From IMG/VR virus record IMGVR_UViG_3300037247_000437, positions 1,297 to 65,296 of that record: a stretch of 64,000 bases of DNA. One strand, 5' to 3'. This DNA comes from a virus (lineage: Duplodnaviria; Caudoviricetes). Each line of letters opens with the position of its first letter. Positions within the stretch are counted from its first letter, which is position 1. A program made the translations under genes and the position numbers. Positions 1-64,000 of this stretch are shown here, in pieces. The notes beneath the pieces were generated by a model. That model worked only from the letters and a program-made list of their open reading frames with translations, made no database searches and had not been told where the DNA came from.

Positions 1-252
1 AAAGTATCAAGGTCAGATTTTTTAAAAGACAGAAAAAAGAAGTTTAGAAAGTTCCCCGAATTGGGAGTAGGTGAATTAAGGTATTATTGTTGTGAGCCTG
101 GAATAATTAATATTGATGACCTGCCAAAAAAATGGGGATTGCTTATTTATTTTGACAATAAAATATTGATAGTCAAAAAAGCTGAAATCCAGGAAGCAAA
201 CATAAACAGCGAAAGAACTATTCTTCTGTCAATTCTCAGGAGAGAAAAATAA
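1..252 (+). CDS. 5'-partial MmcB-like/PD-(D/E)xK nuclease-family protein
   Basis: Frame 1 is open from base 1: KVSRSDFLKDRKKKFR...LRYYCCEPGII..DLPKKWGLL, the (E)xKVSRSDF motif of this phage family. Confidence 0.6.
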   Translation, partial: KVSRSDFLKDRKKKFRKFPELGVGELRYYCCEPGIINIDDLPKKWGLLIYFDNKILIVKKAEIQEANINSERTILLSILRREK

Positions 253-300
253 ATGAAAAATAATATTGCGTGGTAGTTAATAAAGTATTAATTTAGCGTT

Positions 301-588
301 ATGAATTTAGGAAAAACTATACACGATATTAGGAGGAGTCAGAATATGACTCAGGCGCAACTTGCTGAAAAAATAGGAAGTAGCCAAACGTATCTTTCGC
401 AGATAGAGAATGATTTTAAAGTTCCCTCGATTGAATTTTTATTACAACTGTCTATTGCATTAAGAACTCCCCTCCCTGTAATTATGATCAAATCAATTCA
501 CGAATGTGATATCCCGACTGAAAAAATGCAAGCATGGAGAGAAATACACGATCCGTTAATGAAGCTTATTGGAAGCGCATTTGATTGA
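301..588 (+). CDS. XRE/Cro-CI family HTH transcriptional regulator
   Basis: IRRSQNMTQAQLAEKIGSSQTYLSQIEND..PS is an HTH_3 signature. Confidence 0.9.
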   Translation: MNLGKTIHDIRRSQNMTQAQLAEKIGSSQTYLSQIENDFKVPSIEFLLQLSIALRTPLPVIMIKSIHECDIPTEKMQAWREIHDPLMKLIGSAFD

Positions 589-858
589 GAATAGGAAAGT
601 AAAGAAATGAAAAATAATGGAAAGTAAAAAAAATATTTATAGACTGGAAATTTAATTTAAGCTACGGCGAAATAGTACACGGGCCGAAATCAAAATGTAC
701 TGAATGTAAAAATCGTCAATGTACCGATGGTATGATTGATGGAGTATGCCACATTTGCAGGTCTTAGCCGCCATTCTTTTAAAGATATAATAAGCCTCAA
801 GAGGATTGGCAAATAGGGAACGATTTGCAAGAGGATGATAGCAGGCAAAAACATGTAT

Positions 859-991
859 AAACATTAAGGCTCATTCACTCGCAAAGTGGATATTGTCAGT
901 AAAAGCGTTGCTAATCCTGGGACTTAGAAATGTAACGAAAAAGCTCAAGCCGTTGTAAGGAGAGATTTAAGTATAGTAAACCTTAATGTTT
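859..991 (+). ncRNA. Candidate structured RNA
   Basis: Perfect 11-bp closing helix AAACATTAAGG(859-869)/CCTTAATGTTT(981-991) enclosing nested stems; ORF-free intergenic region. Confidence 0.45.
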
Positions 992-1177
992 TGGTTTTAA
1001 AAATAAAGAAATGAAAATCACTGAAAAGCAATTACAAACATTAGTGGTAATACTCCAAGATTCGCAAATTAATATATCTGGTGTATTTAGAGTTTCTCTC
1101 AAAAATAGGAATCAATTACTTAACGAAATAATCAATCAGCAAAGCAATGAATTGATTGAAATTGAAGATCATAAGAA

Positions 1178-1582
1178 ATGAAAGAACTCAAAGACGTACT
1201 TCACTATTATTTGCCTTATAAGTTGAAATGTCAATTAATGGGCAAGTTTGATACAAATAATAATCCTATTGAATTTCAGTTACAAGGTATTGAGATAGAT
1301 TCTGAGGGTGTTAAAATAGCAACATTTGAAAAAGATAAATGGAGTTTTATTGAAGATGTGTTTCCGATATTACACCCTCTCGTAACTGCAGTTGATGAGC
1401 TATCTGAGTTCACATATGAGAATCAGGTAGAATCGTTTGATAGTGTAGAAAATGCGGCGCAGTGGTTTAAAATAGTAATGCACCATCCTTTAGAATTACC
1501 CTTTGCGAGATTTGAAAAAGCATTGAGTTTACATTGCGATTTATTCGGATTGATAGAATCTGAGCAAGCAATAGAGAAGTAA
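1178..1582 (+). CDS. Hypothetical phage protein
   Basis: 134-aa ORF; YLPYKLK...PILHPL...H.DLFGLIE pattern recurrent in Bacteroidota phage ORFs. Confidence 0.75.
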   Translation: MKELKDVLHYYLPYKLKCQLMGKFDTNNNPIEFQLQGIEIDSEGVKIATFEKDKWSFIEDVFPILHPLVTAVDELSEFTYENQVESFDSVENAAQWFKIVMHHPLELPFARFEKALSLHCDLFGLIESEQAIEK

Positions 1583-1609
1583 ATATTTATTCACATACAA
1601 AAACAGATT

Positions 1610-1807
1610 ATGGAAATTGTAATTAAAATTTTAGGAGTTATTGCATTAATTGTTGGGCTTTCATTTTTGGTGGCGTGGCCAGTAATGCTATTATGGAATG
1701 AGTTAATGCCTGAAATATTTGGGCTTCCTGAAATAAGCTTCTGGCAGGCGTTAGGATTGAATCTTTTCTGCGGTTTTTTATTCAAATCAAGTAATTCAAG
1801 TAATTAA
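1610..1807 (+). CDS. Small membrane protein
   Basis: Two hydrophobic segments, LWNxLMPxIFGLPxISFWQALGL. Confidence 0.75.
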   Translation: MEIVIKILGVIALIVGLSFLVAWPVMLLWNELMPEIFGLPEISFWQALGLNLFCGFLFKSSNSSN

Positions 1808-2206
1808 AGTCATTGGAAAAACAATCGTTCAAATTCCACGCATCCCGACGGGGTAAGCAAACAATGTGATAATCGATGAAACTCCAATATTGATATTGGT
1901 CATGATCCTACAATTTCGAATAGATCGCAGCATCGAAGCTGTTATTGGAGCAAATAATAATTAACTAAATAGAAACATGACCAGGTCAAAAAAAGAATTG
2001 GGTTTTAGAATTGGCGAACGTGTCCCCTGGTGGCGTGATCGATTTGGAAGATCAGGAGGAAAAATCTTTCGTATGATTAGGGCGCCATGGATAAATGACA
2101 TCCAGGTATTTATTACAAACGGAGACATTTTAACTACAGGCATTATTTTAGCCTCAGTACTTGTGCCTAAAAATAAAGAGTATTGGAAAGCCATAAACAC
2201 GAAATC

Positions 2207-2596
2207 ATGAGAGATATAAAATTCAGAGCATGGAATGGTGGAGAAATGCAATATAATTTTAATCCATCCCCATTTACTTTTTCAACTTTTGGGAACCCAA
2301 TAATGCAATTCACCGGACTAAAAGATAAGAACGGAATAGGAAAAGAAGTTTATGAAAGCGATCTATTTGAGGTTGTTTATTCAAATGTACCAAACGGATT
2401 TGAGGCAATGAATTTCAAAAAGGAACTAAAAATAAATATTGGGGAAGTGGTTTTTAGGTTTGGAGGTTTCAAAATAAAAACATTCTATCCTGATCATCAG
2501 GAATACGTTTATATGGATTTACATACTTTCCTAAAAAATGACGAAAAAGTAGTAATTGGAAGCATTCATCAAAATAAAGAACTTTTAGAATCATGA
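2207..2596 (+). CDS. YopX family protein
   Basis: MRDIKFRAW...MQFTGLKDKNG..EVYESD...VIGSIHQNKELL; start moved to the ATG at 2207. Confidence 0.9.
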   Translation: MRDIKFRAWNGGEMQYNFNPSPFTFSTFGNPIMQFTGLKDKNGIGKEVYESDLFEVVYSNVPNGFEAMNFKKELKINIGEVVFRFGGFKIKTFYPDHQEYVYMDLHTFLKNDEKVVIGSIHQNKELLES

Positions 2597-2956
2597 AGCA
2601 ATACAAAATAAAACGAATCATAAACGGAACTTTAGAAGTAATCGGATTTGAGTGCCATTCTGAAGTTGACGGCAAAGAAGTTGTTTGCCATAAGAAACGG
2701 AAAGTAGAATTTAACAAAGAGCCTCTGATTCCTGGGGAATTTCCCAGGGAGGATGGGGATATAAAAGAGGAAGTGAAATGATGAACGAAGTAAAGATAAT
2801 AAAAAGCGAAACTTGGACAAAATCGGATATATCCGAGCAAGAGGAATTGCTGAACGATACCATAGAAGAATATATTTCCGATCATGCAAAGATCATTAAT
2901 ATACAAATAGTCGAAAAAAATGGGTTAGAAAGATTTTGGATTTATGTTACTTATAG

Positions 2957-3367
2957 ATGAAAGGCCTGTATAAGCGCACGTACTCCGCATGGGAGCCTGT
3001 AGACGTTGAGGCAAAGAAGATATTCAAGAGGTATAAAGTTGGTGAACTCGTAGAGCTTGAGCATACCATTAAACGAAATCTTAAATTCACAGCAAAATAT
3101 TTTGTAATGTTAAAATTGACATTTGAAAATCAAGATCTCTGCCCAAATATAGATCTATTTAGAAAGCTAGTTCAAATTCAAGCAGGATATTATTACTGGA
3201 TAAACCTTATTGACGGCGCTAAACAGAAAGAGTCCGTAACGATAAAGTTCACCAAAATGGATGACCTGGAATTCGAAAAACTTTACAGTGCTGTTTTCGA
3301 TGTTTGTCTCAAAATATTAGGTTTAAAAAGCGAAGAATTAGAGCTTGAATTATTAAAATTTGATTGA
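2957..3367 (+). CDS. DUF1367-like phage protein
   Basis: KRNLKF..KYF..L...FENQ; IKFTKMDDLEFEKLY C-terminal motif. Confidence 0.65.
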   Translation: MKGLYKRTYSAWEPVDVEAKKIFKRYKVGELVELEHTIKRNLKFTAKYFVMLKLTFENQDLCPNIDLFRKLVQIQAGYYYWINLIDGAKQKESVTIKFTKMDDLEFEKLYSAVFDVCLKILGLKSEELELELLKFD

Positions 3368-3720
3368 AAAATGTTGTAACTTACAGTAAATGAAACAATT
3401 GAAATGAAAACACAAGATCAAATAATACATGATGTGATTGGAATTACTGAAGGCGCAAAAAGATTAACTCCCGTGGATAAAGGTGAGTGTAAATTAGTCA
3501 TGACAGCGTGGGCAACAGAAGTAGTTAATAATTTAACTGTACCAAAAACAGGTATTAAAGTTGATTATTTTGTGAGTGTATTAAAAAGGGCATTAGATGG
3601 AAATGATGATGTAAAAGTAGAATTTGAAAATGAAAACGATCAGATGGATTACATTTTAGATGTTTGTAACAACTTTAAAAAAGAACTTCAAAAAGATCAT
3701 TGATAAATAAAAATTGAATT

Positions 3721-4128
3721 ATGATAAGTGCAAATGAAGTACGCCGTGGAAACCTTTTTAAATACGATGATAGAATATTCCGCATACACACTATTGCATA
3801 CGAATTCCCAACCCTAGATACTGATGAATTCGGAATAGGTGTAGTTGGTTGGAATAATATTGATCCGGTTGAATTGACTGATGAATGGTTAATCAAATTT
3901 CAACTACCAAAAAGGGAAGTTAAAACCAAAACAAGTACATATTATATTTTCTCAATTAGAAATGACTTTGAAATATATTGTCACATGGACAAATCAGGTA
4001 ATTGTCTATTTTGGGGAGTAAATAGCATGGCAGATCATTTCTTCATAATAAAATGTGACGCTGTTCATGTGTTTCAAAATACTTACGCGGCGTTGAATCA
4101 TCACGAAGAACTAAAGATAAAGCAATGA
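3721..4128 (+). CDS. Hypothetical phage protein
   Basis: ANEVRRGNL...IDPVELTDEWLIKF...VHVFQN, a recurrent Bacteroidota phage pattern. Confidence 0.7.
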   Translation: MISANEVRRGNLFKYDDRIFRIHTIAYEFPTLDTDEFGIGVVGWNNIDPVELTDEWLIKFQLPKREVKTKTSTYYIFSIRNDFEIYCHMDKSGNCLFWGVNSMADHFFIIKCDAVHVFQNTYAALNHHEELKIKQ

Positions 4129-4382
4129 CAATTAAAATCAATTGCGATACATGCGGAGAAATTCATGAAGTTAAAAGAGACAAAAAAGCTCCAGATAATG
4201 CGGTTTCTATGGGTTGTAATTGGTGCCCTAATTGCGAAGACAAAGCAGATGATTATTATGATGAATGGTATAATTATCCAGACCCAGACGATAAAGGCGA
4301 CGATCCTAATCAATTAATACTATTTAGTATTACTGATGATATTTTAAAACCTCAAAAAGAATTAACTAACATTTTAAAATAA
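4125..4382 (+). CDS. Small Cys-rich (putative zinc-binding) protein
   Basis: CDTCG and CNWCPNC motifs. Confidence 0.6.
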   Translation: MTIKINCDTCGEIHEVKRDKKAPDNAVSMGCNWCPNCEDKADDYYDEWYNYPDPDDKGDDPNQLILFSITDDILKPQKELTNILK

Positions 4383-5411
4383 TAATAATGGAAGAGTTTA
4401 AAGACCTATTATCAAGACTTCAAAAATTAGACATCATACAAACTTGTGGTGATTGGCATGAAAACATACCTTTTGAAGAGATTTATAAGCCATATCTGGA
4501 AAATGATTGTAAAGAAATAAAACACGGATTAGATATAGATACACACAGGTGGTATGAGACATCAATATCAGTTTATAAAACGTGTGGTGGACTGCTTGGA
4601 GTCCGTCATATTACTAATATGTTTTCTGAAGGGCAAGGATTTGAGGATTGTTACGTTACGCTTGAATTTATGGAAATGAAGGAAGTTAAATCAATTACTT
4701 ACGAATCTGTTTAGGGATTAAAAGCACTTGCGGGACAGATGTAACCCGAAAAGCAAATTGTATTATGGAAAACAACAGAATATTAACAAAACGAGAGATT
4801 AGAAACGAGTTATTTGGAATTCTATCGATGACAGATGCTTTTATTGAAGAGGGCAGTATGGTTGGAGGAAAGCGAAAAAAGGAGATGATTAAGTATTTGC
4901 CAAAACAAATCGCATCAAAAATAATGAATTTGCAAGACCTGATAGAAGAGTGTGATTTGAATTAAAAGAACTGATATGAAAAGATTTGATCCAATTGCCC
5001 GGCCATATAGCAAGGCAATGATAACAGATAATGTGGGCAATTATGTTTTGTATTCTGATTATGAAGAATTAGAATCTGAATTAAAAGAGATTCATGATGT
5101 CCTTGATAAAATTCTTAACAATTGGACAGGATTCGATGTCAAGGGAACTATTGAAGAACTAAAAGAGCTCATAGAAAAATGAAAAGACCAAATATAAGTG
5201 ACGTAAAATACAAACTTTCAAATGATTTTGAATGTATTAGATTTAATCCATCAGGGTATATTTCAGATATAGATAAACATATAGACCAGATCGAGGCTGA
5301 AAATAAAACACTGACTAAAGCTCTTGAAACAATTGTAGCTGTATCCGATGACGCAAGATTACCACTTGTAAAAGCGATAAATCAAATTTCAAATAAAGCA
5401 CTGAAGGGGTT

Positions 5412-5777
5412 ATGAAAACATTAACACTTATTCTATTACTGACAGCCACCTCTTTTAATTCAATAGCTCAGTACAAACCATACAACGCTAAAAAACAGCG
5501 TGATATAGGAATGGTCCTAACTGGCGATGGTATCATATTCACAAGCATAGGCGTGTTAGTGCTTGGAAAATGGGTGAGTAATATTATCCAGGAAGATGCC
5601 ACCGGGCATGTGGATGTCATGAATCAAAAGGAGTTTTTTATTGGCGCCGGAATGACGTTGGTCGGAATAACATTCGAGATAATAGGCGTCCCAATGTGGA
5701 TCCAAGGCAGAACTCAATTAAGAATATCCGGGAATCAAGTAGGAATAAGTATCAATTTAAACAAGAAACGATCTTAA
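5412..5777 (+). CDS. Exported/membrane protein
   Basis: N-terminal signal peptide (MKTLTLILLLTATSFNSIAQ) and two Gly-rich hydrophobic helices. Confidence 0.65.
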   Translation: MKTLTLILLLTATSFNSIAQYKPYNAKKQRDIGMVLTGDGIIFTSIGVLVLGKWVSNIIQEDATGHVDVMNQKEFFIGAGMTLVGITFEIIGVPMWIQGRTQLRISGNQVGISINLNKKRS

Positions 5778-6590
5778 ATTAAACTAATTATGGCAGTAAC
5801 AATTTTAGAGGCTTTACAAAATGCAGACTACAACCTTCAACAGAATGGAGGAATTGGGGCAATGATTGCAAAAGAACAGGTTCATAATGCAGTAGTGCTA
5901 ATTGAAAAGGGGTATGATCTAAATGAAGAGATTGAGCCTTTGCTTGATACACATGGAGAAGTTGAGAATGTGCCTGAAAACTAAATAAATCATGAATTAC
6001 AAAGGCAAATTATACGGAAGGGCTGGGGGTGAATATTTCGATACTGGCAAAACTTCAGAGGATTGGGATGAATTGGAAGCCAATAATAAATATTTGAATC
6101 AGGCGCTTAAAGACAGGAGAGGAATTTGCGATAAACTGGAAGCAGACAAGAAAGAATTGCTATATGATTTTTATAAATGGTATAAGAAAGAATACACGGA
6201 ATATTCAGCGGATATCAGTATTATAGAAAAATATTTAAAAAGCATTAATAAGAAACGAGGATAGTAATTATGAAAGACAAAAATGAATTAACAGAAAGCT
6301 TAAAAGTTCTTGAAACAGAACTTTACGATACAAGCGTTGATCTGCATGGAATTAGCAATAAAATAAATTCTGCAAACGCTTATCAGGACGAATTATTACA
6401 ACGACTTGAATCAAATAGAAATAAAATTACCGAACTAAACAAAGAATATTTCATAAAAACAGGCATTATTTCAATTACAAGCCATCGCTATTAGGGCTAA
6501 GGAATTGCAACCTATTGAAAAATTCAAAACATTTAAGCAGATTTCAAAGAAGATTCCAATCAATAAGAATTAAAACTCCACGATAATTAA

Positions 6591-6821
6591 ATGATAGCTA
6601 AAAGCAATTTTCTAAGAGGTGATTATGATAACCTTGCTGTAGAATTAGATATATTCATTGCTGACCTACAAAAGGAAGAGGATTTTAAATTGAAATACAT
6701 AAGCAATGGATGGCAAAAACCTCATAAGCAATTAATACCATTCATCCGGTCAAAAATTAATTTCAATCTCCGCAGGAATAGAATAAGGGAAAAGAAGCAG
6801 ATATTTCTAAAAGTAGCGTAA
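6591..6821 (+). CDS. Hypothetical protein, paralog of 7202-7426
   Basis: Shares LKxIxNGWxKP..QL...RSKIN...REKKQIFLK.A with 7202-7426. Confidence 0.7.
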   Translation: MIAKSNFLRGDYDNLAVELDIFIADLQKEEDFKLKYISNGWQKPHKQLIPFIRSKINFNLRRNRIREKKQIFLKVA

Positions 6822-7201
6822 TGAAATACAGAGCAACGCGCAAGACAACAAAGCAAAAAGCAATGGATGAAGAATTAAACCAAGGGATGAATGATGATGA
6901 TATTATTTTTGACATACAAATGAAAGCAACATATACAATGAAAGGCGAAGACGAATTAGGATAATAATATTACTAATGAAAAAAGCACTATTTACATTGG
7001 ATATCATACTCATTATGTCACCATTTATATGCTTTGCAGCATGGGCAGAAATGCAAACCAGACATTTTAATGAGACGGTGAAAATCGAAATGAAAATTAT
7101 TGAGGCCAGAAGTGACTATACGCAAATGTTACTTAAAGATCTAAGGGAGGGCATGAGCGAACTAGATAGTATAAATAAAAGAATTCAATCAATTAAATGA
7201 T

Positions 7202-7426
7202 ATGATTTTTTATAATTACCACAAAGGCATCTGTGATGACATAGATAGGATTATTGAAGAACTTAATCTTCTTGCATTGAAAGGAGAATCTGAATTAAAA
7301 TCTATCAAAAATGGTTGGCTAAAGCCAGTACAGCAATTAGCCCATCTCAATTCAAGATCAAAAATAAATTGCCTGCCGAAAATTCGAGCAAGGGAGAAGA
7401 AGCAAATATTTCTAAAAACGGCCTAA
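7202..7426 (+). CDS. Hypothetical protein, paralog of 6591-6821
   Basis: Same shared C-terminal motif. Confidence 0.7.
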   Translation: MIFYNYHKGICDDIDRIIEELNLLALKGESELKSIKNGWLKPVQQLAHLNSRSKINCLPKIRAREKKQIFLKTA

Positions 7427-8028
7427 ATGAAAATAGTAAAACTAACAGCGATTGTTACAATGACTGAAGATCATTATGACAAGGGAATGAAAGATCTAAA
7501 AAACGAAATTCTTTCTGGCAAATTTCAAAGGGAAATGGTTGATCAGGAAAAGGGGAAAATATTAAAAGTGAAAGCAACTTTTGAAGATTTATGAAATACT
7601 ATTATTTGTTTGTTCTGATATTCGGCATAGCCCCCTCCACACACAATAGGAGTGAATCAGAATTAAACAAAGAACAGAAGCAAATTGAAAGCTTAATCAT
7701 AAATGCCCAGGGCGAAGAAAAGGGAGTGACAAATAAGGACGATGGATTGATGGCCAATACCCCTTACTACATTGGTTCGATTTATGATCAGGTTACGCCA
7801 ATTATCGAAAGCGATCAGTTTGTAATGCCTGTTCTTAAATTTGGAATCCCGGGGAAGGAGCCGGAATATGCGGACGACAACGAAAGCCTTAGATTAGGAT
7901 TATATACATTGGGAAATCGAAAGGCTGTTATTCCTAAAGGGCGTCATGCCCTAAGCTCTATCCGGTTACAGAATAAATTGGCAAAGGATGGGAAGAAAAA
8001 CGAGCTACAAAAACAAGATATGATTTAA

Positions 8029-8057
8029 AAGCCGCCGCATAAGTGGCGGCTTATTTT
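8029..8057 (+). terminator. Intrinsic terminator
   Basis: AAGCCGCCGC-ATAA-GTGGCGGCTT hairpin followed by ATTTT, right after a stop codon. Confidence 0.7.
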
Positions 8058-8071
8058 AAAGTAGATGGTAA

Positions 8072-8605
8072 ATGGTAAATTATAAAATACAAACAAAATC
8101 TGGGCAATGCGGAATACATAACCTTGCTAATATCATGCGTAACAGGTCTATAATTGATACTTATGGAGATAAGGAAGCTTATGCGCCAACCGGAACCCAT
8201 GAGGCGAATAAAATACTAAAATTAGAAGGATATAAATGGTCTATCGAGCCACTCATAATGCCAGCGTCATGGAGGCTAAAAATTCCATTCGGATATTTTA
8301 AGCAAGTATTAAATCACCTTATAACCGCGAATCCTGACATATCAAATCATTTCATGAGTTTTATATTATTCGTGCATAACGGGGACGGATTAGAATTTGG
8401 ACTTCACGCTATTTCCCTTATTTCACATAAAGGAAGATTTGCGATATCAGATCCTCTAAATGCTTCATTTGAAATAATTGATAACCTGGATTCGATTCGT
8501 GATAAATATAAATACGTCAATGCTGTAAGCTCATTCATGAATAGAGATGGTGAGTTTGTGAGTTTTACACATGAATTTTATGGGCATACAGAATTATTTA
8601 ACTGA
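8072..8605 (+). CDS. Putative papain-fold cysteine peptidase (C39/Josephin-like)
   Basis: N-terminal Q-x5-CG (QTKSGQCGIH) and H-x14-DP (HAISLISHKGRFAISDPL), matching a Cys-His-Asp triad layout. Confidence 0.5.
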   Translation: MVNYKIQTKSGQCGIHNLANIMRNRSIIDTYGDKEAYAPTGTHEANKILKLEGYKWSIEPLIMPASWRLKIPFGYFKQVLNHLITANPDISNHFMSFILFVHNGDGLEFGLHAISLISHKGRFAISDPLNASFEIIDNLDSIRDKYKYVNAVSSFMNRDGEFVSFTHEFYGHTELFN

Positions 8606-8634
8606 TATATAAAAAGAGTAAACGATTAACTAAA

Positions 8635-8910
8635 ATGAAACACATACTACTATCACTACTTCTATTTATTTTCTGTTCCTTCAGCGAAGTCCAGGCCCAG
8701 GACCACAGATACAAAACATTCAGACCTGCCAAGGTTCAGAAAGTCAAACTAAAGAAATCAAAGCTCCCGAAGAAATACCGTTACAACGAATTAACAAAGC
8801 GCCAAAAGCGACACAAATCAAACAAAAACATTCAATCATGTGCGGAAATTCCAACCGCATTCGCAAAGATCAGAAAAAAGGATAAACGAAAAGTAATGAA
8901 ATCATTTTAA
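8635..8910 (+). CDS. Signal-peptide-bearing, highly basic small protein
   Basis: MKHILLSLLLFIFCSFSEVQAQ followed by a Lys/Arg-rich tail. Confidence 0.55.
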   Translation: MKHILLSLLLFIFCSFSEVQAQDHRYKTFRPAKVQKVKLKKSKLPKKYRYNELTKRQKRHKSNKNIQSCAEIPTAFAKIRKKDKRKVMKSF

Positions 8911-8920
8911 ACTAGAAATT

Positions 8921-9235
8921 ATGCAAAAAACACAAAAGAAACCAGTAGTAGTTGAGTTTATTCAATTGACAGAAAATAACATCTCTGAAGTTTACGAAGA
9001 GGTTTTTAGTAAACCAATATTGAATTGCAAAATGGCAGAAAATCGGTGGGATGAGTACGAGGAAATTGTAAGGTTAAGAGGGATGCAATTAAAGACACCA
9101 GAAAGCGGTGAAGGCACACAGATTGCAAGCATAGGTGATTATATTGTATTTGGAGAGTCAAAAGAACTTGGAAGGCATTGTTGGCCGGTTAAGCCTGATT
9201 ATTTTGAAAATGCTTATGACATAGTTAAAGAATGA
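8921..9235 (+). CDS. Conserved phage protein (KKPVxxE...GDYI...PVKPDxF family)
   Basis: KKPVVVEFIQ, ASIGDYIV and WPVKPDYFENAYD motifs. Confidence 0.75.
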   Translation: MQKTQKKPVVVEFIQLTENNISEVYEEVFSKPILNCKMAENRWDEYEEIVRLRGMQLKTPESGEGTQIASIGDYIVFGESKELGRHCWPVKPDYFENAYDIVKE

Positions 9236-10066
9236 CTCACAAAAAGAAAACAGAGGACACAGCTCTTGCATGTGCGCAACTCCATGGAATAGGCAAGACA
9301 ACCCCTGACGCAGAAGTAAGAATAAACCGGGTTTGCACTCAATACGGAGTGAAACCGAAGTTCATTAAAAAATTACTAACTTTGACGTAGATAAATTATG
9401 AGTGAATTAAAAAACTTTGAATTAGGGAAATCTTACATTCATTCATCAGGACAGAGAATGAAAATAGTTGGAATGGCAGAAACAGTTATTCATGGAAATG
9501 CCCTAATAGGCGAAGATGAGCGAGGCACATTGACGCCAATACAAATTGACTGCGATGAATTTCCAGAGGCAACAATAGGATGGAGAGAGGCAAGTGAAAA
9601 GTTAAAAAAAGTACATATATCTGACGTTGGGATTCCGTTTGTTGGCCTATCTGAAGATATAGCAAAAAAATATACAGAGGATAAACTGAAAGTCGTCAAT
9701 ACATTATTGAGCGATGATTATAAAACAGGGTATAAAGAAGGCATTGAACACTTTATTAAAGATAAATTTCAGTGAAAAGCATTAAAGTAAAACCAGGCGA
9801 ATCATTTGAATTGATCATTACTGATGATAAAGGTAATGAAATGATGAAACATTGCTATGAGTTTGATCCTGATTCAAAAATAACGATTCAAAGAGGAAAA
9901 GGAATATTTGAGGTTAAAATGGATTTAATGCCTGATATTAATTATCATGGCTTATTCAGGAGATCGGAATTATGAGCTTAAGTTGTTTACATAAAATGCC
10001 CAAATCAAACAATACGAGCTAAAATGTATGAATCTGGGATTGAATGTAGTTTATCTATTAAGAAAT

Positions 10067-10141
10067 AATTGTATAATATCAAGTGACAGGCTGGTGAAAA
10101 GCAGCGTTTGACCTTGAGGCATTGTATTAATCTAAGAAATG
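10067..10141 (+). repeat. 75-bp perfect direct repeat, copy 1
   Basis: AATTGTATAATATCAAGTGACAGGCTGGTGAAAAGCAGCGTTTGACCTTGAGGCATTGTATTAATCTAAGAAATG, identical to 10323-10397. Confidence 0.97.
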
Positions 10142-10342
10142 ACAATGAATAAGTTAGCATATATCCTCCAGGAGATCAATGTAAGTGCATTTGCCCGGTC
10201 AATAGGAATGAATGAAAGCCTATTAAGGAAATACACAAATGGTATTGCCACACCATCCGAGAAGCAGTTAAAAAGGATTGAATCAGCTATTCGGGAACTA
10301 GGCAAAAGATTAAAGATAGTAAAATTGTATAATATCAAGTGA
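10139..10342 (+). CDS. HTH DNA-binding protein resembling the C-terminal domain of Bacteroidota HicB-like antitoxins
   Basis: INVSAFARSIGMNESLLRKYTNG...PSEKQLKRIESAIRELG. Confidence 0.7.
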   Translation: MTMNKLAYILQEINVSAFARSIGMNESLLRKYTNGIATPSEKQLKRIESAIRELGKRLKIVKLYNIK

Positions 10343-10397
10343 CAGGCTGGTGAAAAGCAGCGTTTGACCTTGAGGCATTGTATTAATCTAAGAAATG
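10323..10397 (+). repeat. 75-bp perfect direct repeat, copy 2
   Basis: Identical to 10067-10141; supplies the stop of the HTH gene and the ATG of the next ORF. Confidence 0.97.
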
Positions 10398-10807
10398 GGA
10401 AAAATAAAATCAGAGGATATCGTCACTAATCAAGTTATAAGGAATCTTAAGATATACTCACACGAATTAAGCAAATTAACTTTAAGACTTGAGGAGTTTG
10501 CTGAAAAGACCGGAATATCAATCGAAGAAGCATATCAAGAAATCAACAAAAAATTGATCTTAGAAAATACAGAGGCAAACCAGAAAAAAAAGAACAAGTA
10601 AGGAGAATGATTTCAATGTCACAAATGAAAGCCTTTTCATTAGCTAGTCAGATGATGACAGTTGAAAGTCAGCCAATATAAACAAGATCATTTGAATTAG
10701 GACCAACCATAGTATCAGATTAAAAAGAAATCTAAAGATGGAAGAAAAGAAAAATACAAAATAATGAAAGTATTTCTGTTTCATAGTAGGATATACGAAA
10801 TAAAGAG

Positions 10808-10827
10808 TTATATTTGTGTATGTCAAA
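10808..10827 (+). promoter_or_regulatory. Bacteroidota -7 promoter box fused to a start codon (probable leaderless mRNA)
   Basis: TTATATTTGTGTATGTCAAA; identical at 50057-50076 and one mismatch at 44620-44639. Confidence 0.7.
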
Positions 10828-11212
10828 AGCAATAATAGCATTAAGATTCACATCAACTAGAAACGAAGCCGGATTTACTAGCGAAGATCAAGTTAATAAA
10901 GTTCAATTTAACGGCATTTGTGCTTATGATATTACTTCAGAAGTCGAAAGAATGATTGATGAAGATTACACGTTAGAGGATGCTATTGAAATCTGCGCCT
11001 TAAAGCAAGTTAAGTTTGACAACTGGCACGCGAGCAACACAAAAGGGAACTACGTAGCATTTAATTCTGAATTTGTTTCTCACGAAAGAGATAATCAGGA
11101 TTTTTTAGGAAACAGAGCAGTAATAGTAAAACTTAATGATTATATCGGATTTGGTCAAATAGATATGGGGTCAGCTAATTATAAGTGTTTACCATTTGAA
11201 TTAGTATCGTAA
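10820..11212 (+). CDS. Hypothetical protein
   Basis: ORF; ATG lies 3 nt after the TATATTTG box. Confidence 0.7.
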   Translation: MSKAIIALRFTSTRNEAGFTSEDQVNKVQFNGICAYDITSEVERMIDEDYTLEDAIEICALKQVKFDNWHASNTKGNYVAFNSEFVSHERDNQDFLGNRAVIVKLNDYIGFGQIDMGSANYKCLPFELVS

Positions 11213-11525
11213 TGAGTAGAATTATATACACATATAATATCACCTATATTGACGCGGGAGTGGTTCAGTTAAAAAACCTAATTGAGCATTTAGATTACAT
11301 TACGTTCATTAAGCCGATGACCGGCATAATTGAAACAATAAAGGGGCAAAATAAAAATAAGCATACAAAGGAATCTTTGGACATTAAGTCAGTTCTTAGA
11401 AATGCGTTTGGAGAGAATTGGTTCACAAACAAAAGTCCGCTATTCGATGCGATACAAACCGCGAAATTGGAATTGCTACCACAGCAGGGCGGCACACATA
11501 ATGTTTTTATAAAAAAAATCGTATA

Positions 11526-11714
11526 ATGTTCTGGATACTAAACAAAAAGACACAGGAGCCAGGCAATGCCAGCAGCGTAGTTGCGCTATCTAACGAAACA
11601 GGAGTAAAGGAAAATTCTCTGTATGAACATTTTGGGAGAAAGAAGCTGATAGAATTCAATGACGATAATTTCAGAATTTGCAAAACCGAAGTATTAAAAT
11701 CAAAAAGGAAATGA
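11526..11714 (+). CDS. Small HTH (NUMOD1-like) DNA-binding protein
   Basis: SSVVALSNETGVKENSLYEHF helix-turn-helix pattern; similar architecture to 16560-16865. Confidence 0.5.
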   Translation: MFWILNKKTQEPGNASSVVALSNETGVKENSLYEHFGRKKLIEFNDDNFRICKTEVLKSKRK

Positions 11715-12352
11715 AAAAGAAAATGAAAAAGGGTTTCTTTTCTAAATCAAATGAAGAAAAAAACGAAGATGGAAACATTGAAATAAATGACGAGCTATTC
11801 AAAAAGTACCAAGAAAAGAATTTTCAAACCATCAACAGCATAAAAGAGGTAGGAATTCCAAAGCCGGGCGAACAGTTACGATTAATTACAATGAAGTCAT
11901 TCAATACAATTGCATTCATTGAATTGATAGCTAAATCAGAAATAATTGAAAGTATGATCTTAGTCATATTTGCAATAAACAAAGAAGCCGCAAAAGTGAT
12001 TGTAGAATTGAAAAATGAGGGCAAGATAAAAAATATTGATTTAATTGTTTCATCAATCAGGAACGCAGGGCACAAAATCAAATCCAAGGCAGTTGAGTAT
12101 TTGAAGCAAAACAATATTCCTATTACATTTGTAAACAGTCATGCAAAGATAAGTGCATTGAAAACTAAATCAAATGCCTATGTAATTGAGGGGTCGGGTA
12201 ATTTTTCATATAATGGAAGAATTGAGCAATACATAATTGATAATGATCAAAAGCTATTTGATTGGACATCAAAATGGATATCAGAAATGAAAGAATTAAT
12301 GGAGGATAAACGAGACTTTATACAGATATGCCAGGAGGAAAAGGAAATATAA
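11711..12352 (+). CDS. Phospholipase D-like (single HxK) nuclease-family protein
   Basis: NSHAKI....YVIEGSGNFSYN..IEQ, i.e. an HxK plus GSxN PLD motif. Confidence 0.75.
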   Translation: MKKKMKKGFFSKSNEEKNEDGNIEINDELFKKYQEKNFQTINSIKEVGIPKPGEQLRLITMKSFNTIAFIELIAKSEIIESMILVIFAINKEAAKVIVELKNEGKIKNIDLIVSSIRNAGHKIKSKAVEYLKQNNIPITFVNSHAKISALKTKSNAYVIEGSGNFSYNGRIEQYIIDNDQKLFDWTSKWISEMKELMEDKRDFIQICQEEKEI

Positions 12353-12813
12353 AACCAGAGGACGGTAAGCAATTTAGTTCCGAATATCAACCAGAAGAGA
12401 AATGGACTGAAAAGAAAGCGGCAGACCTTGGAAAAGAGCTGATATCATGGATGAACTCGAAAGACCAGCATATCTTTTTTGAAGAATTTTTAATTTTAGA
12501 AAATGATTATTATTCAGAATTGATATCATATTTGTGTAACAAATTTACGTCGTTTTCAAAACTAATAGACAGGGCAAAAAAAATACAAGAAATAAAACTG
12601 TATAAGTTCGGCGTTGGTGACGAATTAAACGCGGCAATGACAAAGTTTGTTCTGATCAACGAGCATAATAAAATAGGCGACAACAGCAAGGTGCAACACT
12701 CCGGAGATATCAACGACAACAAGCAAATAAACCTCACAATAAACAGCGCCAAAGGCAAAAAGGAAATCGATTTAGGCAAATACAAGGACGATGAAACTAA
12801 AAGCACATCATGA
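12328..12813 (+). CDS. terS: Terminase small subunit
   Basis: DGKQFSSEYQP..KWT N-terminus and AKKIQE.KL...LNAAMTKFVLIN, typical of DNA-packaging small subunits; lies upstream of terL. Confidence 0.75.
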   Translation: MPGGKGNIKPEDGKQFSSEYQPEEKWTEKKAADLGKELISWMNSKDQHIFFEEFLILENDYYSELISYLCNKFTSFSKLIDRAKKIQEIKLYKFGVGDELNAAMTKFVLINEHNKIGDNSKVQHSGDINDNKQINLTINSAKGKKEIDLGKYKDDETKSTS

Positions 12814-12896
12814 CTGGATTTGTAATATCAGTTATCATATGCATTATTTGTCTTTACATAGTCAAATTAGGAATTGAAAGACCGGATAAAGTTTAA
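12810..12896 (+). pseudogene. Truncated duplicate of the N-terminus of ORF 14279-14794
   Basis: MTGFVISVIICIICLYIVKLGIERPDKV* versus MTGFIISIIICIICIYVAKLGIERK... Confidence 0.7.
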
Positions 12897-14278
12897 CTAT
12901 TCAAAGATTAGGCAAAGAAATAATGAGGTTTATACTAAAAAACTATAACTAATCAAAGATCATGAAACAAGTAAAACGCAAAGTAAAAATTATAGAGGGA
13001 GTAGTAGCTGATTATAATGGTAAATATTGGGGGAAACAACATGGAGATGCGCAATATACCTGTAATGACTTTGGAGATTTAGATAATGCAGACATTAGCA
13101 ATCCAGAATTTTGCACAAAACCAACAGACAAAACTTATGATCCTACAAATACAAATGGACGTAACCCGGATTATGATCAATTATCAAAAGCAAGACTAAT
13201 TAAAGTTAGAAAAACAATAACGACCGAGATTGAAATAATAGAATAAATAATCATGAAAGACGAAAAGTACATTTTAACGCGAGATGTCATTATCCCGGCC
13301 GGTACTGAGTTTGACAACTATTCCAACGAGGCAAAAGAAGCATTATTTTGAGGCAATTATTGGGTTACATCGCGGCTACACGGAATTCATCCGGATAACC
13401 GATATGGATGACTTATTGAATTATTACTGTTATGACGGAGAAGATGATGAACCACTATTCAAAGAAATTGAATCATGAGAGATAAGGGATTAAGGGATAT
13501 GTCAATAGTAAAAGACAGGGAAAGTATATTCAATCTTGACGAAATCATTTCTTTATACTCAAGAACTCCTACAGACGGAAAGATTGACGGGCAATTTTAT
13601 GAAGGATGTGATAGGCTGGAAATAATATTATGTCTTGCGAACGAAATCAGAAAGTTAAAATATGAGTTGAAACAAATTAAAATGACTGAATCATAAATAA
13701 AGAACAATACGAAAAAGAGATAAATCAAGCAAAATATAGAAGACAAAAAACATCAAGCAGAAAATGAGCAAAAACAAGCTATTAAAATCATGAAAAAGAA
13801 AGAACTTAGACAGGAACTACACGAGGCCATTGAAAAGGTATTCTTTTTCAATGAAAACAGTAAAGAATCACGGGAAAAACGACAGCTTTATAAAGAAAAG
13901 ATCGAAGCATTAAAAGTAATTCTGAATAGTTATGATAAAAAGAAGCGAAAGAGATGGCGCGCTAGATTAGACATCCAAAACAATACAACTTTAGCCATTA
14001 AAAAGGTTTTTGATCAACCAACGGAAACATTAAATATAGATAGGATGTTCACACTTCAAACTAAGCATCAAGTGTGTATAGAATTAGCATCTACATCACA
14101 ATATGAATTTTATAAATTATTCGATCAATATGAAAAATTAAAAATGTACATGAATGAGAAAAAGGTAGGTTCAATGTTAAATGAAGCGGTAGTAAGCGCG
14201 TCTAAATATAATTTGGATTTGAATGATGTTATAAATAGCACAATTCAAATGGTAAAAATATTCAGGTAAAAGTTAATC

Positions 14279-14794
14279 ATGACAGGATTTATAATATCAA
14301 TAATCATCTGCATAATTTGTATTTATGTGGCTAAATTGGGAATCGAAAGAAAAATCATTAGCAACCCCTTTATAGTAGTTCGTAAATCTTATAAAGCCGC
14401 ATTGGATATGAATCAGGCAATGGAAGAGGTTAATTGCTTAGCGGTTGACCCAAACATTATTTACGAAGAAACATTGTTCGGGAGGTATGTGATTGGGTAT
14501 GAAAATGAAGATTGTAGAAATGCGGCAAATGATCAATATTCCGATACAGAATATGAAACAGGCTGGATTGGCAGGGTTCCAGTAGGTTCAATACAGGAAG
14601 TATTCATATCAAAAGATATTAATTTAGAAATGACTGAACAAGGTAAAAAAGACAAGGAATTTATACAATCAGTTTATGACTCAGGATTAGGCCCTGGCTA
14701 TTTCTTTGGTGATTGCGAGTGCCTTCATTATATCAACTCAGAACCAAACGACCCCAACGTTTTAGAATGTAAAGATAAAATGCTGAACGAATGA
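14279..14794 (+). CDS. Membrane-anchored hypothetical protein
   Basis: N-terminal transmembrane helix. Confidence 0.65.
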   Translation: MTGFIISIIICIICIYVAKLGIERKIISNPFIVVRKSYKAALDMNQAMEEVNCLAVDPNIIYEETLFGRYVIGYENEDCRNAANDQYSDTEYETGWIGRVPVGSIQEVFISKDINLEMTEQGKKDKEFIQSVYDSGLGPGYFFGDCECLHYINSEPNDPNVLECKDKMLNE

Positions 14795-14973
14795 CAATCA
14801 ATGAATTAATAAAGTCCGGGAATAGAGCCGAAATAGAGAAGGTTCTTAAGCAAATTGATGAAATAAAGCAAAAAGATTTAGACGGCAAATTATTTGTAAT
14901 CAAAGCGTTTTTAATATGTAAGGCGATTGCTATCTGTGCGATTGCTGTCATTCTAATAAAATATGTAAGTTAA

Positions 14974-16269
14974 TTGAATCCAGATAAATTCAAGCCAGGA
15001 CGCATATTTGAAGAGATGTGTGAAATATACGAGGATAACTACTCACCTGAAAATGAGAAGGTTTTAACTATATGCAATGAGGGCGGATCTCGTGCGCAAA
15101 AAACCTGGGATGTATTCCATTTGATGTACATATTTTGTAATCACAATAAAGACAAAAACAATGATATATACTGTTTAAGAGACACGTTAACCAATTGCAG
15201 AGACTACACATTCAAAGATTTCAAAGATTGCATGAATGTAATTGAGGTTAATCTTGAGTACAGATCAGAAGGTCAGAAACCATACACGAACATTTTTGGT
15301 AATAACCTATTTTTTCGAGGGCTTGACGATGAGTCAAATATGGAGGGATTCCCATCGGATATTATATTTGTAAACGAAACTCTTGAAGTCGCTAAAAAAG
15401 AACGGCTTGCCGGTATAATAATGAGGTGCCGCAAATTGGTTATTTTTGATTGGAATCCTAAATTTACAACTCACTGGGCTTTTGATTTAGAAGGCCGTCC
15501 AAATGTTTTCTTTACTCATTCGACCTATAAGGATAATCCGCATTTACAAAAGTCAATTATAGGCGAAATAGAAAGTTATTGCCCCTGGCACTTTGACGAC
15601 TTTCATTTGGATGAAGATGACCGACGGCCACATCCGGAAAATATAAAGAACGGCACCGCGGATAAGTATAGATGGAAAGTATACGGAGAGGGAATTAGGG
15701 CCGCTCCGGAAGGGCTTATATTTCAATACGTTAAGTACATTGATGAGTGGCCAGCGGACGTTGCTTACATAAATTCTATAGATTTTGGGTTCGTAATTGA
15801 CCCCCTTGCAATGGGCAGGGTAGGAGAGACGAGAACAGATATTTATGCTGAATTGCTTTGCTATGAGCCAATAGAACGCCCCGAAGATATAGATTCATAT
15901 GCTGACAAGATAGGAATGAATAAAAGACTACCTACTATTGCGGATAGTTCAGATAAATACACAGGAGAAAATAAAGGCACCGTAGAAATGGTAAAGGGGC
16001 TTCGACTACTAGGGTGGTCGATTAATAAAATACATAAAACAAAGTCAGTTATGTATTGGCTTTTAGACATGAAGGGCAAGACGATTAATATAATAATTAA
16101 TCACCTTGTTCATCACGCGAGGAAAGAACAAGAAAATTATAAAATGAAAGTCATTAACGGAATTGCCATCAATCAACCTGAAGATAAGTTTAATCATTTT
16201 TGGGACATGGTAAGATATGGGCATATGGCATTAAACCAACCAAAGGGAATCAGATCAAAACAGAGGTAA
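14974..16269 (+). CDS. terL: Terminase large subunit (PBSX-like)
   Basis: Walker A EGGSRAQKT, FRGLDD, Walker B IIFVNE, DWNP, HSTYKDNPHL, WKVYGEG, IDFGFVIDP, NHFWDMVRY; TTG start. Confidence 0.95.
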   Translation: MNPDKFKPGRIFEEMCEIYEDNYSPENEKVLTICNEGGSRAQKTWDVFHLMYIFCNHNKDKNNDIYCLRDTLTNCRDYTFKDFKDCMNVIEVNLEYRSEGQKPYTNIFGNNLFFRGLDDESNMEGFPSDIIFVNETLEVAKKERLAGIIMRCRKLVIFDWNPKFTTHWAFDLEGRPNVFFTHSTYKDNPHLQKSIIGEIESYCPWHFDDFHLDEDDRRPHPENIKNGTADKYRWKVYGEGIRAAPEGLIFQYVKYIDEWPADVAYINSIDFGFVIDPLAMGRVGETRTDIYAELLCYEPIERPEDIDSYADKIGMNKRLPTIADSSDKYTGENKGTVEMVKGLRLLGWSINKIHKTKSVMYWLLDMKGKTINIIINHLVHHARKEQENYKMKVINGIAINQPEDKFNHFWDMVRYGHMALNQPKGIRSKQR

Positions 16270-16559
16270 TGATATCAATTATGATACCCAGGAATGGCAG
16301 GCTATTTTATTTGAATATCTATTTACCAAAGTTTGCAAACGAAAAGATTATATAAAAAAGTAAGCTTTATTAAGTAATAAAGAGTAACTTTGATTATGGA
16401 AAAGCAGAAAGTAAGGACTCCAATAAGCCGAAAGCTAAATAAAAGAAGGAGGCGAGAAGTTGGTGAGAAAATGCGACAAGCGATGCAAACAAGGCCAGAT
16501 TGGCATAGTGGTAATTATTCCGGACATAGCATTAAACAGTTTCTAAAAGCACTTTTTAA

Positions 16560-16865
16560 ATGATAGCAATCAACCAAAAGACTAACAAAGTATTTGAAGG
16601 TAGCAAAGCATTCATTGCCCGGACTATTGGGGTCAATGAAAAAACTTTGTGGTCCTGGGAAAATGAGAAGCTTAGAAAAACAGAGCTTTATAATAATTAC
16701 TTAGTGATCTTCAGTGACGTAATTAGAGAGAAGCAGGAGAAAGGATTTAGGCTATCAAAGAATAAAATCAATATTTGCCGGTTTGAATTTATAAAAGTAA
16801 ACCAAAAAGAAAGTGAAGAAGAAAATATGAGTCATAACGATGAGGTGTACAATATGCCGGAATAA
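16560..16865 (+). CDS. HTH (NUMOD1-like) protein
   Basis: SKAFIARTIGVNEKTLWSWE. Confidence 0.55.
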   Translation: MIAINQKTNKVFEGSKAFIARTIGVNEKTLWSWENEKLRKTELYNNYLVIFSDVIREKQEKGFRLSKNKINICRFEFIKVNQKESEEENMSHNDEVYNMPE

Positions 16866-18024
16866 TTAATAGTATTGTTGAATTTAGAAAGTAAGAATAT
16901 TAATAGTAAAAAGTTTAGGTGAATAATCACGAGTATTTACATATTATTCAAAAGATAGAATTGGCGCGTGATGTAGCTCAAATAAGATTACAGGCAGATG
17001 TGTCGGCACCTAAATTCATGACTACAAAACCATGCCCTACGGTGATTAGTTGTATTAATGTTGACAAAGTATGTTTTGTCTTGGAATATAAAAATACGTT
17101 AGGAATTGCTTCATTTATTGTCAATATGCTATGTAATCCAGGTGTCTCAACAAAAGAGTGTGCTGATTATTTAATCAAAGAATAAAATTAATATATGTAG
17201 GTTTGATTTAAAAGGGGAAATAAGATGAAAGAAGCTATACCATTAGAAATATTTTATAATAAAGAGTATTAAAGATAATATTAGGGGTTTCGCCTATCCC
17301 AATGTTCCCTATTATAGGATTAATCACAATAGCTACATGTCCAATAAAATGTATATTAACAGGGCAAGGGCAAATATATGTAATTTCAAAGCTACCAGAC
17401 AAGATGCTTAATTATATTTTTTACAATCATCGGGGGACATCATTTGATATTGCATTTCCCAGAGAATGGCCAAGAAAATATGACAAAGGTATCACGTCGA
17501 ACTATTAAAAATGTAATTAATGGAATTAGAATACATAAAAGCAAATGGAACTTACTACAGGCCTCAACCATCAGGCGTAAGAGATGAATCCAAATGCTTC
17601 GGCAATCACCATGTATGTTTGATTAAAAAATTATTCTTCGGTAGGTGGCAAATAGATTATTATGATCGGTTTACGGCCGGAAGTTTTACTTGTGGCGATG
17701 AAGATAAGACAACCTCAAGGAAAATAATTTATCCTTCAGGGATAGAGGAAATAAAATGGAACAAATAATCATGAAAAATAAACTAGCATTCCCAGTATCT
17801 GCATATACAGATCCAAAAGCAGGATACGGACAGGATAACGGACATCGCATGCAGTCAGGAATGACACTAAGAGAATACTATATAGGCCAAATACTTGTCA
17901 GTGCACATCAAGGCAGCTCATTAAATAATAAGGCTATTGCAAAAAAATGTGATATCTTTAGCTGATGAGATTATTAATCAATTATAAAAAGATGATTTGA
18001 TTAAACTATAAATAAAGACTGAAA

Positions 18025-18828
18025 ATGAATTACTATTTAGACACAGAATTTCACGAATACCAGCGTAAGCCATTGTCCTCAAAACCATTCCGAACCATTG
18101 AGTTAATCTCTATTGGAATTGTATCAGAAGATGATAGAGAGTATTATGCTATCTCAAAAGACTTTGATTTGAAAGCTGCTTGGAATAGTTATCAGATGGA
18201 GAAAAAGTGGGTTAAGCTAGATGAAAGCAATTCTACAACTGAAGACGTAAAAGAATATTGGTTACGAGAAAATGTATTAAATCCTATTTGGATAGAGTTA
18301 CATAAAAAAGAACTTGGAGATAAATACAAGAGAGAACAACTAAATGTTGCTGGTGGACCCGATCCGTGTAAAGATTTCTTTTCATATAGAAGCCTAAAGC
18401 GACTTCTAAAAAAGTATGGTAAGTCCAATACTCAGATAGCTAAAGAGGTTATTGATTTTTGCTCAGGGTATAAGCATCCGGTAAATCATGGAATTCCAAC
18501 AATGGTAAAAGATGATAATATTCAATTCTACGCCTACTATGCAGATTACGATTGGGTGGTCTTCTGTTGGTTATTTGGAAAGATGATTGATCTTCCAAAA
18601 GGGTTTCCTAAGTATTGCCGGGATTTAAAGCAGACCTCAGATGATGTGTACGATGAAAAGAAGAAATCTTATTATGAAAACTCCAAAGAGCAAGCAATCA
18701 AACACAGTGGTGTCTTTCTTGATGAATTGAGTGACCACCCAGACTACCCACAACAGTCCAATGAGCACAATGCTTTGGCTGATGCCAAGTGGAATAAAGA
18801 GTTGCATAAATGCATTGATCTGTTATAA
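18025..18828 (+). CDS. DEDDh 3'-5' exo(ribo)nuclease, Rv2179c-like
   Basis: YYLDTEFHE, ELISIGIV, YADYDWV, HNALADAKWN. Confidence 0.85.
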   Translation: MNYYLDTEFHEYQRKPLSSKPFRTIELISIGIVSEDDREYYAISKDFDLKAAWNSYQMEKKWVKLDESNSTTEDVKEYWLRENVLNPIWIELHKKELGDKYKREQLNVAGGPDPCKDFFSYRSLKRLLKKYGKSNTQIAKEVIDFCSGYKHPVNHGIPTMVKDDNIQFYAYYADYDWVVFCWLFGKMIDLPKGFPKYCRDLKQTSDDVYDEKKKSYYENSKEQAIKHSGVFLDELSDHPDYPQQSNEHNALADAKWNKELHKCIDLL

Positions 18829-18903
18829 AGCCATACAACAAAGCAAGCCCTTTTAATCGAGAGATTTTTTTATTTAATAATTAGGAATTAACAAATTATT
18901 TCT

Positions 18904-18911
18904 ATATTTGC
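18904..18911 (+). promoter_or_regulatory. -7 promoter box of the structural operon
   Basis: TATATTTG 47 nt upstream of the portal start. Confidence 0.55.
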
Positions 18912-18958
18912 ATAAATAAGAATGTAAAAGACTACATCTAATTTTTGTATTGTGAAAG

Positions 18959-20662
18959 TTGAGCAAGCATTTCATAAAGCGAGGGTTTAATAAGTCCGAA
19001 ATACAAAAAGCAGCAACGCAAGAGGCTCAACTAAGCTATTTTACAGAATCACAACTACAAGAAGATAGATTAGATAATACATACTTACAAGAGTGGGCGG
19101 AACGGAAATATCAAACAAACGATTATTTTTTAAACTGGGTCAAATTAATTTTTAAAGCCGAAAACTCCTTAACATTTGCCCGATACCTTAGATTTCCACT
19201 TCCTTCAGCAAAATTAATACACAACAACATAGAGCCGCAACTAAGGCGTGTTTTCAATGCTGAGGATTCTGACTTTAAATATGATGTAATAGGAAAAGAA
19301 TTATCAGACTTTAAAGATGATCTTCAAATAAAGAAATTCAACGAGGATATATTTAACCAAACTCTTTATCGCCATAATTCAATATTAATTGAGGATCTCG
19401 ATCCTGTTATCCAGAATATGCCGAAGCGTTTTTTTGTTGATATTAAAGACGTTTTATCAATAATACCTTCTGAATCAGGAATTGAGAAAATAGCCTTTAA
19501 GGCATCAATATTCAGAGGCGAAAAATTAATAGACGGGTCTCTATTTATTGATAATAAAATATATGCATTCTTCGATGAGGATCATAATCTTGTAGGCGAA
19601 GAAATACCACATGATTTAGGGCGGACGCCTGCAAATTTTATTTCCCCAGGAAAGTTCAAGGGCAGCTCAATTGTGCGAGAATCAATATACACATATGTTC
19701 GCCCCGACCTAGAGGAATATGTATTCCTGAAAACAATACAGCGAATGACCGAGCCAAACGGGCCTATTCCTACAATATCTAGGATTGATACCGACGCCGA
19801 CGCCGACGCCAGCGACGATAAAAAAGGATCGGAATTAGAGCCAAGCTCTGACTTTATGATGGGGTCGCAACAGGCTCAAGTGCATAGTCAAAACGAAGGA
19901 AAGGGGACTGGGGATCTTCAGCCAGGAACAATTCACCTAATAAACCCACAAGACATAAGAAATAACGACGGGCTTATTAATATGGATGTAGTGACCAATT
20001 GGATTGCTTTTCACCATATGCCAATTGAGCCGCTAGATTATCTTTCTACGCGGATTAAGGAAATTGAAAAGTCAATTAAATCAACGATAATAGGCGATGT
20101 TGTTGAGGGTGACGAAGAAAGCAAAAATAAATTCCAAATTGAAAAGTCACTATCGGTATTGAATAATGTACTTACATCACTTGCGGAATCATTTAACAGA
20201 ATAAGAACAAAAAGCGACACTAATATGTTAGGGCTAAAATATGGCCCTGATAAAGTAAATGAAGTATTCATCCATTACGGAACAGACTTCTTCCTAGAAA
20301 GCCAGACGCAGCTTTTTGAAGACTTACAAAGTGCGCCAAATACTTTAGAGCGCAAAAATATCATAGTCAGAATAAATCAAAATCGACACAAGAATAATAT
20401 AGATCAGTCATTTAGAAATAAAATACTATATGATTTAATCCCTTATTGCTCAGATAAGGATTTTGAGATAGCAAGAGATACCCAGTCTGTGACGGATGTA
20501 AATTTACCATATCAGCTTCAGTTTAATTATTGGATAGGCCTATTCGAGGAAAGACATGGTAATATTGTAATATTCTGGAAGGAATCGGATGGGACTAATG
20601 AGCAAAAATTAGAAGCGATAAATAAATTAATCATTTTAATTATAAAAGAAAATGTCACTTAA
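18959..20662 (+). CDS. Portal protein
   Basis: 567 aa; first gene of the structural block; HDLGRTPA and IHYGTDF motifs; call mainly by position and size. Confidence 0.75.
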   Translation: MSKHFIKRGFNKSEIQKAATQEAQLSYFTESQLQEDRLDNTYLQEWAERKYQTNDYFLNWVKLIFKAENSLTFARYLRFPLPSAKLIHNNIEPQLRRVFNAEDSDFKYDVIGKELSDFKDDLQIKKFNEDIFNQTLYRHNSILIEDLDPVIQNMPKRFFVDIKDVLSIIPSESGIEKIAFKASIFRGEKLIDGSLFIDNKIYAFFDEDHNLVGEEIPHDLGRTPANFISPGKFKGSSIVRESIYTYVRPDLEEYVFLKTIQRMTEPNGPIPTISRIDTDADADASDDKKGSELEPSSDFMMGSQQAQVHSQNEGKGTGDLQPGTIHLINPQDIRNNDGLINMDVVTNWIAFHHMPIEPLDYLSTRIKEIEKSIKSTIIGDVVEGDEESKNKFQIEKSLSVLNNVLTSLAESFNRIRTKSDTNMLGLKYGPDKVNEVFIHYGTDFFLESQTQLFEDLQSAPNTLERKNIIVRINQNRHKNNIDQSFRNKILYDLIPYCSDKDFEIARDTQSVTDVNLPYQLQFNYWIGLFEERHGNIVIFWKESDGTNEQKLEAINKLIILIIKENVT

Positions 20663-21164
20663 AATATACCACTTAAGGGTTAGAAAAGTTGAGTCAATCG
20701 GAAGTGACCATACTTCAAAGATAGGAGACAGGGTGATTAAGCTCACCGGGGAAGATTCATTTAATAAATTCATTGCATACCTTCCTGTTTCTGGCTACGT
20801 CAAAGATACGCCGCCTAAAATTGAAAAAGTCTTAGAAAGAAATCCAGGAGGAGAATGTACGGCATTGGGAGCTAAAGAGATAGTTTTAGCTCAAAAACGA
20901 GTCGATAAAATACTGGAGGAGCTGGCCCCTGGATATAAGAAAGAAATTCCGGATAAAAAATATGATGCCCTTGAGAAAAAATACGAAGCATTATTAGATA
21001 GAATTGATGCGAAGGATGGCACTAAGGATTCTGATAAAAAATCAGAAGATAGAAAATCATTAGAGGCAAAAGCAGCAGAATCAGGCATTAAGTTTGATGG
21101 TAGAACCACCGATGATAAATTGATTGAGAAGATAAAAGAAATCGATCCTGAATTTAAAAAATAA
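20652..21164 (+). CDS. Head-region protein with C-terminal HeH/LEM-like motif
   Basis: RKSLEAKAAESGIKFDGRTTDDKLIEKIKE. Confidence 0.55.
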   Translation: MSLKIYHLRVRKVESIGSDHTSKIGDRVIKLTGEDSFNKFIAYLPVSGYVKDTPPKIEKVLERNPGGECTALGAKEIVLAQKRVDKILEELAPGYKKEIPDKKYDALEKKYEALLDRIDAKDGTKDSDKKSEDRKSLEAKAAESGIKFDGRTTDDKLIEKIKEIDPEFKK

Positions 21165-21166
21165 TT

Positions 21167-21529
21167 ATGGGCAATAATTATAACGTAAAAGCAAGAGAAT
21201 CAGAAGCAAGGTCAGTAACAAATAGTGCTGATTTAACTAATTCACAACATAAAGGGTGCCATGTAATAATTGACGCAACTTCAATAACTGACACCCCTTC
21301 AGTGGTGCCGACAATTCAGGGCAGGGACACGGTAAGTGGAAAATACTATACTTTATTGACTGGGTCTGCCATAACAGGCATCGGAACGACTATATTAAAA
21401 GTTTATCCAGGACTAATCCCTGCCGCGAATTTAGTAGCAAATGATATTTTACCATCAAAATTTAGAATTTTAATGACCCATGCGGACGCAGATTCAATTA
21501 CGTATTCAGTCGGGGTCAGTTTAGTATAA
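21167..21529 (+). CDS. Putative virion protein
   Basis: Beta-rich, Thr/Ser-rich ORF inside the head module. Confidence 0.5.
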   Translation: MGNNYNVKARESEARSVTNSADLTNSQHKGCHVIIDATSITDTPSVVPTIQGRDTVSGKYYTLLTGSAITGIGTTILKVYPGLIPAANLVANDILPSKFRILMTHADADSITYSVGVSLV

Positions 21530-21551
21530 TTAAACAGAATCATAAAAGACT

Positions 21552-22463
21552 ATGGATTTTATTACAGAAGATTTTATTAAAGAAAACAAATTAACCGAAG
21601 GACAGGTTGAGGTAATTAACAAGGTTGGTGATGGATATATTGCCGACGTAAAAAAGGAAGCGGACACAAAAGCAAGTGAAGCGGCCAACGAAAATGCAGA
21701 AAAGATTTTACACGGGGCAACTAAAAAACTTGAAGAACTAACAGGAATTAAGCACGAAAACGGAACTAAAATATCTGACTACTTACTCTTAAGTACAGAC
21801 GGCTATTTTAGCGGAACAAAGGCATCTTTAGAGAGGAAAGAAAAAGAGCTTGAAGAAAAGCTAAAAGCAGAACCCGGGGATCAAGCAATTAAGTTGGAAT
21901 TGATCGAATCCAAAAACGAAGTTGATAGACTTAAAAAAGTAGAGGCAGATCATTCGGAACTAGTAAAGGGTGACTATAAAAATCTTTACGAAACTGCTAA
22001 TAACGATTTAATTGAGACTAAAAAACAAGTAGCATTTGGAAATGTGAAGCCAAAATTCGCGGATAACATAAACGAATATGAAGCTAAAGCAAAATGGAAT
22101 GATTTTGTAAGTGGCACGCTAAAAAAATATAAAATTCATCTCGGTGAAGATCGAAAGGCAATTGCAATCGATCGTGAGAATGAATATAAAACAGTTGAAC
22201 TATCTCAATTGGTAAAAGAAAATGCAATAATTCAGGAATTAGTAAAAGGCAGACAGCAGACTGGGCCAGGCGTTAAACTAAAACTCCCAGTTAAAATTGA
22301 TGGCCTTGATTTTGATGTTCCAGAAAATGCAAATGCACAAGAACGACAGAAAGCTATAAAAGACTATATCACAGGAGTTCTAAAAATTCAGCAATTTGAT
22401 GTTAAATATTCTGAAAAATTCGCTGAATATAATAAGAAAATACTGGAAAAGATTCCAGCCTAA
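21552..22463 (+). CDS. Capsid scaffolding protein
   Basis: Charged coiled-coil protein immediately upstream of the capsid gene. Confidence 0.65.
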   Translation: MDFITEDFIKENKLTEGQVEVINKVGDGYIADVKKEADTKASEAANENAEKILHGATKKLEELTGIKHENGTKISDYLLLSTDGYFSGTKASLERKEKELEEKLKAEPGDQAIKLELIESKNEVDRLKKVEADHSELVKGDYKNLYETANNDLIETKKQVAFGNVKPKFADNINEYEAKAKWNDFVSGTLKKYKIHLGEDRKAIAIDRENEYKTVELSQLVKENAIIQELVKGRQQTGPGVKLKLPVKIDGLDFDVPENANAQERQKAIKDYITGVLKIQQFDVKYSEKFAEYNKKILEKIPA

Positions 22464-22483
22464 AAAAATGTATAATTTAAATA

Positions 22484-23563
22484 ATGGCATTCTTAGATGT
22501 AACGGTCTTAAATGACTTTCAAGCAACTGAGGCGACGAATGAGAAATTTATAGCGAATTATGGCATGGTTGATCTCGCAAAAGATTCAACGGCCTTTGTA
22601 GATTACATTCCGCCTAGTGTGCAACAAAAATTAGCGACATCTTCAGCGTCGCAAAACGCTCAAATACCTGTACTAAAAGATCAACAGGTGACAGTAACCA
22701 CAGTTCCGGGGTTCACAAATATTCCCGTCAACTTAGGTGAGACTGATAATTACTTCTTTACTGCGTTTGATATTTTCTCAGGATTCAGGCTATATCCTGC
22801 CGCCTTTGCAAACAATCAAATGGATGTGGAGTTTTACAGAAATAATATTATCAACAATGTACTTCAGGCAATGGCTGTGCAGAAAGATAATACTATTGAA
22901 GCTGTTTTAGAGCAGCAAAAAACACAAGTACTGAATTTTGCCACTCAAGTCTCTCAAGGCGAAGGAACCTTTGTGTTTGATGGCGGCACCGATACGCTAA
23001 ACATTAACAAATCAGCTCAGAAAGATACAATGTTTACTTATCTGAAAGAGCTAATGATAGCAAATCAATTACCTGGTGAATATCGTATAGTTGTTTCTCC
23101 AGGCGGTCTTCTTGTTTCCGAAGTAGAGGCATTGAAAAATAGAGATGCTCAAGCGGTACAAACTTTATGGTCACAAACCGCTTTGCCTTTCGATAGAAGG
23201 TATGTAACTAATCAGATTAGCCCTGCTTCTGATAATTTCAAAGGATTTTTGATTAGAGATGGCGGAATTGGTACATTTTCTAATTTCCCTTGGGACTTCA
23301 GGGACGGGACAATGTTTGCTGGCAAAGAATGGAGCATCACGGATACAGAAATGCCTTTTATAAAGAGTAGGTTAAATGTATACGTGAATAAAGAAGCTAC
23401 AGAAGCAACTTCTATAATTAGTCCTAAGACTGATTCAAACTTGACAATGACACATTTTGAAGAAATGGCAATGTGGGATAGGTTCTACGTTGTGTTTAGA
23501 TTCAATAGTGATTTGTCAACACGCCAAAATGATATTGTGAAAATTGCCGGTTTAGTTAGTTAA
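22484..23563 (+). CDS. Major capsid protein
   Basis: 359 aa, follows the scaffold, HK97-like size and composition. Confidence 0.75.
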   Translation: MAFLDVTVLNDFQATEATNEKFIANYGMVDLAKDSTAFVDYIPPSVQQKLATSSASQNAQIPVLKDQQVTVTTVPGFTNIPVNLGETDNYFFTAFDIFSGFRLYPAAFANNQMDVEFYRNNIINNVLQAMAVQKDNTIEAVLEQQKTQVLNFATQVSQGEGTFVFDGGTDTLNINKSAQKDTMFTYLKELMIANQLPGEYRIVVSPGGLLVSEVEALKNRDAQAVQTLWSQTALPFDRRYVTNQISPASDNFKGFLIRDGGIGTFSNFPWDFRDGTMFAGKEWSITDTEMPFIKSRLNVYVNKEATEATSIISPKTDSNLTMTHFEEMAMWDRFYVVFRFNSDLSTRQNDIVKIAGLVS

Positions 23564-23575
23564 TTAAAAAAAGAG

Positions 23576-24013
23576 ATGAGTTTAAAATATGATGTTTCAG
23601 GTGTCGGTGGGGATTCTGCCGCATTTGAGCCAAGAGGAAAAATAGTAGAAACAATAACCGCCAATAAAACTTATGACATTGGCGATTCAGGTAAATCATT
23701 TGCAATTGCTACAGACGCTATTGTTCAGACGTTACCGCTGATTTCTACTCAAAATTTAGGGATGGGATTTGAGTTTATAAACACCGGTGCGGATGGTAAT
23801 AATTTAATTACCTTAGCCCCGAATGCATTAGATTCATTTAACGGTACTATTGCGAATGCTGCCGCAGATTCTGTGGCTGGTGGCGCTATAGATAAAGATT
23901 TTGTAAACACAAAAGCAACATCAAATAAAGGCGATAGGGTGAAGGTACGTGCAGTAGCATTGACTGAATGGTATATTGTCGGTGGCGTTGGAATCTGGGC
24001 ATCTCAAGCATAG
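23576..24013 (+). CDS. Capsid decoration/minor structural protein
   Basis: Gly/Ala/Thr-rich beta protein (TLP...GMGFEFIN...GDRV...WYIVGGVG) after the capsid gene. Confidence 0.55.
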   Translation: MSLKYDVSGVGGDSAAFEPRGKIVETITANKTYDIGDSGKSFAIATDAIVQTLPLISTQNLGMGFEFINTGADGNNLITLAPNALDSFNGTIANAAADSVAGGAIDKDFVNTKATSNKGDRVKVRAVALTEWYIVGGVGIWASQA

Positions 24014-24016
24014 TCA

Positions 24017-25162
24017 ATGTCTATCCTAACGTTTGCAGAAGACTTTACTAATACAATTGATTTAGATAGTCAATTGGTTGGAACCCCTGAATCCGGTTTA
24101 TACTGGAATCGGGGTGTTCATCCTATTTTAACTGTAAATAATTTACTTTCATTTCTACCTATCATATCGTTTACATTTCCTGATTGGGTAACAGGAACAA
24201 CATATAGCGAATTCGATACATCAAGAAGTAAAAGTGATATTATTACACATAATAGTATTATTTATCAGTCTTTGCAAGATGATAACGAAGGCAATCAACC
24301 GGATTCAACACCTCTGTTTTGGCTGCCTACTAATCTTGAGTCTTTACGAATAAAGTCTTTTATCTGGACGGTAGAAGATAATTTCAGATCTGCATTAACT
24401 TTAGATAGAATGCTCATCGAGAATCAATTTATATATAATGTTGGCGAACAAGTGCGAACATTATCAGGCGATTTCTCAGCGTGGGCATTCGAGCCAAAAG
24501 GATCAGATTATGTAAGAATCAGGATAAATCAAATTGCACTGCAAGCAAATACAGATATTCAACAAGATTTGTTTGTAATCAACCAAGGACGATTGATTAC
24601 AACACTTACTTTAAATCCAGACAATGGAGTGTTGAATTTCGAGGATATTGGATATGTCATTTCAGGGAAAGGCAGGTTTATCTTTGCCATTAATAGCCAG
24701 GAAGTATTAAGTGATAATGCATTTAATGATCCGTTCAAATATGATGGGTTTGTGTGTTATCCATTATCTGGCATCGGGACAGTCCCTGAAGGTGCGGAAT
24801 ATTCTGAATCATCTGCAGGAAATGGGATGAACTTTAATATCTCTGCTTATTTAGATTCCGATTTATATCTGACTAATAATCTGATTGATTTTGCAAAGTA
24901 TTTACGCGTCCAAATGGAATTGGATTTCGCAAAAACAATCATTCATAATGCGAATATCAGATCGAACAGAGATGAGAGAATAATTGCCGGCAGTCAATTT
25001 ACGCAGCAATTATTATCAACTGAGGTATTAAACTTGGACTTAAATACAATTGCCGCAAAATACACGAGGGAAATGAAAATTGCGGCCACGTCCGTCAATA
25101 GGACTTTCGACAAATTTCTGATGAAGAAAAATACTTTCAGAGTAAGGCGTACAACAGTATGA
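24017..25162 (+). CDS. Head-tail connector-like virion protein with a small carbohydrate-binding-like insert
   Basis: Position; WVTGTTYS...ITHNSIIYQSLQDDNEGNQP...W motif. Confidence 0.5.
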   Translation: MSILTFAEDFTNTIDLDSQLVGTPESGLYWNRGVHPILTVNNLLSFLPIISFTFPDWVTGTTYSEFDTSRSKSDIITHNSIIYQSLQDDNEGNQPDSTPLFWLPTNLESLRIKSFIWTVEDNFRSALTLDRMLIENQFIYNVGEQVRTLSGDFSAWAFEPKGSDYVRIRINQIALQANTDIQQDLFVINQGRLITTLTLNPDNGVLNFEDIGYVISGKGRFIFAINSQEVLSDNAFNDPFKYDGFVCYPLSGIGTVPEGAEYSESSAGNGMNFNISAYLDSDLYLTNNLIDFAKYLRVQMELDFAKTIIHNANIRSNRDERIIAGSQFTQQLLSTEVLNLDLNTIAAKYTREMKIAATSVNRTFDKFLMKKNTFRVRRTTV

Positions 25163-25740
25163 TTACAGGCGTAGACATACCAATCTCTTTAATCAGAGAT
25201 AACTTTGTTCAAAATCTATGGAACGATGTTTCTAATCAGATTTATTACAGTCGCGCATTTAGAAATGTTCGGCAAATTGACGGGTCGTTGCGTGTAATTC
25301 CTGAGATATTTGCTGAAAATAAAGAATACAAAGAGGTATTATTCGATGACAAACGAAATGTCTTAGTATTTTTCGATGTAGATAATGAACGGTCAAATAT
25401 TTTAGACAAACCGGAAACGAATTTGAATATAATATTTTCTGTAAATCTGGACGCTATTCATCCTGGTGACGATTTCAGGCAAGAGGATAATGTTCATGCT
25501 GATGTATTGCAAGTTTTAAGGGATACAAGCAATGTAAGTATTGATAAAACTAATGCAAATTTAAAGAGTGGGATTGATGCGTATGAAGATTTCTATAGAG
25601 AAAATATTACAGCTTTCAATATGCAATCATTTCACACTTTCAAAATTGAGTTAAGTGTAAAATACATTTACGATTGCAATAACGGCCAGAATAATCCTGT
25701 TACATCAAATCCATATCCGGAACCAGTAATTAAAAATTAA
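25159..25740 (+). CDS. Neck/tail-completion protein
   Basis: Position before the major tail protein. Confidence 0.5.
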   Translation: MITGVDIPISLIRDNFVQNLWNDVSNQIYYSRAFRNVRQIDGSLRVIPEIFAENKEYKEVLFDDKRNVLVFFDVDNERSNILDKPETNLNIIFSVNLDAIHPGDDFRQEDNVHADVLQVLRDTSNVSIDKTNANLKSGIDAYEDFYRENITAFNMQSFHTFKIELSVKYIYDCNNGQNNPVTSNPYPEPVIKN

Positions 25741-25751
25741 ATTTAAAAAAA

Positions 25752-26612
25752 ATGACAACATTTTCATGTGCGGTAAACCGCTTAAATATAGGAGAAAGTA
25801 CATGCACAAAAGGAGTGCTTGAAAATCCTAATCAAATGATGATTGCTGATGAAAACTTTACTTTCACTTCAGCACAAGCAAATGATGTGTCTTTTTGGAC
25901 AACTGCCATAAAAGATAAATCAGTAGTTCTGTTCCCGAAAATATTCAACTTTGAAGCAGCGCCAACTGAGGCAGCTTATGAAGAAACGTCTTTCGGAAGC
26001 AGGAAAGCAAGCCAGGGTAAATATGGATTCAGGTTGACGTATGCTAAAAACATAGAAGTGTACAAAAATCTTGTTTCATTCGACGGGTCATTGGATAGAA
26101 TAATTTTATTTGATGATCAAGGAAAATTAATGAGCACATTGATAGGGGGTGTACAGCCTGATCCGGTAGATAATACTTACGGAGGATTGACGCCTCAAAT
26201 GTTTTCAGTTGAAAATCAAACTATTGCAGATGGGGAAACTACAAAAAGCCCTATTTTCATCAAGTTTGAAGACCCCGTAGAATGGAATAGTAATGGATTT
26301 ATTTTCATTCAAACATTTCTTTCTCAGGTGAAATCATTAAGTACTGCTACTTTGCTAGAGATAGGCGCGTCAATAGCCACTTTAATTACCGTTACGGTGA
26401 CTAATAATAATGACGGATCGCCCCGAAGAGGATTAGTAAAAGATGACTTCTCATACACCGGCGGAACAATCACCGGATTAACAGAACTTCCAGCCGGTCA
26501 ATATGCATTAGCAGGAACAGGGCTGACAACTGGTGACCTTGATTTAGTTACCCCGACCAGCTCGACTCAATTCGTAGAAAGTGCAGGTTCAATTGCAATT
26601 ACAATAGCATAA
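25752..26612 (+). CDS. Major tail (tube) protein with C-terminal Ig-like extension
   Basis: Position; 286 aa; Thr/Gly-rich C-terminus. Confidence 0.6.
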   Translation: MTTFSCAVNRLNIGESTCTKGVLENPNQMMIADENFTFTSAQANDVSFWTTAIKDKSVVLFPKIFNFEAAPTEAAYEETSFGSRKASQGKYGFRLTYAKNIEVYKNLVSFDGSLDRIILFDDQGKLMSTLIGGVQPDPVDNTYGGLTPQMFSVENQTIADGETTKSPIFIKFEDPVEWNSNGFIFIQTFLSQVKSLSTATLLEIGASIATLITVTVTNNNDGSPRRGLVKDDFSYTGGTITGLTELPAGQYALAGTGLTTGDLDLVTPTSSTQFVESAGSIAITIA

Positions 26613-26750
26613 TGAGAATAAACTGCAAAAAAGGAATGTCATTTGAAGATTTCAAAAAGACATTTCCGGGATTGTTTAAAGGTTACAATCCCGTCGCAAA
26701 GGAAAAGGCTTATGTAAGAGAATTCGAAAAAGCAACTGGACAGAAGCACG

Positions 26751-27194
26751 ATGGGGAAATTAAGGGAACTTCAAAAAAAGTCAAGGCAGTTGGCAAAGAA
26801 TTGGTCGAAGATAAGAAGCCAGGCGCTTGAGAAGACAAAGGAAATTGCCTTAGATGTTATTACAGATGATCAATTATTCGCAAAGGGCATTGATGGCGAC
26901 GGCGGTAAATTACCGCTGCCGTATGCTCCCTTTACAATTGACATTAAAAAAACATTAGGTCAGCCAATTGATAGAATTACTCTAAAAAATACAGGGGCAT
27001 TTCATGATGGATTTTTTGACAATGTTTCAGGTGATAATATAATTACCGGATCATCAGACAGCAAATCAGCACAATTGCATAAAGATTGGGGTCAAAGTAT
27101 TAGCTCAATGACAAAAGCTAATACTGAAAAGTATGCTCGTGAAAATGTTCTGCCAATACTTCAAGATTCAACTAAAAAAGCTTTAGGACTATGA
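26751..27194 (+). CDS. Neck/tail morphogenesis protein (HK97 gp10/virion morphogenesis-like)
   Basis: PYAPFT...K......ITLKNTGAF motif. Confidence 0.55.
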   Translation: MGKLRELQKKSRQLAKNWSKIRSQALEKTKEIALDVITDDQLFAKGIDGDGGKLPLPYAPFTIDIKKTLGQPIDRITLKNTGAFHDGFFDNVSGDNIITGSSDSKSAQLHKDWGQSISSMTKANTEKYARENVLPILQDSTKKALGL

Positions 27195-27422
27195 TTGATT
27201 TATTAAAAGAATTAGACGGATTCCGTAAAGGTAAAAACTTTAAACGGTTTGGGTTTTCTGTTGGAGGCGAAAACAATAGCTGGATAAAAAATATTGAAAA
27301 GCTTTCGCAGTCTACTGATAATCATACTCATGAATGCGCCTCATTATTGGCTAATATTGGATATAAATATGCGATAAGTAAGGGTATGGATAATGATAGC
27401 ATCAAAGACTTAAGATTACATC

Positions 27423-28097
27423 TTGATGACAAAATATTACAAAACGTGTGACACTTTGCCGCTGAAAAACTTTTTCAAGGTCATGGAAATGAGTGATTAT
27501 AAATATTTAATCATTACAGATGACTATGAAGGAATTGAGTGTAAAAAGGACTTAAGCGAATTGTGGGAATCTATTTTACATGAATATTCAGAGATTGAAG
27601 GCAGTGGCAAAATATTAGAAAAGTTCGACGCGTTTAAGGAAATCCACCAATTGGCGGCGACTTTTGATATAATAAATGCAATGATTTATTCTTTGCATTA
27701 TCGATATAATAAACAATATATTGATGATTTGGCAATGTTTGGGTATAAAATTGAGATAATCGATAATTGCATTACAGAGAAATCTTTACAAACATGCTCA
27801 CAAATGGCGCGGGCAATACTAAATGACATTGACGAAGTAAAAAGAAAAATCAACCCTGATGAGTGTTTAAAATGCAACGGAACAGGAATTTATGAAAATC
27901 AAAAATGTACCGAATGTGATGGAATCGGATCTGTCAATCAAAAGCCCATAAAAAATCTATTTTATAAAGCAATTGCATGGCTAATAAAGGGCTATGGCAA
28001 TTTAGAGGATAATATCACTGTTGCGAAGTATGTCGCATTGAAAAACCATTTAAACAAGATAATCAAAGCTGAAAATGGGCGAAATAAAAGGAACTGA
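27423..28097 (+). CDS. Probable tail assembly chaperone carrying a DnaJ-type CxxCxGxG pair
   Basis: Directly precedes the tape measure gene; CLKCNGTG...CTECDGIG. Confidence 0.5.
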   Translation: MMTKYYKTCDTLPLKNFFKVMEMSDYKYLIITDDYEGIECKKDLSELWESILHEYSEIEGSGKILEKFDAFKEIHQLAATFDIINAMIYSLHYRYNKQYIDDLAMFGYKIEIIDNCITEKSLQTCSQMARAILNDIDEVKRKINPDECLKCNGTGIYENQKCTECDGIGSVNQKPIKNLFYKAIAWLIKGYGNLEDNITVAKYVALKNHLNKIIKAENGRNKRN

Positions 28098-31002
28098 TAT
28101 ATTTGAAGCGTCCGCGATAAAGGCACCTTTAGAATTTGCAAAAAACATGGATGTGGCATTGGATAAGGTTGAGAAATTCATTGATCTGATGAAGCAATCT
28201 GAGGGCGCAATTGGATTAGCAAAATCTACAAAAAAAGTAAGAGAAGAAAACTCAAAACTTTTAAAATCTCAACAGGAATTACAAAAACTAGAGCAGCAAA
28301 TTTTAGCAGTAAGAGGTAAATTAATTGCAAGCAGATCAGATGAGGCAAAACAATTAGCCGAGCTAAAAGTCCAAAATACTGAACGCAATAAAAAATTAAA
28401 GGAAGAGGCTAGAGAAACGAGGGGCCTTATGGGCGCGTTCGATAGATTAAGAAAAAGCAGAGATAAGGCAGCAATAACATTAAAAAATCTTATAGCATCT
28501 GAAAAGGCATCAACAGCAGAAATCAATAAGGCACAAAGGGCATTTGATAAGCTAGAGGCAAAAACGCAAAAAGCAAACAAAGCAGCTAAGCAGTTCCAGG
28601 GTAATGTAGGTAATTACCCCACACTTTTTAAATCAGCCACATCGTCATTAAAAATGTTCATTGGAGCATTTGGGTTTATTGGCGGCATTGCTCTTTTTGC
28701 CAGAACCATAACAGATGCTTTCAAACGAATTAGAGAATTTGACAAAGCGGCTGTGGAGCTTGCTGCAATATTAGGAAGCACGCGCGAAGAAATATCTGGA
28801 CTTGAAGATGTTATTATAAAAGTTGCGAGTGCTTCAACAAAAACAAGTACAGAAGTGGCGCAACTTGCTACCACATTAGCCACATTAGGAAAGACTGAAT
28901 CAGAGATAAAAAACCTTTTAAAGCCTGTCAATAATTTATCGATATCATTAAAATCCACCTCCCAAGAGGCCGGAGAATTATTAGTTTCTACATTAAACGC
29001 ATTTGGACAAGGATCATCTGAAGCAGGTAGATTCGCAGATATAATTGCCAAGATGAGAACATCAACTGCGTTAGATTTTGAAAAGATAAAAAATTCTCTC
29101 GGATTTCTTGCGCCAACCGCAAGAGCTGCGGGTGTGTCGCTTGAAAGAACAGGTGCAATATTGGGTATATTAGTTGATAATGGGAAAAAGGCAGCGTCAG
29201 CAGGACGGTTAACAAGTACATCATTTTTAAAACTTGCAAAAGATGGATTGACGCTTGAAGATGCTCTGGATAAAATAAATATAGCTCAAGCTAAGACATC
29301 TAATGAACAAGTGATATTGGCCGAGGCTGGTAGACTATTCGGGGCTGAAGCGGCAGGCATAGGACTTATTCTTGCTAATAATCGAGTCAAAGTTGATGAG
29401 TTGACAGAAGCATTAGAGAATAGTAAAGGCACGCTCGATGAGTTAACCAAGGCGCAATTAGAATCATTTGACGCTAAGTTAAAAATATTAGATTCTTCCT
29501 GGGAGAGGTTCATTTTAAATATTACGAAGGGTGATAATGTAATTGCCAAAGATTTAAAAAATTCCATTGCAACACTCACTGGATGGTTTGATAACTTATC
29601 TGATGCAATGGATGGAACTGATCGTAAATTTGAAAACTGGAAAGATAAAGTCAAAGAATCAGATCCAAGCGCGAAAAAACTATCAATTTCAATCGATAAT
29701 CTAAATGAGAAATTAGCAAAAAATAAAGAGATACTATCGGATCTTCCAGGGGGTAACGCACAAATATTTAGGGATCAAATAAATGCACAAGAAGAGATAA
29801 TAAAAGGACTTGAAGAGCAGAAAGTATTTATCCTTGAACTTCAGCAAGCCAAACAAGACAAGGCAGATGAAGAAATTAGAATAGCCAATGAGGTTGCAGA
29901 AAAAGAAATTGCAGCAGCTAAATTAGTAGCAAAAGAAAAGGCGTTATTAGCAAAAAAATCAAACGATGCGAGACTGTCAGAAATAATATTAAATCAAGTA
30001 AATCAACAGCAGGCAGATATTGACGAACTGGAATCTCTTGATAAATTAATAGAGGCAGAATTAAAAGCAGAGCAGGAATTAAATGACGAAATAGAAAGAA
30101 TAACACAATCAAGACTTGACGCTGAATTTGATGCAAATAAAAAAGCAATAGAAGACCAGAAAAAGATTGAAGAAAAGGCAGAAGTGGAAAGGATTGCAGC
30201 TATTGCAGCATTTAGAGATACAGAAGTACAATTAGCGTCAGAGACAGCAAATAGGCTTACTGATTTACGATTACAAAGAATTGATCAGGAAATTAGCGCT
30301 CTTGAGATGGCGCGAAATAGGGAATTAGAAGTTGAAGGAATTACAGCAGAGCAAAAGGATGCTATAAATAAAAAGTTTGATGCGAAAAAGAGAGACTTAC
30401 AGATAAAACAAGCGAATGCAGAAAAGCAAAACGCATTATTTCAAATTGCTATAAATACAGCCGTAGCAGTGACTAAGATAACCGCAGAGGCAGCATTAGC
30501 AGCACCATTTTTAATTCCTGGAATCATTGCATTAGGAGCAATTCAGGCAGCGGCAGTATTAGTCGCTCCTATCCCTCAATTTGATGAAGGAGCTCAAAGC
30601 ACACCTAAAGATTACATCGCAGGTGAAAAAAGGCCAGAATTAAGAAAATCTAAAGGTTCATGGTCACTTGTAAAAGAACCAACAATGTTTAAAAACAGCC
30701 CTGGCGATACGATTGTTTCCGGAAAAGAAACAGATTCAATTCTAGGGAGCATGGCAGATTTAACCGGAAATAATATGTTAACAGATCCAGGTCTAATGCT
30801 TGGGTTGCTGAATAATGACTTTCAGAAGAAGAAGCAAAGCGACGACTTAGCATATATGATAAAAAAGAATGGTGAGGATGTTGTCAGGGCAATAAATAAA
30901 AAGAAGTTTGTGGATGTTCGCGTAAATACTGCGCGTGCATTCGTGACAGAAATACGGGGACAAACACGAATTGATCACATAAATCAACAGTACAGAAGTT
31001 GA
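28075..31002 (+). CDS. Tail tape measure protein
   Basis: 975 aa, Ala/Lys-rich coiled coil, TP901-type core (APTARAAGVSLERTGAILGIL.DNG). Confidence 0.92.
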   Translation: MGEIKGTDIFEASAIKAPLEFAKNMDVALDKVEKFIDLMKQSEGAIGLAKSTKKVREENSKLLKSQQELQKLEQQILAVRGKLIASRSDEAKQLAELKVQNTERNKKLKEEARETRGLMGAFDRLRKSRDKAAITLKNLIASEKASTAEINKAQRAFDKLEAKTQKANKAAKQFQGNVGNYPTLFKSATSSLKMFIGAFGFIGGIALFARTITDAFKRIREFDKAAVELAAILGSTREEISGLEDVIIKVASASTKTSTEVAQLATTLATLGKTESEIKNLLKPVNNLSISLKSTSQEAGELLVSTLNAFGQGSSEAGRFADIIAKMRTSTALDFEKIKNSLGFLAPTARAAGVSLERTGAILGILVDNGKKAASAGRLTSTSFLKLAKDGLTLEDALDKINIAQAKTSNEQVILAEAGRLFGAEAAGIGLILANNRVKVDELTEALENSKGTLDELTKAQLESFDAKLKILDSSWERFILNITKGDNVIAKDLKNSIATLTGWFDNLSDAMDGTDRKFENWKDKVKESDPSAKKLSISIDNLNEKLAKNKEILSDLPGGNAQIFRDQINAQEEIIKGLEEQKVFILELQQAKQDKADEEIRIANEVAEKEIAAAKLVAKEKALLAKKSNDARLSEIILNQVNQQQADIDELESLDKLIEAELKAEQELNDEIERITQSRLDAEFDANKKAIEDQKKIEEKAEVERIAAIAAFRDTEVQLASETANRLTDLRLQRIDQEISALEMARNRELEVEGITAEQKDAINKKFDAKKRDLQIKQANAEKQNALFQIAINTAVAVTKITAEAALAAPFLIPGIIALGAIQAAAVLVAPIPQFDEGAQSTPKDYIAGEKRPELRKSKGSWSLVKEPTMFKNSPGDTIVSGKETDSILGSMADLTGNNMLTDPGLMLGLLNNDFQKKKQSDDLAYMIKKNGEDVVRAINKKKFVDVRVNTARAFVTEIRGQTRIDHINQQYRS

Positions 31003-33956
31003 CAACGAATAAAGATTGGATATTTGTATTAGATTCACTTTTCCTGGGAAAGGCAAAGTTAAAAAACGATCCTGAAGGATGGGAGAATCAGCGCGTTTCA
31101 ATTTCTAGGAGTCCTTCGAAGTTCGGTCTATTCAGAAAGTTTAAATCAACACTCAGATTTATTGGCGATGGGTACAATTATGTAAGGAATGTCTATGAGA
31201 TCAAAGGCACTGAGCATGAGGTTAAAATCGAAATCTTCGAATACAATGCTACAAAAGACCAGTACTTCCTATACTTTTCAGGCATAATTGATCTAAGCAC
31301 ATACGTAACCGATGAAGATATCTTTGCCGATGTCGTAATTAGCGATACAACATTTGCCAGGAAAATAAAAAGCCGTGAGAATGTAAAAGTCAATTTAAGC
31401 CGAACTAAATCAATCGGAGGATTAGAACTTCCAGAAAATAATCAAGTAACAGTACAATTGCATCAGCGCGAATTATTGAGCGTTGGAGAATTTACTTTAA
31501 ATGAAGCGGATGCAACGGTTGAAAGTTTTCACGTGATTGATGATGGCGTTGGTTGGGATGGATTTACCTTACCAATTGCCCTTATTGGTGAAGATAATAA
31601 TGTTACAAATCTATCGAGCCAAACAAATCCAATAATCAGTACATCGGGAGCATTATTCTGGGATGCCGCCGGTGAAGATTCAATAGTTACGCTTACCGGA
31701 ACTGTCACAGGGATTTTAAAAGATGCTTTTGTTTCAGTTTCCGGTGGGAATAATGTTGAGTTTCTATTCAGAATTTATACTGATGACACGCGAACCGTTA
31801 TAGGTTTCGATTCTCCTATAAGCGGATCTCAGGTTTTCATTCCTGAAGGATCAACAGGCGTAAACTTTTCATTTTTAATTGATACGAAACTTGGCGGAGT
31901 ACCTCCTGCACCAAATATTGGCCCTGATGCTGTAATTTCATTGATTTGTGTAGGAACTGATAGCACACAATTCAGAGGTTTTGAATGTGAATTTACAGGC
32001 ATACAGTTTACGGTAGCTCAAAACCTTCAATTTAAAGACGGCACCCCTGCGCAAGGATATTTGATGTTTGAGGCATTTCAGCGAGTAATTCAGGTTATCA
32101 CAGATAAAGAATTTTCGTTTAAATCAGATTACTTGGATCGTATAGATAGGGGGGCAGTAGCAAACGGTCCAGGAGCTTTTGAAACGCTTCATTCATCTTT
32201 ACAGATTCGACAAATTCCAAGTACAAATCCGTCGATTTCATTAAATGACTTATTCAACTCCCTGAATGCTCAGAATAATTTAGGGTTTGGAATTGAATTT
32301 GATGAGGTAGGACAGCCATTTGCCCGACTAGAAAAAAAGGCACATTTCTTTTCCGGCGAAGTAATACTTACAATTCATTCAGTAAGTAAGATTGAAAAGG
32401 TAGTAGCAAGAGATTTTATTTACTCAAAGATAAAAGTAGGATATGACAAATCCGCAACGGAGGAAGATAATGGACTTGAAGAGTACAATAATAAATTTGA
32501 ATTTGATACGATAATAAACACTTTCGAAAATGAACTTGATTTAGTTTCTAAAATCCGGTGGGATGGATACGGAATTGAAAAGATGAGGCGGTTATCATTT
32601 GCCACAAATCCAACTGAAGACACCAAAGAGGATAATGATACATTTGGAGTGGTTGTATTGGAAGATGGGGTAGATGGAAATGGAAAGAAAAAATATAGAA
32701 GCGCGAAGGACGAGGCTTACGACATAGTTGAAGGGATATTTTCGCCTGAAACTGCGTATAACCTCGATCATACACCGGGGCGAATGCTGAGAGCTAGTGG
32801 AGGGTTGGCAAGACCAGGACTTGAAAAGTATTTAGATGATGAGATATCCTTTGGATTTGCTGAACAAAACGAAGATTTAAGAAGCCAGAAAACCGGAGAA
32901 TCTTTAATTATAGAAAATGCAAACATCGATGTAAAAACATTAGATACAGGGTTATGGATTCCTGAAATGTACAGTTTCAAATCTGCATTAACCCGGGATC
33001 AATTCATTATTCTAACAAGAAAATCAAATGGTATTGTAAAAGTCAGCACTACAAGCGAAGAAAATACAACGGAGTATAATTATGGATGGCTAGTCGATGT
33101 TGATCAGGAAAGCGACCAGCAAGAAGCTGAGTGGAAATTATTACGAGTTAATAAAGCAAGTCCTGAAGTTAATTTAATTGACCCAGAAGGAAACACGCCG
33201 AATGTACCAATTCCTCCTGTTGATCCTTCGCCAATATTTGGTGTGTTTGACGGATCATTCCCGTTTGTGTTTGTTGGTGAAGATGATCCCGAAACGTTTA
33301 ATCAGATACTTGAAACAGGTGATGATATGCTGCTAGAGACGGGCGATAATCTACTATTAGAAGAAGATGGACTTCCGGACCCCGTAATGCTATTTGATGG
33401 CACCAGATATGGTTTAATGGGATATCACTCAGAGTTTGAGGTTCAAAATTTTGAATACGAATGGGAAGGGACAGACGAAACGGGAGTTGGTAGGAAATTT
33501 GGGATCAATATCTGTGAACAATTGAATCCTAGCGGACATCAATTGTATGATGATGCGACTTACAAGTATCATCATAGTGTAACAACTTTTCAGAATATAA
33601 TAAGTAGCGAAGCTCCTTATGCATTAGATGTCAATCATTATATAAAGATACGTAAATTTGGAACAACATTTGAATTTACAGTTGACACAGTAACGGATAA
33701 TTTAACATTAAGTGAAACTATCACATTTGATAATACGATTGCTGAAACATTGCTTGGGGCAAGATGGTTAGGGGGCGCACCATCAAATTTATTCACAGGC
33801 AAAATGAAATATTGTAAATTCAAAGAGCTTAATGTTAGCGGAGATTTCGTAAGCGATCTTATTGATATTCAAGCGGCAAATGATACCGGCTTAGGAGTCC
33901 CAAATACGGCAGCAAACGCGCCGACTAATTCAGACTTAGAGTGGTTCAATACTTAA
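30999..33956 (+). CDS. Large tail tip/baseplate protein with appended C-terminal LamG-like domain
   Basis: Follows the tape measure gene; Pro-rich linker, then a domain ending LLGARW...FTGKM; TTG start. Confidence 0.65.
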   Translation: MTTNKDWIFVLDSLFLGKAKLKNDPEGWENQRVSISRSPSKFGLFRKFKSTLRFIGDGYNYVRNVYEIKGTEHEVKIEIFEYNATKDQYFLYFSGIIDLSTYVTDEDIFADVVISDTTFARKIKSRENVKVNLSRTKSIGGLELPENNQVTVQLHQRELLSVGEFTLNEADATVESFHVIDDGVGWDGFTLPIALIGEDNNVTNLSSQTNPIISTSGALFWDAAGEDSIVTLTGTVTGILKDAFVSVSGGNNVEFLFRIYTDDTRTVIGFDSPISGSQVFIPEGSTGVNFSFLIDTKLGGVPPAPNIGPDAVISLICVGTDSTQFRGFECEFTGIQFTVAQNLQFKDGTPAQGYLMFEAFQRVIQVITDKEFSFKSDYLDRIDRGAVANGPGAFETLHSSLQIRQIPSTNPSISLNDLFNSLNAQNNLGFGIEFDEVGQPFARLEKKAHFFSGEVILTIHSVSKIEKVVARDFIYSKIKVGYDKSATEEDNGLEEYNNKFEFDTIINTFENELDLVSKIRWDGYGIEKMRRLSFATNPTEDTKEDNDTFGVVVLEDGVDGNGKKKYRSAKDEAYDIVEGIFSPETAYNLDHTPGRMLRASGGLARPGLEKYLDDEISFGFAEQNEDLRSQKTGESLIIENANIDVKTLDTGLWIPEMYSFKSALTRDQFIILTRKSNGIVKVSTTSEENTTEYNYGWLVDVDQESDQQEAEWKLLRVNKASPEVNLIDPEGNTPNVPIPPVDPSPIFGVFDGSFPFVFVGEDDPETFNQILETGDDMLLETGDNLLLEEDGLPDPVMLFDGTRYGLMGYHSEFEVQNFEYEWEGTDETGVGRKFGINICEQLNPSGHQLYDDATYKYHHSVTTFQNIISSEAPYALDVNHYIKIRKFGTTFEFTVDTVTDNLTLSETITFDNTIAETLLGARWLGGAPSNLFTGKMKYCKFKELNVSGDFVSDLIDIQAANDTGLGVPNTAANAPTNSDLEWFNT

Positions 33957-33966
33957 TTAAAAAGAC

Positions 33967-34455
33967 ATGGCAGATAAAAAATATAGTGAATTGACGATAA
34001 AGAGTACTATTGTACCTGGTGATCTTATTCCAATATTGGATAGTGAAACTGCTGTTGGGTCAGAGAAAAATAAGATGGTGACACCTAGTACGTTAAAGGA
34101 TTTTATAGCAACGCAAGGAACGTGGACGCCAACTGTAACCGGCGTGAGCGTAACAAATTCAATAGGATATTCTCAAATAAATGGCAACATGGTTACGCTT
34201 ATGTTTTCTTTTACTATGCCAACAACAGCTAGCGGAGCAGCGTTTATTATAAGCAACGCCCCTGTTCCTTCTGCCGCCTTCGGAGTAGGCAAGCCCCTTA
34301 TTTATTATGGTATTATAACTAGATTTGTGGGGACAAACACAGATCAGAGGTTGGAGTTTGCTGAAAATTCATCATCACTAAAAGCCCCAGGAAGGGATCT
34401 ATCATATTTTAGCAATACCGTCGTTGCGGGATCTATAACATACATCAAAGAATAA
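33967..34455 (+). CDS. Short tail fibre/receptor-binding protein
   Basis: MADKKYSEL...GDLIPILD N-terminus, GTWTPT and GNMVTL fibre-tip motifs. Confidence 0.65.
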   Translation: MADKKYSELTIKSTIVPGDLIPILDSETAVGSEKNKMVTPSTLKDFIATQGTWTPTVTGVSVTNSIGYSQINGNMVTLMFSFTMPTTASGAAFIISNAPVPSAAFGVGKPLIYYGIITRFVGTNTDQRLEFAENSSSLKAPGRDLSYFSNTVVAGSITYIKE

Positions 34456-36503
34456 TGGCAAATTTCGCACAAGTAAATATACAATTCACAGAGGCAACAG
34501 ATTTGAATAATTCATTTGGTATCAAATTTGTAAATAGTTCGCGATCTATTGATGTAACATTCACATGGATTTGTAAAAGCGTAAGGTCATCAGCATTCCA
34601 ATACAAGCAAGCTACTGAGGCAGATCTAGGTGACCGAATAATTGAGCAGGCTGATGAATTAAATAGCGCAATGTTTGCCGACATTTCGAGCAGTTTTATT
34701 TCTGGCTTTATAGACATAGGCGGCATTAATGATGATACCGTTACGGTAGTGGCTGGTGAAAATGGATGGGTAATCACAACTACTTTTACGATCGGGAATG
34801 CTATATTCACGGAAATACCGGAGGTTTTACCGGTAAAGAATTTTCAATTACTTGCATTTTCCTTAGCTCAGGCTGTTTTGCCTTGCGCAAACATAGAGGT
34901 TTCAATTACTGAAAATGATGGGGTCTCACCGTATACATGGATAAGTCCTGCCAACCCATCAACGACACTTTCGGCAGACATCGCAAGAACTGCGGCTAAT
35001 CAAATAATTACGGTCATTTTACAGGACGATGAAGGCGATCAGGCAAGTTTAGCAAACGTCACAATACCGCGATTATTCACATCTGTTGAGATTTCAGATA
35101 TTAGCGTGGTTGCAAATGCCGGGGGATTGGACGCGACGGTAACTGTATTTATGGGCACTCAGGATTTCGGGACTTATCAATTCTCAATCGATGGATCAAA
35201 TTTTCAACTTTCAAATGTATTCACAAATGTAGTTGATGGATCATATACGCTTTTTGTTAATGATGGATTTGGATGTATAACTAATACCGGGTTCACGGTT
35301 GATGTTTCACAAAGTATCGAGCGTGACGCGGCGGTTGGATTGGTCCCTACTGCAAATTCTATGAGAATGGTTCAGCGTATCACTTCACGATTCAACAATT
35401 TAAAAAATACACTTTATCAGGATGAAAGATATCCAACTGAAACAAAGCATGATTATTTTCAACTTTACCAGACGAATGATGGTGTAATTATTACTCAATT
35501 TAGAAGTAACTATGATGGACTTTCGGTGAAAATAGTTGATTGTGATGGCGTGACTATTCAAACCCCTTCAATAGCTCAGAAATCGAACAACATAAGCGCT
35601 AGAGATTCAAGAGATGTAAATGTATTTAATTTTGGAAATAATCAAACAGGAATTTTCTTTACAGAAGGCAATACTTATGATCCCGGGACCAATGATATAA
35701 TAGGCACATTCAATTTGCTTGGTGCTTTGCCGGATTGGGGAGTTGTCGGGAATACAGTTGTTTTAACTGGTGGCGTTGTTGGGAGTTTCGTTATTAAACA
35801 GGTGATATTCGATTCAAGAGTTCAGGCGCAAACATTGGTAATCGATAACATTTGGACAAGTGGGAATTTCTCTGAGGTAGCAATTTCGGATGTAACTTAT
35901 AATAGATTACCTTATGAGGTATTTGAATTTAATGTTGATTTGGCAACGATTGCAGGCGGTGTTTATTCTAATGAATTAACAATGATCGATTCACTAGAAG
36001 AGCGACCAACTTTGATATTTGATTCAGAAAGATATTTGATTGCAGCGGAACATAGAAAGACAGCATTCATAGATTACTTTATTAGCAAAGGCACCGGGAT
36101 TGATTATGACACAGGATATCAAGGTCATATTAGATTACTCGCAAACGATCCAGAGGCAAGCCCACTGCCGGGGGGTGAAATAGTGGCACTGGCAGACAGC
36201 GGCGGAAACATTCAGAAGCTTAAAGACAGCCCTACCATGTCTGGGGAAATGTGGATTGAAGCACAGCCGCGCTATATGATCGAAAAGCTTAGATTGATAT
36301 TTGCACACAAGAGATATTTTATAAATGGCCTAGAGTGGCAAAATGAGGAAGCGTTTGAGCGTGTGGCAGTTGAAAAGTCAAGCCTAGATAATGCGACAAT
36401 CATAGTGCAGAGGGTAGGTTACGAAGCATTCAAGACAGATAATATAAGCATAGATGGCCCTGTAGGCGAAATATTACACGAAGAGGGGCCAATTTTATTC
36501 TAA
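34455..36503 (+). CDS. Tail structural protein with SprB-like repeat
   Basis: YQFSIDGSNFQLSNVFTNVVDGSYTLFVNDGFGC. Confidence 0.6.
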   Translation: MANFAQVNIQFTEATDLNNSFGIKFVNSSRSIDVTFTWICKSVRSSAFQYKQATEADLGDRIIEQADELNSAMFADISSSFISGFIDIGGINDDTVTVVAGENGWVITTTFTIGNAIFTEIPEVLPVKNFQLLAFSLAQAVLPCANIEVSITENDGVSPYTWISPANPSTTLSADIARTAANQIITVILQDDEGDQASLANVTIPRLFTSVEISDISVVANAGGLDATVTVFMGTQDFGTYQFSIDGSNFQLSNVFTNVVDGSYTLFVNDGFGCITNTGFTVDVSQSIERDAAVGLVPTANSMRMVQRITSRFNNLKNTLYQDERYPTETKHDYFQLYQTNDGVIITQFRSNYDGLSVKIVDCDGVTIQTPSIAQKSNNISARDSRDVNVFNFGNNQTGIFFTEGNTYDPGTNDIIGTFNLLGALPDWGVVGNTVVLTGGVVGSFVIKQVIFDSRVQAQTLVIDNIWTSGNFSEVAISDVTYNRLPYEVFEFNVDLATIAGGVYSNELTMIDSLEERPTLIFDSERYLIAAEHRKTAFIDYFISKGTGIDYDTGYQGHIRLLANDPEASPLPGGEIVALADSGGNIQKLKDSPTMSGEMWIEAQPRYMIEKLRLIFAHKRYFINGLEWQNEEAFERVAVEKSSLDNATIIVQRVGYEAFKTDNISIDGPVGEILHEEGPILF

Positions 36504-36514
36504 ATAATAATAGT

Positions 36515-37264
36515 ATGTCAGATGACGGGAAAAGGATATCGCAATTAAATCAAGCAACAATAGGCGCGAAGGATGGCAAATTAGCCGTCCTGAATGCGAC
36601 AAGTAATAAAACGGAAAAGGTAAGCCAGCAAACCATGTTAGGGGCTATAAAAGCTTCGTTTGCATGGCAAGCCGACATGCCTTATTCAATAGATGATCTA
36701 GTAGAAAGCAATTCACTTGTTTGGAAATCAAAAGTAAATAGTAATCTTGGGAATGTGCCGAGCGAGAATTCGTTCTGGACTAACGAACCAATTAGCGCGG
36801 CAGATGGAATTACAGACACCCAATGGGCGGCGGGTGTATTTACTTTCAATGACTCGAAAGTAGTATTTCAGAATGCTCAATATTTCTTACAGATCTCAGC
36901 GCCCTATATTAGTTCTGATATTGCCGCAGAGATAGCGGTGGGAGATTGGAAGGCAGGAGTCACGGGAGCAACAGGAATAACAGACGTGACAACAGCTACA
37001 TATACAGTAATTACAACAGATCAAATATTAAATGTGCTCCGAACCAGTACAGGAGTGGCGACAATAACAATCCCAACAACAATGATAAATGCAGGATTCA
37101 ACAAATTAGTGATTAAGGATGCCGGAGGGAATGCCGGAATAAATAATATTACAGTTGTCGGCGAAGGAGGAGAGTTAATAGATGGACAGCCAAATTTAAT
37201 AATAATAGGCAATTATAGTTCAGTAAATTTATATGCAACAAATAGTTTAATTTCAATTTATTAA
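36515..37264 (+). CDS. Tail fibre/adaptor protein
   Basis: KRISQL N-terminus, carbohydrate-binding-like W...Y...V...W repeats, IKDAGGNAGINNITV...IDG C-terminus. Confidence 0.6.
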   Translation: MSDDGKRISQLNQATIGAKDGKLAVLNATSNKTEKVSQQTMLGAIKASFAWQADMPYSIDDLVESNSLVWKSKVNSNLGNVPSENSFWTNEPISAADGITDTQWAAGVFTFNDSKVVFQNAQYFLQISAPYISSDIAAEIAVGDWKAGVTGATGITDVTTATYTVITTDQILNVLRTSTGVATITIPTTMINAGFNKLVIKDAGGNAGINNITVVGEGGELIDGQPNLIIIGNYSSVNLYATNSLISIY

Positions 37265-37266
37265 TT

Positions 37267-37989
37267 ATGGCATTTTTCCCAGAAATAAAAATACAGAAAA
37301 CAACATCTCCAATCGTTATAGCTAGATTAGGAGAGGAAAAAGCGACTACAACAATAGCAATAGCTGTGACCGCCGGAGATACAATTATAAATGTAACTGA
37401 CTCCGCAGGAATGAGTGTGGGAGATAGTTTTTTTATTATCGATGACGCAAATAATATTATTGAACAATTTACAATATTAGTAATAAATACTAACGCTATA
37501 ACTGTAGATACGCCTTCAGGAAATGATTTCTTAGTAGGGGAATTTGTCGGGTCTTCTAATACAAATTTTAATGTGGACGGATCAATTACGCCCGTTAAAT
37601 TCAATTTAAAAACAGGATTGGTTGGCGTAGATATCATGCTAAAAATTAGCCGTATAGTTATTGTAATCGAAACTGCAACTACAGGAGGTATTTCAGATTT
37701 TGGTAATATTTCAGCATTGACGAATGGAATTTTTCTAAGAAGAAATGACGGCCTATCAACAACATATTTTAATGCAAAAACAAACTTGGAGATGACTGCT
37801 CTCGGTTATGATTTAGAAGGATTCCCATCTGGCGTATCCGGTAATGAAGGGATTAGATTTAGGTTGACATTTCCAAGGATGGGGGCATTTATAGAACTAA
37901 ATCAAAATGAAGATTTAGAATTATGGGTACAGGACGATTTAACGGGATTGGTTAGCGCATTTTGTACAGTTGAGGGTGTAATTGAATAA
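37267..37989 (+). CDS. Virion structural protein
   Basis: Tail module position; FNVDGSITPVKF and LELWVQDDLTGL motifs. Confidence 0.55.
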   Translation: MAFFPEIKIQKTTSPIVIARLGEEKATTTIAIAVTAGDTIINVTDSAGMSVGDSFFIIDDANNIIEQFTILVINTNAITVDTPSGNDFLVGEFVGSSNTNFNVDGSITPVKFNLKTGLVGVDIMLKISRIVIVIETATTGGISDFGNISALTNGIFLRRNDGLSTTYFNAKTNLEMTALGYDLEGFPSGVSGNEGIRFRLTFPRMGAFIELNQNEDLELWVQDDLTGLVSAFCTVEGVIE

Positions 37990-38017
37990 TTGATTAATTT
38001 TTGTAAATTTGTAAGCG

Positions 38018-39580
38018 ATGAGTACAAAGAATAATACAATCGGCGCAAAGGTTAAATTTCAGAATTTGCCAAATGTTGACGCGAATAAAAAATTAACGGC
38101 TCCTGAATTTAATCAATTAGTCGATTTCCAAAATTCACCTGTTCAGCAAATAGCCGGAAGCCTTGACGATACCGATATAATCATTGACGGAACCAAAAAC
38201 TACGGAACTACTATTGTAGTAACCGGAGCAACGCGAACAATTACAGCGAATGCAAACGGCCATCTTCAGGGAAACAATATAAAACAGCGCTATCAATTTA
38301 ATATCAACTGCACACTTACGCTTGTAGGCTTTGACGCGACCGGAAACAATACCGGAACTATTACACCAATTCCAGCCGGGACTTACGACTTCAAATATAT
38401 TGCAAATCGAAATGGTAGGAATTTAGAAATAGATCAAAATATTTCAAATGAAGTCACTAACAAGCTCGACAAAGTAACCATAGCAAATCAATCAGTAGCT
38501 AGTAAGGTTGATTTTGATCAAGGGGTAAATATTGCAGAGAATGTTGGCATTGGAACTGATAATGCTGATGGAATTGTGGGAGCAAAAATTTTGGATTTAT
38601 TTAATGGTTCTCTTGGAACTTCTCAATTAGTTAATGAAGGAAATGCTGGGGAGGCTTTTGTTAGTTTAGTTTCTGGACAAAGTTCTTCAAATTTGCCTTC
38701 AATTATGTTTAAACCTGGACTTAGATTTGCAACTGCAACATTAAAAGATGCAACAGGATTTTCTGAAGTAATGAGAATTGATGGTTCTGGTAATGTTTTT
38801 ATTAATAAAACAACAGGAACTCAAAAACTAGAAGTAAACGGCAACGTATTAGCCGACGCAATAGCCGCTGGTGTAGCTAATATAATTAACACCGCAGATT
38901 TTGGTGGAGGCGTGGCTATTGGTTCTGGGGTTGGGGGAATAAGTACTGCTCCTTTGGATGGATTGTTAGTTGAGGGTATATTTGGATTAGGACTAAATAA
39001 TCCTACAACACAATTTGAAATACAGCAACTTGCAGATAGTTCAGCTATACTAATTCATGGGTTTGATGACAAGAGTACGGATACAATAGCTATTGGGGTA
39101 AATTCAAATGGGGTTCCAATAATTACAGGAACAAAGGACATATTTTTCAACCCTGGGGTGTCCTTAGTTGATAATTCAACTTTCAGATTTGGGGGTAGCA
39201 ATCCTAACGTTAAAATGAGATATGATTCAACGTCAGATAATTTCGAAATGGATCATACAGACGATATAGGAACAGTATTTATGATTATGGAAGTTCCGAT
39301 GAACTCGGATACTTTATCAATTTATAAAAAATTAGGAGTAAATACTGATACGCCTTTAGCTCAGGTAGATGTGAATCAATCAGGAGCATCAGCAGCAATT
39401 CCCGCCTTAAAACTAACTCAAGCAGATTTAAGCGAGGAAATGATTAAGTTCGATGCTACGATAGGAGTTGGAAATCCGATTGAAGCAATAGGAGCAAAAT
39501 CATTCACACAAACTCATTTTCTTAAAATAAACGTTGAAGTGCTTGGTGTAAAATATATGCCAATAGGAGATTTAGCATAA
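38018..39580 (+). CDS. Long tail fibre protein
   Basis: NVGIGT, MRIDGSGNV.I, KLEVNG, LGVNTDTP repeats. Confidence 0.8.
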   Translation: MSTKNNTIGAKVKFQNLPNVDANKKLTAPEFNQLVDFQNSPVQQIAGSLDDTDIIIDGTKNYGTTIVVTGATRTITANANGHLQGNNIKQRYQFNINCTLTLVGFDATGNNTGTITPIPAGTYDFKYIANRNGRNLEIDQNISNEVTNKLDKVTIANQSVASKVDFDQGVNIAENVGIGTDNADGIVGAKILDLFNGSLGTSQLVNEGNAGEAFVSLVSGQSSSNLPSIMFKPGLRFATATLKDATGFSEVMRIDGSGNVFINKTTGTQKLEVNGNVLADAIAAGVANIINTADFGGGVAIGSGVGGISTAPLDGLLVEGIFGLGLNNPTTQFEIQQLADSSAILIHGFDDKSTDTIAIGVNSNGVPIITGTKDIFFNPGVSLVDNSTFRFGGSNPNVKMRYDSTSDNFEMDHTDDIGTVFMIMEVPMNSDTLSIYKKLGVNTDTPLAQVDVNQSGASAAIPALKLTQADLSEEMIKFDATIGVGNPIEAIGAKSFTQTHFLKINVEVLGVKYMPIGDLA

Positions 39581-39619
39581 AAACATTAGTAGATTTTAGC
39601 GCAATTTAAAATAAACAAA

Positions 39620-40012
39620 ATGGCATCATTTACAAGAACAATACCAGACGAAAAATATGAAGGCCCTGAAGGGCTCAAAGCCCTAATTGTTGAAGTACTT
39701 AGGTATCCTGCTTTGGTTCAGGCTGAGGTTCAGGCCCAAGTTCAGGCTACTGATGAATTGTACAAACCCCTCATAAACGAGGATGGGAGCCCAAAGATGA
39801 TTCCAGTTATAAATGAGGACGGCACCCCTCACACGATCCCAGCTACAAACGAGGATGGCAGTCCAAAGATGATTACTAATCCAATATCTGAGAATCAGTT
39901 TGTGAAAATATGTATCATCGAAAATGATAAAAAGTTTTTCAGGAATTTAAGAAATATTCAAAGGAATAAGCAAGTAGCTATTGCCGGGGCTAATGATTTT
40001 GAAGTAACTTAA
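39620..40012 (+). CDS. Hypothetical protein with three NEDG(S/T)P repeats
   Basis: INEDGSPKMIPVINEDGTPHTIPATNEDGSPKMI. Confidence 0.6.
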   Translation: MASFTRTIPDEKYEGPEGLKALIVEVLRYPALVQAEVQAQVQATDELYKPLINEDGSPKMIPVINEDGTPHTIPATNEDGSPKMITNPISENQFVKICIIENDKKFFRNLRNIQRNKQVAIAGANDFEVT

Positions 40013-40048
40013 AAAATCCCAATAAGGGACAAACTATAAATAAATAAA

Positions 40049-40201
40049 ATGGGACACAAAAAACAAGTAATCGAAAATCAGGAGAAAATTATTCAAGATC
40101 TTGAAGATATCAAAGCAGCATTGAAAATAGAAGATAAACTGGAAATGAAAAGCCAGCCGCCGCCACCGGATCAAAATCCACCGCCTAACGACGGTGATTA
40201 G
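40049..40201 (+). CDS. Small protein with Pro-rich C-terminus (not in the ORF track)
   Basis: MGHKKQVIENQEKIIQDLEDIKAALKIEDKLEMKSQPPPPDQNPPPNDGD*. Confidence 0.6.
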   Translation: MGHKKQVIENQEKIIQDLEDIKAALKIEDKLEMKSQPPPPDQNPPPNDGD

Positions 40202-40568
40202 AAAACTTACTTACATATTATTTTCTGTAACTATATCCCTTGCTATTTACGATAGTGGATGGCGTATTTATCAGAAATATATTAGTACTGAATATTCGGT
40301 AAACTGGTCGGTATTTTTCTTCGCCTCAATCTGGGGATTTATAGCGGCATTTGCATTAGTTTTAGCGCGAAATACAATAGGTAAATTTGATAAAGGCGCA
40401 ATTTATATTATGGCCGCGCCTTTTATTTTTAGGGTTTTATTAAATTTATGTTCAATTAATCAATCATGGGAATTCTACCGAATGTTAAATGATAATTGGG
40501 GAATTGATTTCATGCAATGGATTGCAGTTTCGATAACTTTATTTTTATGGCAAAAAAACATACATTAA
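40194..40568 (+). CDS. Multi-pass membrane protein (lysis region)
   Basis: About four hydrophobic helices. Confidence 0.6.
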   Translation: MIRKLTYILFSVTISLAIYDSGWRIYQKYISTEYSVNWSVFFFASIWGFIAAFALVLARNTIGKFDKGAIYIMAAPFIFRVLLNLCSINQSWEFYRMLNDNWGIDFMQWIAVSITLFLWQKNIH

Positions 40569-41041
40569 CCGCACTTTTAACCGCAGCTTATGTAATCATC
40601 ATGATTACCATTATGCTTGCGAATGTCAATATTGCAGAAGATGGGAGTTTTGAAAAATTCTATGATGATAATGGCGGATTAATCTGGGCATGTACTGCAA
40701 TATTTGGAGTTGTGTTATTTGTAAACACGTATCTTGATGTGGTTGCAGCAAAAGAAAAAAAACAGTCTATTGATAAAACAATTGAATTGCAAAAAACTAT
40801 TGTCGGCCAAAACAATAAGTCGCTCGAAATACAGACGGATCACATTAAGGAATTTGCAGAAATAAGTAAGCAATTAAACCGGAACTATGCAAATGACAAT
40901 AAAGCAGTATCAGAAATAAATAAACTAGATAAGAAGTTTACATCATTTGTGAATGAATTAAAAAACAAAGATGATTTTATTGATAAAAGGTTTGAATCAA
41001 TTGAGGCCAAATTAGAAAAACATATTGAAAAACATAATTAA
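40547..41041 (+). CDS. Two-TM plus coiled-coil membrane protein (holin/spanin-like)
   Basis: Two TM helices, then a long coiled coil; upstream of the endolysin. Confidence 0.5.
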   Translation: MAKKHTLTALLTAAYVIIMITIMLANVNIAEDGSFEKFYDDNGGLIWACTAIFGVVLFVNTYLDVVAAKEKKQSIDKTIELQKTIVGQNNKSLEIQTDHIKEFAEISKQLNRNYANDNKAVSEINKLDKKFTSFVNELKNKDDFIDKRFESIEAKLEKHIEKHN

Positions 41042-41047
41042 AAAACA

Positions 41048-41212
41048 GTGGAAAATTTAGAATTAACATTATGGATTATTGGTTTAATTATTGGTATATC
41101 TGAAGTTGTATTAAGGGCCATTCCAGATGAGAAAATAAAAGGAATAATCGGATACGCTATCGAGGGATTAAAGTTCATTTCTGATTATTTCAACAGGAAA
41201 ACTCCTTATTAA
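41048..41212 (+). CDS. Small holin-like membrane protein (not in the ORF track)
   Basis: GTG start; ENLELTLWIIGLIIGISEVVLRAIPDEKIKGIIG...; stop overlaps the endolysin start. Confidence 0.55.
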   Translation: MENLELTLWIIGLIIGISEVVLRAIPDEKIKGIIGYAIEGLKFISDYFNRKTPY

Positions 41213-41631
41213 TGAGACAAATTTTAATTACCAGGATAAGACAAGACGACGACATTCAAACGTTAGGTCATTTGACAGTCTATGATGGGCTTAAAAAGAT
41301 TTTCGAGTGCAGTACATTAGAATTGCCATGGAAGGGTAACAAGACAGATGTAAGCTGCATTCCAGACGCTCATTACTGGGTTGATAAATATCTTTCACCA
41401 ACCAAAGGCCGGGGAATAGTATTTCAATTCAGCAATGTAAAAGGCAGATCAAACGTTCAGATTCATGTAGGTAATTTTAATCGAGACGTCTTAGGATGTG
41501 TACTTGTTGGCCAGGGATTCACCGACCTTGACAAAGACGGATACTTGGATGTATACTCAAGCGGTCGCACCATGGACAAACTTCTAGAGATAATGCCGGA
41601 TAAATTCAAACTTACAATAAACTGGTTATGA
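41212..41631 (+). CDS. DUF5675-family putative endolysin
   Basis: TLELPWKGN....SCIP, GRSNVQIHVGN....LGCVLVG. Confidence 0.8.
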   Translation: MRQILITRIRQDDDIQTLGHLTVYDGLKKIFECSTLELPWKGNKTDVSCIPDAHYWVDKYLSPTKGRGIVFQFSNVKGRSNVQIHVGNFNRDVLGCVLVGQGFTDLDKDGYLDVYSSGRTMDKLLEIMPDKFKLTINWL

Positions 41632-42050
41632 ATATCCTAAGTAAAATATTCTCAAGTGGTGCTAATGAAATAATAGGCACAGTGGGCGGTATAATAGACG
41701 ACCTGAGTACTTCTAAGGAAGAGAAGGCAGAACTAAAGAAAAGGCTATTCGATGCCATAAGCTCAAAGCTATTGGATCTTGCAGAAATGGGAAAACAAGT
41801 AATCATTGCAGAGTCAAGCGGCAATTGGCTGCAAAGATCATGGAGGCCAATTATAATGCTTTCATTTGGATTTATAATAATGTACTATTATTTTATTGCG
41901 CCTGTGTTTTCTACGCCAGGAATAGAGTTGCCTGATGAATTCTGGGCATTACTTAAAATTGGTTTAGGCGGTTACGTAGTTGGCAGATCGGTGGAAAAAG
42001 TTGCAAAGGAATTTTCCAAAAATCCAGATATGTTAAAAAGAAAAAAGTAA
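41628..42050 (+). CDS. 3TM holin (GTA holin-like)
   Basis: IIAESSGNWLQRSWRP, LLKIGLGGYVVGRSVEK. Confidence 0.85.
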   Translation: MNILSKIFSSGANEIIGTVGGIIDDLSTSKEEKAELKKRLFDAISSKLLDLAEMGKQVIIAESSGNWLQRSWRPIIMLSFGFIIMYYYFIAPVFSTPGIELPDEFWALLKIGLGGYVVGRSVEKVAKEFSKNPDMLKRKK

Positions 42051-42106
42051 TTTTGTTTATATGTATGTGATTGAAAGGGACGCTTTGGAACGGGGCGTCT
42101 TTTTTT
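42048..42106 (+). ncRNA. Mini transcription unit 1 (putative sRNA)
   Basis: TAATTTTG box (42048-55), short U/G-rich tract, hairpin GGGACGCTTT/GGGGCGTCTT plus T-run. Confidence 0.5.
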
Positions 42107-42122
42107 ATGTCCAATAATTCAC

Positions 42123-42191
42123 TACATTTGATTCTCATGGTTAGTTGGTTTAAATTGTTTGTGAGCGGTGCTGTATGGTGCCGCTTTTTTT
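42123..42191 (+). ncRNA. Mini transcription unit 2 (putative antisense sRNA)
   Basis: TACATTTG box; tract whose reverse complement is CACAAACAATTTAAACCAACTAACC-ATG-AGA; terminator AGCGGTGC/GTGCCGCT plus T-run. Confidence 0.6.
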
Positions 42192-42207
42192 ATTCTCTAT
42201 AATTAAT

Positions 42208-42313
42208 TAACTTCACGCTGACGGGCACTTCCGATTTTGGTCAACAAGATCGACGCATCGCGGAATACAGGAGGCCGGAGAACTCGATTATCAAGGATGG
42301 TCGAGTTTTTTTT
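42208..42313 (+). ncRNA. Mini transcription unit 3 (structured sRNA candidate)
   Basis: Variant box TAACTTCA; hairpin CGATTTTG/CAAGATCG, with TTCCG/CGGAA as an overlapping outer helix; terminator AACTCGATTA/TGGTCGAGTT plus T-run. Confidence 0.5.
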
Positions 42314-42403
42314 ATGCCAAATCGAAAATAAAAGTAAAACAATTACTATTTAATTAGTTTGCTAGTATGTAATTTACTACATTTGGTTAATCAAAAGGGA
42401 ATT

Positions 42404-42853
42404 ATGAAAAATCAAATCACAGAGATCGAACGAAATTTATCAGAAGGTTACACTTTAGTAAGTTCAACTGAACATAAAAGCAGCCAGTACTTTTACATAG
42501 CACGTCCGGACGGTTTAGAACTTAAGGCCAGAATAAGCGATCACGAAACAATGACAGGAAGATCTGCAAGTCATGTGAATATTTTAAGTGACAGATTTTT
42601 ACATATAGATTTTGATTTCGAAATGCAATATGATGCTGATGATTATGAAATCGAATTAACCAAAGAAGAGGCTGCGAAGCAAATATCAGAATATTACGGT
42701 GTTGAAGTAGATGAAAATAGCATTGAAGAATGTTCAGATTCAGATTTTCAACTTGATAATATGGAACTTGATTGGAAAGTTGGGGAGGCTATTTTAGGCA
42801 AGCATATAGCAGAATGCATAATGAATGTAACGAACGTGTGTTATACTTACTAA
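42404..42853 (+). CDS. Hypothetical acidic protein
   Basis: ORF behind a TACATTTG box (42378-85); contains a RISDH motif. Confidence 0.65.
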   Translation: MKNQITEIERNLSEGYTLVSSTEHKSSQYFYIARPDGLELKARISDHETMTGRSASHVNILSDRFLHIDFDFEMQYDADDYEIELTKEEAAKQISEYYGVEVDENSIEECSDSDFQLDNMELDWKVGEAILGKHIAECIMNVTNVCYTY

Positions 42854-42872
42854 TTCAAAAAAAATAATTAAA

Positions 42873-43982
42873 ATGAAAATAGCTCTGATAGATGGTGATT
42901 TATTAGGATTAGGCAACCATAGATTTCCTAATTTGGCACTCATGAAAATATCATCATTTAGGAAAGTAATGGGTGATAACGTAACGTTAATTTTAGATTA
43001 TAAGGAGTTAACCGGGGGGTTATTTGTTAAAAAATACGATAAAATATTTATATCAAAAGCCTTTACGTGGAGTTATGTTCCTGAAGAAATCACATCAATG
43101 AGTAATGTTGTAACAGGCGGGACTGGTTTTTTTTATGACAAAGCTATACCATTGAGTTATGAGATAGAGCATTCAATGCCAGACTATTCATTATATGATG
43201 AATTTGTTAGGGTAAAAGAGTTAGCGCGTAATAAAAAAACGTCGTTAAAACATTATAAGGAATATTCAGTAGGATATTCAACAAGGGGCTGTTTTCGGGG
43301 ATGTGGGTTTTGTGTTTTAAAAAATGAACGAAAGGTTAACCTTCATTCATCCTTATTTGAATTCACAGACCCAACTAGAAAAAAAATAGCGATGCTTGAT
43401 GATAATATATTGGGGTGTGCAAAATATCCTCAAATATTTGAGCAAATAAAAGATACTGGAAAGGCATTCAAGTACACACAGGCTATGGACATACGCCTAA
43501 TGACTGATAAAAAAACAAAGATTATACTCCCCCTGAGATACGATGGTGATTATTTCTTTGCCTTCGACCTGTGGGATCATAAAGAAAAAGTAGAAAAAGG
43601 TTTAAAATTATGGAGTGAAAGCTATTATAAGATAAAAAATTCAAAGGCTAAAAGTATTCATACACAGTTATATTGCATTTGCGCTTATGATGATGACAAT
43701 AAATATGACTTAAATTTCTTTATCAATGACATTATAATTCTATTCAATAGGATTGAAATAATATTTAAGTACAAAGCAAACCCGTATGTAATGTGTTTTG
43801 AAAAATGGAAAGAGTCTCCTTTCCCGTATCTATACACAGCATTAAGGCAGTGGAGCCTACGCCCAGCTAATTGTAAGAAATATAGTTTCAATGAATATAT
43901 TGAAGTATCAGGTAAAACAAAAGCAATGCTTCTTAGAGATAAATATCCTGAATTTAGAAAATTATGGGACGTAAAATTATAA
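42873..43982 (+). CDS. Radical SAM protein
   Basis: FPNLALMKIS N-terminus; TRGCFRGCGFC (CxxxCxxC); LDDNIL. Confidence 0.9.
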   Translation: MKIALIDGDLLGLGNHRFPNLALMKISSFRKVMGDNVTLILDYKELTGGLFVKKYDKIFISKAFTWSYVPEEITSMSNVVTGGTGFFYDKAIPLSYEIEHSMPDYSLYDEFVRVKELARNKKTSLKHYKEYSVGYSTRGCFRGCGFCVLKNERKVNLHSSLFEFTDPTRKKIAMLDDNILGCAKYPQIFEQIKDTGKAFKYTQAMDIRLMTDKKTKIILPLRYDGDYFFAFDLWDHKEKVEKGLKLWSESYYKIKNSKAKSIHTQLYCICAYDDDNKYDLNFFINDIIILFNRIEIIFKYKANPYVMCFEKWKESPFPYLYTALRQWSLRPANCKKYSFNEYIEVSGKTKAMLLRDKYPEFRKLWDVKL

Positions 43983-43992
43983 ACAATTAATC

Positions 43993-44181
43993 ATGATAGA
44001 ACTTATAGTACACCGTATCAAGATCATTTACGGAACAGAGGCGAAGTTTTGCGAGACGCAAAACCACGGAGATCCTTCCAACTTTCCAAAGCTCAAAAAG
44101 ACAGTGATTAATAAAACCGATTGGCTCAATAGGTTTTTAGATCCATTGGGATTAAAAGTTGAGATTACAGATAAAAAGTAG
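43993..44181 (+). CDS. Small putative DNA-binding (Cro-like) protein
   Basis: YGTEAKFCET...LNRFLDPLGLKVEI. Confidence 0.45.
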   Translation: MIELIVHRIKIIYGTEAKFCETQNHGDPSNFPKLKKTVINKTDWLNRFLDPLGLKVEITDKK

Positions 44182-44267
44182 TAGATTTGCATTTCATATT
44201 CATAATTTCGTGTTGATTTGATAGTTTAGATTGAAAAAAAAGCGCGCCGCTCGGTTCGCTTTTTTTT
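44182..44267 (+). ncRNA. Mini transcription unit 4 (putative antisense sRNA)
   Basis: TAGATTTG box; reverse complement CAATCTAAACTATCAAATCAACACGAAATT-ATG-AAT-ATG-AAA; A8-GCG..CGC-T8 terminator. Confidence 0.6.
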
Positions 44268-44283
44268 ATTTGGAATAATTCGC

Positions 44284-44359
44284 TACATTTGATTTGATTC
44301 GCGATTTGTTATATGGTAATGAGATCAATAAAAAAGCCTCTGTAGGATGAGGCTTTTTT
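44284..44359 (+). ncRNA. Mini transcription unit 5 (putative sRNA)
   Basis: TACATTTG box in the same 21-nt context as unit 2; U/G-rich tract; AAAAAAGCCTC/GAGGCTTTTTT terminator. Confidence 0.55.
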
Positions 44360-44360
44360 A

Positions 44361-44515
44361 TTTGCATAATTGAATTGTATTTTGTACCTTCATATTTCAT
44401 TTAGAAACTATACAGTTTAAACTAAATCAAAAGGTCATGTAAACTAAATGCATTTTATGTTAATCAATCGGGATTCCCGGTAAATCTAAAGCCTTGATTA
44501 TTCAGGGCTTTTTTT
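44361..44515 (+). ncRNA. Mini transcription unit 6 (structured sRNA candidate)
   Basis: TTTG-N20-TACCTTCA; ATTTAG/CTAAAT and AAACT/AGTTT stems; AAAGCCTTGA/TCAGGGCTTT terminator plus T-run. Confidence 0.45.
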
Positions 44516-44631
44516 ATTGGATCATACATATATTTTTTACGCCATCCGGAAACACCCTGAAAAATTTCAATATAAATGGATAAACTTGATTAAACATTAG
44601 GATAATCAAAAATAACCTATTATATTTGTTT

Positions 44632-45135
44632 ATGTCAAATGAGAAACGAAATATGGATATGATACTCGCGGAATTAAATACTACATTCAATTTAAACATC
44701 AAAAAAGATGTTAATAAAAGAAGTTCAGCAGGATCGTATAATAATAATACCGTATTTATTTCTAGTATTGAAGTATTAAAAAGCAAGTGTGGAGTCCAAT
44801 CAAACAGAGAAAATAAATACGGTCAAAAATTATATCCTAATACTATCTCTTTCGCCTCAGATGATTTGGAATCTATTACAATTGCACATGAATTCGGGCA
44901 TGCAATTGAGGATAATTATAGAAATGATGAAATGTTTATAAGTTGCAGAAATATTTGTGATGATTTAGCGCCTAAATATATTTCATTATACTCTGGCAAA
45001 GATAGCCCATTGAGTATTTATAGTGAGGCATTTGCAGAAACTTTTTGCTTATACATAATAAATCCAAGCAAATTACATCAAATTAACACTGAGTTATTCA
45101 GCGCCATTAATGAATTGTACGCATCATTTTTATAA
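44632..45135 (+). CDS. Zincin-like metallopeptidase
   Basis: TIAHEFGHAIE (HExxH) with downstream SEAFAE third ligand; leaderless-type start. Confidence 0.75.
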   Translation: MSNEKRNMDMILAELNTTFNLNIKKDVNKRSSAGSYNNNTVFISSIEVLKSKCGVQSNRENKYGQKLYPNTISFASDDLESITIAHEFGHAIEDNYRNDEMFISCRNICDDLAPKYISLYSGKDSPLSIYSEAFAETFCLYIINPSKLHQINTELFSAINELYASFL

Positions 45136-45295
45136 TTATGAAAACGAAATTACAAAAACTCGAAAAAGAATATAATCAAATGGTTGCATATCGATTAGAA
45201 TGTAATGCTACAGGAAGTAAAAAAAATTATACGTCTGCCGACTTTGATAAAGAAGGTGCAATTGTTAAGGAAATTTATGAATTAAAAAATAAGCA

Positions 45296-45478
45296 ATGAC
45301 CAACACTAGAAACCACGGAGGCAAGAGAACCGGAGCAGGGACAAAGACAAAGCCACAGGGCGAAGCAAAGCAGTGGTTTACTCTTGGTATACCAGAGAAA
45401 GATATAAAAGCGTATGGAGGCTTAAAAAAGCTAAAAACAGACTTTCAAAAATGGTTTTATAAAAACTTGCATCGATAG
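45296..45478 (+). CDS. Small basic DNA-binding-like protein
   Basis: HGGKRTGAG N-terminal motif. Confidence 0.55.
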   Translation: MTNTRNHGGKRTGAGTKTKPQGEAKQWFTLGIPEKDIKAYGGLKKLKTDFQKWFYKNLHR

Positions 45479-45987
45479 AGAATGACAATGATTTCACATT
45501 AAATGAAAAATATTGCACTAATCAAGGCAGTCATCATAATGTATGTAGTTCTGATTGTTATTCACAATTTGCAGCAACCAGAACGAGCGAAAATAGATTA
45601 AGCTTTGATAATAATAATTACCTCAATCCTCCGGTAATTTATAAAATTACAAACATCAAAACGGGGCAATGTTATATAGGTAAATCAATCAGGAGCTTTA
45701 CACTACGCTGGTGGGAGCATATCAAAGCCGGAAAGATGGCAGGAGAAAACACAGATCATTGTTTTTATAAGGCAATAAATCAAAGCAAATTAATCGATTG
45801 GACATACCAAGTTATTGAAGTTATTAATGAATATCCTGAAACCTGCGTTGATTATTTAAGCAAAGAGCGATATATCACAGAGCGCGAAAGTTATTGGATT
45901 GAAAAATATGATTCTGTAAATAATGGCTATAATTCAGTCATCAGCAATAAAATTAAAAAGGAAAAAACATTGCAAATTTTCAATTAA
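45463..45987 (+). pseudogene. GIY-YIG endonuclease lacking a canonical start (5'-truncated)
   Basis: Frame open from 45463: ...PVIYKITNIKTGQCYIGKS...RWWEH...ERESYWIEKYDSVNNGYN; the first ATG (45736) is downstream of the GIY-YIG motif. Confidence 0.7.
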
Positions 45988-46478
45988 ATAAATTCAACCC
46001 GTCAATCTAAATAATTCACAGTATAATATAAAGACAATGTTAGACGAAAAAGGATTTGTATTTATTGATGATAATAATCGTCCGTTTTGGGTGGCTATGA
46101 GATTTGATAAGCCAACACTTTTGTATTGGCATGCAGATAAAAAATGGGTTAGGCTTAGGGAGGTTACAATGATTGAAATATGGCAAATGAACGACCAAGC
46201 AATCCCGGGACATCTTGCAGAAAAATACCATGAGCAACATAAAAAACAATTAATATAAACTAAAAGAAATTATGATAGCAGTATTTGGAGACAATCGAGA
46301 ATTTAGAATGATCAGGTGTTATCCTAGGAAACAATTCAATATAATAAGAGGTGTAGAAAGTATATCTGGCGTAAGGTGGGAGGGTGTAATATTTTTACAC
46401 GGATGGAAACAAATAACGGCATTATGCGAAGCTAGGGATTTGCTTGAAGTTAGACAGCCAGAGTTATTCAAATGACCT

Positions 46479-46615
46479 TTTGTATTGTCAATATTATTTC
46501 ATATCTTTGTAATGGATTCAATAGTATGATAAAATTAAGTTACGATATTAACGTACATAAGACTTTATTGAATCCTGTTCTGGGTAAGCGAAAGCGGCAC
46601 CAGACAGGATTTTTT
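46479..46615 (+). promoter_or_regulatory. Promoter plus attenuator-like leader, copy 1
   Basis: TTTG-N19-TATCTTTG; GGATTCAATAG/TTATTGAATCC antiterminator overlapping the AATCCTGT.CTGG/CCAGACAGGATT terminator; CGTACATAAGACTTT. Confidence 0.6.
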
Positions 46616-46979
46616 AGTTACTATGTTATTGCCTTTGAATCCACAATCAAAGGTTATGTTGAAAACGTTTTCTTTCTCCTGAGTAGAGCAGCAACGCTAA
46701 AAAAAGAAATCTTTAATAAATCCACTACTTGTTTTATGAGCTTGCGGGCAATGACTTCGAGGTGTCAACCCGCGCAACAAGGGCATAATAAAAAAATCGA
46801 CTTAGTGATTAAGATGAGTAAACAATTCCGGTTTTTTAGCTGGCAGATATTTAGGGGCCTTAAGTTTTTGGTTTCTTAAAGCATACTCTATTTTGGGTGT
46901 AATTGTTTAGTGGTGACTGTCAAAGGCAAAACAAAAGATGCTTTAATAGACCTTGTACGTTTAATATAAAATAAACACT

Positions 46980-48011
46980 ATGGAAAATCAAGATTACCCG
47001 ATACCAACAGGATATCTTTTAAAAAGAGAATATTCAAAGGGGCCTCTGGAAACGCTTTCAATTGGAGACTATGGAAAGGAAAAAAATGTAAAGGCTGATT
47101 TCTTAGGATACAAAAACAAAATAACCGGCGTTCCTTCAGGATTTTGCAAGCCATTATCTGAAAAGTGGGTGATTACAATTTCAACTCAATACGGGTGTCC
47201 AATGAAATGCACGTTTTGCGATGTGCCTAATATCAAATTTAGAGGTAATGTTTCAATGGAGGATATGTTTAAGCAAATAAAAAATGCTATCTCAATGTTT
47301 CCAGATGTCCGGTATACTGAAAGATTAAATTTACATTTTGCACGAATGGGAGAGCCTATTTTTAATCGTGATGTTTTTTCAACTGCTGAATGGATTTGGA
47401 ATAACAAGAAAAGATTTCAAGATGAATTGAATTTAAGGATTGAAGTATTTCATCCCGTACTTACCACATCATTACCCAGGAAATTCAAAGGTCTTGTAAA
47501 GGCAATAGATGATTGGTGCTGGCTTAAAAATGAATTGTATAATGGTCAGGCTGGGTTGCAATTTTCGATTAATAGCACTGATGAAAATCAACGCTCTGAG
47601 ATGTTTAATGATATGCAATTGCCATTGGAAGATTTGTCAATCATAGCGGAGGGAATGCCTGATCCGATAAGCCGTAAGTATTGTTTAAATTTTGCATATA
47701 GTTCTGACTTTGAAATTGATGCCGATAAGTTGGTGTCATTATTTGATCCGGATAAATTCATGTGTAAAATTACTCCTATACATAATAATATTGCATGTGC
47801 TGAAAATGGGATCGAGACACTTGGAGGTTACGAAAGTTGGGAGCCATACGATAAGCCAGAATCAGATTTAAGAAAGGCCGGGTTTGATGTGCTTGTATTT
47901 GTACCTTCTGAAGATGAAGAGAAAGCGCTAGTAACATGTGGTAATACTATCATTGGAGGAGGTGAACTTCATTGCGATGATTCTTTAATTAAAATCGACG
48001 GATTAAAATAA
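46980..48011 (+). CDS. RlmN/Cfr-like radical SAM enzyme
   Basis: ISTQYGCPMKCTFC, MGEP, FSINS, C-terminal TCGN (equivalent of the ACGQ cysteine). Confidence 0.8.
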   Translation: MENQDYPIPTGYLLKREYSKGPLETLSIGDYGKEKNVKADFLGYKNKITGVPSGFCKPLSEKWVITISTQYGCPMKCTFCDVPNIKFRGNVSMEDMFKQIKNAISMFPDVRYTERLNLHFARMGEPIFNRDVFSTAEWIWNNKKRFQDELNLRIEVFHPVLTTSLPRKFKGLVKAIDDWCWLKNELYNGQAGLQFSINSTDENQRSEMFNDMQLPLEDLSIIAEGMPDPISRKYCLNFAYSSDFEIDADKLVSLFDPDKFMCKITPIHNNIACAENGIETLGGYESWEPYDKPESDLRKAGFDVLVFVPSEDEEKALVTCGNTIIGGGELHCDDSLIKIDGLK

Positions 48012-49929
48012 TTGACAGTATAATATAAACTAAATAAATTATGAGTGAAGAGAATTCCTGGGATAACCTGAAAGACCTGACTAAGCAGGAGATAATTGAT
48101 TTTTTGAAAACACAATTTCATTATAGGCTACCTTCAAAAAGAGAAGTAAAGTCATTTAAGTGGTCAAAGGATGCTGCTAAACTGCAAATAGAAATGGATG
48201 ATCATTTATCAAATCCGGTTGACCCTGACTTAATAAAAAAAAGGGATGAATACGCAAGATCATTCAATGCATCAAAAGACACGTCTGAGAGGGTTAGATT
48301 ACTGGATAAGATTAATCCAATAGATGATCTTATATCAAGAAATCACGAGAAATACAAAGCCATCGCACGGAAGCAGCAAAAGAATGATAAATATTATAAT
48401 TCGTTTAATCAATAATTCAATTTAAACTAAAGAATGCTTCTATTAACCTTGTTGAGTTTAAAGTAAAATAAACAGTAAAAATATAAAACTAAACTAAATT
48501 ATGAATATCTACGAATTTATTACACCAAGCGATCCGATTACATTCAAAACAAATGATGACAAAATTGCATTTATATGTGCTCTTTTCTTAGGCAATGGCA
48601 AGGCAGGATGTAAACGATTTGATGATTCTGGTAATGAAATATCAATTCCTACAATGTTAATGTTTTCAAAAGATCCTGATTCAGAAATAAAGAATTACAT
48701 AGGCGGTAATGCATCAGAGTATTTTGATTCAAAAAAGCACTTAATAAAAGCTGCATTTGAAAGCTTTTCATATGGAAATATAGAGGATAGGCGCTCATAT
48801 GACGATGCTATTATTGCTATTACTGATACTAATAAATTGAAAAACTTTAAAGCAAAGCATGAAGATAGAAATAGGAGTTCACTGAGTAAGTGGGTAAAAT
48901 CTGCATGGAAATTAGCTGAAGGCATTAATTAAATCTAAACTAAAGAAATTATGAATATCAGTGTATTAGAAAAAATATTAACATCAACCAGCGAATATTG
49001 GATTTTGAGAAAGGAAAATAAAGATAATTATAGCAAAGAACTTAGAGCGTACATTATAATGGTCGCGATCCCTACTAAAATTCAAGTCGATAAAGACCGG
49101 AAATTAATTACTTTGTGTGATCTTGAAGAATTAGAGGCTGTGAGTCTTGACGGAAATGTTTACCTAAATGAATCATATGCACCATTCCAGCTAGGGGTAA
49201 ATTTACATCACGTCACAGAAGTATTCCCTATCCCATCTCGGCAAAGGGAATTCATGATAAAAGCTCTTGAGTTAAAAAGTCATGATATTTATGATTACAA
49301 AAAATTGATTGATGAAGTATGTATCGATCAAGAAGAGAAATAATTGACAGTATAATCTAAACTAAACAAATTATGAAAACTCAAATTGAAAAAGCATATT
49401 ATTGGGTTAAATTTTACAATCACGACAAAAAACTAATTATGCTATTCAATGGCAAAAACTTTGAAGGTTTTAAAAGCGATCAATTCATAGGTGATGAGAT
49501 TGAAAGCTATAAAATAATTAATTCAATCTAAACTAAAGACAATGACTATAGAAGAAGAGGCTAAAGATATTTTAGATTGCATATCAGTTTTTGACCCTGA
49601 TGAAACATTGAAAAACAAGGGCAGATATTTTGATGTGATCCAAAATGATGTAAAAAAGCTATTGAAAAGAATCAAAGAAACTAAATAGTGATTTAAACTA
49701 AACTAAGTTATGAGATACAGAATTAAAATTACAACATTCAAAAACAAGCGTAAAGAATTCAGGGCACAAAAGAAAGTATTATTTGGATGGGCTGACCTTG
49801 ACTATTGCGGGGTAGTTTATCATTCAATTACTTGTCGTACGGATACAAGGACGGAGGCGTTAAATAGAATTTATTTACACTATGAAGGGAACACAGCGGA
49901 GCACACCATAGAATTTGAGTACATTACTA

Positions 49930-49986
49930 CATAGTGATTGTTGGGTTGTTAGTTGAAAACGGTTGCCAGCTGGCGCCGTTTTTTTT
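49930..49986 (+). ncRNA. Antisense-like tract plus terminator closing the cassette array
   Basis: CATAGTGATTGTTGGGTTGTTAGTTG (reverse complement CAACTAACAACCCAACAATCACT-ATG), then the AAAACGG..CCGTTTT hairpin plus T-run. Confidence 0.45.
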
Positions 49987-50002
49987 GTGCCTTAGAAAAT
50001 AA

Positions 50003-50076
50003 TTGCAATTATTTGTAAGTTTATCGGTATAAAGTTTGCAATTAATTGTAAGATGATTATATTTGTGTATGTCAAA
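50003..50076 (+). promoter_or_regulatory. Promoter with tandem near-palindromic operators and a leaderless start
   Basis: TTGCAATTATTTGTAAG (50003) and TTGCAATTAATTGTAAGAT (50036, identical at 52036), then TATATTTG-tgt-ATG. Confidence 0.65.
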
Positions 50077-50678
50077 CACGAAATTAACAATCGGAAACAT
50101 GAAAAAATTAGCATACAAAATAGGCAAAACAGAAAAAGAGGTTAAAGCACTTTATTTATCAGCTATTGATACTTTCATTCATTTTGGAGCAACAGAAGAA
50201 GCGGCCAGAGAAATGGCAAAAGAAACTTTCAGAGATACATTAGGACTTTAAACAACAATCACATCCACCAGCCCGGCAAGGTAACTACCTCCGGGATTAA
50301 GGTGGTAAAAATTCACTATAAAAATTAGCATTATGAACGTAAGGCAAAAATTAGAAAGCATGTTGGTAAATAAAGGCATGTTTAGCTCACAAGCAAATGA
50401 GGTTATGGAATTGGCAATACCTATATTAAGAAACATTATTGAAGGTTACGGCATTAGATTTGAAAGTGATAGCGATGGGTACCCAAATGTGATATATAAT
50501 GTATTGATGATGCAAATTAAGCCTATTGCGCTGAAGTGGATTGATGAAAATAAACCTATGGCATGGAATAGAGAAATGTTCACATAGTAAAAAATAATAC
50601 CTGCTAATTCTGGCAGATATCCCAGCCTGTTACCTTTCGAGGTACCGGATTGTGGCGGTACAGACTAAATAGAGAATT

Positions 50679-51266
50679 ATGAATATTGAAATTAATGTAC
50701 CTGATGGAATTTCAGGAGAATGGAAAGTTGAAAGTTTTACAGTATCAAAAGATGAATCTAAAATGATGCGAGTAAGATCAATATTTACAGGTGTCCGAGG
50801 TTCTTTGCCGGCAGGAAATTATAAAAAGCTTACCCGAAATGGGACTATGGTTATGAGCAATACGCCTGATGAAATAAGAGATTTTAGTTCTTTTGCTTAT
50901 CGTGCTAAGGGTCATATTCTAATAAACGGATTAGGTATTGGTGTACTTGTTAAAGCATTATTGGGAAAAGAAGATGTTTTGAGTATAGAAATTATTGAAA
51001 AATCAAAGGACGTAATCAAATTAAGCGGCCCAACATATTCTCAAGATAAACGGGTTACCATAATTAATGCAGATGCGTTTGATTATAAGTCACCTTTAGG
51101 AGTAAGATATAATTATGTGTGGCATGACATATGGGACGATATCACTTCGGATAATTTACCCGAAATGCACAAGCTCCACAGAAAATATGGGAGAAAATCA
51201 GATAATCAAGAAAGCTGGTGCCGCTATCAGTGTGAGCAACAAAAGAGGCAAGCAAGATATTATTAA
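50679..51266 (+). CDS. Class I SAM-dependent methyltransferase/spermidine-synthase-like protein
   Basis: ILINGLGIG motif I, IIEKSKDVI, ADAF, WHDIW. Confidence 0.8.
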   Translation: MNIEINVPDGISGEWKVESFTVSKDESKMMRVRSIFTGVRGSLPAGNYKKLTRNGTMVMSNTPDEIRDFSSFAYRAKGHILINGLGIGVLVKALLGKEDVLSIEIIEKSKDVIKLSGPTYSQDKRVTIINADAFDYKSPLGVRYNYVWHDIWDDITSDNLPEMHKLHRKYGRKSDNQESWCRYQCEQQKRQARYY

Positions 51267-51566
51267 ATTCACTAACTAAATATAAAACAATGGAACTATT
51301 AATAAGCTCGGAGGGTCAACTATTACTAAGTATATCAGGTGCAATGTTAATATTTGCGGCTGTCATTTTAAGGGAATATTTTAAGATCAAAACGAAATAG
51401 ACATGAAAACAGAAATAAAAAAGTCTGGCAAAGGGCACAACCTATTCATAAACAGCAAACAAGTCGGGTATGTGATCGGCAGCAAAAAAAATGCAGAGAA
51501 GGAAATGAAAGTCGAGCTGAAAAGATCATTAAGCAATGCGCGGGCACTATTAAACGAAGTTGAATC

Positions 51567-51848
51567 ATGAAATATACTAAAGGCCCGTGGGGCATTTCCA
51601 AATCGGGGCATCCTGATTTTAATTTATGTATCGTTGCTGAAGATGGGGGATCAGTTTGCCATGTAACAAAATGGACAGAGGCAGAAGCAAATACCAAGCT
51701 AATTGCCATGGCTCCAGAAATGCACAAAGCTTTAAAGACTATAGTTTTATGCTCAAACTACGAGGATGCAAAAAATATGTACGGCCATAGCCCAAACCAC
51801 TGGACGCGAACAATAGAATCACTACTTAAAGAATTAGACAATGAATAA
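51567..51848 (+). CDS. Conserved phage protein
   Basis: KYTKGPW...EANTKLIAMAPEM motif. Confidence 0.75.
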   Translation: MKYTKGPWGISKSGHPDFNLCIVAEDGGSVCHVTKWTEAEANTKLIAMAPEMHKALKTIVLCSNYEDAKNMYGHSPNHWTRTIESLLKELDNE

Positions 51849-52035
51849 ACGCGACACAGAAAAGCTAAGGATACTCAATTTTGCTCACATTAGCCGCGAG
51901 GCCGGTCAGTGTGATACTTGGCTGCGCTACGATAGCGGGCACGAAGAGCTAAAGAAAAAGCTACTACCACTTTATGATGATATCATTGATATTGTAAAGA
52001 AATATAAGGCAGATACAAAAAATTGTAAATAGTTC

Positions 52036-52054
52036 TTGCAATTAATTGTAAGAT
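52036..52054 (+). promoter_or_regulatory. Operator-like palindrome (second site)
   Basis: TTGCAATTAATTGTAAGAT, identical to 50036-50054. Confidence 0.6.
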
Positions 52055-52276
52055 TGCTTTACTTTATAGAAACAAACAAAGAGATTATGAAAAACGAAGC
52101 CAGATTTAACGAAGTAACTAAGAATCTTAAAAGCATGTTTAAATGCGCGTCAAAATCTAAAAAAGACGACATAGTAAAATCATTAAAAAGCTGGCTGAAA
52201 TCAAATACAAAAACAGAAGATAAAGGAAAATTAGACGCTATAAAATGTTTTTTGGCTGATAACAATATATTTTAAG

Positions 52277-52346
52277 CATTGGGTGTTAGGTTGAGTTAGG
52301 GGAGCTGCCACGGGACCATCCGGCGGCCTAAGTCTCCCCTTCTTTT
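52277..52346 (+). ncRNA. Antisense-like tract plus terminator-like hairpin
   Basis: CATTGGGTGTTAGGTTGAGTTAG (reverse complement CTAACTCAACCTAACACCCA-ATG), then GGGGAG...CTCCCC-TTCTTTT. Confidence 0.4.
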
Positions 52347-53984
52347 AAAAACTAAGATTATGAAAAAGGAAGAACTGAAACATATTCATGAAGATTTAAA
52401 AAACGTGATATGCCCGCAGTGTAAGAAAGATTTTAAGCTTACGTGGAATGATTACAGTGACACACCTCAGACACTAATAATGAGAGGGTGCCCTAGTGGC
52501 GGAATTTATGATGTATCAATCAAGTGTCCACATTGTGATTACGAAGAGGAATTATGAAAATAGAAAGTAAATTTAGAAATCCAGACATGATTTTAGCCTG
52601 TCAAGAAATGATAAAAATGGCTAATAATTTCTTTGAGTATGTTGGAGTTTACCATGATACACAGTATAGACCTACTTTATTTAATGTCATTAAAACAGAT
52701 GAAAGGAGTTTTGATGTAACCGTAAGATTCAGGGCATCGGTAGCAGATTACAAATTTTCCATAAATATTGACTTGGATAACGAAGATGAAACATATAATT
52801 CGTTTGGAGAAAAATACTTTCCTGAAACTGAAGAATAATCATGAAAAATACAATTTGGTCAATGAAAATGAAGAACGCTCACCGGATGGCCAGGGTTATT
52901 TCAGGCATCAATTACAATTCATACCGCGAAAACCTTTCTATTGCAATGAAGGTACAGCATATGATTTTACGGCAGATTACCCTGACAGATGTTAACTGGC
53001 TTGTAAATTGTTTAGGTGGAAAATTTGTCAACCTTCATTTACAGCACTTGAAGAAAACAGCACTTTTCGAAATTACCGGCGGAGTAAGCGAAATTGATGT
53101 ATATCATTACGTCAGGCCACGAACAGGTGCAGAGGATAATAAGGCCATCGGCGTAATGATAGAATCAGAAATAAAATCAAATATCAAACTAAACTTAGAT
53201 TGAAATGAAAAAGGAACTAATAAGAACTGAAATAATGAACCTTACTGGGGAGCAATGGGAAATAATAGAGGGGATAAAAAAATGCGGCCTTATCGAAGTC
53301 TCCACTTCAGAATTGTATAACTTAATTGGTTTTACTGGCGGAATGTTTTTTGGTGGGAAAGCAAATGAACGCGAGTTTAAGTTTATCAAAGAATTTTATA
53401 ATTACGGAAGGGGCATGCGTAAAAGTATTGAATCATGATGGATCTATTCGAGCAATTATCAGAATCTTTAAACCCTACCAATAACGCCGAACTAATAAGG
53501 ACTGCAGAGATCGAAGTGGAGATAAAGAAAATTCAAAACGAAAATTAACTATGAGGCATATATTTGAAGGCAACAGAAGTGGTAAATCATTTTCTCAAAT
53601 GATACAACTAAAGCAAAATATAGAAATGGGGGTTACTTGCGGAGTTGCTACCTCAAATCCAGAAAAGGTAAAGCAAGATTTTGAATATATGACTGGATCG
53701 AAATTGATTCTTACATCAACAAAGGGCAGTGATATACTATTTGACGCCTCACTTGCCCCACGGGCAGAAATAGAAGCGGAGATAAGGCATATTAAATCTG
53801 AAGAATAAAATATTATATAATAGAATGACTACCCAGGATATTCCAATATGGATAATCACAATAGCATTAGCCTATTATATTTACAGACAATTACCAAAAC
53901 CAAAACCCGAATAAACCAAGTAAATAGTACTAGTAATTTAGCAATTAATTGAGTATATTTATTATATAATAAACAAAAATAATC

Positions 53985-54488
53985 ATGAAAACGGAAAAAA
54001 CACATTGGCTACAAAGCCCAAACAAAAACTATTTCGGGCATTGGGACATTCCAGAGGGGGGTGTTATTTTAACAATACAATCCGCCAAATGGGAGGAGGT
54101 TGAAAATCCAGTTTTAAAGAAGGGTGATCCAAAAAAGTTTGAGGCTCATCGGGTTGTAAGGTTCAATGAGGATTACAAGCCGCTTATCTGCAATCAGACG
54201 AACGCACAATCTGTACTTAAAAGTACAGGCATAAAATACATGGAGGATAGTATTGGACAAAGAATTGAATTATATGTAGGTTCTCACTTTGACAGGACGA
54301 ATAAAGAAAATATTGATTGTGTCAGAATTAGGAATGAAAAGCCGCGCGAACAAGATCAATTGCCAGAAATCACAAACTTTGATGAGGCCGTAAATTATCT
54401 GAATGGAGGAAAGTCCATTAAGGATTTGAAAAAAATAAGACGGATGAGCGATGACATGGAACTCAATTTAATCGCTGCGACCTCATGA
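53985..54488 (+). CDS. Putative recombination/ssDNA-binding partner of the exonuclease
   Basis: KTHW....NKNYFGHWD..., KPLICNQTN, CVRIR; translationally coupled to the YqaJ gene. Confidence 0.5.
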   Translation: MKTEKTHWLQSPNKNYFGHWDIPEGGVILTIQSAKWEEVENPVLKKGDPKKFEAHRVVRFNEDYKPLICNQTNAQSVLKSTGIKYMEDSIGQRIELYVGSHFDRTNKENIDCVRIRNEKPREQDQLPEITNFDEAVNYLNGGKSIKDLKKIRRMSDDMELNLIAATS

Positions 54489-55123
54489 CCTATCCAATAT
54501 ACAGATACGATATAAAACAGAACTCAGAAGAGTGGTTGGATATAAAAATCGGTATGTTTTCCGCGTCACCTGCGGATAAGTTACTTTCTGATAAAAAGAC
54601 AAAGGGCTACTGTGAATTAATTTCTAAAATTGCAGAGGAAAGGGTCACCGGAAGGCGTAGCGACAGATCGGTATTTTGGGGCAATAAATATACAGATAGA
54701 GGCCATGAATTTGAGCCTATTGCCCGTGATGATTTTGAGTTCAGAACCCTTAATCCAGTTAAATTAGTTGGCGTAGTAATTAAAGACGAATGGTCGCTAT
54801 GTTCTCCCGATGGACTTATTGGTAATGATGGATTACACCAAATCAAATGCCCAATCTTTTCAACTCAGGAAGAATATTTGGAATCAGCCAAAACTACCAA
54901 TGATCCAAAAAAGATCATTGGCGGAGGTTATTATAAACAATCTCAATTTGAGTTGTATGTAACCGGAAGAGATGTCAATATATGGACTGCGTTTCACCCT
55001 CATTTAAGGGCTTTAGATATTGAAATTGTAAGAGATACAGAAATGCTGGACATGATTCATGATAGAATTACGGAGGCACAAAAGGAAGTTTTAGAGCAAA
55101 TCGAAAGGATTAAGAATTTGTAA
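54485..55123 (+). CDS. YqaJ/lambda-exonuclease family recombinase
   Basis: QNSEEWL...G.FSAS, RGHEFEPIAR, CSPDGLI, QIKCP, YYKQSQ. Confidence 0.9.
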   Translation: MTYPIYRYDIKQNSEEWLDIKIGMFSASPADKLLSDKKTKGYCELISKIAEERVTGRRSDRSVFWGNKYTDRGHEFEPIARDDFEFRTLNPVKLVGVVIKDEWSLCSPDGLIGNDGLHQIKCPIFSTQEEYLESAKTTNDPKKIIGGGYYKQSQFELYVTGRDVNIWTAFHPHLRALDIEIVRDTEMLDMIHDRITEAQKEVLEQIERIKNL

Positions 55124-55125
55124 TC

Positions 55126-55323
55126 ATGAATAAATACAAATACAATCCCATCTCAGCAAAAAATATTCCCAGTGCAAAAGCTGTGGTGTATGAGGGCAAA
55201 AAATACAAGTCACACAACGCGCTAAGCAATCATTTAAAAATCAACTCAAGGCGCATAGGCGAGGCATTGAAAAGCGGTAAAGAATTGGCCGGAGTGGGCG
55301 GATGCGTTGATGAGACTTTTTAA
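55126..55323 (+). CDS. NUMOD1-like HTH protein
   Basis: VVYEGKKYKSHNALSNHLKI; paralogous to 57093-57284. Confidence 0.55.
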   Translation: MNKYKYNPISAKNIPSAKAVVYEGKKYKSHNALSNHLKINSRRIGEALKSGKELAGVGGCVDETF

Positions 55324-55837
55324 GATATTACATAACATAAAATAATCATGGCAAATACAGTTAATGGAATTCGAGAGCAAATTTCACAAAGAATCAGGAG
55401 TACACAGGTGAGGGGGTTTGAACATAAACCAGCTCCTAAACTAGTTCAGGAGGGTTTTAACATCCTCAATTATATGCAGGGCAAAGTAGGATATTTCGAT
55501 ACAATCAAGGCGGTTCAGCGAACATTGAGGGATTTAAGCTAATGAATCATTTACACATTAACTTTTCAAACATCGAATTTTCATGCCCTTATTGCGGCAA
55601 GCAATACGAAGATTCAAACGATAAATACCTGGACCGATGTAACCGGAACAAATCAAACTGCACGACGATAAAATGTGAATGCGGAGAAAAGTTTGGGATG
55701 ACATATGATATTCAGGGGGACGCGGTAGGGTTTAAAATACTTACAAATAATACACATATTGGTTTGATACGACCAATTAATTGATTAATTTTAGATTATA
55801 GTTTACGCGGTATCGGACGCGATTAAGAAACTTATTA

Positions 55838-55883
55838 AGCATTGATTGTCGGGGCCGATACCCTGGCGATTGGTGCTTTTTTT
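55838..55883 (+). terminator. Long G-U-rich intrinsic terminator
   Basis: AGCATTGATTGTCGGGG/CCCTGGCGATTGGTGCT 17-bp stem, CCGATA loop, T-run. Confidence 0.75.
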
Positions 55884-56125
55884 ATGACTAATTATGAGTA
55901 TCGAAAACACAAAGGGAAAATCCTTACAGTTTGATTTATTTGACGCCGAAATTCCAGAAGGATTTACAATCGCTTCAAAAAACGATATTAAAGAAGGAAA
56001 TATCTGCAATCATTGTGACGCGAGGAAATTATGTCAATTAAATAAAAATGAATGGTGTAAAAAATATCCTTGCATGGCTTATCGCAGACAGGATGGCAAA
56101 TCAGTTTATTTTAAGAAACATTAAT

Positions 56126-56833
56126 ATGAGCATCATTAATATATACCACGGGGATTCTATTAAGGCCATGGAGTCAATGCCAGCGAATAAATACGGGCTA
56201 GCTATTTGTGATGTTAATTATGGAATCAAACAGGACGGCAGGAATAATCATACAAGGGGAAAACTAGCGAAGACAACTAATTATGAAAATAGATCAAGAT
56301 ACGATGACGAATCTCCAGATGCCTCATATTTTGATTCATTACAAATGATAACCGAAAATCAAATACTTTGGGGCGCGAATCATTTTATTGACAAAATGCC
56401 ATTTAACGTTTCGTCTCCTAGTTGGTTAGTGTGGGATAAAATGAATGGAGATTCTGATTTTGCTGATTGCGAATTGGCTTGGACATCATTTAAAACTGCG
56501 GTTAGACTATTCAAATTCAGGTGGGCAGGAATGCTTCAGGGTGACATGAAGAATAAACAAAAATACATTCACCCCAACATGAAGCCTATTCAGCTTTATA
56601 AGTGGCAATTAAAGAACTACGGATTCAATAAAGACAAATCCAAGCGAACCATATTCGATAGCCACGGCGGCAGCATGAGCATAGTCATTGCCTGCATTGA
56701 TATGGGTTTTAATATTGACATTTGGGAGATAGACAAGGATTACTATACAGATTCAGTAAACCGAGTTAAACGACATTTAAGGCAATTAGATTTAACGAGG
56801 GAGCCAGTAGAAATAAACTACATAACATCATGA
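56126..56833 (+). CDS. DNA amino (N6A/N4C) methyltransferase, beta class
   Basis: LAICDVNYGI (motif IV position), NQILWGANHF, WDK, DCELAWTSF, HPNMKP, IFDSHGGSMS (motif I). Confidence 0.85.
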   Translation: MSIINIYHGDSIKAMESMPANKYGLAICDVNYGIKQDGRNNHTRGKLAKTTNYENRSRYDDESPDASYFDSLQMITENQILWGANHFIDKMPFNVSSPSWLVWDKMNGDSDFADCELAWTSFKTAVRLFKFRWAGMLQGDMKNKQKYIHPNMKPIQLYKWQLKNYGFNKDKSKRTIFDSHGGSMSIVIACIDMGFNIDIWEIDKDYYTDSVNRVKRHLRQLDLTREPVEINYITS

Positions 56834-57093
56834 CACAAATCAACGAACTAATTGAAAGGAGTTATTCAGCCATCCGGAAACGGGGTCTGATAACAGATGA
56901 TACTATTGAATCAGAGTTTTTCTTAAAAATGAAAGAGGAACTTTCAGAGATTGCAGGTGCGTTTGGGGATGAAAAACATTATATTGAAGAATGCATTGAT
57001 TTAGCAACAGTATGTTTTATGCAAATCAAACATCTTGGATATGATCCGATTAAGGAGTTTGAAAAAGTAGTTATTAAAAACGAAAACCGATAA
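56830..57093 (+). CDS. MazG-like NTP pyrophosphohydrolase
   Basis: KMKEELSEI...EECIDLA...KNENR. Confidence 0.7.
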   Translation: MTQINELIERSYSAIRKRGLITDDTIESEFFLKMKEELSEIAGAFGDEKHYIEECIDLATVCFMQIKHLGYDPIKEFEKVVIKNENR

Positions 57094-57276
57094 TGTATAA
57101 CCCAAAAAGCCTTTCAAATCTCAATCCCGGCAAGCCCGTAACCTGGAATAATAAACCGTTTCCTTCATTGGCAGCTTTATCAAGGCACTTGAAAATTTCA
57201 CATTCGACTTTGCAAGATATATTTAACAGGGACGAAGAGGTTGAGGGCCTCATATTGATTATTCGAATTAAGAATT

Positions 57277-57378
57277 ATGTTTAGCTATTACGGATCAAAA
57301 AGCAAAATTATAGATTATTATCCCCCACAAGCTATAATAATAATCAAATACCATTATTTTAATAATCAAAATTTATAA
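57277..57378 (+). pseudogene. Relic 5' end of a Dam-like DNA adenine methyltransferase
   Basis: MFSYYGSKSKIIDYYPP (YxGxK motif X start), then frame decay and stop. Confidence 0.6.
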
Positions 57379-58240
57379 ATCATGAAAACTCTATCCTATT
57401 ACATTACGCGTTCTAACGCCTGCGTATCAATGTTAATTATTGAAGGCCTAAATATATCCTCATTGATTACATCGTTGCTATACGCCGCCTTTGTGCTAGT
57501 GTGCTGTGTAGTTGTTGCAATTATTGTATATAAAGAAATGAAGTAATGGAAGAATACGAGAATAAAGCGAAATGGAAAAAAGAATGGTTTGATTATATTA
57601 AATCAAATAAAGAACATTGGAGAGAGGGATGGACGCTCTCTGCTTTACACAAAATAGAAAAGACAATTTATATGGATCGTGAAATTACCTGGGATTTATT
57701 AAGGCATGGAGCAGATAAATTTAATCCTAAAGGAATGATCATTCATGATAAAATCGCATTTGATCATTGCATGTGTAATTTCGGCAGTATGATTCATCAA
57801 AGAATACGCACATTAATATTATTGAAAGGGAAATTATAAAGAATTGGAGTAATTTTAAACTATAAACTATTATGAGCGCAATGCAAAAATTGATACACGA
57901 ACAACTTTTAGAATATACCGAGCAATTAAAAGTATTAGAAAAAGAAATGTTTCACAAATACAAGGCCGGTGAAGATTATTCTGATGATGTTGCAAAAGCG
58001 AGTGGTTTAAAATTAATGCAAAAGGAAGCGGTTTTAATGATGACACAATACGCGGATTAATTTTTAAACTATAAACGATTATGAAGAGTATAAAATCATT
58101 TTCAGTCAAGCTTAAAAATAAGTTATGGTGGATAAAGTACAACATCATAAATTGGCACAAAGTGAATATTACCAAAGAATTACCCTTTTAAATAGTCAGG
58201 CTTTTTTAATGGAAAATGTTTTGATGGTAAGTGAAAAAGG

Positions 58241-58462
58241 TTTACGTTTGTAATATGAAAACAGCAGATAAGATTTTACTTTATATTTCTAAGCATAGGC
58301 CAAGAATGTCAAAGGTTAAAATTTCTGAAGAATTGAGTATATCAAGGCCAACACTTGATAAAAAATTAGCGATGAATGATTTTTCTCCTAATGAAAATAC
58401 AATATTGATTGATCTGGGAGTCCTGGATTAATTTTTTTTGTAGATACTATTACAAACGTAAA
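58241..58462. repeat. Perfect 15-bp inverted repeat flanking a Cro-like gene
   Basis: TTTACGTTTGTAATA (58241-55) and TATTACAAACGTAAA (58448-62). Confidence 0.85.
58255..58431 (+). CDS. Cro-like HTH regulator
   Basis: MSKVKISEELSISRPTLDKKL; promoter TTTG-N19-TACGTTTG ends 4 nt before the ATG. Confidence 0.75.
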   Translation: MKTADKILLYISKHRPRMSKVKISEELSISRPTLDKKLAMNDFSPNENTILIDLGVLD

Positions 58463-58466
58463 TAAA

Positions 58467-59006
58467 ATGATTATAAAATGCACTCATTGTGGTAAAAAAG
58501 TTGATAAAAGGAGTGGGCACGTAAACCGAGCCAATAAATTAGGCGCAAGATTGTTTTGCAATAGGACTTGTTACGGATTGGATAAAAGGCATAACAGATC
58601 TTTAGATGAGCAGAAAGAAGTTAAGAGGATTTACGATTTAGAATATTGTAAAAATAATTATATCAAAAGAAAGTCGCAGCAAAAGGAATGGTTTGATCAA
58701 GATTATGCCAAACATCCAGAAAAGTATAAGGAAAGGCGTAAAGCAAAATACGAGGCCCATTTGAAATACTTGAGTACAGATAAATATAAGGCTAAGAAAA
58801 AGAAATACGATCGTGAATTCAGAGCTAAAAAGAAGTATGGTGAATTTTGGGAATCATTTATTCACCTTCAGGACATAGATAAATTCATTGATAACCGAGA
58901 GGTTAAATTACAATTATGTTTAACTAATAAAAATCAAAAAAGAAAAAGGAACTATGAAAGAATTAACAGCAGTAAACTTGAAAGAAGCCCTTTGGGGAAC
59001 TCTTAA
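58467..59006 (+). CDS. Basic protein with N-terminal zinc-binding motif
   Basis: CTHCGK...FCNRTC. Confidence 0.6.
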   Translation: MIIKCTHCGKKVDKRSGHVNRANKLGARLFCNRTCYGLDKRHNRSLDEQKEVKRIYDLEYCKNNYIKRKSQQKEWFDQDYAKHPEKYKERRKAKYEAHLKYLSTDKYKAKKKKYDREFRAKKKYGEFWESFIHLQDIDKFIDNREVKLQLCLTNKNQKRKRNYERINSSKLERSPLGNS

Positions 59007-59167
59007 TGATCTGAAAGACAATAAAATTCAGCCAGCAGAAGCCGACGCAATTGCCTGTCAATCCAGAGAAATATTGAGAACTGTAAACACTCAATTAAGG
59101 ATTACAAGCCAAAGCAAAAGGAGTGTACCCGCTGAATTAATTACATTTTCAGAGAAGTAGTATTCAA

Positions 59168-59272
59168 TCCGGTGTAGCTCAATTGGTAGAGCACGAGGAA
59201 GCCAGGTTTCGACACCTGTACTATGGCTGGTCCATTCTGCGGTATACGGGTTCGATTCCCGTCGCTGGATCA
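59168..59272 (+). tRNA. tRNA-like RNA with a non-canonical, expanded anticodon arm (no assignable anticodon)
   Basis: Acceptor TCCGGTG/CGCTGGA, TA, D-arm GCTC-AATTGGTA-GAGC, T-arm ACGGG-TTCGATT-CCCGT; 53 nt between D and T arms instead of about 23. Confidence 0.75.
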
Positions 59273-59729
59273 ACTTTAAACATTGTAATATGGAAAAATA
59301 TAAATTAAATACTAAAATTGGTCAAGTGGTTAATCATATTGAAATAAATATTAGGGCTGATTCAGATAAAAATGATACAACCAGTTTATATAAAGAGGGC
59401 ATTTATATTGAAAACCTCAAGATAGTTTACCAGACATACCACAAGATTGCTTTAGACGACACTTGGATTACCCTGCTAGATCGTAAAAAAATAGATTACA
59501 GGAAAGAGAGATTTTATACGTATTTAGAAGATTGCATAGTTTCTATAAAAACAAATGAAACATATTTTCCTAATGGAGTTTTTGGAACAATATACACTAT
59601 TGGGAATACAAAAACAGCAATAAGAAAACTCGGCAAGGCCATTGAAAAAGAGGTTAATTCACGATATGGATTTCTTTCAAAGATCAATGTAAAGGAATTG
59701 ATTGATGAGTATTTAGAAAATAATAAATA

Positions 59730-59774
59730 ATGGCTGAAGGTAAGAAATGATTTATTCTATACGCTGATAAGTAA
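59730..59774 (+). pseudogene. Relic 5' end of a replication-initiator allele
   Basis: MAEGKK*FILYADK* versus MAEGKKSFIAYCDW at 60254. Confidence 0.75.
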
Positions 59775-60091
59775 AATAATTAAATATTGTAATATGAAAC
59801 TAATCCGAAAAATAAAACGCTGGTTAAATATAAAACTAAGCCTATATCATTGGTATGAGATAAAGGTAAACTACAGGAAAGAGTATTCAGGGGAAATATT
59901 ATTTAATTATCATGTACAGCTTGGATTTCCTAATCAATCTACAATACTTAGTGAAAGGCAAGTAAAAAGCACACTCAAACCGCTTCATAAATCCAACTCA
60001 CCTGTAATTAGAAGTATTTTATGCAATGGGTTTATTGATATTGAAAGAGTCTGTTATTTAGGACATTTCAGTAAATATTCTTAAACAATCC

Positions 60092-60225
60092 TTTGAATTG
60101 ATTAGATAATTTAGTAATATTGTAATGCTTTAAAGATAATGAATTTACAATACAGAAATACCGTATATAAGACTTTCTTTAAAGCCGTGCCACTGGATCA
60201 CTCCGGGGCCGGCTTTCATTTTTTA
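60092..60225 (+). promoter_or_regulatory. Promoter plus attenuator-like leader, copy 2
   Basis: TTTG-N19-TAATATTG; GCTTTAAAGA/TCTTTAAAGC antiterminator overlapping the AAAGCCG/CGGCTTT terminator; CGTATATAAGACTTT. Confidence 0.6.
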
Positions 60226-60253
60226 AAGCAATCTATACTTAAACTTTAGATAG

Positions 60254-60883
60254 ATGGCTGAAGGTAAAAAATCATTTATTGCTTATTGTGATTGGGGCGA
60301 AATCTTTGACGAATTAGAGGATAAAGAAGCCGGAAAACTTGTAAAGCATTTATTTGATTATGTTAGAGATCGTGATCCTAAAACAGATGACAAACTAATA
60401 AAAATATTGTTTATTCAGATCCAACAGTCATTAAAAAGGGATCTAAAAAAGTATGAAAACATTTGCGATCGTAATAGGATAAATGGTGGAAAGGGAGGAA
60501 GGCCAAAGAAACCCAAAGAACCCAATGGGTTATTAGGGAACCCAAAAGAACCCAAAGAACCCGATAAAGAGAGTGATACTGTTAATGGTACTGATAATGT
60601 AAATGGTAATGGTATTGAGAGTGTGATAAACAAGAACACACACCCGGCTTTAGTTGGATTTAGAAATAATGTTTTAAAGGAAGCAAATGAGCAAGGAATA
60701 AAAATTGAAGTAGCTGAGAAATTTATTAAACACTGGACTGCTATTGATGAACATACCAAATTATTTTTATATCAAGCAACTGAACCTTTTGGAATTCAAA
60801 ACCGATTAAAAAATTGGCAAAAAATCGAAAATAAAACCAATCAAGAAAATAAAGTAGTAGATATAAATTCAGTTAACTTATGA
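60254..60883 (+). CDS. Replication initiator (DUF6291-type N-terminus)
   Basis: KKSFIAY.DW..IFDEL.D.EAGKL..HLFDY, NRINGGKGGRPKK, C-terminal FIKHW...RLKNW. Confidence 0.8.
   Translation: MAEGKKSFIAYCDWGEIFDELEDKEAGKLVKHLFDYVRDRDPKTDDKLIKILFIQIQQSLKRDLKKYENICDRNRINGGKGGRPKKPKEPNGLLGNPKEPKEPDKESDTVNGTDNVNGNGIESVINKNTHPALVGFRNNVLKEANEQGIKIEVAEKFIKHWTAIDEHTKLFLYQATEPFGIQNRLKNWQKIENKTNQENKVVDINSVNL
60510..60562 (+). repeat. Iteron-like AACCC repeats inside the initiator gene (candidate origin)
   Basis: AACCC at 60510, 60519, 60539, 60549 and 60558, plus inverted GGGTT at 60527; lambda O-like intragenic ori arrangement. Confidence 0.5.
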
Positions 60884-61566
60884 ATCAGGCATACCAACAC
60901 CTCAAAGAAGGAACCGAACATTATAATTTCATTAAAGAAAATATTGTATCATTAATTAATCGATGGAATGCGGTACATACAAAATCTCAATCAATCCCTG
61001 ATGCCGTAATAAAAGAATTCAAAAGCGTAATATACTACAATCATAATATTACAATTGACGATATAAAACCGGCAATTGATCGCGGCATGATGGGTCAATT
61101 TGGAGAAAATTACATCCTGGATGCTCAGACATTTTATAGATGGTTTACCGGATTAATGAAGCAAAAAGTAAACGAGCGTATTAAAGGCGCTGAAGCTTAC
61201 AAAGTATCAAATGTACCTGATATAACAGAAGAACAAAAACAAGCCAACAGGCAAGCCACAAGAACGGAACTGATAGAAGTATTCATGAAGTATTATAATT
61301 TCTACATGGAACACGGCGAAGTTGACGGAAACATAAAGAGATACTATGTAGTATTTTGGGATTGGTTCAGAAAACTTGGATTAATTGATATTTCAGAAGA
61401 TGAAGAAAGCAGAATGAACGAAGTTGAGGCAAAACACCTCCGGGATCTTAGATCAAAATTAAGTACGCCGGAATTAAGTCAATCGAAATACAAAAAGTTC
61501 ATTGAGATATTCAAAAGTTTGGAAGGATTAGGAATTGAAGATCAATTAAAAGCAATTAAACTATAA
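60880..61566 (+). CDS. Replication-associated hypothetical protein
   Basis: Coupled to the initiator gene; GQFGENY.LD..TFYRW. Confidence 0.5.
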   Translation: MNQAYQHLKEGTEHYNFIKENIVSLINRWNAVHTKSQSIPDAVIKEFKSVIYYNHNITIDDIKPAIDRGMMGQFGENYILDAQTFYRWFTGLMKQKVNERIKGAEAYKVSNVPDITEEQKQANRQATRTELIEVFMKYYNFYMEHGEVDGNIKRYYVVFWDWFRKLGLIDISEDEESRMNEVEAKHLRDLRSKLSTPELSQSKYKKFIEIFKSLEGLGIEDQLKAIKL

Positions 61567-61582
61567 ATAAACACTGAAAATT

Positions 61583-62761
61583 ATGGAATTAATAAAGACA
61601 AAAAACGGAAATATTATTAAAGTATACGCTAAGACTATTGAGGATACAGCGATGCGACAAATCAAAGAACTTGGTGAATTTGATCCTTATAAAGATTCCA
61701 AGATTAGAATTATGCCTGATTGCCACGCGGGGGCAGGGTGTACAATTGGCACAACAATGGAGATTAAAGATAAAATTACGCCTAATTTAGTTGGAGTTGA
61801 TATTGGTTGTGGGATGCTTACTGTGATGTTGGCTGATGATGAAATTGATTTACAGAAACTAGATGCTATTATTAATAAATATATACCTAACGGTTTCAAT
61901 ATCCACACTAAGCAAAAGGCAGAATTTGAATTTGATAAACTTTTTGCAAAAACCTTGAATATAGACCGTGCAAAATTATCACTTGGTTCTTTAGGCGGTG
62001 GAAATCATTTTATTGAAGTTGGAAAAAACTCAAAAGGTGAATTATTTTTAGTCATCCATTCGGGATCTCGAAACATCGGGGGACAAGTTGCGAAATATTA
62101 TCAAAACATTGCAATTGATAATTTAACCGATAACTCAAGAGAGCGCAAAGAATTGATTGAGCGATTAAAAAAAGAAGGTAGGCAAAAAGAAATTGGCAAA
62201 AAGTTGAATAAGCTTAAAAGGCCAGTAATTAATAATGATTTAGCATACCTAATTGGCGGTGATTTTGATAATTACATGCACGATATGGAATTGATGCAGA
62301 AATACGCTTCATTAAACCGAAAAACTATAGCTGAAATTATTTTAAGAAAAGCTGGATTGTGTGCTATTACTAATTTTGAGACAATACACAACTATATTGA
62401 CTTTGATAGAATGATGATGAGAAAAGGCGCTGTATCAGCTGAAGAAGGCGAGGTTTTATTAATACCGATTAATATGCGTGACGGGTCAATTATTGCAAAA
62501 GGTAAAGGGAATGCAGACTGGAATTACTCAGCACCACATGGAGCAGGGCGTTTAATGGGACGAAGGCAAGCGCATAAAAATTTAGATTTAGATACTTTTA
62601 AGGATCAAATGAAGGATATCTATTCTACTTCTGTACTTACCGAAACATTAGATGAGGCACCGGATGCCTATAAGCCAATGAATGAAATTATTGATTTAAT
62701 TGGTGATACTGTTGATATTATAGATATCATTAAGCCAATATATAATTTTAAGTCACATTAA
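61583..62761 (+). CDS. rtcB: RtcB RNA ligase
   Basis: MPDCHAG, GVDIGCG, GSLGGGNHF, HSGSR, HNY, RKGA, SAPHGAGR, DEAP.AYK. Confidence 0.96.
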   Translation: MELIKTKNGNIIKVYAKTIEDTAMRQIKELGEFDPYKDSKIRIMPDCHAGAGCTIGTTMEIKDKITPNLVGVDIGCGMLTVMLADDEIDLQKLDAIINKYIPNGFNIHTKQKAEFEFDKLFAKTLNIDRAKLSLGSLGGGNHFIEVGKNSKGELFLVIHSGSRNIGGQVAKYYQNIAIDNLTDNSRERKELIERLKKEGRQKEIGKKLNKLKRPVINNDLAYLIGGDFDNYMHDMELMQKYASLNRKTIAEIILRKAGLCAITNFETIHNYIDFDRMMMRKGAVSAEEGEVLLIPINMRDGSIIAKGKGNADWNYSAPHGAGRLMGRRQAHKNLDLDTFKDQMKDIYSTSVLTETLDEAPDAYKPMNEIIDLIGDTVDIIDIIKPIYNFKSH

Positions 62762-63446
62762 AATGAAACCTCTTACCGATCGACAAACGGACTTTTATAA
62801 TGCTATATGGGAATGCGCCGGAAAGAATTATAATAAATATTCCGAATCAATGACGAGGGAGTTCATTAATACAAGGCCGTACTACATAACCACCTCAATT
62901 CGATTATATATTTTTTTCTGGGTAATTTATTTGAAAATAAAGCCAGAATTATTGGGCGGCAAATTTCCAATTCGATATATTGAATTTAAAGACACTCATT
63001 TGGATTTAATGGACATTCCTCATGGAAATTGGGATGATAAATAAATAAGGCTATGATATTCAAATATTATTCATTCACTCCCTATTTTATTGTAGTGATG
63101 TTGTCAATTGGGGCAGGTTTAACAGTAATTTTACAAACCTGGATACCGCTTCGAATAATGTTTGCAGTCACGGTAATTGCGGTTTATCTTAAGCACAGAA
63201 AGCTATGACATACAAAAGACAAAAATGGACCATGTCGTCGGCTATATCAATTTGCAATAAGCTGCATTTTTTAAAGACGATATTGATAGAGCGCAAAGGG
63301 GCATTCACGTTCCATGAGTGGGATCTGATTAACAAGCTATTCAATGTTTCAGATGATTTTAAAGAAACGTGCAAGGCCGATAAAACGTATAATGCAGAGC
63401 TAATACGGTCTAACGGAAAAATCCAAGAATTAATAAGGAATAAATC

Positions 63447-63806
63447 ATGAAATTCAATCCGCAACCAAAACCCCTCAAAAGGACAAAAAGCAAACAGGAC
63501 AATATTAAGCCCGTGGCCGAAAAGAAAGTCACTGATAAGGTAAAGTATAACAAAGACTCTAAAGCGTGGATTAAAGGCAAGCGCTGTGCGTGTGGGTGTG
63601 GTGAATGTGCAAGCCTTGTTCATCACATGAGGGGGCGCGAAGGGTACGCTTCAGATAAGAAATATTTTGCCGGTATAAAATTACTATTCGATAAAGAGCA
63701 CTGGTTAGCATGTTGTTTTAATTGTCACGTTGAAATTCATAATAATCCAGAGTTCGCTTATAAGGAAGGGTATTTGGATAGTAGATCAGGAAATATTTAC
63801 AGATAA
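63447..63806 (+). CDS. HNH-like zinc-finger nuclease (NinG-like)
   Basis: CACGCGEC...VHH.RGR...LACCFNCHVEIH. Confidence 0.7.
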   Translation: MKFNPQPKPLKRTKSKQDNIKPVAEKKVTDKVKYNKDSKAWIKGKRCACGCGECASLVHHMRGREGYASDKKYFAGIKLLFDKEHWLACCFNCHVEIHNNPEFAYKEGYLDSRSGNIYR

Positions 63807-64000
63807 ACATAATAATACTTAATAAAGTTCTTGTTTCTAATATATATGTTTAGTATATTTACATATAAATTAAAACAAGTGATTATGACATTATGTTCCT
63901 GTTGCCTGGTTGAGATTTCAGAACCCGTATTCGTGAAAGGAAAACCATACGGATATTCTTGTGCAAAGAAATTTATGGACAAACCGACTAAGGTTATTAA

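What the first reader, a model, noticed from the sequence alone, without database searches (positions are those of the whole stretch)
42048..44515. Tandem array of phage mini-genes for putative antisense small RNAs aimed at translation-start regions
SEEN: six back-to-back ORF-free units (42048-42106, 42123-42191, 42208-42313, 44182-44267, 44284-44359, 44361-44515). Each has a TAnnTT(T/C)(G/A) box, a unique tract of about 15-90 nt and a GC hairpin plus T-run, with the next box about 15-25 nt later. Units 2 and 5 share AATAATTC(A/G)CTACATTTGATT (42113-33 and 44274-94), suggesting one array later split by the 42.3-44.2 kb gene module. Tracts 1, 2, 4 and 5 are U/G-rich, unlike the A-rich sense strand. 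Reverse complements of units 2 and 4 read as leader plus start codon: ACAAACAATTTAAACCAACTAACC-ATG-AGA and AATCTAAACTATCAAATCAACACGAAATT-ATG-AAT-ATG-AAA. KNOWLEDGE: TAnnTTTG is the Bacteroidota -7 element, and Bacteroidota initiate translation on A-rich, SD-less leaders with A at -3, as in both cases. INFERENCE: the phage carries an expandable arsenal of sRNAs that occlude start codons of host (for example defence) or phage mRNAs, like a guide array without repeats or Cas. I do not know of a described equivalent.
Basis: partly seen in the sequence, partly recalled or inferred. Interest (0 to 1): 0.9.

Follow-up and report, generated by a model that had tools for sequence, protein, structure and literature searches.

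The report
Stacked terminator-promoter junctions, candidate small RNAs
On each side of an accessory three-gene cassette, a 65-kb marine phage stacks three transcription stop signals interleaved with host-type start signals; these should give a few tiny non-coding RNAs, one of which mirrors the phage's own gene-start sequences, but no regulatory role is shown.

Summary
The sequence features are real. Six strong hairpin-plus-T-run terminators lie in two ORF-free stretches (42051-42403, 44182-44631). One follows the holin gene; the other follows a three-gene radical-SAM cassette. Exact TAnnTTTG boxes number 6 there, against 1.0 in shuffles (0 of 2000). Four of the six units (1, 2, 4, 5) have an exact box. 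Units 3 and 6 have only degenerate ones.

The repeated element is not the "unit" but the junction: terminator tail, T-run, ATAATT, box. Two copies are 81% alike over 43 nt and bracket the cassette. This resembles the PeSL terminator/promoter cassettes of T4-like phages.

The tracts between junctions are unrelated to each other. Only unit 4 is complementary beyond chance to the phage's own leader/start regions (0 of 200 shuffles). Unit 2 is marginal; units 1, 3, 5 and 6 show nothing. The minus-strand ORFs look non-coding.

Verdict: insulating terminator-promoter junctions that probably emit short RNAs, one a credible anti-leader RNA. A guide-like arsenal is not supported. This scan has noted promoter-to-terminator arrays in other phages before.

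The parts
41628..42050 (+). 3TM holin gene, last gene of the structural/lysis block (context)
   Evidence: PF11351 at 2.9e-12 and phrog_3427 holin at 1.2e-31
42048..42106 (+). Unit 1: box TAATTTTG overlapping the holin stop codon, 28-nt U/G-rich tract, terminator T1. It is the holin mRNA's 3' end whether or not the box fires.
   Evidence: (-15.8 kcal/mol, z -4.6)
42091..42133 (+). Junction element C1: descending arm of T1, T7, 16 nt containing ATAATT, box TACATTTG (promoter P2)
   Evidence: the repeat finder family D2, reference copy; geometry
42123..42191 (+). Unit 2: P2 box, 32-nt U/G-rich tract with a small 5' hairpin, terminator T2. Predicted RNA about 55 nt.
   Evidence: (-16.9, z -3.8)
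42176..42218 (+). Junction element C2, degenerate: T2 tail, T7, ATAATT, TAACTTCA
   Evidence: D2 copy at 60%
42192..42313 (+). Unit 3: GC-rich (54%) structured tract and terminator T3. No consensus promoter.
   Evidence: -35.4, z -3.3; top 0.4% of 80-nt windows by GC
42378..42408 (+). Promoter box TACATTTG of the same class as P2/P5, with the leader and start codon of ORF 42404. The leader/start (42389-42408) is 85% complementary to unit 4.
   Evidence: D4, D8, I1
42404..44181 (+). Accessory cassette: 149-aa unknown protein, 369-aa radical SAM protein, 62-aa protein
   Evidence: phrog_9298 at 2.5e-41. The radical SAM gene is found alone in four otherwise unrelated phage contigs.
44159..44267 (+). 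Unit 4: TTG-N20-TAGATTTG directly after the cassette's stop codon, 49-nt tract (44190-44238) that is an inverted copy of the phage's leader + AUG, and A8/U8-flanked terminator T4. It is also the cassette mRNA's 3' UTR.
44252..44294 (+). Junction element C3: T4 tail, T8, ATAATT, box TACATTTG (promoter P5)
   Evidence: D2 copy, 81% to C1
44284..44359 (+). Unit 5: P5 box, 35-nt tract with a 5' hairpin, terminator T5. Predicted RNA about 64 nt.
   Evidence: (-17.3, z -3.1)
44354..44392 (+). Junction element C4, degenerate: T6, ATTTGC, ATAATT, then TATTTTGT / TACCTTCA
44360..44515 (+). Unit 6: 128-nt tract with forward copies of the leader motif, an ATG-TAA pair and an 8-codon mini-ORF, then terminator T6. 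It looks like a decayed gene start.
   Evidence: sense match to the 49336 leader reached by 15 of 100 shuffles, so only suggestive
44621..44628 (+). Box TATATTTG, 3 nt before the ATG of ORF 44632 (next operon)
48916..48965 (+). Best predicted partner of unit 4: start region of ORF 48951 (-24.6 kcal/mol; 11 + 14 contiguous pairs across the AUG)
61553..61589 (+). Leader of the RtcB ligase gene: best local alignment to the reverse complement of unit 4
   Evidence: score 38 against 30.0 +/- 2.5; 0 of 200 shuffles; RtcB identified

Best explanation
The two ORF-free stretches are stacks of composite terminator-promoter junctions. They sit at the two borders of an accessory (moron-like) radical-SAM cassette, at the point where the late structural/lysis block ends.

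SHOWN FROM SEQUENCE. Each junction is a hairpin, a T-run, 16 nt containing ATAATT, and a Bacteroidota-type -7 box. The T-run therefore lies where the next promoter's -33 element should be.

INFERRED.
1. Three terminators in series stop read-through from the late operon and from the cassette.
2. The promoters re-start transcription, and the conserved junctions can serve as recombination linkers, as PeSLs do in T4-like phages.
3. Promoters P2 and P5 are followed within 32-35 nt by another terminator. If they are active, they must give terminated RNAs of about 55-65 nt. The boxes of units 1 and 4 would likewise give about 45-75 nt.
4. Most of these RNAs are probably by-products or of unknown use.
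5. Unit 4 is the exception. Whether made from its own box or as the cassette's 3' UTR, it carries a single-stranded 5' segment complementary to AAUUAUGAAUAU-type start regions and to the UAAACUA leader motif. It is therefore a credible antisense repressor of the phage's own genes: ORFs 48951, 48501, 50679, 61583 and the cassette's first gene 42404.
For: TERMINATORS AND BOXES. Six terminators. Boxes number 6 against 1.0 in shuffles, 0 of 2000.

THE JUNCTION IS THE REPEAT. Junction copies are 81% alike over 43 nt and 60% for a third copy. The two good copies lie 2161 nt apart and bracket the cassette. T-run + ATAATT follows T1, T2, T4 and T5, and also the terminator at 18865 in front of box 18903. 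The same box class (CTACATTTG, 3 copies on the + strand against 0.6 expected on both strands) precedes the real gene 42404. Tracts between junctions are unrelated to each other.

THE CASSETTE IS MOBILE. The radical SAM gene occurs alone in four unrelated phage contigs.

DECAY. Unit 6 holds forward leader motifs with ATG-TAA, and units 3 and 6 have decayed boxes.

RARITY. ORF-free box-to-terminator units are rare in comparators. There were 14 in 63 loci (507 kb, both strands); 12 of these are one post-holin unit of a single phage group.

UNIT 4. Local alignment of its reverse complement to the genome scores 38 against 30.0 +/- 2.5 (0 of 200). The mean of its five best duplexes with 127 start windows is -22.4 against -18.9 +/- 1.1 (0 of 50). 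It pairs better with start windows than with interior windows (p 8.5e-6). There is an inverted repeat with the 42404 start region.

HOST. A Bacteroidota host is plausible. 224 of 310 phage records matching the terminase are from Bacteroidota hosts by name. 41 of the 42 best holin loci in genomes carry Bacteroidota names.
Against: 1. In T4-like phages PeSLs flank ORFs. Here the slots after P2 and P5 hold only unique tracts of 32-35 nt with small 5' hairpins, which a dedicated RNA gene explains more naturally than an empty cassette.
2. Only two junction copies are closely alike.
3. No recombinant or deletion form was seen (contigs of one run only, which cannot show rare forms).
4. The reversed A/T skew of tracts 1, 2, 4 and 5 is not explained by insulation.
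5. Unit 2 also leans towards start regions (top-5 duplex mean reached by 2 of 50 shuffles; p 8e-4 against interior windows).
6. The best single duplex of unit 4 is matched by 4 of 50 shuffles, and its longest exact match (14 nt) by 47 of 500.
7. An inverted relic of a leader would give the same complementarity without any function.
8. Promoter activity, termination efficiency and host are all unmeasured.
9. The best terminase match carries a Rhodobacteraceae name.
Confidence: 0.45

Rival explanations
1. Dedicated small-RNA genes. Units 2, 4 and 5, perhaps also 1, are selected trans-acting antisense RNAs. They pair with A-rich, SD-less translation-start regions of phage or host mRNAs. The junction elements merely make such genes easy to gain and lose.
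For: 1. Exact -7 boxes and strong terminators enclose short ORF-free tracts.
2. Units 2 and 5 fold as a 5' hairpin plus terminator.
3. The tracts are U/G-rich, opposite to the A-rich sense strand.
4. Units 4 and 2 prefer start windows.
5. Box-to-terminator units without an ORF are rare in comparator phage loci.
6. An unrelated phage group sharing only the holin family keeps one such unit right after its holin. That unit has a conserved single-stranded motif, and 4 of its 11 terminator pairs show compensatory changes.
7. The minus-strand ORFs that start at the mirrored ATGs score as non-coding (-0.15 and -0.21, against +0.40 for + strand ORFs).
Against: Units 1, 3, 5 and 6 have no complementarity above shuffles to any part of the phage. 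Units 1 and 5 pair worse with start windows than shuffles do. Units 3 and 6 lack a consensus box. Unit 2's local alignment is not significant (166 of 200 shuffles reach it). There is no evidence on conservation, expression or host targets.
Confidence: 0.25
2. Promoter-proximal terminators for timed read-through, in the manner of lambda PR'-tR' and its 6S RNA (recalled). P2 and P5 fire constitutively and stop at T2/T3 or T5/T6 until a phage antiterminator lets RNA polymerase read into the cassette or the next operon. The short RNAs are the off-state products.
For: 1. The geometry fits: promoter, short leader with a hairpin, then two terminators in front of each operon.
2. The same phage has other box-leader-terminator arrangements directly before genes, at 46502-46615 and about 60110-60224, and terminators just before ORFs 55894 and 58467.
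3. The review PMC12197685 (its section 2) lists lambda 6S among Hfq-dependent phage sRNAs, so the two readings can coexist.
Against: Both downstream operons have their own consensus boxes after the last terminator (42378, 44621), so read-through is not needed. No antiterminator, sigma factor or NusG-like protein turned up, but only 28 of about 123 ORFs were scanned. No shared nut/put-like element is evident between units 2 and 5.
Confidence: 0.1
3. Recombination debris. The stretches are scars of repeated cassette gain and loss: empty promoters, leftover terminators, and an inverted and a forward leader fragment. They have no present function beyond the first terminator of each stack.
For: 1. 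Boxes in units 3 and 6 are decayed, and there is a decayed copy of the 42379 promoter/leader at 44594 (89% over 18 nt, D13).
2. Unit 6 has leader motifs followed by ATG-TAA.
3. Unit 3 has foreign-looking GC content.
4. The region is a patchwork of short direct and inverted repeats.
Against: All six hairpins and T-runs are intact and strong. The P2/P5 box is 20 of 21 identical while the flanks differ, which suggests the junctions are maintained. A virulent-style 65-kb genome packed with genes seldom keeps 800 nt of junk.
Confidence: 0.12

Closest known systems
PeSLs (promoter-early stem-loops): composite terminator/promoter cassettes of T4-like phages. Arbiol et al. 2010, PMC2839356 (abstract and passages read); Comeau et al. 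2014, PMC4122927 (abstract read).
   Same: A small conserved intergenic element joins a stem-loop terminator to a host-sigma promoter. It is repeated in the genome and flanks non-essential genes. It is proposed to insulate transcription and to act as a site for homologous exchange. Here two copies, 81% alike over 43 nt, bracket an accessory cassette.
   Different: The promoter is of the Bacteroidota -7 type, not sigma-70 -35/-10. There are few copies (5 with the T-run + ATAATT signature, 2 of them closely alike). The slots after P2 and P5 hold 32-35-nt ORF-free tracts instead of ORFans. No recombinants or mini-circles were seen or could be sought.
Phage antisense RNAs that block translation starts: P22 sar, lambda OOP and aQ, PAK_P4as15 (review PMC12197685, its section 2 read); prophage DicF (recalled)
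   Same: Short (about 50-80 nt) promoter-to-terminator RNAs of phages that pair with mRNAs. sar blocks initiation of ant translation.
   Different: Those are mostly cis-antisense, transcribed opposite their target. Unit 4 would act in trans on a leader/start motif shared by several phage genes. None of the RNAs here has been observed.
Morons of lambdoid phages (recalled; discussed in passages of PMC2839356)
   Same: An accessory gene block with its own promoter and terminator sits between core modules. Here it is box 42378, three genes and T4.
   Different: Morons are not defined by conserved flanking repeats. Here the flanks are homologous junction elements with extra terminators.
Lambda PR'-tR' 6S RNA (recalled; listed as an Hfq-dependent sRNA in PMC12197685, section 2)
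   Same: A promoter is followed closely by a terminator, giving a short constitutive RNA in front of an operon.
   Different: No Q-like antiterminator was found. The downstream operons have their own promoters.
Abundant intergenic non-coding transcripts of the Bacteroidota phage phi14:2 of Cellulophaga (bioRxiv 10.1101/2020.03.07.982082, two passages read)
   Same: It is a precedent that a phage of a Bacteroidota host transcribes ORF-free intergenic regions at high level.
   Different: Those are long non-coding RNAs in the early region of a crAss-like phage. No sequence or architectural relation was tested.

Membership tests
PeSL-type terminator/promoter cassettes | One conserved intergenic element combining a stem-loop terminator and a host-sigma promoter | tested here: met
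   Hairpin, T-run, 16 nt with ATAATT, then TAnnTTTG at C1 and C3. C2 and C4 are degenerate. A further copy lies at 18865-18910.
PeSL-type terminator/promoter cassettes | Many copies with sequence conservation over roughly 100 bp | tested here: inconclusive
   Five sites share the T-run + ATAATT signature. Only two are 81% alike, over 43 nt.
PeSL-type terminator/promoter cassettes | Copies flank non-essential or ORFan genes | tested here: inconclusive
   C1 and C3 bracket the radical-SAM cassette, and that gene occurs alone in unrelated phages. However, the slots C1-C2 and C3-C4 hold no ORF.
PeSL-type terminator/promoter cassettes | Indels between related phages, or mini-circles, map to the elements | not testable with these tools
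No joints appear in the contigs of run X1.
Phage-encoded regulatory small RNA genes | Own promoter | tested here: inconclusive
   Units 1, 2, 4 and 5 have an exact -7 box. Unit 4 also has TTG 20 nt upstream, and units 2 and 5 have a T-run at the -33 place. Units 3 and 6 have degenerate boxes. Activity was not measured.
Phage-encoded regulatory small RNA genes | Intrinsic terminator and no coding potential | tested here: met
   6 of 6 have terminators. Only 8-21-codon frames are present. Minus-strand ORFs score as non-coding.
Phage-encoded regulatory small RNA genes | A discrete transcript is observed | not testable with these tools
   Only one DNA run holds the sequence, and no RNA holder is listed.
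Phage-encoded regulatory small RNA genes | Complementarity to a target beyond chance | tested here: inconclusive
   Unit 4: yes (0 of 200 and 0 of 50 shuffles). Unit 2: marginal (2 of 50; local alignment reached by 166 of 200). Units 1, 3, 5 and 6: no. Host targets were not tested.
Phage-encoded regulatory small RNA genes | Conservation or covariation in relatives | not testable with these tools
   No relatives were reachable. A model of the post-holin unit of another phage group ranks units 2 and 4 first in the window, but at E 0.12 and 0.29.
Lambda-type promoter-proximal terminator under antitermination | The downstream operon depends on read-through, and an antiterminator is encoded | tested here: not met
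   Consensus boxes at 42378 and 44621 lie after the last terminators. No antiterminator was found among the 28 ORFs scanned, out of about 123.
CRISPR-like guide array | Regular repeat-spacer periodicity and matches of spacers to targets | tested here: not met
   Junction copies are spaced 85 and 2076 nt apart. Five of six tracts match nothing above chance. No Cas-like gene turned up among the 28 ORFs scanned.
Any Rfam family | Score at or above the gathering threshold | tested here: not met
   There are no hits in the region at gathering level. The best sub-threshold hits are 15-29 bits against thresholds of 40-80 and are driven by the terminators.

The most novel reading that the evidence does not exclude
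The phage times translation of its own small-gene cassettes with short trans-acting 'anti-leader' RNAs. Unit 4 is the clear candidate and unit 2 a possible one. These RNAs would occlude the shared UAAACUA...AAUUAUG leader/start motif, which stands in for a Shine-Dalgarno site in this SD-poor (Bacteroidota-type) system. Such RNA genes would be carried between portable terminator-promoter junctions that let them be gained, lost and swapped like ORFan cassettes.
Probability: 0.15. Interest if true: 0.75.

Novelty: new variant of a known kind. Interest (0 to 1): 0.4.

Why it matters
If the junction reading holds, PeSL-like portable terminator-promoter linkers are not peculiar to T4-like coliphages. 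They would also exist, with a different promoter grammar, in phages of marine Bacteroidota. That would help explain how such phages shuffle accessory genes without disturbing neighbouring operons.

If unit 4 works as an anti-leader RNA, it would be a simple way for a phage to switch off a whole class of its own genes at the level of translation initiation, in hosts that do not use Shine-Dalgarno pairing.

Either reading gives concrete, cheap reporter tests. As it stands the evidence is sequence-only, from a single uncultured genome.

Tried and rejected
RELATIVES. No DNA match in the phage collection. The shared box was not found in viral contigs. Holin relatives in viral, metagenome and genome collections are at most 41-54% identical and share only the holin. 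Radical-SAM loci share only that gene. The tail-fibre-like ORF 38018 and ORF 44632 have no relatives. The best terminase relative, OP947161.1, has 3 terminators and no stacks. A gapped pattern from unit 3 found nothing in viral contigs.

EXPRESSION. No RNA holder is listed; one DNA run holds the stretch and may be its source. Laying that run gave the identical contig and no variants inside the units.

WHOLE-REGION DUPLICATION. The two stretches align with score 93 against 50.8 +/- 8.1. I rejected paralogy of the tracts because, once T-runs and the box are removed, corresponding tracts are no more alike than non-corresponding ones.

REAL MINUS-STRAND GENES AT THE MIRRORED ATGs. Rejected on codon statistics. 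There is no minus-strand box between 43146 and 44614.

PEPTIDE GENES. Unit 2's 21-codon frame has its stop after the T-run. The 10- and 8-codon frames of units 5 and 6 are unconvincing.

tRNA OR KNOWN RNA FAMILIES. None.

MEMBERSHIP OF THE POST-HOLIN UNIT OF THE L001 GROUP. Model R1 gives E 0.12 and 0.29, which is not significant.

THE U/G-RICH TRACT AT 49935-49960. No significant antisense match.

HOST-TARGET SEARCH. Not done. The host is unknown, and shuffled control patterns may not be typed.

LITERATURE. My searches turned up no description of such junctions or anti-leader RNAs in Bacteroidota phages. That is only as far as those four searches reach. Supplements were not seen.

Full report
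SETTING. The window is bases 1297-65296 of a single 65,296-bp contig whose first and last 127 bases are identical, which suggests a complete, circularly assembled phage genome. All substantial ORFs are on the + strand: 117 ORFs of 60 aa or more (17,873 codons) against 22 (1,846 codons) on the minus strand. Terminase (15016), structural and tail genes run to a DUF5675 gene and a 3TM holin at 41628-42050. After the first ORF-free stretch come three genes: a 149-aa unknown protein, a 369-aa radical SAM protein (phrog_9298, 2.5e-41) and a 62-aa protein. A second ORF-free stretch follows, and then many small genes. A Bacteroidota host is likely but not proven. 224 of the 310 phage records matching the terminase are from Bacteroidota hosts by name, although the best match (58.5%) carries a Rhodobacteraceae name. 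41 of the 42 best holin loci in prokaryote genomes carry Bacteroidota names (the placement of those names is my own knowledge).

My RNAfold scan for hairpins abutting T-runs gave 22 hits on the + strand of the window, and six of them are the six unit ends. A stricter scan gave 11 on the + strand and 5 on the minus strand. Folding each unit gives terminal hairpins with total energies of -15.8 to -35.4 kcal/mol and z-scores of -2.0 to -4.6. The simple consensus tool flagged only T2 and T6 on the + strand, and T4 on the minus strand. It counted 15 terminator-like sites in 38-48 kb against 5.1 +/- 2.3 in shuffles. Exact TAnnTTTG boxes number six in the two stretches (42048, 42123, 42378, 44182, 44284, 44621) against 1.01 +/- 0.99 in dinucleotide shuffles; none of 2000 shuffles reaches six. 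Units 3 and 6 have only TAACTTCA and TACCTTCA. Tracts 1, 2, 4 and 5 have reversed A/T skew (-0.18 to -0.48 against +0.13 for the other intergenic DNA). No tRNA or Rfam family is present.

WHAT IS REPEATED IS THE JUNCTION, NOT THE UNIT. The 21-nt box shared by units 2 and 5 is part of a 43-nt repeat. It starts in the descending arm of the preceding terminator and runs through the T-run to the -7 box. The copies at 42091-42133 and 44252-44294 are 81% alike, and a third copy at 42176-42218 is 60% alike. The signature 'T-run, up to 10 nt, ATAATT' follows T1, T2, T4 and T5, and also the terminator at 18865 in front of box 18903. Its only other occurrence is inside an ORF at 7206. The distance from T-run to box is 16 nt in three copies. 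The T-run therefore lies where a -33 element would be (inference; the spacing rule for Bacteroidota promoters is recalled). The same box class (CTACATTTG, three + strand copies against 0.6 expected on both strands) sits 18 nt before the start codon of the real gene 42404. So P2 and P5 are probably working promoters. The two good junction copies lie 2161 nt apart and bracket the accessory cassette, and the radical SAM gene turns up alone in four otherwise unrelated phage contigs. This is the architecture described for PeSLs, the composite terminator/promoter cassettes that flank ORFans in T4-like phages and mediate their shuffling (PMC2839356, abstract and passages; PMC4122927, abstract).

THE TRACTS. 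A local alignment of the two whole stretches looked significant (93 against 50.8 +/- 8.1). When T-runs and the box are left out, however, corresponding tracts are no more alike than non-corresponding ones: u1/u4 z 2.4, u2/u5 z -0.4, u3/u6 z -0.6, and the control u1/u5 z 3.0.

UNITS 3 AND 6. Unit 3 is GC-rich (54%, in the top 0.4% of 80-nt windows) and structured. Unit 6 contains forward copies of the phage's leader motif, followed by ATG-TAA and by an 8-codon frame. Its similarity to the leader at 49336 is only suggestive (15 of 100 shuffles).

ANTISENSE TEST AGAINST THE PHAGE ITSELF. This phage has a recurrent leader, T(A/C)TAAACTA(A/T). It occurs six times on the + strand and once on the minus strand, and the minus-strand copy is in unit 4.
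- Longest exact antisense matches are unremarkable for five tracts and weak for unit 4 (14 nt; 47 of 500 shuffles).
- Gapped local alignment of the reverse complement to the genome is significant only for unit 4. It scores 38 against 30.0 +/- 2.5 (0 of 200), and the best partner is the leader of the RtcB gene. For the others, the number of shuffles reaching the observed score was: u2 166 of 200, u5 81 of 200, u1 196 of 200, u3 37 of 100, u6 22 of 100.
- RNAduplex against 127 start windows (-35..+15). Unit 4's best duplex is -24.6 with ORF 48951 (4 of 50 shuffles as good), and its top-five mean is -22.4 against -18.9 +/- 1.1 (0 of 50). Unit 2's best is -21.9 with ORF 49710 (10 of 50), and its top-five mean is reached by 2 of 50. 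Units 5 and 1 do worse than their shuffles.
- Units 4 and 2 pair better with start windows than with 219 interior windows (p 8.5e-6 and 8e-4). Units 5 and 1 do not.
- Unit 4 is also 85% complementary over 20 nt to the leader and start codon of ORF 42404, the first gene of the cassette whose 3' end it forms (I1; -18.5 kcal/mol).
- In the fold of unit 4, the segment complementary to GAAAUUAUGAAUAU is unpaired.

An inverted relic of a leader would give the same numbers, so function is inferred, not shown.

The ATGs in the mirrored sequences open minus-strand ORFs of 61 and 54 codons. Their codon log-odds are -0.15 and -0.21. That is like other antisense frames (mean -0.22) and unlike + strand ORFs (mean 0.40, 5th percentile 0.22). 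The 62-aa + strand ORF they overlap has the codon-position composition of real genes.

COMPARATIVE EVIDENCE IS THE WEAK POINT. No reachable sequence shares more than one gene with this phage. As a base rate, ORF-free box-to-terminator units are rare in 63 comparator loci (507 kb, both strands). There were 14, and 12 of them are one unit of a single phage group, seen several times. That group shares only the holin family with this phage. It keeps one such unit directly after its holin: box, variable hairpin, an invariant CATTTTGGGGAAAATGT stretch in five of eight distinct sequences, and a terminator in which 4 of 11 pairs show compensatory changes. A covariance model of that unit ranks units 2 and 4 first in the whole window, but at E 0.12 and 0.29, which is not membership.

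READING. I put 0.45 on insulating, PeSL-like terminator-promoter junctions whose promoters, if active, necessarily emit short terminated RNAs, with unit 4 a credible anti-leader RNA. I put 0.25 on dedicated antisense sRNA genes, 0.10 on promoter-proximal terminators under antitermination, and 0.12 on debris. Against my best reading, PeSLs flank ORFs, whereas the slots after P2 and P5 hold 32-35-nt tracts with 5' hairpins. The U/G bias of the tracts is also unexplained. Against the arsenal reading, four of six tracts match nothing, and two units lack promoters. Earlier notes of this scan on the same genome gave the lead to the leader family and to unit 4's partner at 48945. I re-tested both. 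The scan has also reported promoter-to-terminator arrays in other phages, so the kind is not unique to this genome.

Noticed in passing
window 50039-50048, 52039-52048, 53942-53951, 55774-55783: The perfect palindrome CAATTAATTG occurs 4 times (0.49 expected; 0 of 100 shuffles reach 4). All copies are in intergenic DNA, roughly 2 kb apart. At 50039 it lies between a TTTG and the box at 50058. It looks like an operator for a phage repressor of early promoters.
   Followed up: partly
L001:6416-6510, L003:5903-6005, L005:6414-6515, L006:6209-6299, L032:1328-1419, L033:433-534, L035:4718-4828: A marine phage group that shares only the 3TM holin with this phage keeps an ORF-free unit directly after the holin. 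In six of eight distinct sequences it starts with a TA(C/T)ATTTG box. It also has a variable hairpin, an invariant CATTTTGGGGAAAATGT motif in five of eight, and a terminator in which 4 of 11 pairs show compensatory changes. It is a candidate conserved phage small RNA or 3' UTR element.
   Followed up: partly
window 59168-59270: Rfam tRNA model hit (42 bits, gathering score 29) where ARAGORN calls no tRNA. This is a tRNA-like element with an unusual middle, upstream of the replication and RtcB ligase genes.
   Followed up: no
window 10079-10138 and 10335-10394: The 60 nt upstream of ORFs 10139 and 10395 are identical, so a long perfect direct repeat brackets a 67-aa gene.
   Followed up: no
window 46010, 48007, 49339 and leaders between 46.0 and 49.7 kb: Small-gene cassettes are preceded by AATAATT(C/G)ACAGTATAAT...TAAACTAAA...ATG leaders. 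These share the AATAATTCAC start with the P2 junction, which suggests one family of portable gene-front elements.
   Followed up: partly
window 42320-42389 and 42582-42854: In the one DNA run that holds this phage, two other short contigs carry diverged copies of the promoter/leader of ORF 42404 (8 differences in 70 nt) and of its 3' part (33 differences in 273 nt). This gene front therefore circulates in another genome of the same sample.
   Followed up: no
window 18829-19417 and 31003-32063: Two long stretches (589 and 1061 nt) lack an ATG-started ORF of 55 codons or more, inside the structural block. The first follows a junction-type terminator/promoter at 18865-18910. They may hold genes with other start codons, or non-coding leaders.
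   Followed up: no
window 42207-42293: The core of unit 3 is 54% G+C in a 34% genome (top 0.4% of 80-nt windows) and folds well (z -3.3). No match was found in Rfam or, with a gapped pattern, in viral contigs.
   Followed up: partly

Follow-up and report, generated by a model that had tools for sequence, protein, structure and literature searches.

In the enterobacterial base-pairing sRNAs that derive from 3′ untranslated regions (UTRs), those of the CpxQ, SroC and DapZ type, the bases that pair are found after the stop codon of the mRNA and before its terminator. The icaR mRNA of Staphylococcus aureus has a 3′ UTR that mirrors its ribosome-binding region, and the two pair within one mRNA. To our knowledge, the phylum Bacteroidota is without Hfq. 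Among phage regulators, the c4 RNA uses two separate complementary stretches. In P1 and P7, c4 is described as an antisense RNA that the phage makes and that targets a message of the same phage in trans, pairing around the ribosome binding site and blocking translation (PMC12197685). For Bacteroides thetaiotaomicron, the sRNAs GibS and FopS are described as transcribed from a sigma-ABfr promoter, with a single-stranded seed at the 5′ end and a Rho-independent terminator behind it, and as repressing through pairing with start regions; a FopS-like sequence in a phage has also been reported (PMC11697453). Start-region pairing is already known as a mode of control, then: P1 c4 exerts it on a single operon, and Bacteroides has sRNAs of its own that use it.

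Here, we describe a phage locus, 44196-44235 (unit B), which is a coding-strand mirror of a leader, devoid of a Shine-Dalgarno sequence, and of the start codon that are common to a group of small genes at 46.3-50.7 kb. Our preferred interpretation is that the locus is part of a trans-acting anti-leader RNA that represses translation and works like P1 c4 or Bacteroides FopS, a proposal whose chances of being right or wrong we consider evenly balanced. Like c4, the predicted RNA would be made by the phage and would act in trans on messages of the same phage through short complementary stretches. Unlike c4, which acts on one antirepressor operon, it would reach several genes by way of their shared leader; the host phylum is another one, there is no Shine-Dalgarno sequence and no immunity role is evident. 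The mirror resembles the RNAs of the CpxQ, SroC and DapZ type in sharing its 3′ end with a coding transcript, that of a conserved 62-aa gene (ORF62). Its targets differ from that of icaR in lying on other messages, 4.3-6.5 kb downstream, and whereas GibS and FopS are host genes directed at polysaccharide-utilisation mRNAs, both RNA and targets are phage-borne here.

Over the analysed DNA, only a tRNA reached the Rfam gathering score, all other matches being sub-threshold and terminator-driven. The c4 model gave no match up to E = 5 in 41900-44700, and none of the Bacteroides sRNA models (GibS/FopS/BTnc) matched, the best being BTnc231 at 24.8 bits against a threshold of 80.4. By these model scores, the predicted anti-leader RNA is a member of neither the c4 nor the Bacteroides sRNA families of Rfam. 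The tRNA call itself, at 59168-59270 (42 bits, 103 bases), may represent a tRNA interrupted by an insert or only a look-alike; ARAGORN found no tRNA in the window. In the literature, as covered by titles and abstract openings, no description of leader-directed RNA control in Bacteroidota phages was found.

Genome and Expression Signals

The window, that is, the whole stretch of 64,000 bases that was analysed, runs from base 1297 to base 65296 of a virus record that is 65,296 bp long, bears direct terminal repeats and is rated complete. All of it is phage, with no host DNA. The G+C content is 31-39% across the window, 32 of 32 bins have more A than T and more G than C on the + strand, and a simple gene call placed every one of the 129 ORFs of at least 40 aa on the + strand. 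Two reverse-strand ORFs near the units described below were rejected as genes; one, of 61 aa, crosses a terminator and the end of the holin gene, and the other, of 54 aa, is antisense to ORF62. No Shine-Dalgarno motif was found before the ATGs of the 129 called ORFs, and the phage's signals are, judged from their motifs, of the Bacteroidota type.

In Flavobacterium, TAnnTTTG is described as the -7 element of sigma-A promoters, at -12 to -5 with the start site 4-5 nt behind it (PMC9723704, PMC6847099). For promoters of F. johnsoniae, the consensus is given as TAHHTTTG, and the occurrence of G at -10 as 'virtually zero'; the same paper describes translation initiation in the Bacteroidota as dependent on an unpaired A-rich start region (PMC6847099). 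A motif scan of the window found five TAnnTTTG boxes (10809, 16385, 44621, 50058 and 58243), each 11-12 bases before an ATG. The messages at these five boxes may be leaderless or nearly so, or the true start codons may lie further downstream. Three of the five are followed by the same ATGTCAAA. An identical 40-base stretch (10099-10138 and 10355-10394) precedes the ATGs of the neighbouring small genes 10139 and 10395, which points to tandem duplication. Terminators are unevenly spread, with 6 of about 14 on the + strand crowded into the gaps 42051-42403 and 43983-44631, the gaps that hold both anti-leader units.

A Leader Shared by Small Genes

The motif TAAACTAAA occurs in 11 forward copies and no reverse copy in the window. 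Seven of them precede the ATG of a small gene by 11-16 bases (46272, 48041, 48501, 48951, 49373, 49542 and 49710), three are gene-less (44418, 44440 and 48423) and the remaining copy is at 22274. With gene 50679, which has a looser form of the leader, the leader set used here comprises eight TAAACTAAA-type leaders of small genes at 46.3-50.7 kb. Directly before three leaders, at 46018, 48015 and 49347, stands a conserved ACAGTATAAT, twice as TTGACAGTATAAT. Pfam gave no function for the proteins of 48951, 49373, 49542 and 49710, nor did PHROGs and Atlas for that of 48951.

Relatives help to define what kind of signal the leader is. In a distant relative whose terminase is 61% identical (G001), AAACTA or AACTAAA stands at most 30 bases before 12 of 65 ORFs; the same AAACTAA motif there makes the leader a lineage-wide signal. 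The alternative in the earlier note is that the leaders and a host target would merely share a strong-leader consensus. A second relative, with a radical-SAM gene that is 68% identical (L011), carries a variant of its own, AAACGCTAAAACAA; since a host-type TATATTTG box precedes it, the leader would lie inside the transcript. Together, these two observations argue for an RNA-level translation signal of the phage lineage, and not only a cassette boundary. The exact leader pattern was not found in IMG/VR. In L011, a promoter-plus-leader module of about 95 bases is present as a near-exact repeat (55-150 and 1534-1627) before the two genes that flank the radical-SAM gene, an arrangement that fits modular shuffling of regulatory cassettes.

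A Mirror of the Leader Behind ORF62

The complementarity of this locus was reported in an earlier note on the sequence, and direct reading bears it out. Bases 44196-44209 (ATATTCATAATTTC) are the exact reverse complement of 48945-48958, across the ATG at 48951, and 44222-44232 are that of AATCTAAACTA at 48932, 49354 and 49525. The extension of this second block to 14 bases and the shorter matches across the ATGs of two further genes, of 13 bases each, are likewise present (Table 1). In the whole record, the 11-mer AATCTAAACTA occurs three times forward and once in reverse, at the mirror.

Table 1 Coordinates of the mirror, its predicted targets and the neighbouring features (positions in the window)
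Feature	Position	Strand	Details
Anti-start block 1	44196..44209	+	complement of GAAATTATGAATAT; covers AUG of ORF 48951; 13 bases also match 48501 and 50679
Linker	44210..44221	+	12 bases; target has 2 bases there
Anti-leader block 2	44222..44235	+	complement of (TTC)AATCTAAACTA at 48932, 49354, 49525, 49522-35
ORF62, conserved 62-aa gene	43993..44181	+	stop codon 44179-44181; mirror in its 3′ untranslated stretch
Putative sigma-A type promoter	44159..44189	+	TTG, 20 bases, TAGATTTG (-7 box 44182-44189); motif scan
Terminator T1	44234..44267	.	eight A, short interrupted G+C stem, eight T; first terminator after ORF62
Main predicted target: leader and start of ORF 48951-49343 (130 aa)	48932..48958	+	25 of 27 bases paired, two blocks, -23.7 kcal/mol
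Leader of ORF 49542	49522..49535	+	14-base match to block 2, -19.7
Leader of ORF 49373	49353..49364	+	12 pairs to block 2 including one G-U; 49354-49364 exact (11 bases); -18.3
Start region of ORF 48501	48496..48508	+	13-base match to block 1, -15.8
Start region of ORF 50679 (methyltransferase-like, phrog_15480)	50674..50686	+	13-base match to block 1, -19.4
Unit A, second anti-leader unit	42123..42192	+	canonical TACATTTG box 42123-30, mirror 42134-42157 (CTCATGGTTAGTTGGTTTAAATTG), strong terminator 42163-42191
Best predicted target of unit A	49689..49715	+	23 pairs including 4 G-U, 2 bulges, -20.3
Unit C	44272-44362 (44296-44332 tested)		strong terminator; promoter region (AATAATTC-CTACATTTGATT) identical to that of unit A at 20 of 21 bases
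Unit D	44366-44516	+	two forward gene-less leaders (TAAACTAAAT twice) at 44418..44448; terminator 44488-44516
Lysis region	41212-42050		DUF5675 protein, then three-helix holin (PF11351, 47.6 bits)
Unannotated 32-aa hydrophobic ORF (MKNIALIKAVIIMYVVLIV...)	45503-45601		T-rich codons give high background in the anti-leader scan

The window contains 29 exact inverted matches of at least 14 bases, and 20 first-order Markov simulations gave a mean of 21.25 (range 12-42); a lone 14-base inverted match is at chance level. A stricter rule asked for collinear blocks of 14 and 11 bases, both inside a stretch of 45 bases and both matching the same 27-base leader. By this rule, 44196-44209 and 44222-44232 against 48945-48958 and 48932-48942 form the only double hit in the window. 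A looser 9 + 9 rule brings the count back to chance level (28 against a mean of 22.3). In a gapped DNA alignment of the reversed window with the eight leaders, the mirror site came first with a score of 37, the next scoring 27; the margin is small, since the maxima of 10 simulations were 27-35. What is observed is a non-random complementarity between mirror and leaders, with a defined strand, a terminator behind it and a high genome-wide rank.

The transcription context places the mirror on an expected RNA. ORF62 has six homologues of 60-65 aa (67-87% identity), which indicates a real gene; no Pfam or PHROG family was found for it. From its stop codon through the mirror to T1, the order is the layout of a 3′ UTR-derived sRNA. 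Since the mirror lies on the coding strand between that stop codon and the first terminator, a + strand RNA that includes it is expected, at least as the 3′ end of the mRNA. The ORF62 message probably starts at the TACATTTG box at 42378. T1 was called on the - strand by the terminator search and could act on both strands. In addition, the candidate TAGATTTG box could perhaps start a separate RNA of about 75 nt near 44194-44196, of which a predicted fold leaves the first 21 bases unpaired. This box carries G at -10, departing from the TAHHTTTG consensus of F. johnsoniae; because of this G, we count a separate promoter for the mirror as unproven. Folding of 44194-44270 predicts block 1 to be single-stranded and block 2 to lie partly in a weak 7-bp hairpin. 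The target leaders lie beyond three terminators and a new promoter, so any pairing would be in trans.

Predicted Pairing with Start Regions

When 44182-44236 was compared with the start regions of all 129 ORFs, 48951 was the best predicted target (-27.2), and 50679, 49542 and 49373 took ranks 4, 6 and 12. On its own, an energy of -27.2 is only modestly unusual: among 270 shuffles, 5 did as well, and so did 9 of 310 random windows. Some start regions that have no such leader also score strongly against the mirror, for example 61583 at -22.6 and 17520 at -20.1. The expectation in the earlier note that the leaders should outrank other start regions holds for 44194-44236, with the eight leaders at ranks 1, 4, 5, 7, 17, 20, 28 and 77 of 129 (Mann-Whitney p = 2e-4); this test is partly circular because the leader set is defined by a motif that is present in the mirror. 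The mean energy of unit B over the leaders was reached by none of 60 dinucleotide shuffles. As for the suggestion that one RNA could serve several genes through their common leader, the preference for leaders favours it, but the full match exists for ORF 48951 only and the other matches are partial.

In the least biased test, every 36-base window of the + strand, 5331 in all, was scored against the eight leaders. The highest-ranking positions were 42133 (-16.6), 44197 (-15.8) and 42121, which overlaps 42133, against a genome mean of -6.4 (sd 1.64). The next locus, at -15.0, is a T-rich stretch inside the 32-aa hydrophobic ORF, which shows that composition alone can come close.

Neighbouring Units

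The first-ranked window belongs to a second unit (unit A), which sits behind the holin gene and the holin's terminator. The mirror in this unit spans the AUG of ORF 49710 and the leader before it, with further matches to 48041, 49373 and 5790. Within the paired stretches, all four base differences amount to G-U pairs. Unit A prefers leaders over other start regions (p = 3.5e-4), and none of 60 shuffles reached its observed mean. The stretch that follows it, 42193-42320, is non-coding, G+C-richer, about 128 bases long and closed by its own terminator (T-run at 42306); no ORF, Rfam match or leader complementarity was found in it.

Two further units lie behind the mirror. Unit C showed no preference for leaders among the start regions (p = 0.78). 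In unit D, one of the two leaders is followed by ATG-TAA and the other by an 11-codon frame, and both can pair with block 2. The pairing of unit D with the anti-leader RNA (-17.9) was equalled by 15 of 300 shuffles, and it is conceivable that unit D serves as a decoy for that RNA. Overall, units A and B pair only weakly with unit D and with the holin start region, 15 to 56 of 300 shuffles being equal. For unit B and the holin start region, the value is -15.7, equalled by 16 of 300 shuffles.

Relatives and Look-Alike Units

The element is kept in neither of the two closest relatives compared, L011 and L020, which counts against the anti-leader reading. In L011, both the mirror and ORF62 are absent after the related radical-SAM gene, and leader-bearing genes follow straight on. 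L020 has an ORF62 that is 67% identical and no mirror, its next gene beginning 7 bases past the ORF62 stop. ORF62 is absent from G001 and G002, and five homologues (79-87% identity) lie on contigs of 730-1228 bases. No relatives of ORF62 were found in IMG/VR. GenBank phages gave no DNA or ORF62 match, only three chance-like 46-base matches in Listeria phages. For the radical-SAM and 343-aa neighbours, the search for near relatives gave only 31-49% identity, in other gene orders.

Units that look alike can be found elsewhere. G001 shares only three proteins with the phage. Of the 2177 windows scored there, the one that ranks second as an anti-leader lies between a TACATTTG box and a terminator, reads ...TTTTTCATAGGATTAGTGAGGGTTTAG and has the build of unit A. 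A pattern scan of IMG/VR for units like unit A listed at least 118 stretches; among the 80 of these that were examined, five passed a filter for a terminator or GTTTA, with a full build in L072 and a partial one in L110. L075 and L082 were rejected as units of this kind, their real leaders being on the other strand. L072, which shares no protein with the phage, is a further full look-alike and as such anecdotal. Set against the start regions of their own genomes, the look-alike units do not beat shuffles, the best match being equalled by 22 of 100 in G001 and by 16 of 100 in L072. The mirrored ATGs were also considered as gene starts and rejected, as the frames that they open, of 12 (unit B), 61 (unit A), 23 (G001) and 6 aa (L072), have nothing in common.

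A search of sequencing runs for DNA of the phage returned no RNA run, and its sole match was a marine-sediment DNA metagenome, possibly the source. The contigs of that run comprise one of full length and short fragments of relatives, with no fragment over the mirror or its main target. In one low-depth contig, 46274 and 49670 are joined directly and the 3395 bases between them are missing; both places adjoin leaders, and the shorter side is 20 bases. The contig may be a cassette-deletion variant or another organism.

Alternative Explanations

The strongest competitor of the anti-leader interpretation is a recombination scar, in which an inverted fragment of the leader, left by cassette shuffling, is passively transcribed and has no regulatory role. 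We regard this as possible, though on the unlikely side. The gene-less leader copies make it credible, since they indicate that leader fragments do get scattered, and this counts against the anti-leader reading as well. The repeated promoter-leader module in L011, the contig that joins two leader-flanked positions and the absence of the element from L011 and L020 would all fit such a history. However, neutral decay would be expected to scatter mismatches, and what is seen is two perfect blocks around an unrelated linker in unit B and differences that are all G-U compatible in unit A. This pattern fits selection on RNA pairing better than the decay of a duplicate. A scar would also have to account for an independent second unit of the same build, for the framing of both units by a promoter-like box and a terminator, and for their occupying the top two ranks of the 5331 windows.

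A quite improbable alternative is that the leader motif acts at the level of DNA, as a phage promoter or a bidirectional protein site, and that its inverted copies start or regulate antisense transcripts, which would run into ORF62 and the radical-SAM gene (unit B) and into the holin gene (unit A). In favour of this, the motif is exact as DNA, three of its copies carry the additional conserved ACAGTATAAT, and the reverse copies face the holin (PF11351) and the ORF62 operon. Such a role would not explain the fixed distance of 11-16 bases to the ATG, nor why the mirror extends over the ATG and five coding bases, a promoter having no need of these. It also conflicts with the position of the leader in L011, within the transcript, with that of T1 directly upstream of the reverse copy, and with the lack of a TAnnTTTG box nearby on the - strand.

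Chance, aided by base composition, is given a similarly low probability. A non-coding RNA rich in U and G readily pairs with A-rich leaders, single 14-mers are at chance level, and runs of 12-16 bases are common once G-U pairs are allowed; the shuffles that reach the best energy (5 of 270) and the coding T-rich window at -15.0 point the same way. Against this stand the double hit, which arose in 0 of 40 simulations, the mean over the leaders, which 0 of 60 composition-preserving shuffles reached, and the alignment score of the mirror site, the highest in the window. For unit B, the simulations and shuffles largely refute the chance reading. Finally, a real small gene on the reverse strand that uses the same leader is very improbable, for although the order of leader and ATG is intact on the - strand and the ORF list includes 44028-44192 (54 aa) and 41953-42138 (61 aa) on that strand, the ATG behind the mirrored leader opens only 12 codons at unit B and all other genes are on the + strand.

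A Model for Leader-Directed Control

Under the anti-leader interpretation, the mirror would be made as the 3′ end of the ORF62 operon mRNA and perhaps also as the RNA of about 75 nt from the weak sigma-A-like box. The partner of its two blocks would be the leader of ORF 48951 together with the AUG, over 25 bases; four to six sibling leaders would be paired less completely. Bacteroidota ribosomes need an unstructured, A-rich region, and with this region masked by the RNA the leader-bearing genes would be translated less. The second unit, 42134-42192, would do likewise for leaders of the 49710/48041 type. Trans-acting repression is plausible because an unpaired A-rich start region is needed in this phylum and because host sRNAs of the same shape, FopS and GibS, repress in this way. 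That the RNA accumulates, pairs in the cell, represses and has any role in timing is what we infer. The direction and timing of the effect, and with them the idea of a temporal switch that the earlier note put forward, we only infer.

A broader version of the model can be offered tentatively, and we doubt that it will hold in full. Bacteroidota phages may tag sets of early genes with a private leader and control these sets by anti-leader RNAs, here units A and B, with G-U wobble covering the variants of the leader and unit D (44418-44448) perhaps acting as a decoy. This would be an RNA-only circuit for the timing of early-gene translation that recurs across unrelated Bacteroidota phages.

If the anti-leader RNA is real, one or two tiny RNAs directed against a shared translation leader would be enough for the phage to silence a whole group of its genes. 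The control of initiation in a phylum that works without Shine-Dalgarno pairing would become directly testable, and the leader and its mirror would provide a compact pair of tag and anti-tag for synthetic biology in Bacteroidota.

What the first reader, a model, noticed from the sequence alone, without database searches (positions are those of the whole stretch)
59168..59272. tRNA-like RNA with intact elbow but a 30-nt enlarged, anticodon-less arm
SEEN: canonical acceptor, D and T arms, but 53 nt (59193-59245) replace the ~23-nt anticodon/variable region. The insert folds as AGCCA/TGGCT with an inner (C)AGGT-TTCGAC-ACCT(G) hairpin whose loop resembles a second T-loop. There is no clean 5-bp stem with a 7-nt loop and no encoded CCA. 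KNOWLEDGE: RtcB, encoded 2.3 kb downstream, ligates 2',3'-cyclic-phosphate and 5'-OH ends in tRNA splicing and repair. INFERENCE: an intron-containing tRNA, a tRNA mimic or decoy for anticodon nucleases or uncharged-tRNA sensors, or a decaying tRNA.
Basis: partly seen in the sequence, partly recalled or inferred. Interest (0 to 1): 0.7.

Follow-up and report, generated by a model that had tools for sequence, protein, structure and literature searches.

The report
Phage glycine-type tRNA gene with disrupted anticodon arm
The only tRNA gene of a 65-kb marine-sediment phage has intact outer arms but about 31 extra bases buried in its anticodon arm, so it most likely cannot decode, and nothing ties it to the RNA ligase gene nearby.

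Summary
Window 59168-59270 (+) matches the Rfam tRNA model (42 bits, cut-off 29) with perfect acceptor, D and T arms and a 44-nt insertion where the anticodon arm belongs. It is the only tRNA hit in a complete 65,296-bp tailed-phage genome. It is not truly anticodon-less: GCC-A sits at positions 34-37 and the discriminator is T, so it is a tRNA-Gly(GCC) derivative. A metagenome contig with the same flanking arms carries an ordinary Gly(GCC) arm instead.

The insert was found in no other sequence, so its conservation cannot be judged. It resembles none of 115 other oversized viral tRNA inserts, and its arm is no more stable than shuffles. It has no bulge-helix-bulge motif and no ribozyme match. 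No single excision restores a loop with both U33 and a purine at 37.

The RtcB link fails in both directions. RtcB's close homologues sit in unrelated phages that mostly lack tRNAs, and 0 of 41 viral records with oversized tRNA-like genes encode RtcB.

Best reading (0.45): a recently disrupted, non-decoding phage tRNA gene, belonging to the already reported but unexplained class of short "introns" in phage tRNA genes. Splicing or a decoy/scaffold role is not excluded, because no RNA data exist. Interest is modest.

The parts
59168..59270 (+). tRNA-like gene (tRNA-Gly(GCC)-derived), 103 nt including discriminator T; no encoded CCA
   Evidence: Rfam RF00005 at 42 bits, model 1-71. It is the only tRNA hit in the 65,296-bp genome.
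59168..59192 (+). 5' acceptor strand (59168-59174), T8 A9, and the D arm GCTC-AATTGGTA-GAGC (59177-59192)
   Evidence: Sequence and Rfam alignment. The exact 5' half recurs in ordinary viral tRNA-Asn, Thr and Trp genes.
59194..59241 (+). 48-nt arm replacing the 17-nt anticodon arm: weak stem CGAGG (59194-59198) / CTGCG (59237-59241) closing a 38-nt loop
   Evidence: Stem has 4 of 5 pairs. MFE is not better than shuffles.
59201..59204 (+). GCC-A at tRNA positions 34-37 (retained Gly anticodon plus A37); preceded by A32 and A33 instead of pyrimidine-U
   Evidence: Sequence. An ordinary Gly(GCC) arm occupies the same place in an X3 contig (table 5c).
59205..59235 (+). Candidate 31-nt insert if read at the canonical 37/38 position. 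It contains the hairpin CAGGT-TTCGAC-ACCTG (59203-59218, overlapping the anticodon) and TGGCT-GG-TCC (59224-59233), which pairs with GGA-AGCCA (59197-59204)
   Evidence: Duplex energy -10.2 kcal/mol against -6.1 +/- 1.9 for shuffled inserts, P 0.036. Unique in the genome. Absent from viral contigs and genome contigs.
59242..59270 (+). Variable region GTAT, T arm ACGGG-TTCGATT-CCCGT, 3' acceptor strand CGCTGGA, discriminator T
   Evidence: Sequence and Rfam alignment.
58467..59160 (+). Two overlapping small ORFs (179 aa and 68 aa) that precede the tRNA slot; the 68-aa ORF stops 7 nt before the element
   Evidence: L140 has homologues of both (50% and 74% identity), followed 14 nt later by an ordinary tRNA-Thr(TGT). 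No Pfam or PHROG hit.
61583..62761 (+). RtcB RNA ligase gene: a neighbour shown for context, with no demonstrated link to the element
   Evidence: Pfam PF01139 E 1.6e-60 and phrog_1075 E 3.3e-133. No co-occurrence found.

Best explanation
This is a phage tRNA gene of the Gly(GCC) kind. It sits in a tRNA slot behind a conserved two-ORF module. In this phage lineage its anticodon arm has been disrupted by about 31 extra bases that fold back on the anticodon.

The acceptor stem, D arm, variable region and T arm, including the elbow contacts, are intact. The transcript is read through from the upstream genes. It should therefore still be cut out by RNase P and 3' processing and receive CCA, giving a stable tRNA-shaped RNA of about 106 nt (inferred).

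This RNA has no 7-nt anticodon loop, and no single excision can give one with both U33 and a purine at 37. It therefore most likely cannot decode: it is a recently disabled tRNA. The RtcB gene 2.3 kb away is an independent, widely shared phage RNA-repair gene and not its splicing partner.
For: - tRNA body: Rfam 42 bits with a 44-nt insertion, the only tRNA hit in the complete genome. ARAGORN finds none without introns. With introns allowed it gives only a forced Ser(CGA) model with a 10-nt intron at 30/31 and an unpaired extra arm.
- Gly ancestry: GCC-A lies at positions 34-37 and the discriminator is T. An X3 contig matches the element up to 59191 and again from 59241, with 18 other letters between that give stem CTAGC / GCTGG and loop TTGCCAT, an ordinary Gly(GCC) arm (table 5c). 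The same run holds relatives of the upstream ORF at about 90% identity whose contigs stop at 59191/59192 (table 8).
- tRNA slot: the L140 homologues of the two upstream ORFs are followed by a normal tRNA-Thr(TGT).
- No sign of a selected insert: the arm MFE is not better than shuffles. The insert is unique in the genome and absent from IMG/VR, 185,579 species genomes and the held loci. It is unlike 115 other inserts; 98% of shuffles reach the observed best score.
- No splicing signature: the one exact bulge-helix-bulge candidate lies off the anticodon position, and 104 of 300 shuffles give at least one. There is no EndA in the phage genome and no ribozyme or other Rfam hit at E up to 10.
- Excision cannot restore a canonical loop: with the CGAGG / CTGCG stem, every 7-nt loop left by a single excision has A at position 33 or T at position 37 (read).
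- RtcB is unlinked.
Against: - The acceptor, D and T arms show no decay at all. If this is a pseudogene it is very young, and compact phage genomes tend to lose dead DNA.
- The insert pairs with the anticodon segment better than 96% of shuffled inserts, as in real pre-tRNA anticodon-intron helices. This test was chosen after seeing the pairing.
At least one such phage family is clearly under structural selection: 12 of 23 predicted pairs show compensatory changes. Lak megaphage tRNA 'introns' are reported as conserved (10.1101/356790, passages read). The class-level prior for function is therefore not low.
- I could not show that the ordinary Gly(GCC) contig in X3 lies in the relative phage. 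That record's flanks were not listed, and the D arm is shared by many tRNAs in that run (depth 72 in bin 59164-59187).
- There are no RNA data.
Confidence: 0.45

Rival explanations
1. It is a genuine intron-containing tRNA-Gly(GCC). A 31-nt intervening sequence (59205-59235) at the canonical 37/38 position pairs with the anticodon. An unidentified endonuclease that leaves 2',3'-cyclic phosphate and 5'-OH ends cuts it out, and the phage or host RtcB joins the exons.
For: - GCC-A sits exactly at positions 34-37, directly after a stem.
- The insert-anticodon duplex is -10.2 kcal/mol, P 0.036 against shuffles.
- RtcB is encoded 2.3 kb downstream on the same strand.
- Phage tRNAs with short unexplained 'introns', including a Gly tRNA, are in print (10.1101/356790, passages read).
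- An insert-less Gly(GCC) form with the same outer arms exists in a metagenome.
Against: - The spliced loop would have A32 and A33 instead of the near-universal U33 (recalled knowledge). No other single excision gives both U33 and a purine at 37.
- There is no bulge-helix-bulge motif above chance, no EndA in the phage and no ribozyme.
- The insert-less X3 arm has a different stem, so the two are not simple plus/minus-intron alleles.
- The acceptor lacks G1-C72 and G3-C70, which bacterial GlyRS uses (recalled).
- RtcB does not co-occur with such genes: 0 of 41 records. RtcB's close homologues sit in phages without tRNAs.
Confidence: 0.12
2. It is a functional non-decoding tRNA-shaped RNA. The tRNA body serves as a processing and stability scaffold, and the enlarged arm is the working part. 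It could be a decoy for host tRNA-targeting defence nucleases or other tRNA-body binders, or an RNA or protein-binding hairpin.
For: - The elbow and acceptor are perfectly preserved while the anticodon arm is replaced.
- A recurrent phage family with the same architecture shows covariation inside its enlarged arm.
- 13 further viral tRNA-like genes have perfect stems closing 19-41-nt loops.
- Earlier notes of this scan describe anticodon-less tRNA-scaffold RNAs in large phages (e1-5890208; a lead only).
Against: - It is a singleton: no second copy exists in any collection searched, so there is no evidence of selection on the arm.
- The arm is no more stable than shuffles.
- There is no complementarity to the phage genome beyond chance: the longest match is 10 nt, the same as the modal value for shuffles.
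- A stoichiometric decoy against an enzyme is mechanistically weak (inference).
Confidence: 0.22
3. It is an assembly artefact: a chimeric join of different tRNA genes in a metagenome assembly.
For: tRNA D and T arms are shared by many genomes in metagenomes, and contigs of related strains break exactly at the D arm (table 8).
Against: - Run X1 holds all 68 sampled 31-letter words of 58900-59600 in independently built contigs. This is probably the same reads, so it is not independent of the sample.
- A chimera of two tRNAs would not create about 31 bases that match no tRNA part.
- The acceptor strands still pair 7 of 7.
Confidence: 0.04

Closest known systems
'Enigmatic introns' in tRNA genes of Lak megaphages (Devoto et al., bioRxiv 10.1101/356790; passages read)
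   Same: Both are phage tRNA genes called 'pseudo' or missed by bacterial settings because they are longer than expected. The insertion lies in the anticodon region, there is no self-splicing signature, and a Gly tRNA is among them. Insert-bearing and insert-less forms exist.
   Different: The Lak cases lie in large tRNA sets of 540-kb phages, and their inserts are reported as identical across cohorts. Here it is the single tRNA gene of a 65-kb phage, the insert is a singleton, and excision does not restore a canonical loop. Their Table S6 (intron sequences) could not be seen, so identity with a reported insert is untested.
Archaeal and eukaryal pre-tRNAs with bulge-helix-bulge introns, cut by EndA/TSEN and joined by RtcB
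   Same: The insert lies next to position 37, there is an anticodon-insert helix, and an RtcB ligase gene is in the genome.
   Different: There is no bulge-helix-bulge motif above chance and no EndA in the phage. The virus is a tailed phage whose RtcB is nearest to Bacillus phage RtcB. The spliced loop would lack U33.
YrlA-type bacterial Y RNAs (tRNA-like module, encoded with rsr and rtcBA)
   Same: Both have a tRNA-like acceptor/D/T module without a working anticodon, near an rtcB gene.
   Different: In YrlA the RNA ends lie in the Ro-binding stem, not at the acceptor (recalled). Here the ends are at the acceptor. No Rfam family other than tRNA matches at E up to 1, and there is no Ro/TROVE gene.
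tRNA pseudogenes and disrupted phage tRNA genes
   Same: An essential feature, the anticodon stem-loop, is lost, and the element is lineage-specific.
   Different: All other arms and tertiary-contact positions are intact, with none of the scattered decay expected of an old pseudogene.
Recurrent phage tRNA-like family found here (alignment A2; 11 distinct members)
   Same: It has the same D and T arms, a 7-bp acceptor, an arm of about 46 nt in place of the anticodon arm, and tRNA-model scores of 30-50 bits.
   Different: That family's arm is conserved and covaries, and it sits in long tRNA arrays. The window's insert shares no sequence with it.

Membership tests
Canonical tRNA (Rfam RF00005) | Score above the gathering threshold over the full model | tested here: met
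   42 bits against 29, model positions 1-71.
Canonical tRNA (Rfam RF00005) | 7-bp acceptor stem, 4-bp D stem with A14/G18G19/A21, 5-bp T stem with a TTCGANN loop | tested here: met
   Sequence, Rfam alignment, acceptor 7 of 7 pairs.
Canonical tRNA (Rfam RF00005) | 5-bp anticodon stem closing a 7-nt loop with U33 and a purine at 37 | tested here: not met
   The stem has 4 of 5 pairs and closes a 38-nt loop. ARAGORN finds nothing without introns. Position 33 is A.
Bulge-helix-bulge intron pre-tRNA (EndA + RtcB splicing) | Two 3-nt bulges separated by a 4-bp helix at the exon-intron junctions | tested here: not met
   One exact candidate (59226/59243), not at the anticodon position; 104 of 300 shuffles give at least one.
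Bulge-helix-bulge intron pre-tRNA (EndA + RtcB splicing) | Splicing endonuclease available | tested here: inconclusive
   PF01974 is absent from the phage genome, while the control rang in 4 archaea. The host is unknown, so its enzymes could not be checked.
Bulge-helix-bulge intron pre-tRNA (EndA + RtcB splicing) | Excision yields a canonical mature anticodon loop | tested here: not met
   All 8 possible single-excision 7-nt loops on the CGAGG / CTGCG stem lack U33 or a purine at 37 (read). The ARAGORN deletion scan did not discriminate: it accepted 315 of 732 products.
Group I intron in a tRNA gene | Catalytic core of roughly 200 nt or more, matching the Rfam group I intron model | tested here: not met
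   The insert is about 31 nt, and no group I hit appears at E up to 10.
YrlA / bacterial Y RNA | Match to the Rfam Y-RNA-like models and a partner Ro (TROVE) gene | tested here: not met
   Only the tRNA model matches. PF05731 is absent, while the control rang in 2 genomes.
Phage tRNA genes with short non-self-splicing insertions ('enigmatic introns', Devoto et al.) | Phage tRNA gene with an intact body, longer than normal because of an insertion in the anticodon region, without a ribozyme signature | tested here: met
   The genome is a tailed phage with terminase, portal and tape measure genes.
Phage tRNA genes with short non-self-splicing insertions ('enigmatic introns', Devoto et al.) | The insert is conserved among related phages | tested here: inconclusive
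   No second copy of the insert exists in any collection. Relatives of the flanking ORF carry another tRNA or none.
tRNA pseudogene | Loss of an essential element with scattered decay elsewhere, and no functional product | tested here: inconclusive
   The anticodon arm is lost, but the other arms are intact. Expression is not testable because no RNA run holds the region.

The most novel reading that the evidence does not exclude
The element is a working member of a widespread, uncharacterised class of phage tRNA genes that carry short hairpin inserts masking the anticodon. These inserts are removed by a protein route not described for bacteria: a non-bulge-helix-bulge endonuclease that leaves cyclic-phosphate ends, followed by RtcB-type ligation. 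Such a route could make tRNA maturation conditional on infection or on RNA-repair activity. Alternatively, these RNAs are used unspliced as tRNA-scaffolded RNAs.
Probability: 0.15. Interest if true: 0.75.

Novelty: new member of a known kind. Interest (0 to 1): 0.3.

Why it matters
If the element is simply a disabled tRNA, it matters little. It would be one more example of how phage tRNA genes turn over, and a caution that a nearby rtcB gene does not imply splicing.

If it is processed or used, it would add a small, tractable case to an open question: what the short, non-self-splicing insertions in phage tRNA genes are for, and how, if at all, bacteria or their phages remove them. Here there is one tRNA gene, one ligase gene and a 65-kb genome.

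The by-product may matter more. Oversized tRNA-like genes are frequent in viral contigs, and one recurrent family has a covarying enlarged arm.

Tried and rejected
- RNA evidence: no RNA holder of the region was listed, so expression and splicing could not be examined.
- Remnant hypothesis: I tested whether the insert contains a decayed copy of the ordinary Gly arm seen in X3. The local alignment score was 12, and 13% of shuffles score as well. Dropped.
- ARAGORN deletion scan: 315 of 732 in-silico deletion products were accepted, under many anticodons. Uninformative, because the tRNA body carries the score.
- Antisense or scaffold target in the phage genome: the longest complementary match is 10 nt, at chance level.
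- Mobile hairpin: no similarity to 115 other inserts or to any of 1.3 Mb of held loci, and no repeat in the genome.
- attP-type explanation: no integrase family among the 10 larger ORFs scanned, and the genome has direct terminal repeats. Smaller ORFs were not all scanned.
- Own promoter or terminator: none specific to the element.
- Relatives through the downstream ORF: none.
- Relatives through the exact 3' half, the 5' junction and the X3 18-mer: none.
- Prokaryote tRNAs with the same arms: none.
- GenBank phages: no match with the region, the portal protein or the 228-aa ORF.
- The 228-aa ORF upstream of rtcB has 18 unannotated homologues, some on contigs of 55-59 kb.
- Structure prediction and complex prediction were not used.
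- Earlier notes of this scan: nothing for this genome or this sequence.

Full report
WHAT IS THERE

The window is bases 1297-65296 of a complete 65,296-bp virus record with direct terminal repeats. All large genes are on the + strand and G+C is 31-39%. The terminase, portal, tape-measure and structural genes mark it as a tailed phage. A run labelled marine sediment metagenome holds all sampled words of the region and may be its source.

At 59168-59270 (+) the Rfam tRNA model scores 42 bits (gathering score 29) over its whole length, with 44 nt inserted in the anticodon arm. It is the only tRNA hit in the genome. A permissive scan of 59050-59400 gives no other family below E = 1.

Read, the element has these parts:
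- A 7-bp acceptor, TCCGGTG / CGCTGGA, with two G-T pairs.
- Discriminator T, followed by CAA, so no encoded CCA.
- A standard D arm and A26.
- A weak stem, CGAGG / CTGCG, with 4 of 5 pairs.
- A 38-nt loop (59199-59236).
- A 4-nt variable region.
- A standard T arm.

ARAGORN finds nothing by default. With introns allowed it gives only a forced Ser(CGA) model with a 10-nt intron at position 30/31. One amendment: the loop opens with AAGCCA, so GCC-A stands exactly at positions 34-37.

WHAT tRNA IT DERIVES FROM

GCC at 34-36, A37 and discriminator T point to Gly(GCC). (That bacterial tRNA-Gly uses U73, C35 and C36 is recalled knowledge.)

Laying contigs of four DNA runs on the region gave a direct comparison. 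One X3 contig (depth 6.7) fits the element up to 59191 and again from 59241, with the 18 letters TACTAGCTTGCCATGCTG between. In place, these read as A26, stem CTAGC / GCTGG and loop TTGCCAT, which is an ordinary 72-nt tRNA-Gly(GCC).

The same run holds relatives of the upstream ORF at about 90% identity, and their contigs end at 59191/59192 (table 8). I could not see the flanks of the Gly contig, and the D arm is shared by many tRNAs in that run. Linkage to the relative phage is therefore plausible but not shown.

The identity signals are mixed. The exact 5' half recurs in 11 viral contigs. With T at position 1 it belongs to tRNA-Asn(GTT). With G at position 1 it belongs to Thr(TGT) or Trp.

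THE LOCUS IS A tRNA SLOT

The element starts 7 nt after the stop of a 68-aa ORF and ends 19 nt before the next ORF. No promoter or terminator of its own was found.

In L140, homologues of the two upstream ORFs (50% and 74% identity) are followed 14 nt later by an ordinary tRNA-Thr(TGT). Six more distant relatives of the 68-aa ORF (57-69% identity, L142-L147) have no tRNA after it.

IS THE INSERT A SELECTED STRUCTURE?

I found no second copy. The searches were:
- The 19-base core in IMG/VR.
- The D-arm/insert junction in 185,579 species genomes.
- The 3' half in IMG/VR.
- Up to 4 mismatches in 1.3 Mb of held loci, which gave only two chance-level hits.
- The phage's own genome.

Other tests gave little support:
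- The 48-nt arm folds at -9.6 kcal/mol, against -11.0 +/- 2.8 for shuffles.
- Its best similarity to 115 other oversized inserts is below what shuffled inserts reach.
- Complementarity to the rest of the genome is at chance level.

One feature is nominally unusual. The 3' part of the insert (TGGCT-GG-TCC) pairs with GGA-AGCCA, which contains the anticodon. The duplex energy is -10.2 kcal/mol against -6.1 +/- 1.9 for shuffles, P 0.036. A perfect 5-mer complement has P 0.055. This was tested after I had seen the pairing.

IS IT AN INTRON?

The evidence is against it:
- Only one exact bulge-helix-bulge candidate exists. It lies outside the anticodon position, and 104 of 300 shuffles give at least one.
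- The phage has no EndA-family gene.
- No ribozyme model matches, and 31 nt is far too short for a group I intron.
- With the CGAGG / CTGCG stem kept, a single excision leaves the first i and the last 7-i letters of the 38-nt loop. For i of 2 or more, position 33 is A. For i of 0 or 1, position 37 is T. No product has both U33 and a purine at 37, which nearly all elongator tRNAs have (recalled).
- The ARAGORN test of 732 deletion products accepted 315, under many anticodons, and so decided nothing.
- The X3 arm has a different stem, so the two forms are not simple alleles with and without an intron.

IS RtcB ITS PARTNER?

RtcB at 61583-62761 is real, but it is common in phages: 687 of 50,697 records.
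- Fourteen viral loci encode relatives. Ten are 73-81% identical (L001-L010) and four are 46-52% identical (L011-L014).
- These loci share nothing else with the window within 6 kb at the DNA or protein level, except one unrelated 87-aa ORF in L001.
- Only 1 of the 11 loci scanned has a tRNA, and it is an ordinary one.
- Of 10 whole records scanned, 6 have no tRNA hit.
- 0 of 5 records have the window's portal protein. The ligase gene therefore travels between unrelated phages.
- In the other direction, 0 of 41 viral records with oversized tRNA-like genes have an RtcB match, including 0 of the 10 that are at least 90% complete. One further record was not held. Many of these records are fragments.
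- A host RtcB could still serve, so this does not exclude splicing. It does remove the neighbourhood argument.

THE WIDER CLASS

- 45 are tRNA-Tyr(GTA) genes with eukaryote-style introns, many on contigs named as giant-virus bins.
- 11 form a recurrent phage family.
- 13 have a good acceptor and a perfect 5-bp stem closing a 19-41-nt loop.
- 21 have a good acceptor but a weaker stem.
- 7 look spurious.

The recurrent family (alignment A2) has covarying helices inside its arm of about 46 nt, with 12 of 23 predicted pairs showing compensatory changes. It lies in long tRNA arrays.

Devoto et al. (10.1101/356790, passages read) reported oversized 'pseudo tRNAs' of Lak megaphages as tRNAs with 'enigmatic introns', including Gly(TCC). 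They suggested such genes are common in large phages. My literature searches aimed at a mechanism found none. That covers only the open-access library searched, and for most papers I saw only listings and abstracts.

Earlier notes of this scan (leads, not evidence) describe similar hairpin inserts in the only tRNA gene of other phages.

VERDICT

The element is a real tRNA-derived gene of a kind already reported and still unexplained.

For this copy the evidence leans toward a recently disrupted, non-decoding tRNA-Gly(GCC) gene (0.45). It is a singleton insert with no structural signal beyond a marginal anticodon pairing, no canonical product after excision, and a likely ordinary allele in relatives. 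Its transcript would still be matured into a stable tRNA-shaped RNA. That last step is inferred from the intact acceptor and T domain, which RNase P and the CCA-adding enzyme recognise (recalled knowledge).

The rivals are a functional tRNA-shaped RNA (0.22), true splicing (0.12) and an assembly artefact (0.04). The remainder is left open.

The RtcB connection should be dropped unless RNA data say otherwise.

Noticed in passing
L041:2372-2473(-), L052:11687-11788(-), L061:11337-11439(+), L062:136-238(+), L066:8642-8743(+), L068:3591-3693(-), L071:4959-5062(-), L078:4654-4755(+), L106:8495-8597(+), L032:2545-2647(-), L047:5151-5257(+): A recurrent phage tRNA-like RNA family of 102-107 nt. It has an intact acceptor, D arm and T arm, and 6 of 11 members have an encoded CCA. 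An arm of about 46 nt replaces the anticodon arm and carries the conserved motifs TCANGG and GGY-RAAGG-RCC. 12 of 23 predicted pairs show compensatory changes. Members lie inside long tRNA arrays and score 30-50 bits on the tRNA model. It is not in this scan's earlier notes by sequence. I did not check whether it is in print.
   Followed up: partly
L047:2375-2772(+): A viral contig carries a bacterial class A RNase P RNA (162.5 bits, gathering score 100) in the middle of an array of about 20 tRNA genes that also holds an oversized tRNA-like gene.
   Followed up: no
L025:944-1041 and 1346-1439; L127:94-196; L053:2543-2649: Further oversized viral tRNA-model hits of 94-107 nt, two of them in tandem in L025. 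In L127 the enlarged loop reads as one C, about 30 extra bases, then TTTTAA, as if a Lys(TTT) loop were split after position 32. The L053 form recurs identically on five contigs.
   Followed up: no
window 61583-62761 and L001-L010: rtcB is shared at 73-81% protein identity among phages that share neither neighbours nor the portal protein with this one. It behaves as a mobile accessory gene.
   Followed up: partly
window 10807-10834, 44619-44646, 50056-50083; and 46009-46047, 48006-48044, 49338-49376: Two families of intergenic repeats. One contains TTATATTTG, which resembles the Bacteroidota -7 promoter consensus TAnnTTTG (recalled). The other contains TTGACAGTATAAT. They are probably phage promoters and hint at a Bacteroidota host.
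   Followed up: no
window 10067-10168 and 10323-10424: A 102-nt direct repeat, 88% identical, with copies 256 nt apart (family D1).
   Followed up: no
window 60880-61566: The 228-aa ORF that ends 17 nt before rtcB has 18 unannotated homologues at 55-80% identity, some on contigs of 55-59 kb. It has no Pfam or PHROG family and is not next to rtcB in L001-L014.
   Followed up: partly
window 42873-43982 and 46980-48011: Two radical-SAM-like proteins are encoded 3 kb apart: phrog_9298 at E 2.5e-41, and a weak Radical_SAM Pfam hit below the cut-off plus phrog_24834. Their function was not examined.
   Followed up: no
loci such as L026, L028, L031, L034, L037: 45 distinct tRNA-Tyr(GTA) genes with 12-34 extra bases after position 37, many on contigs named as giant-virus bins. 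They look like eukaryote-type tRNA-Tyr introns carried by giant viruses.
   Followed up: no
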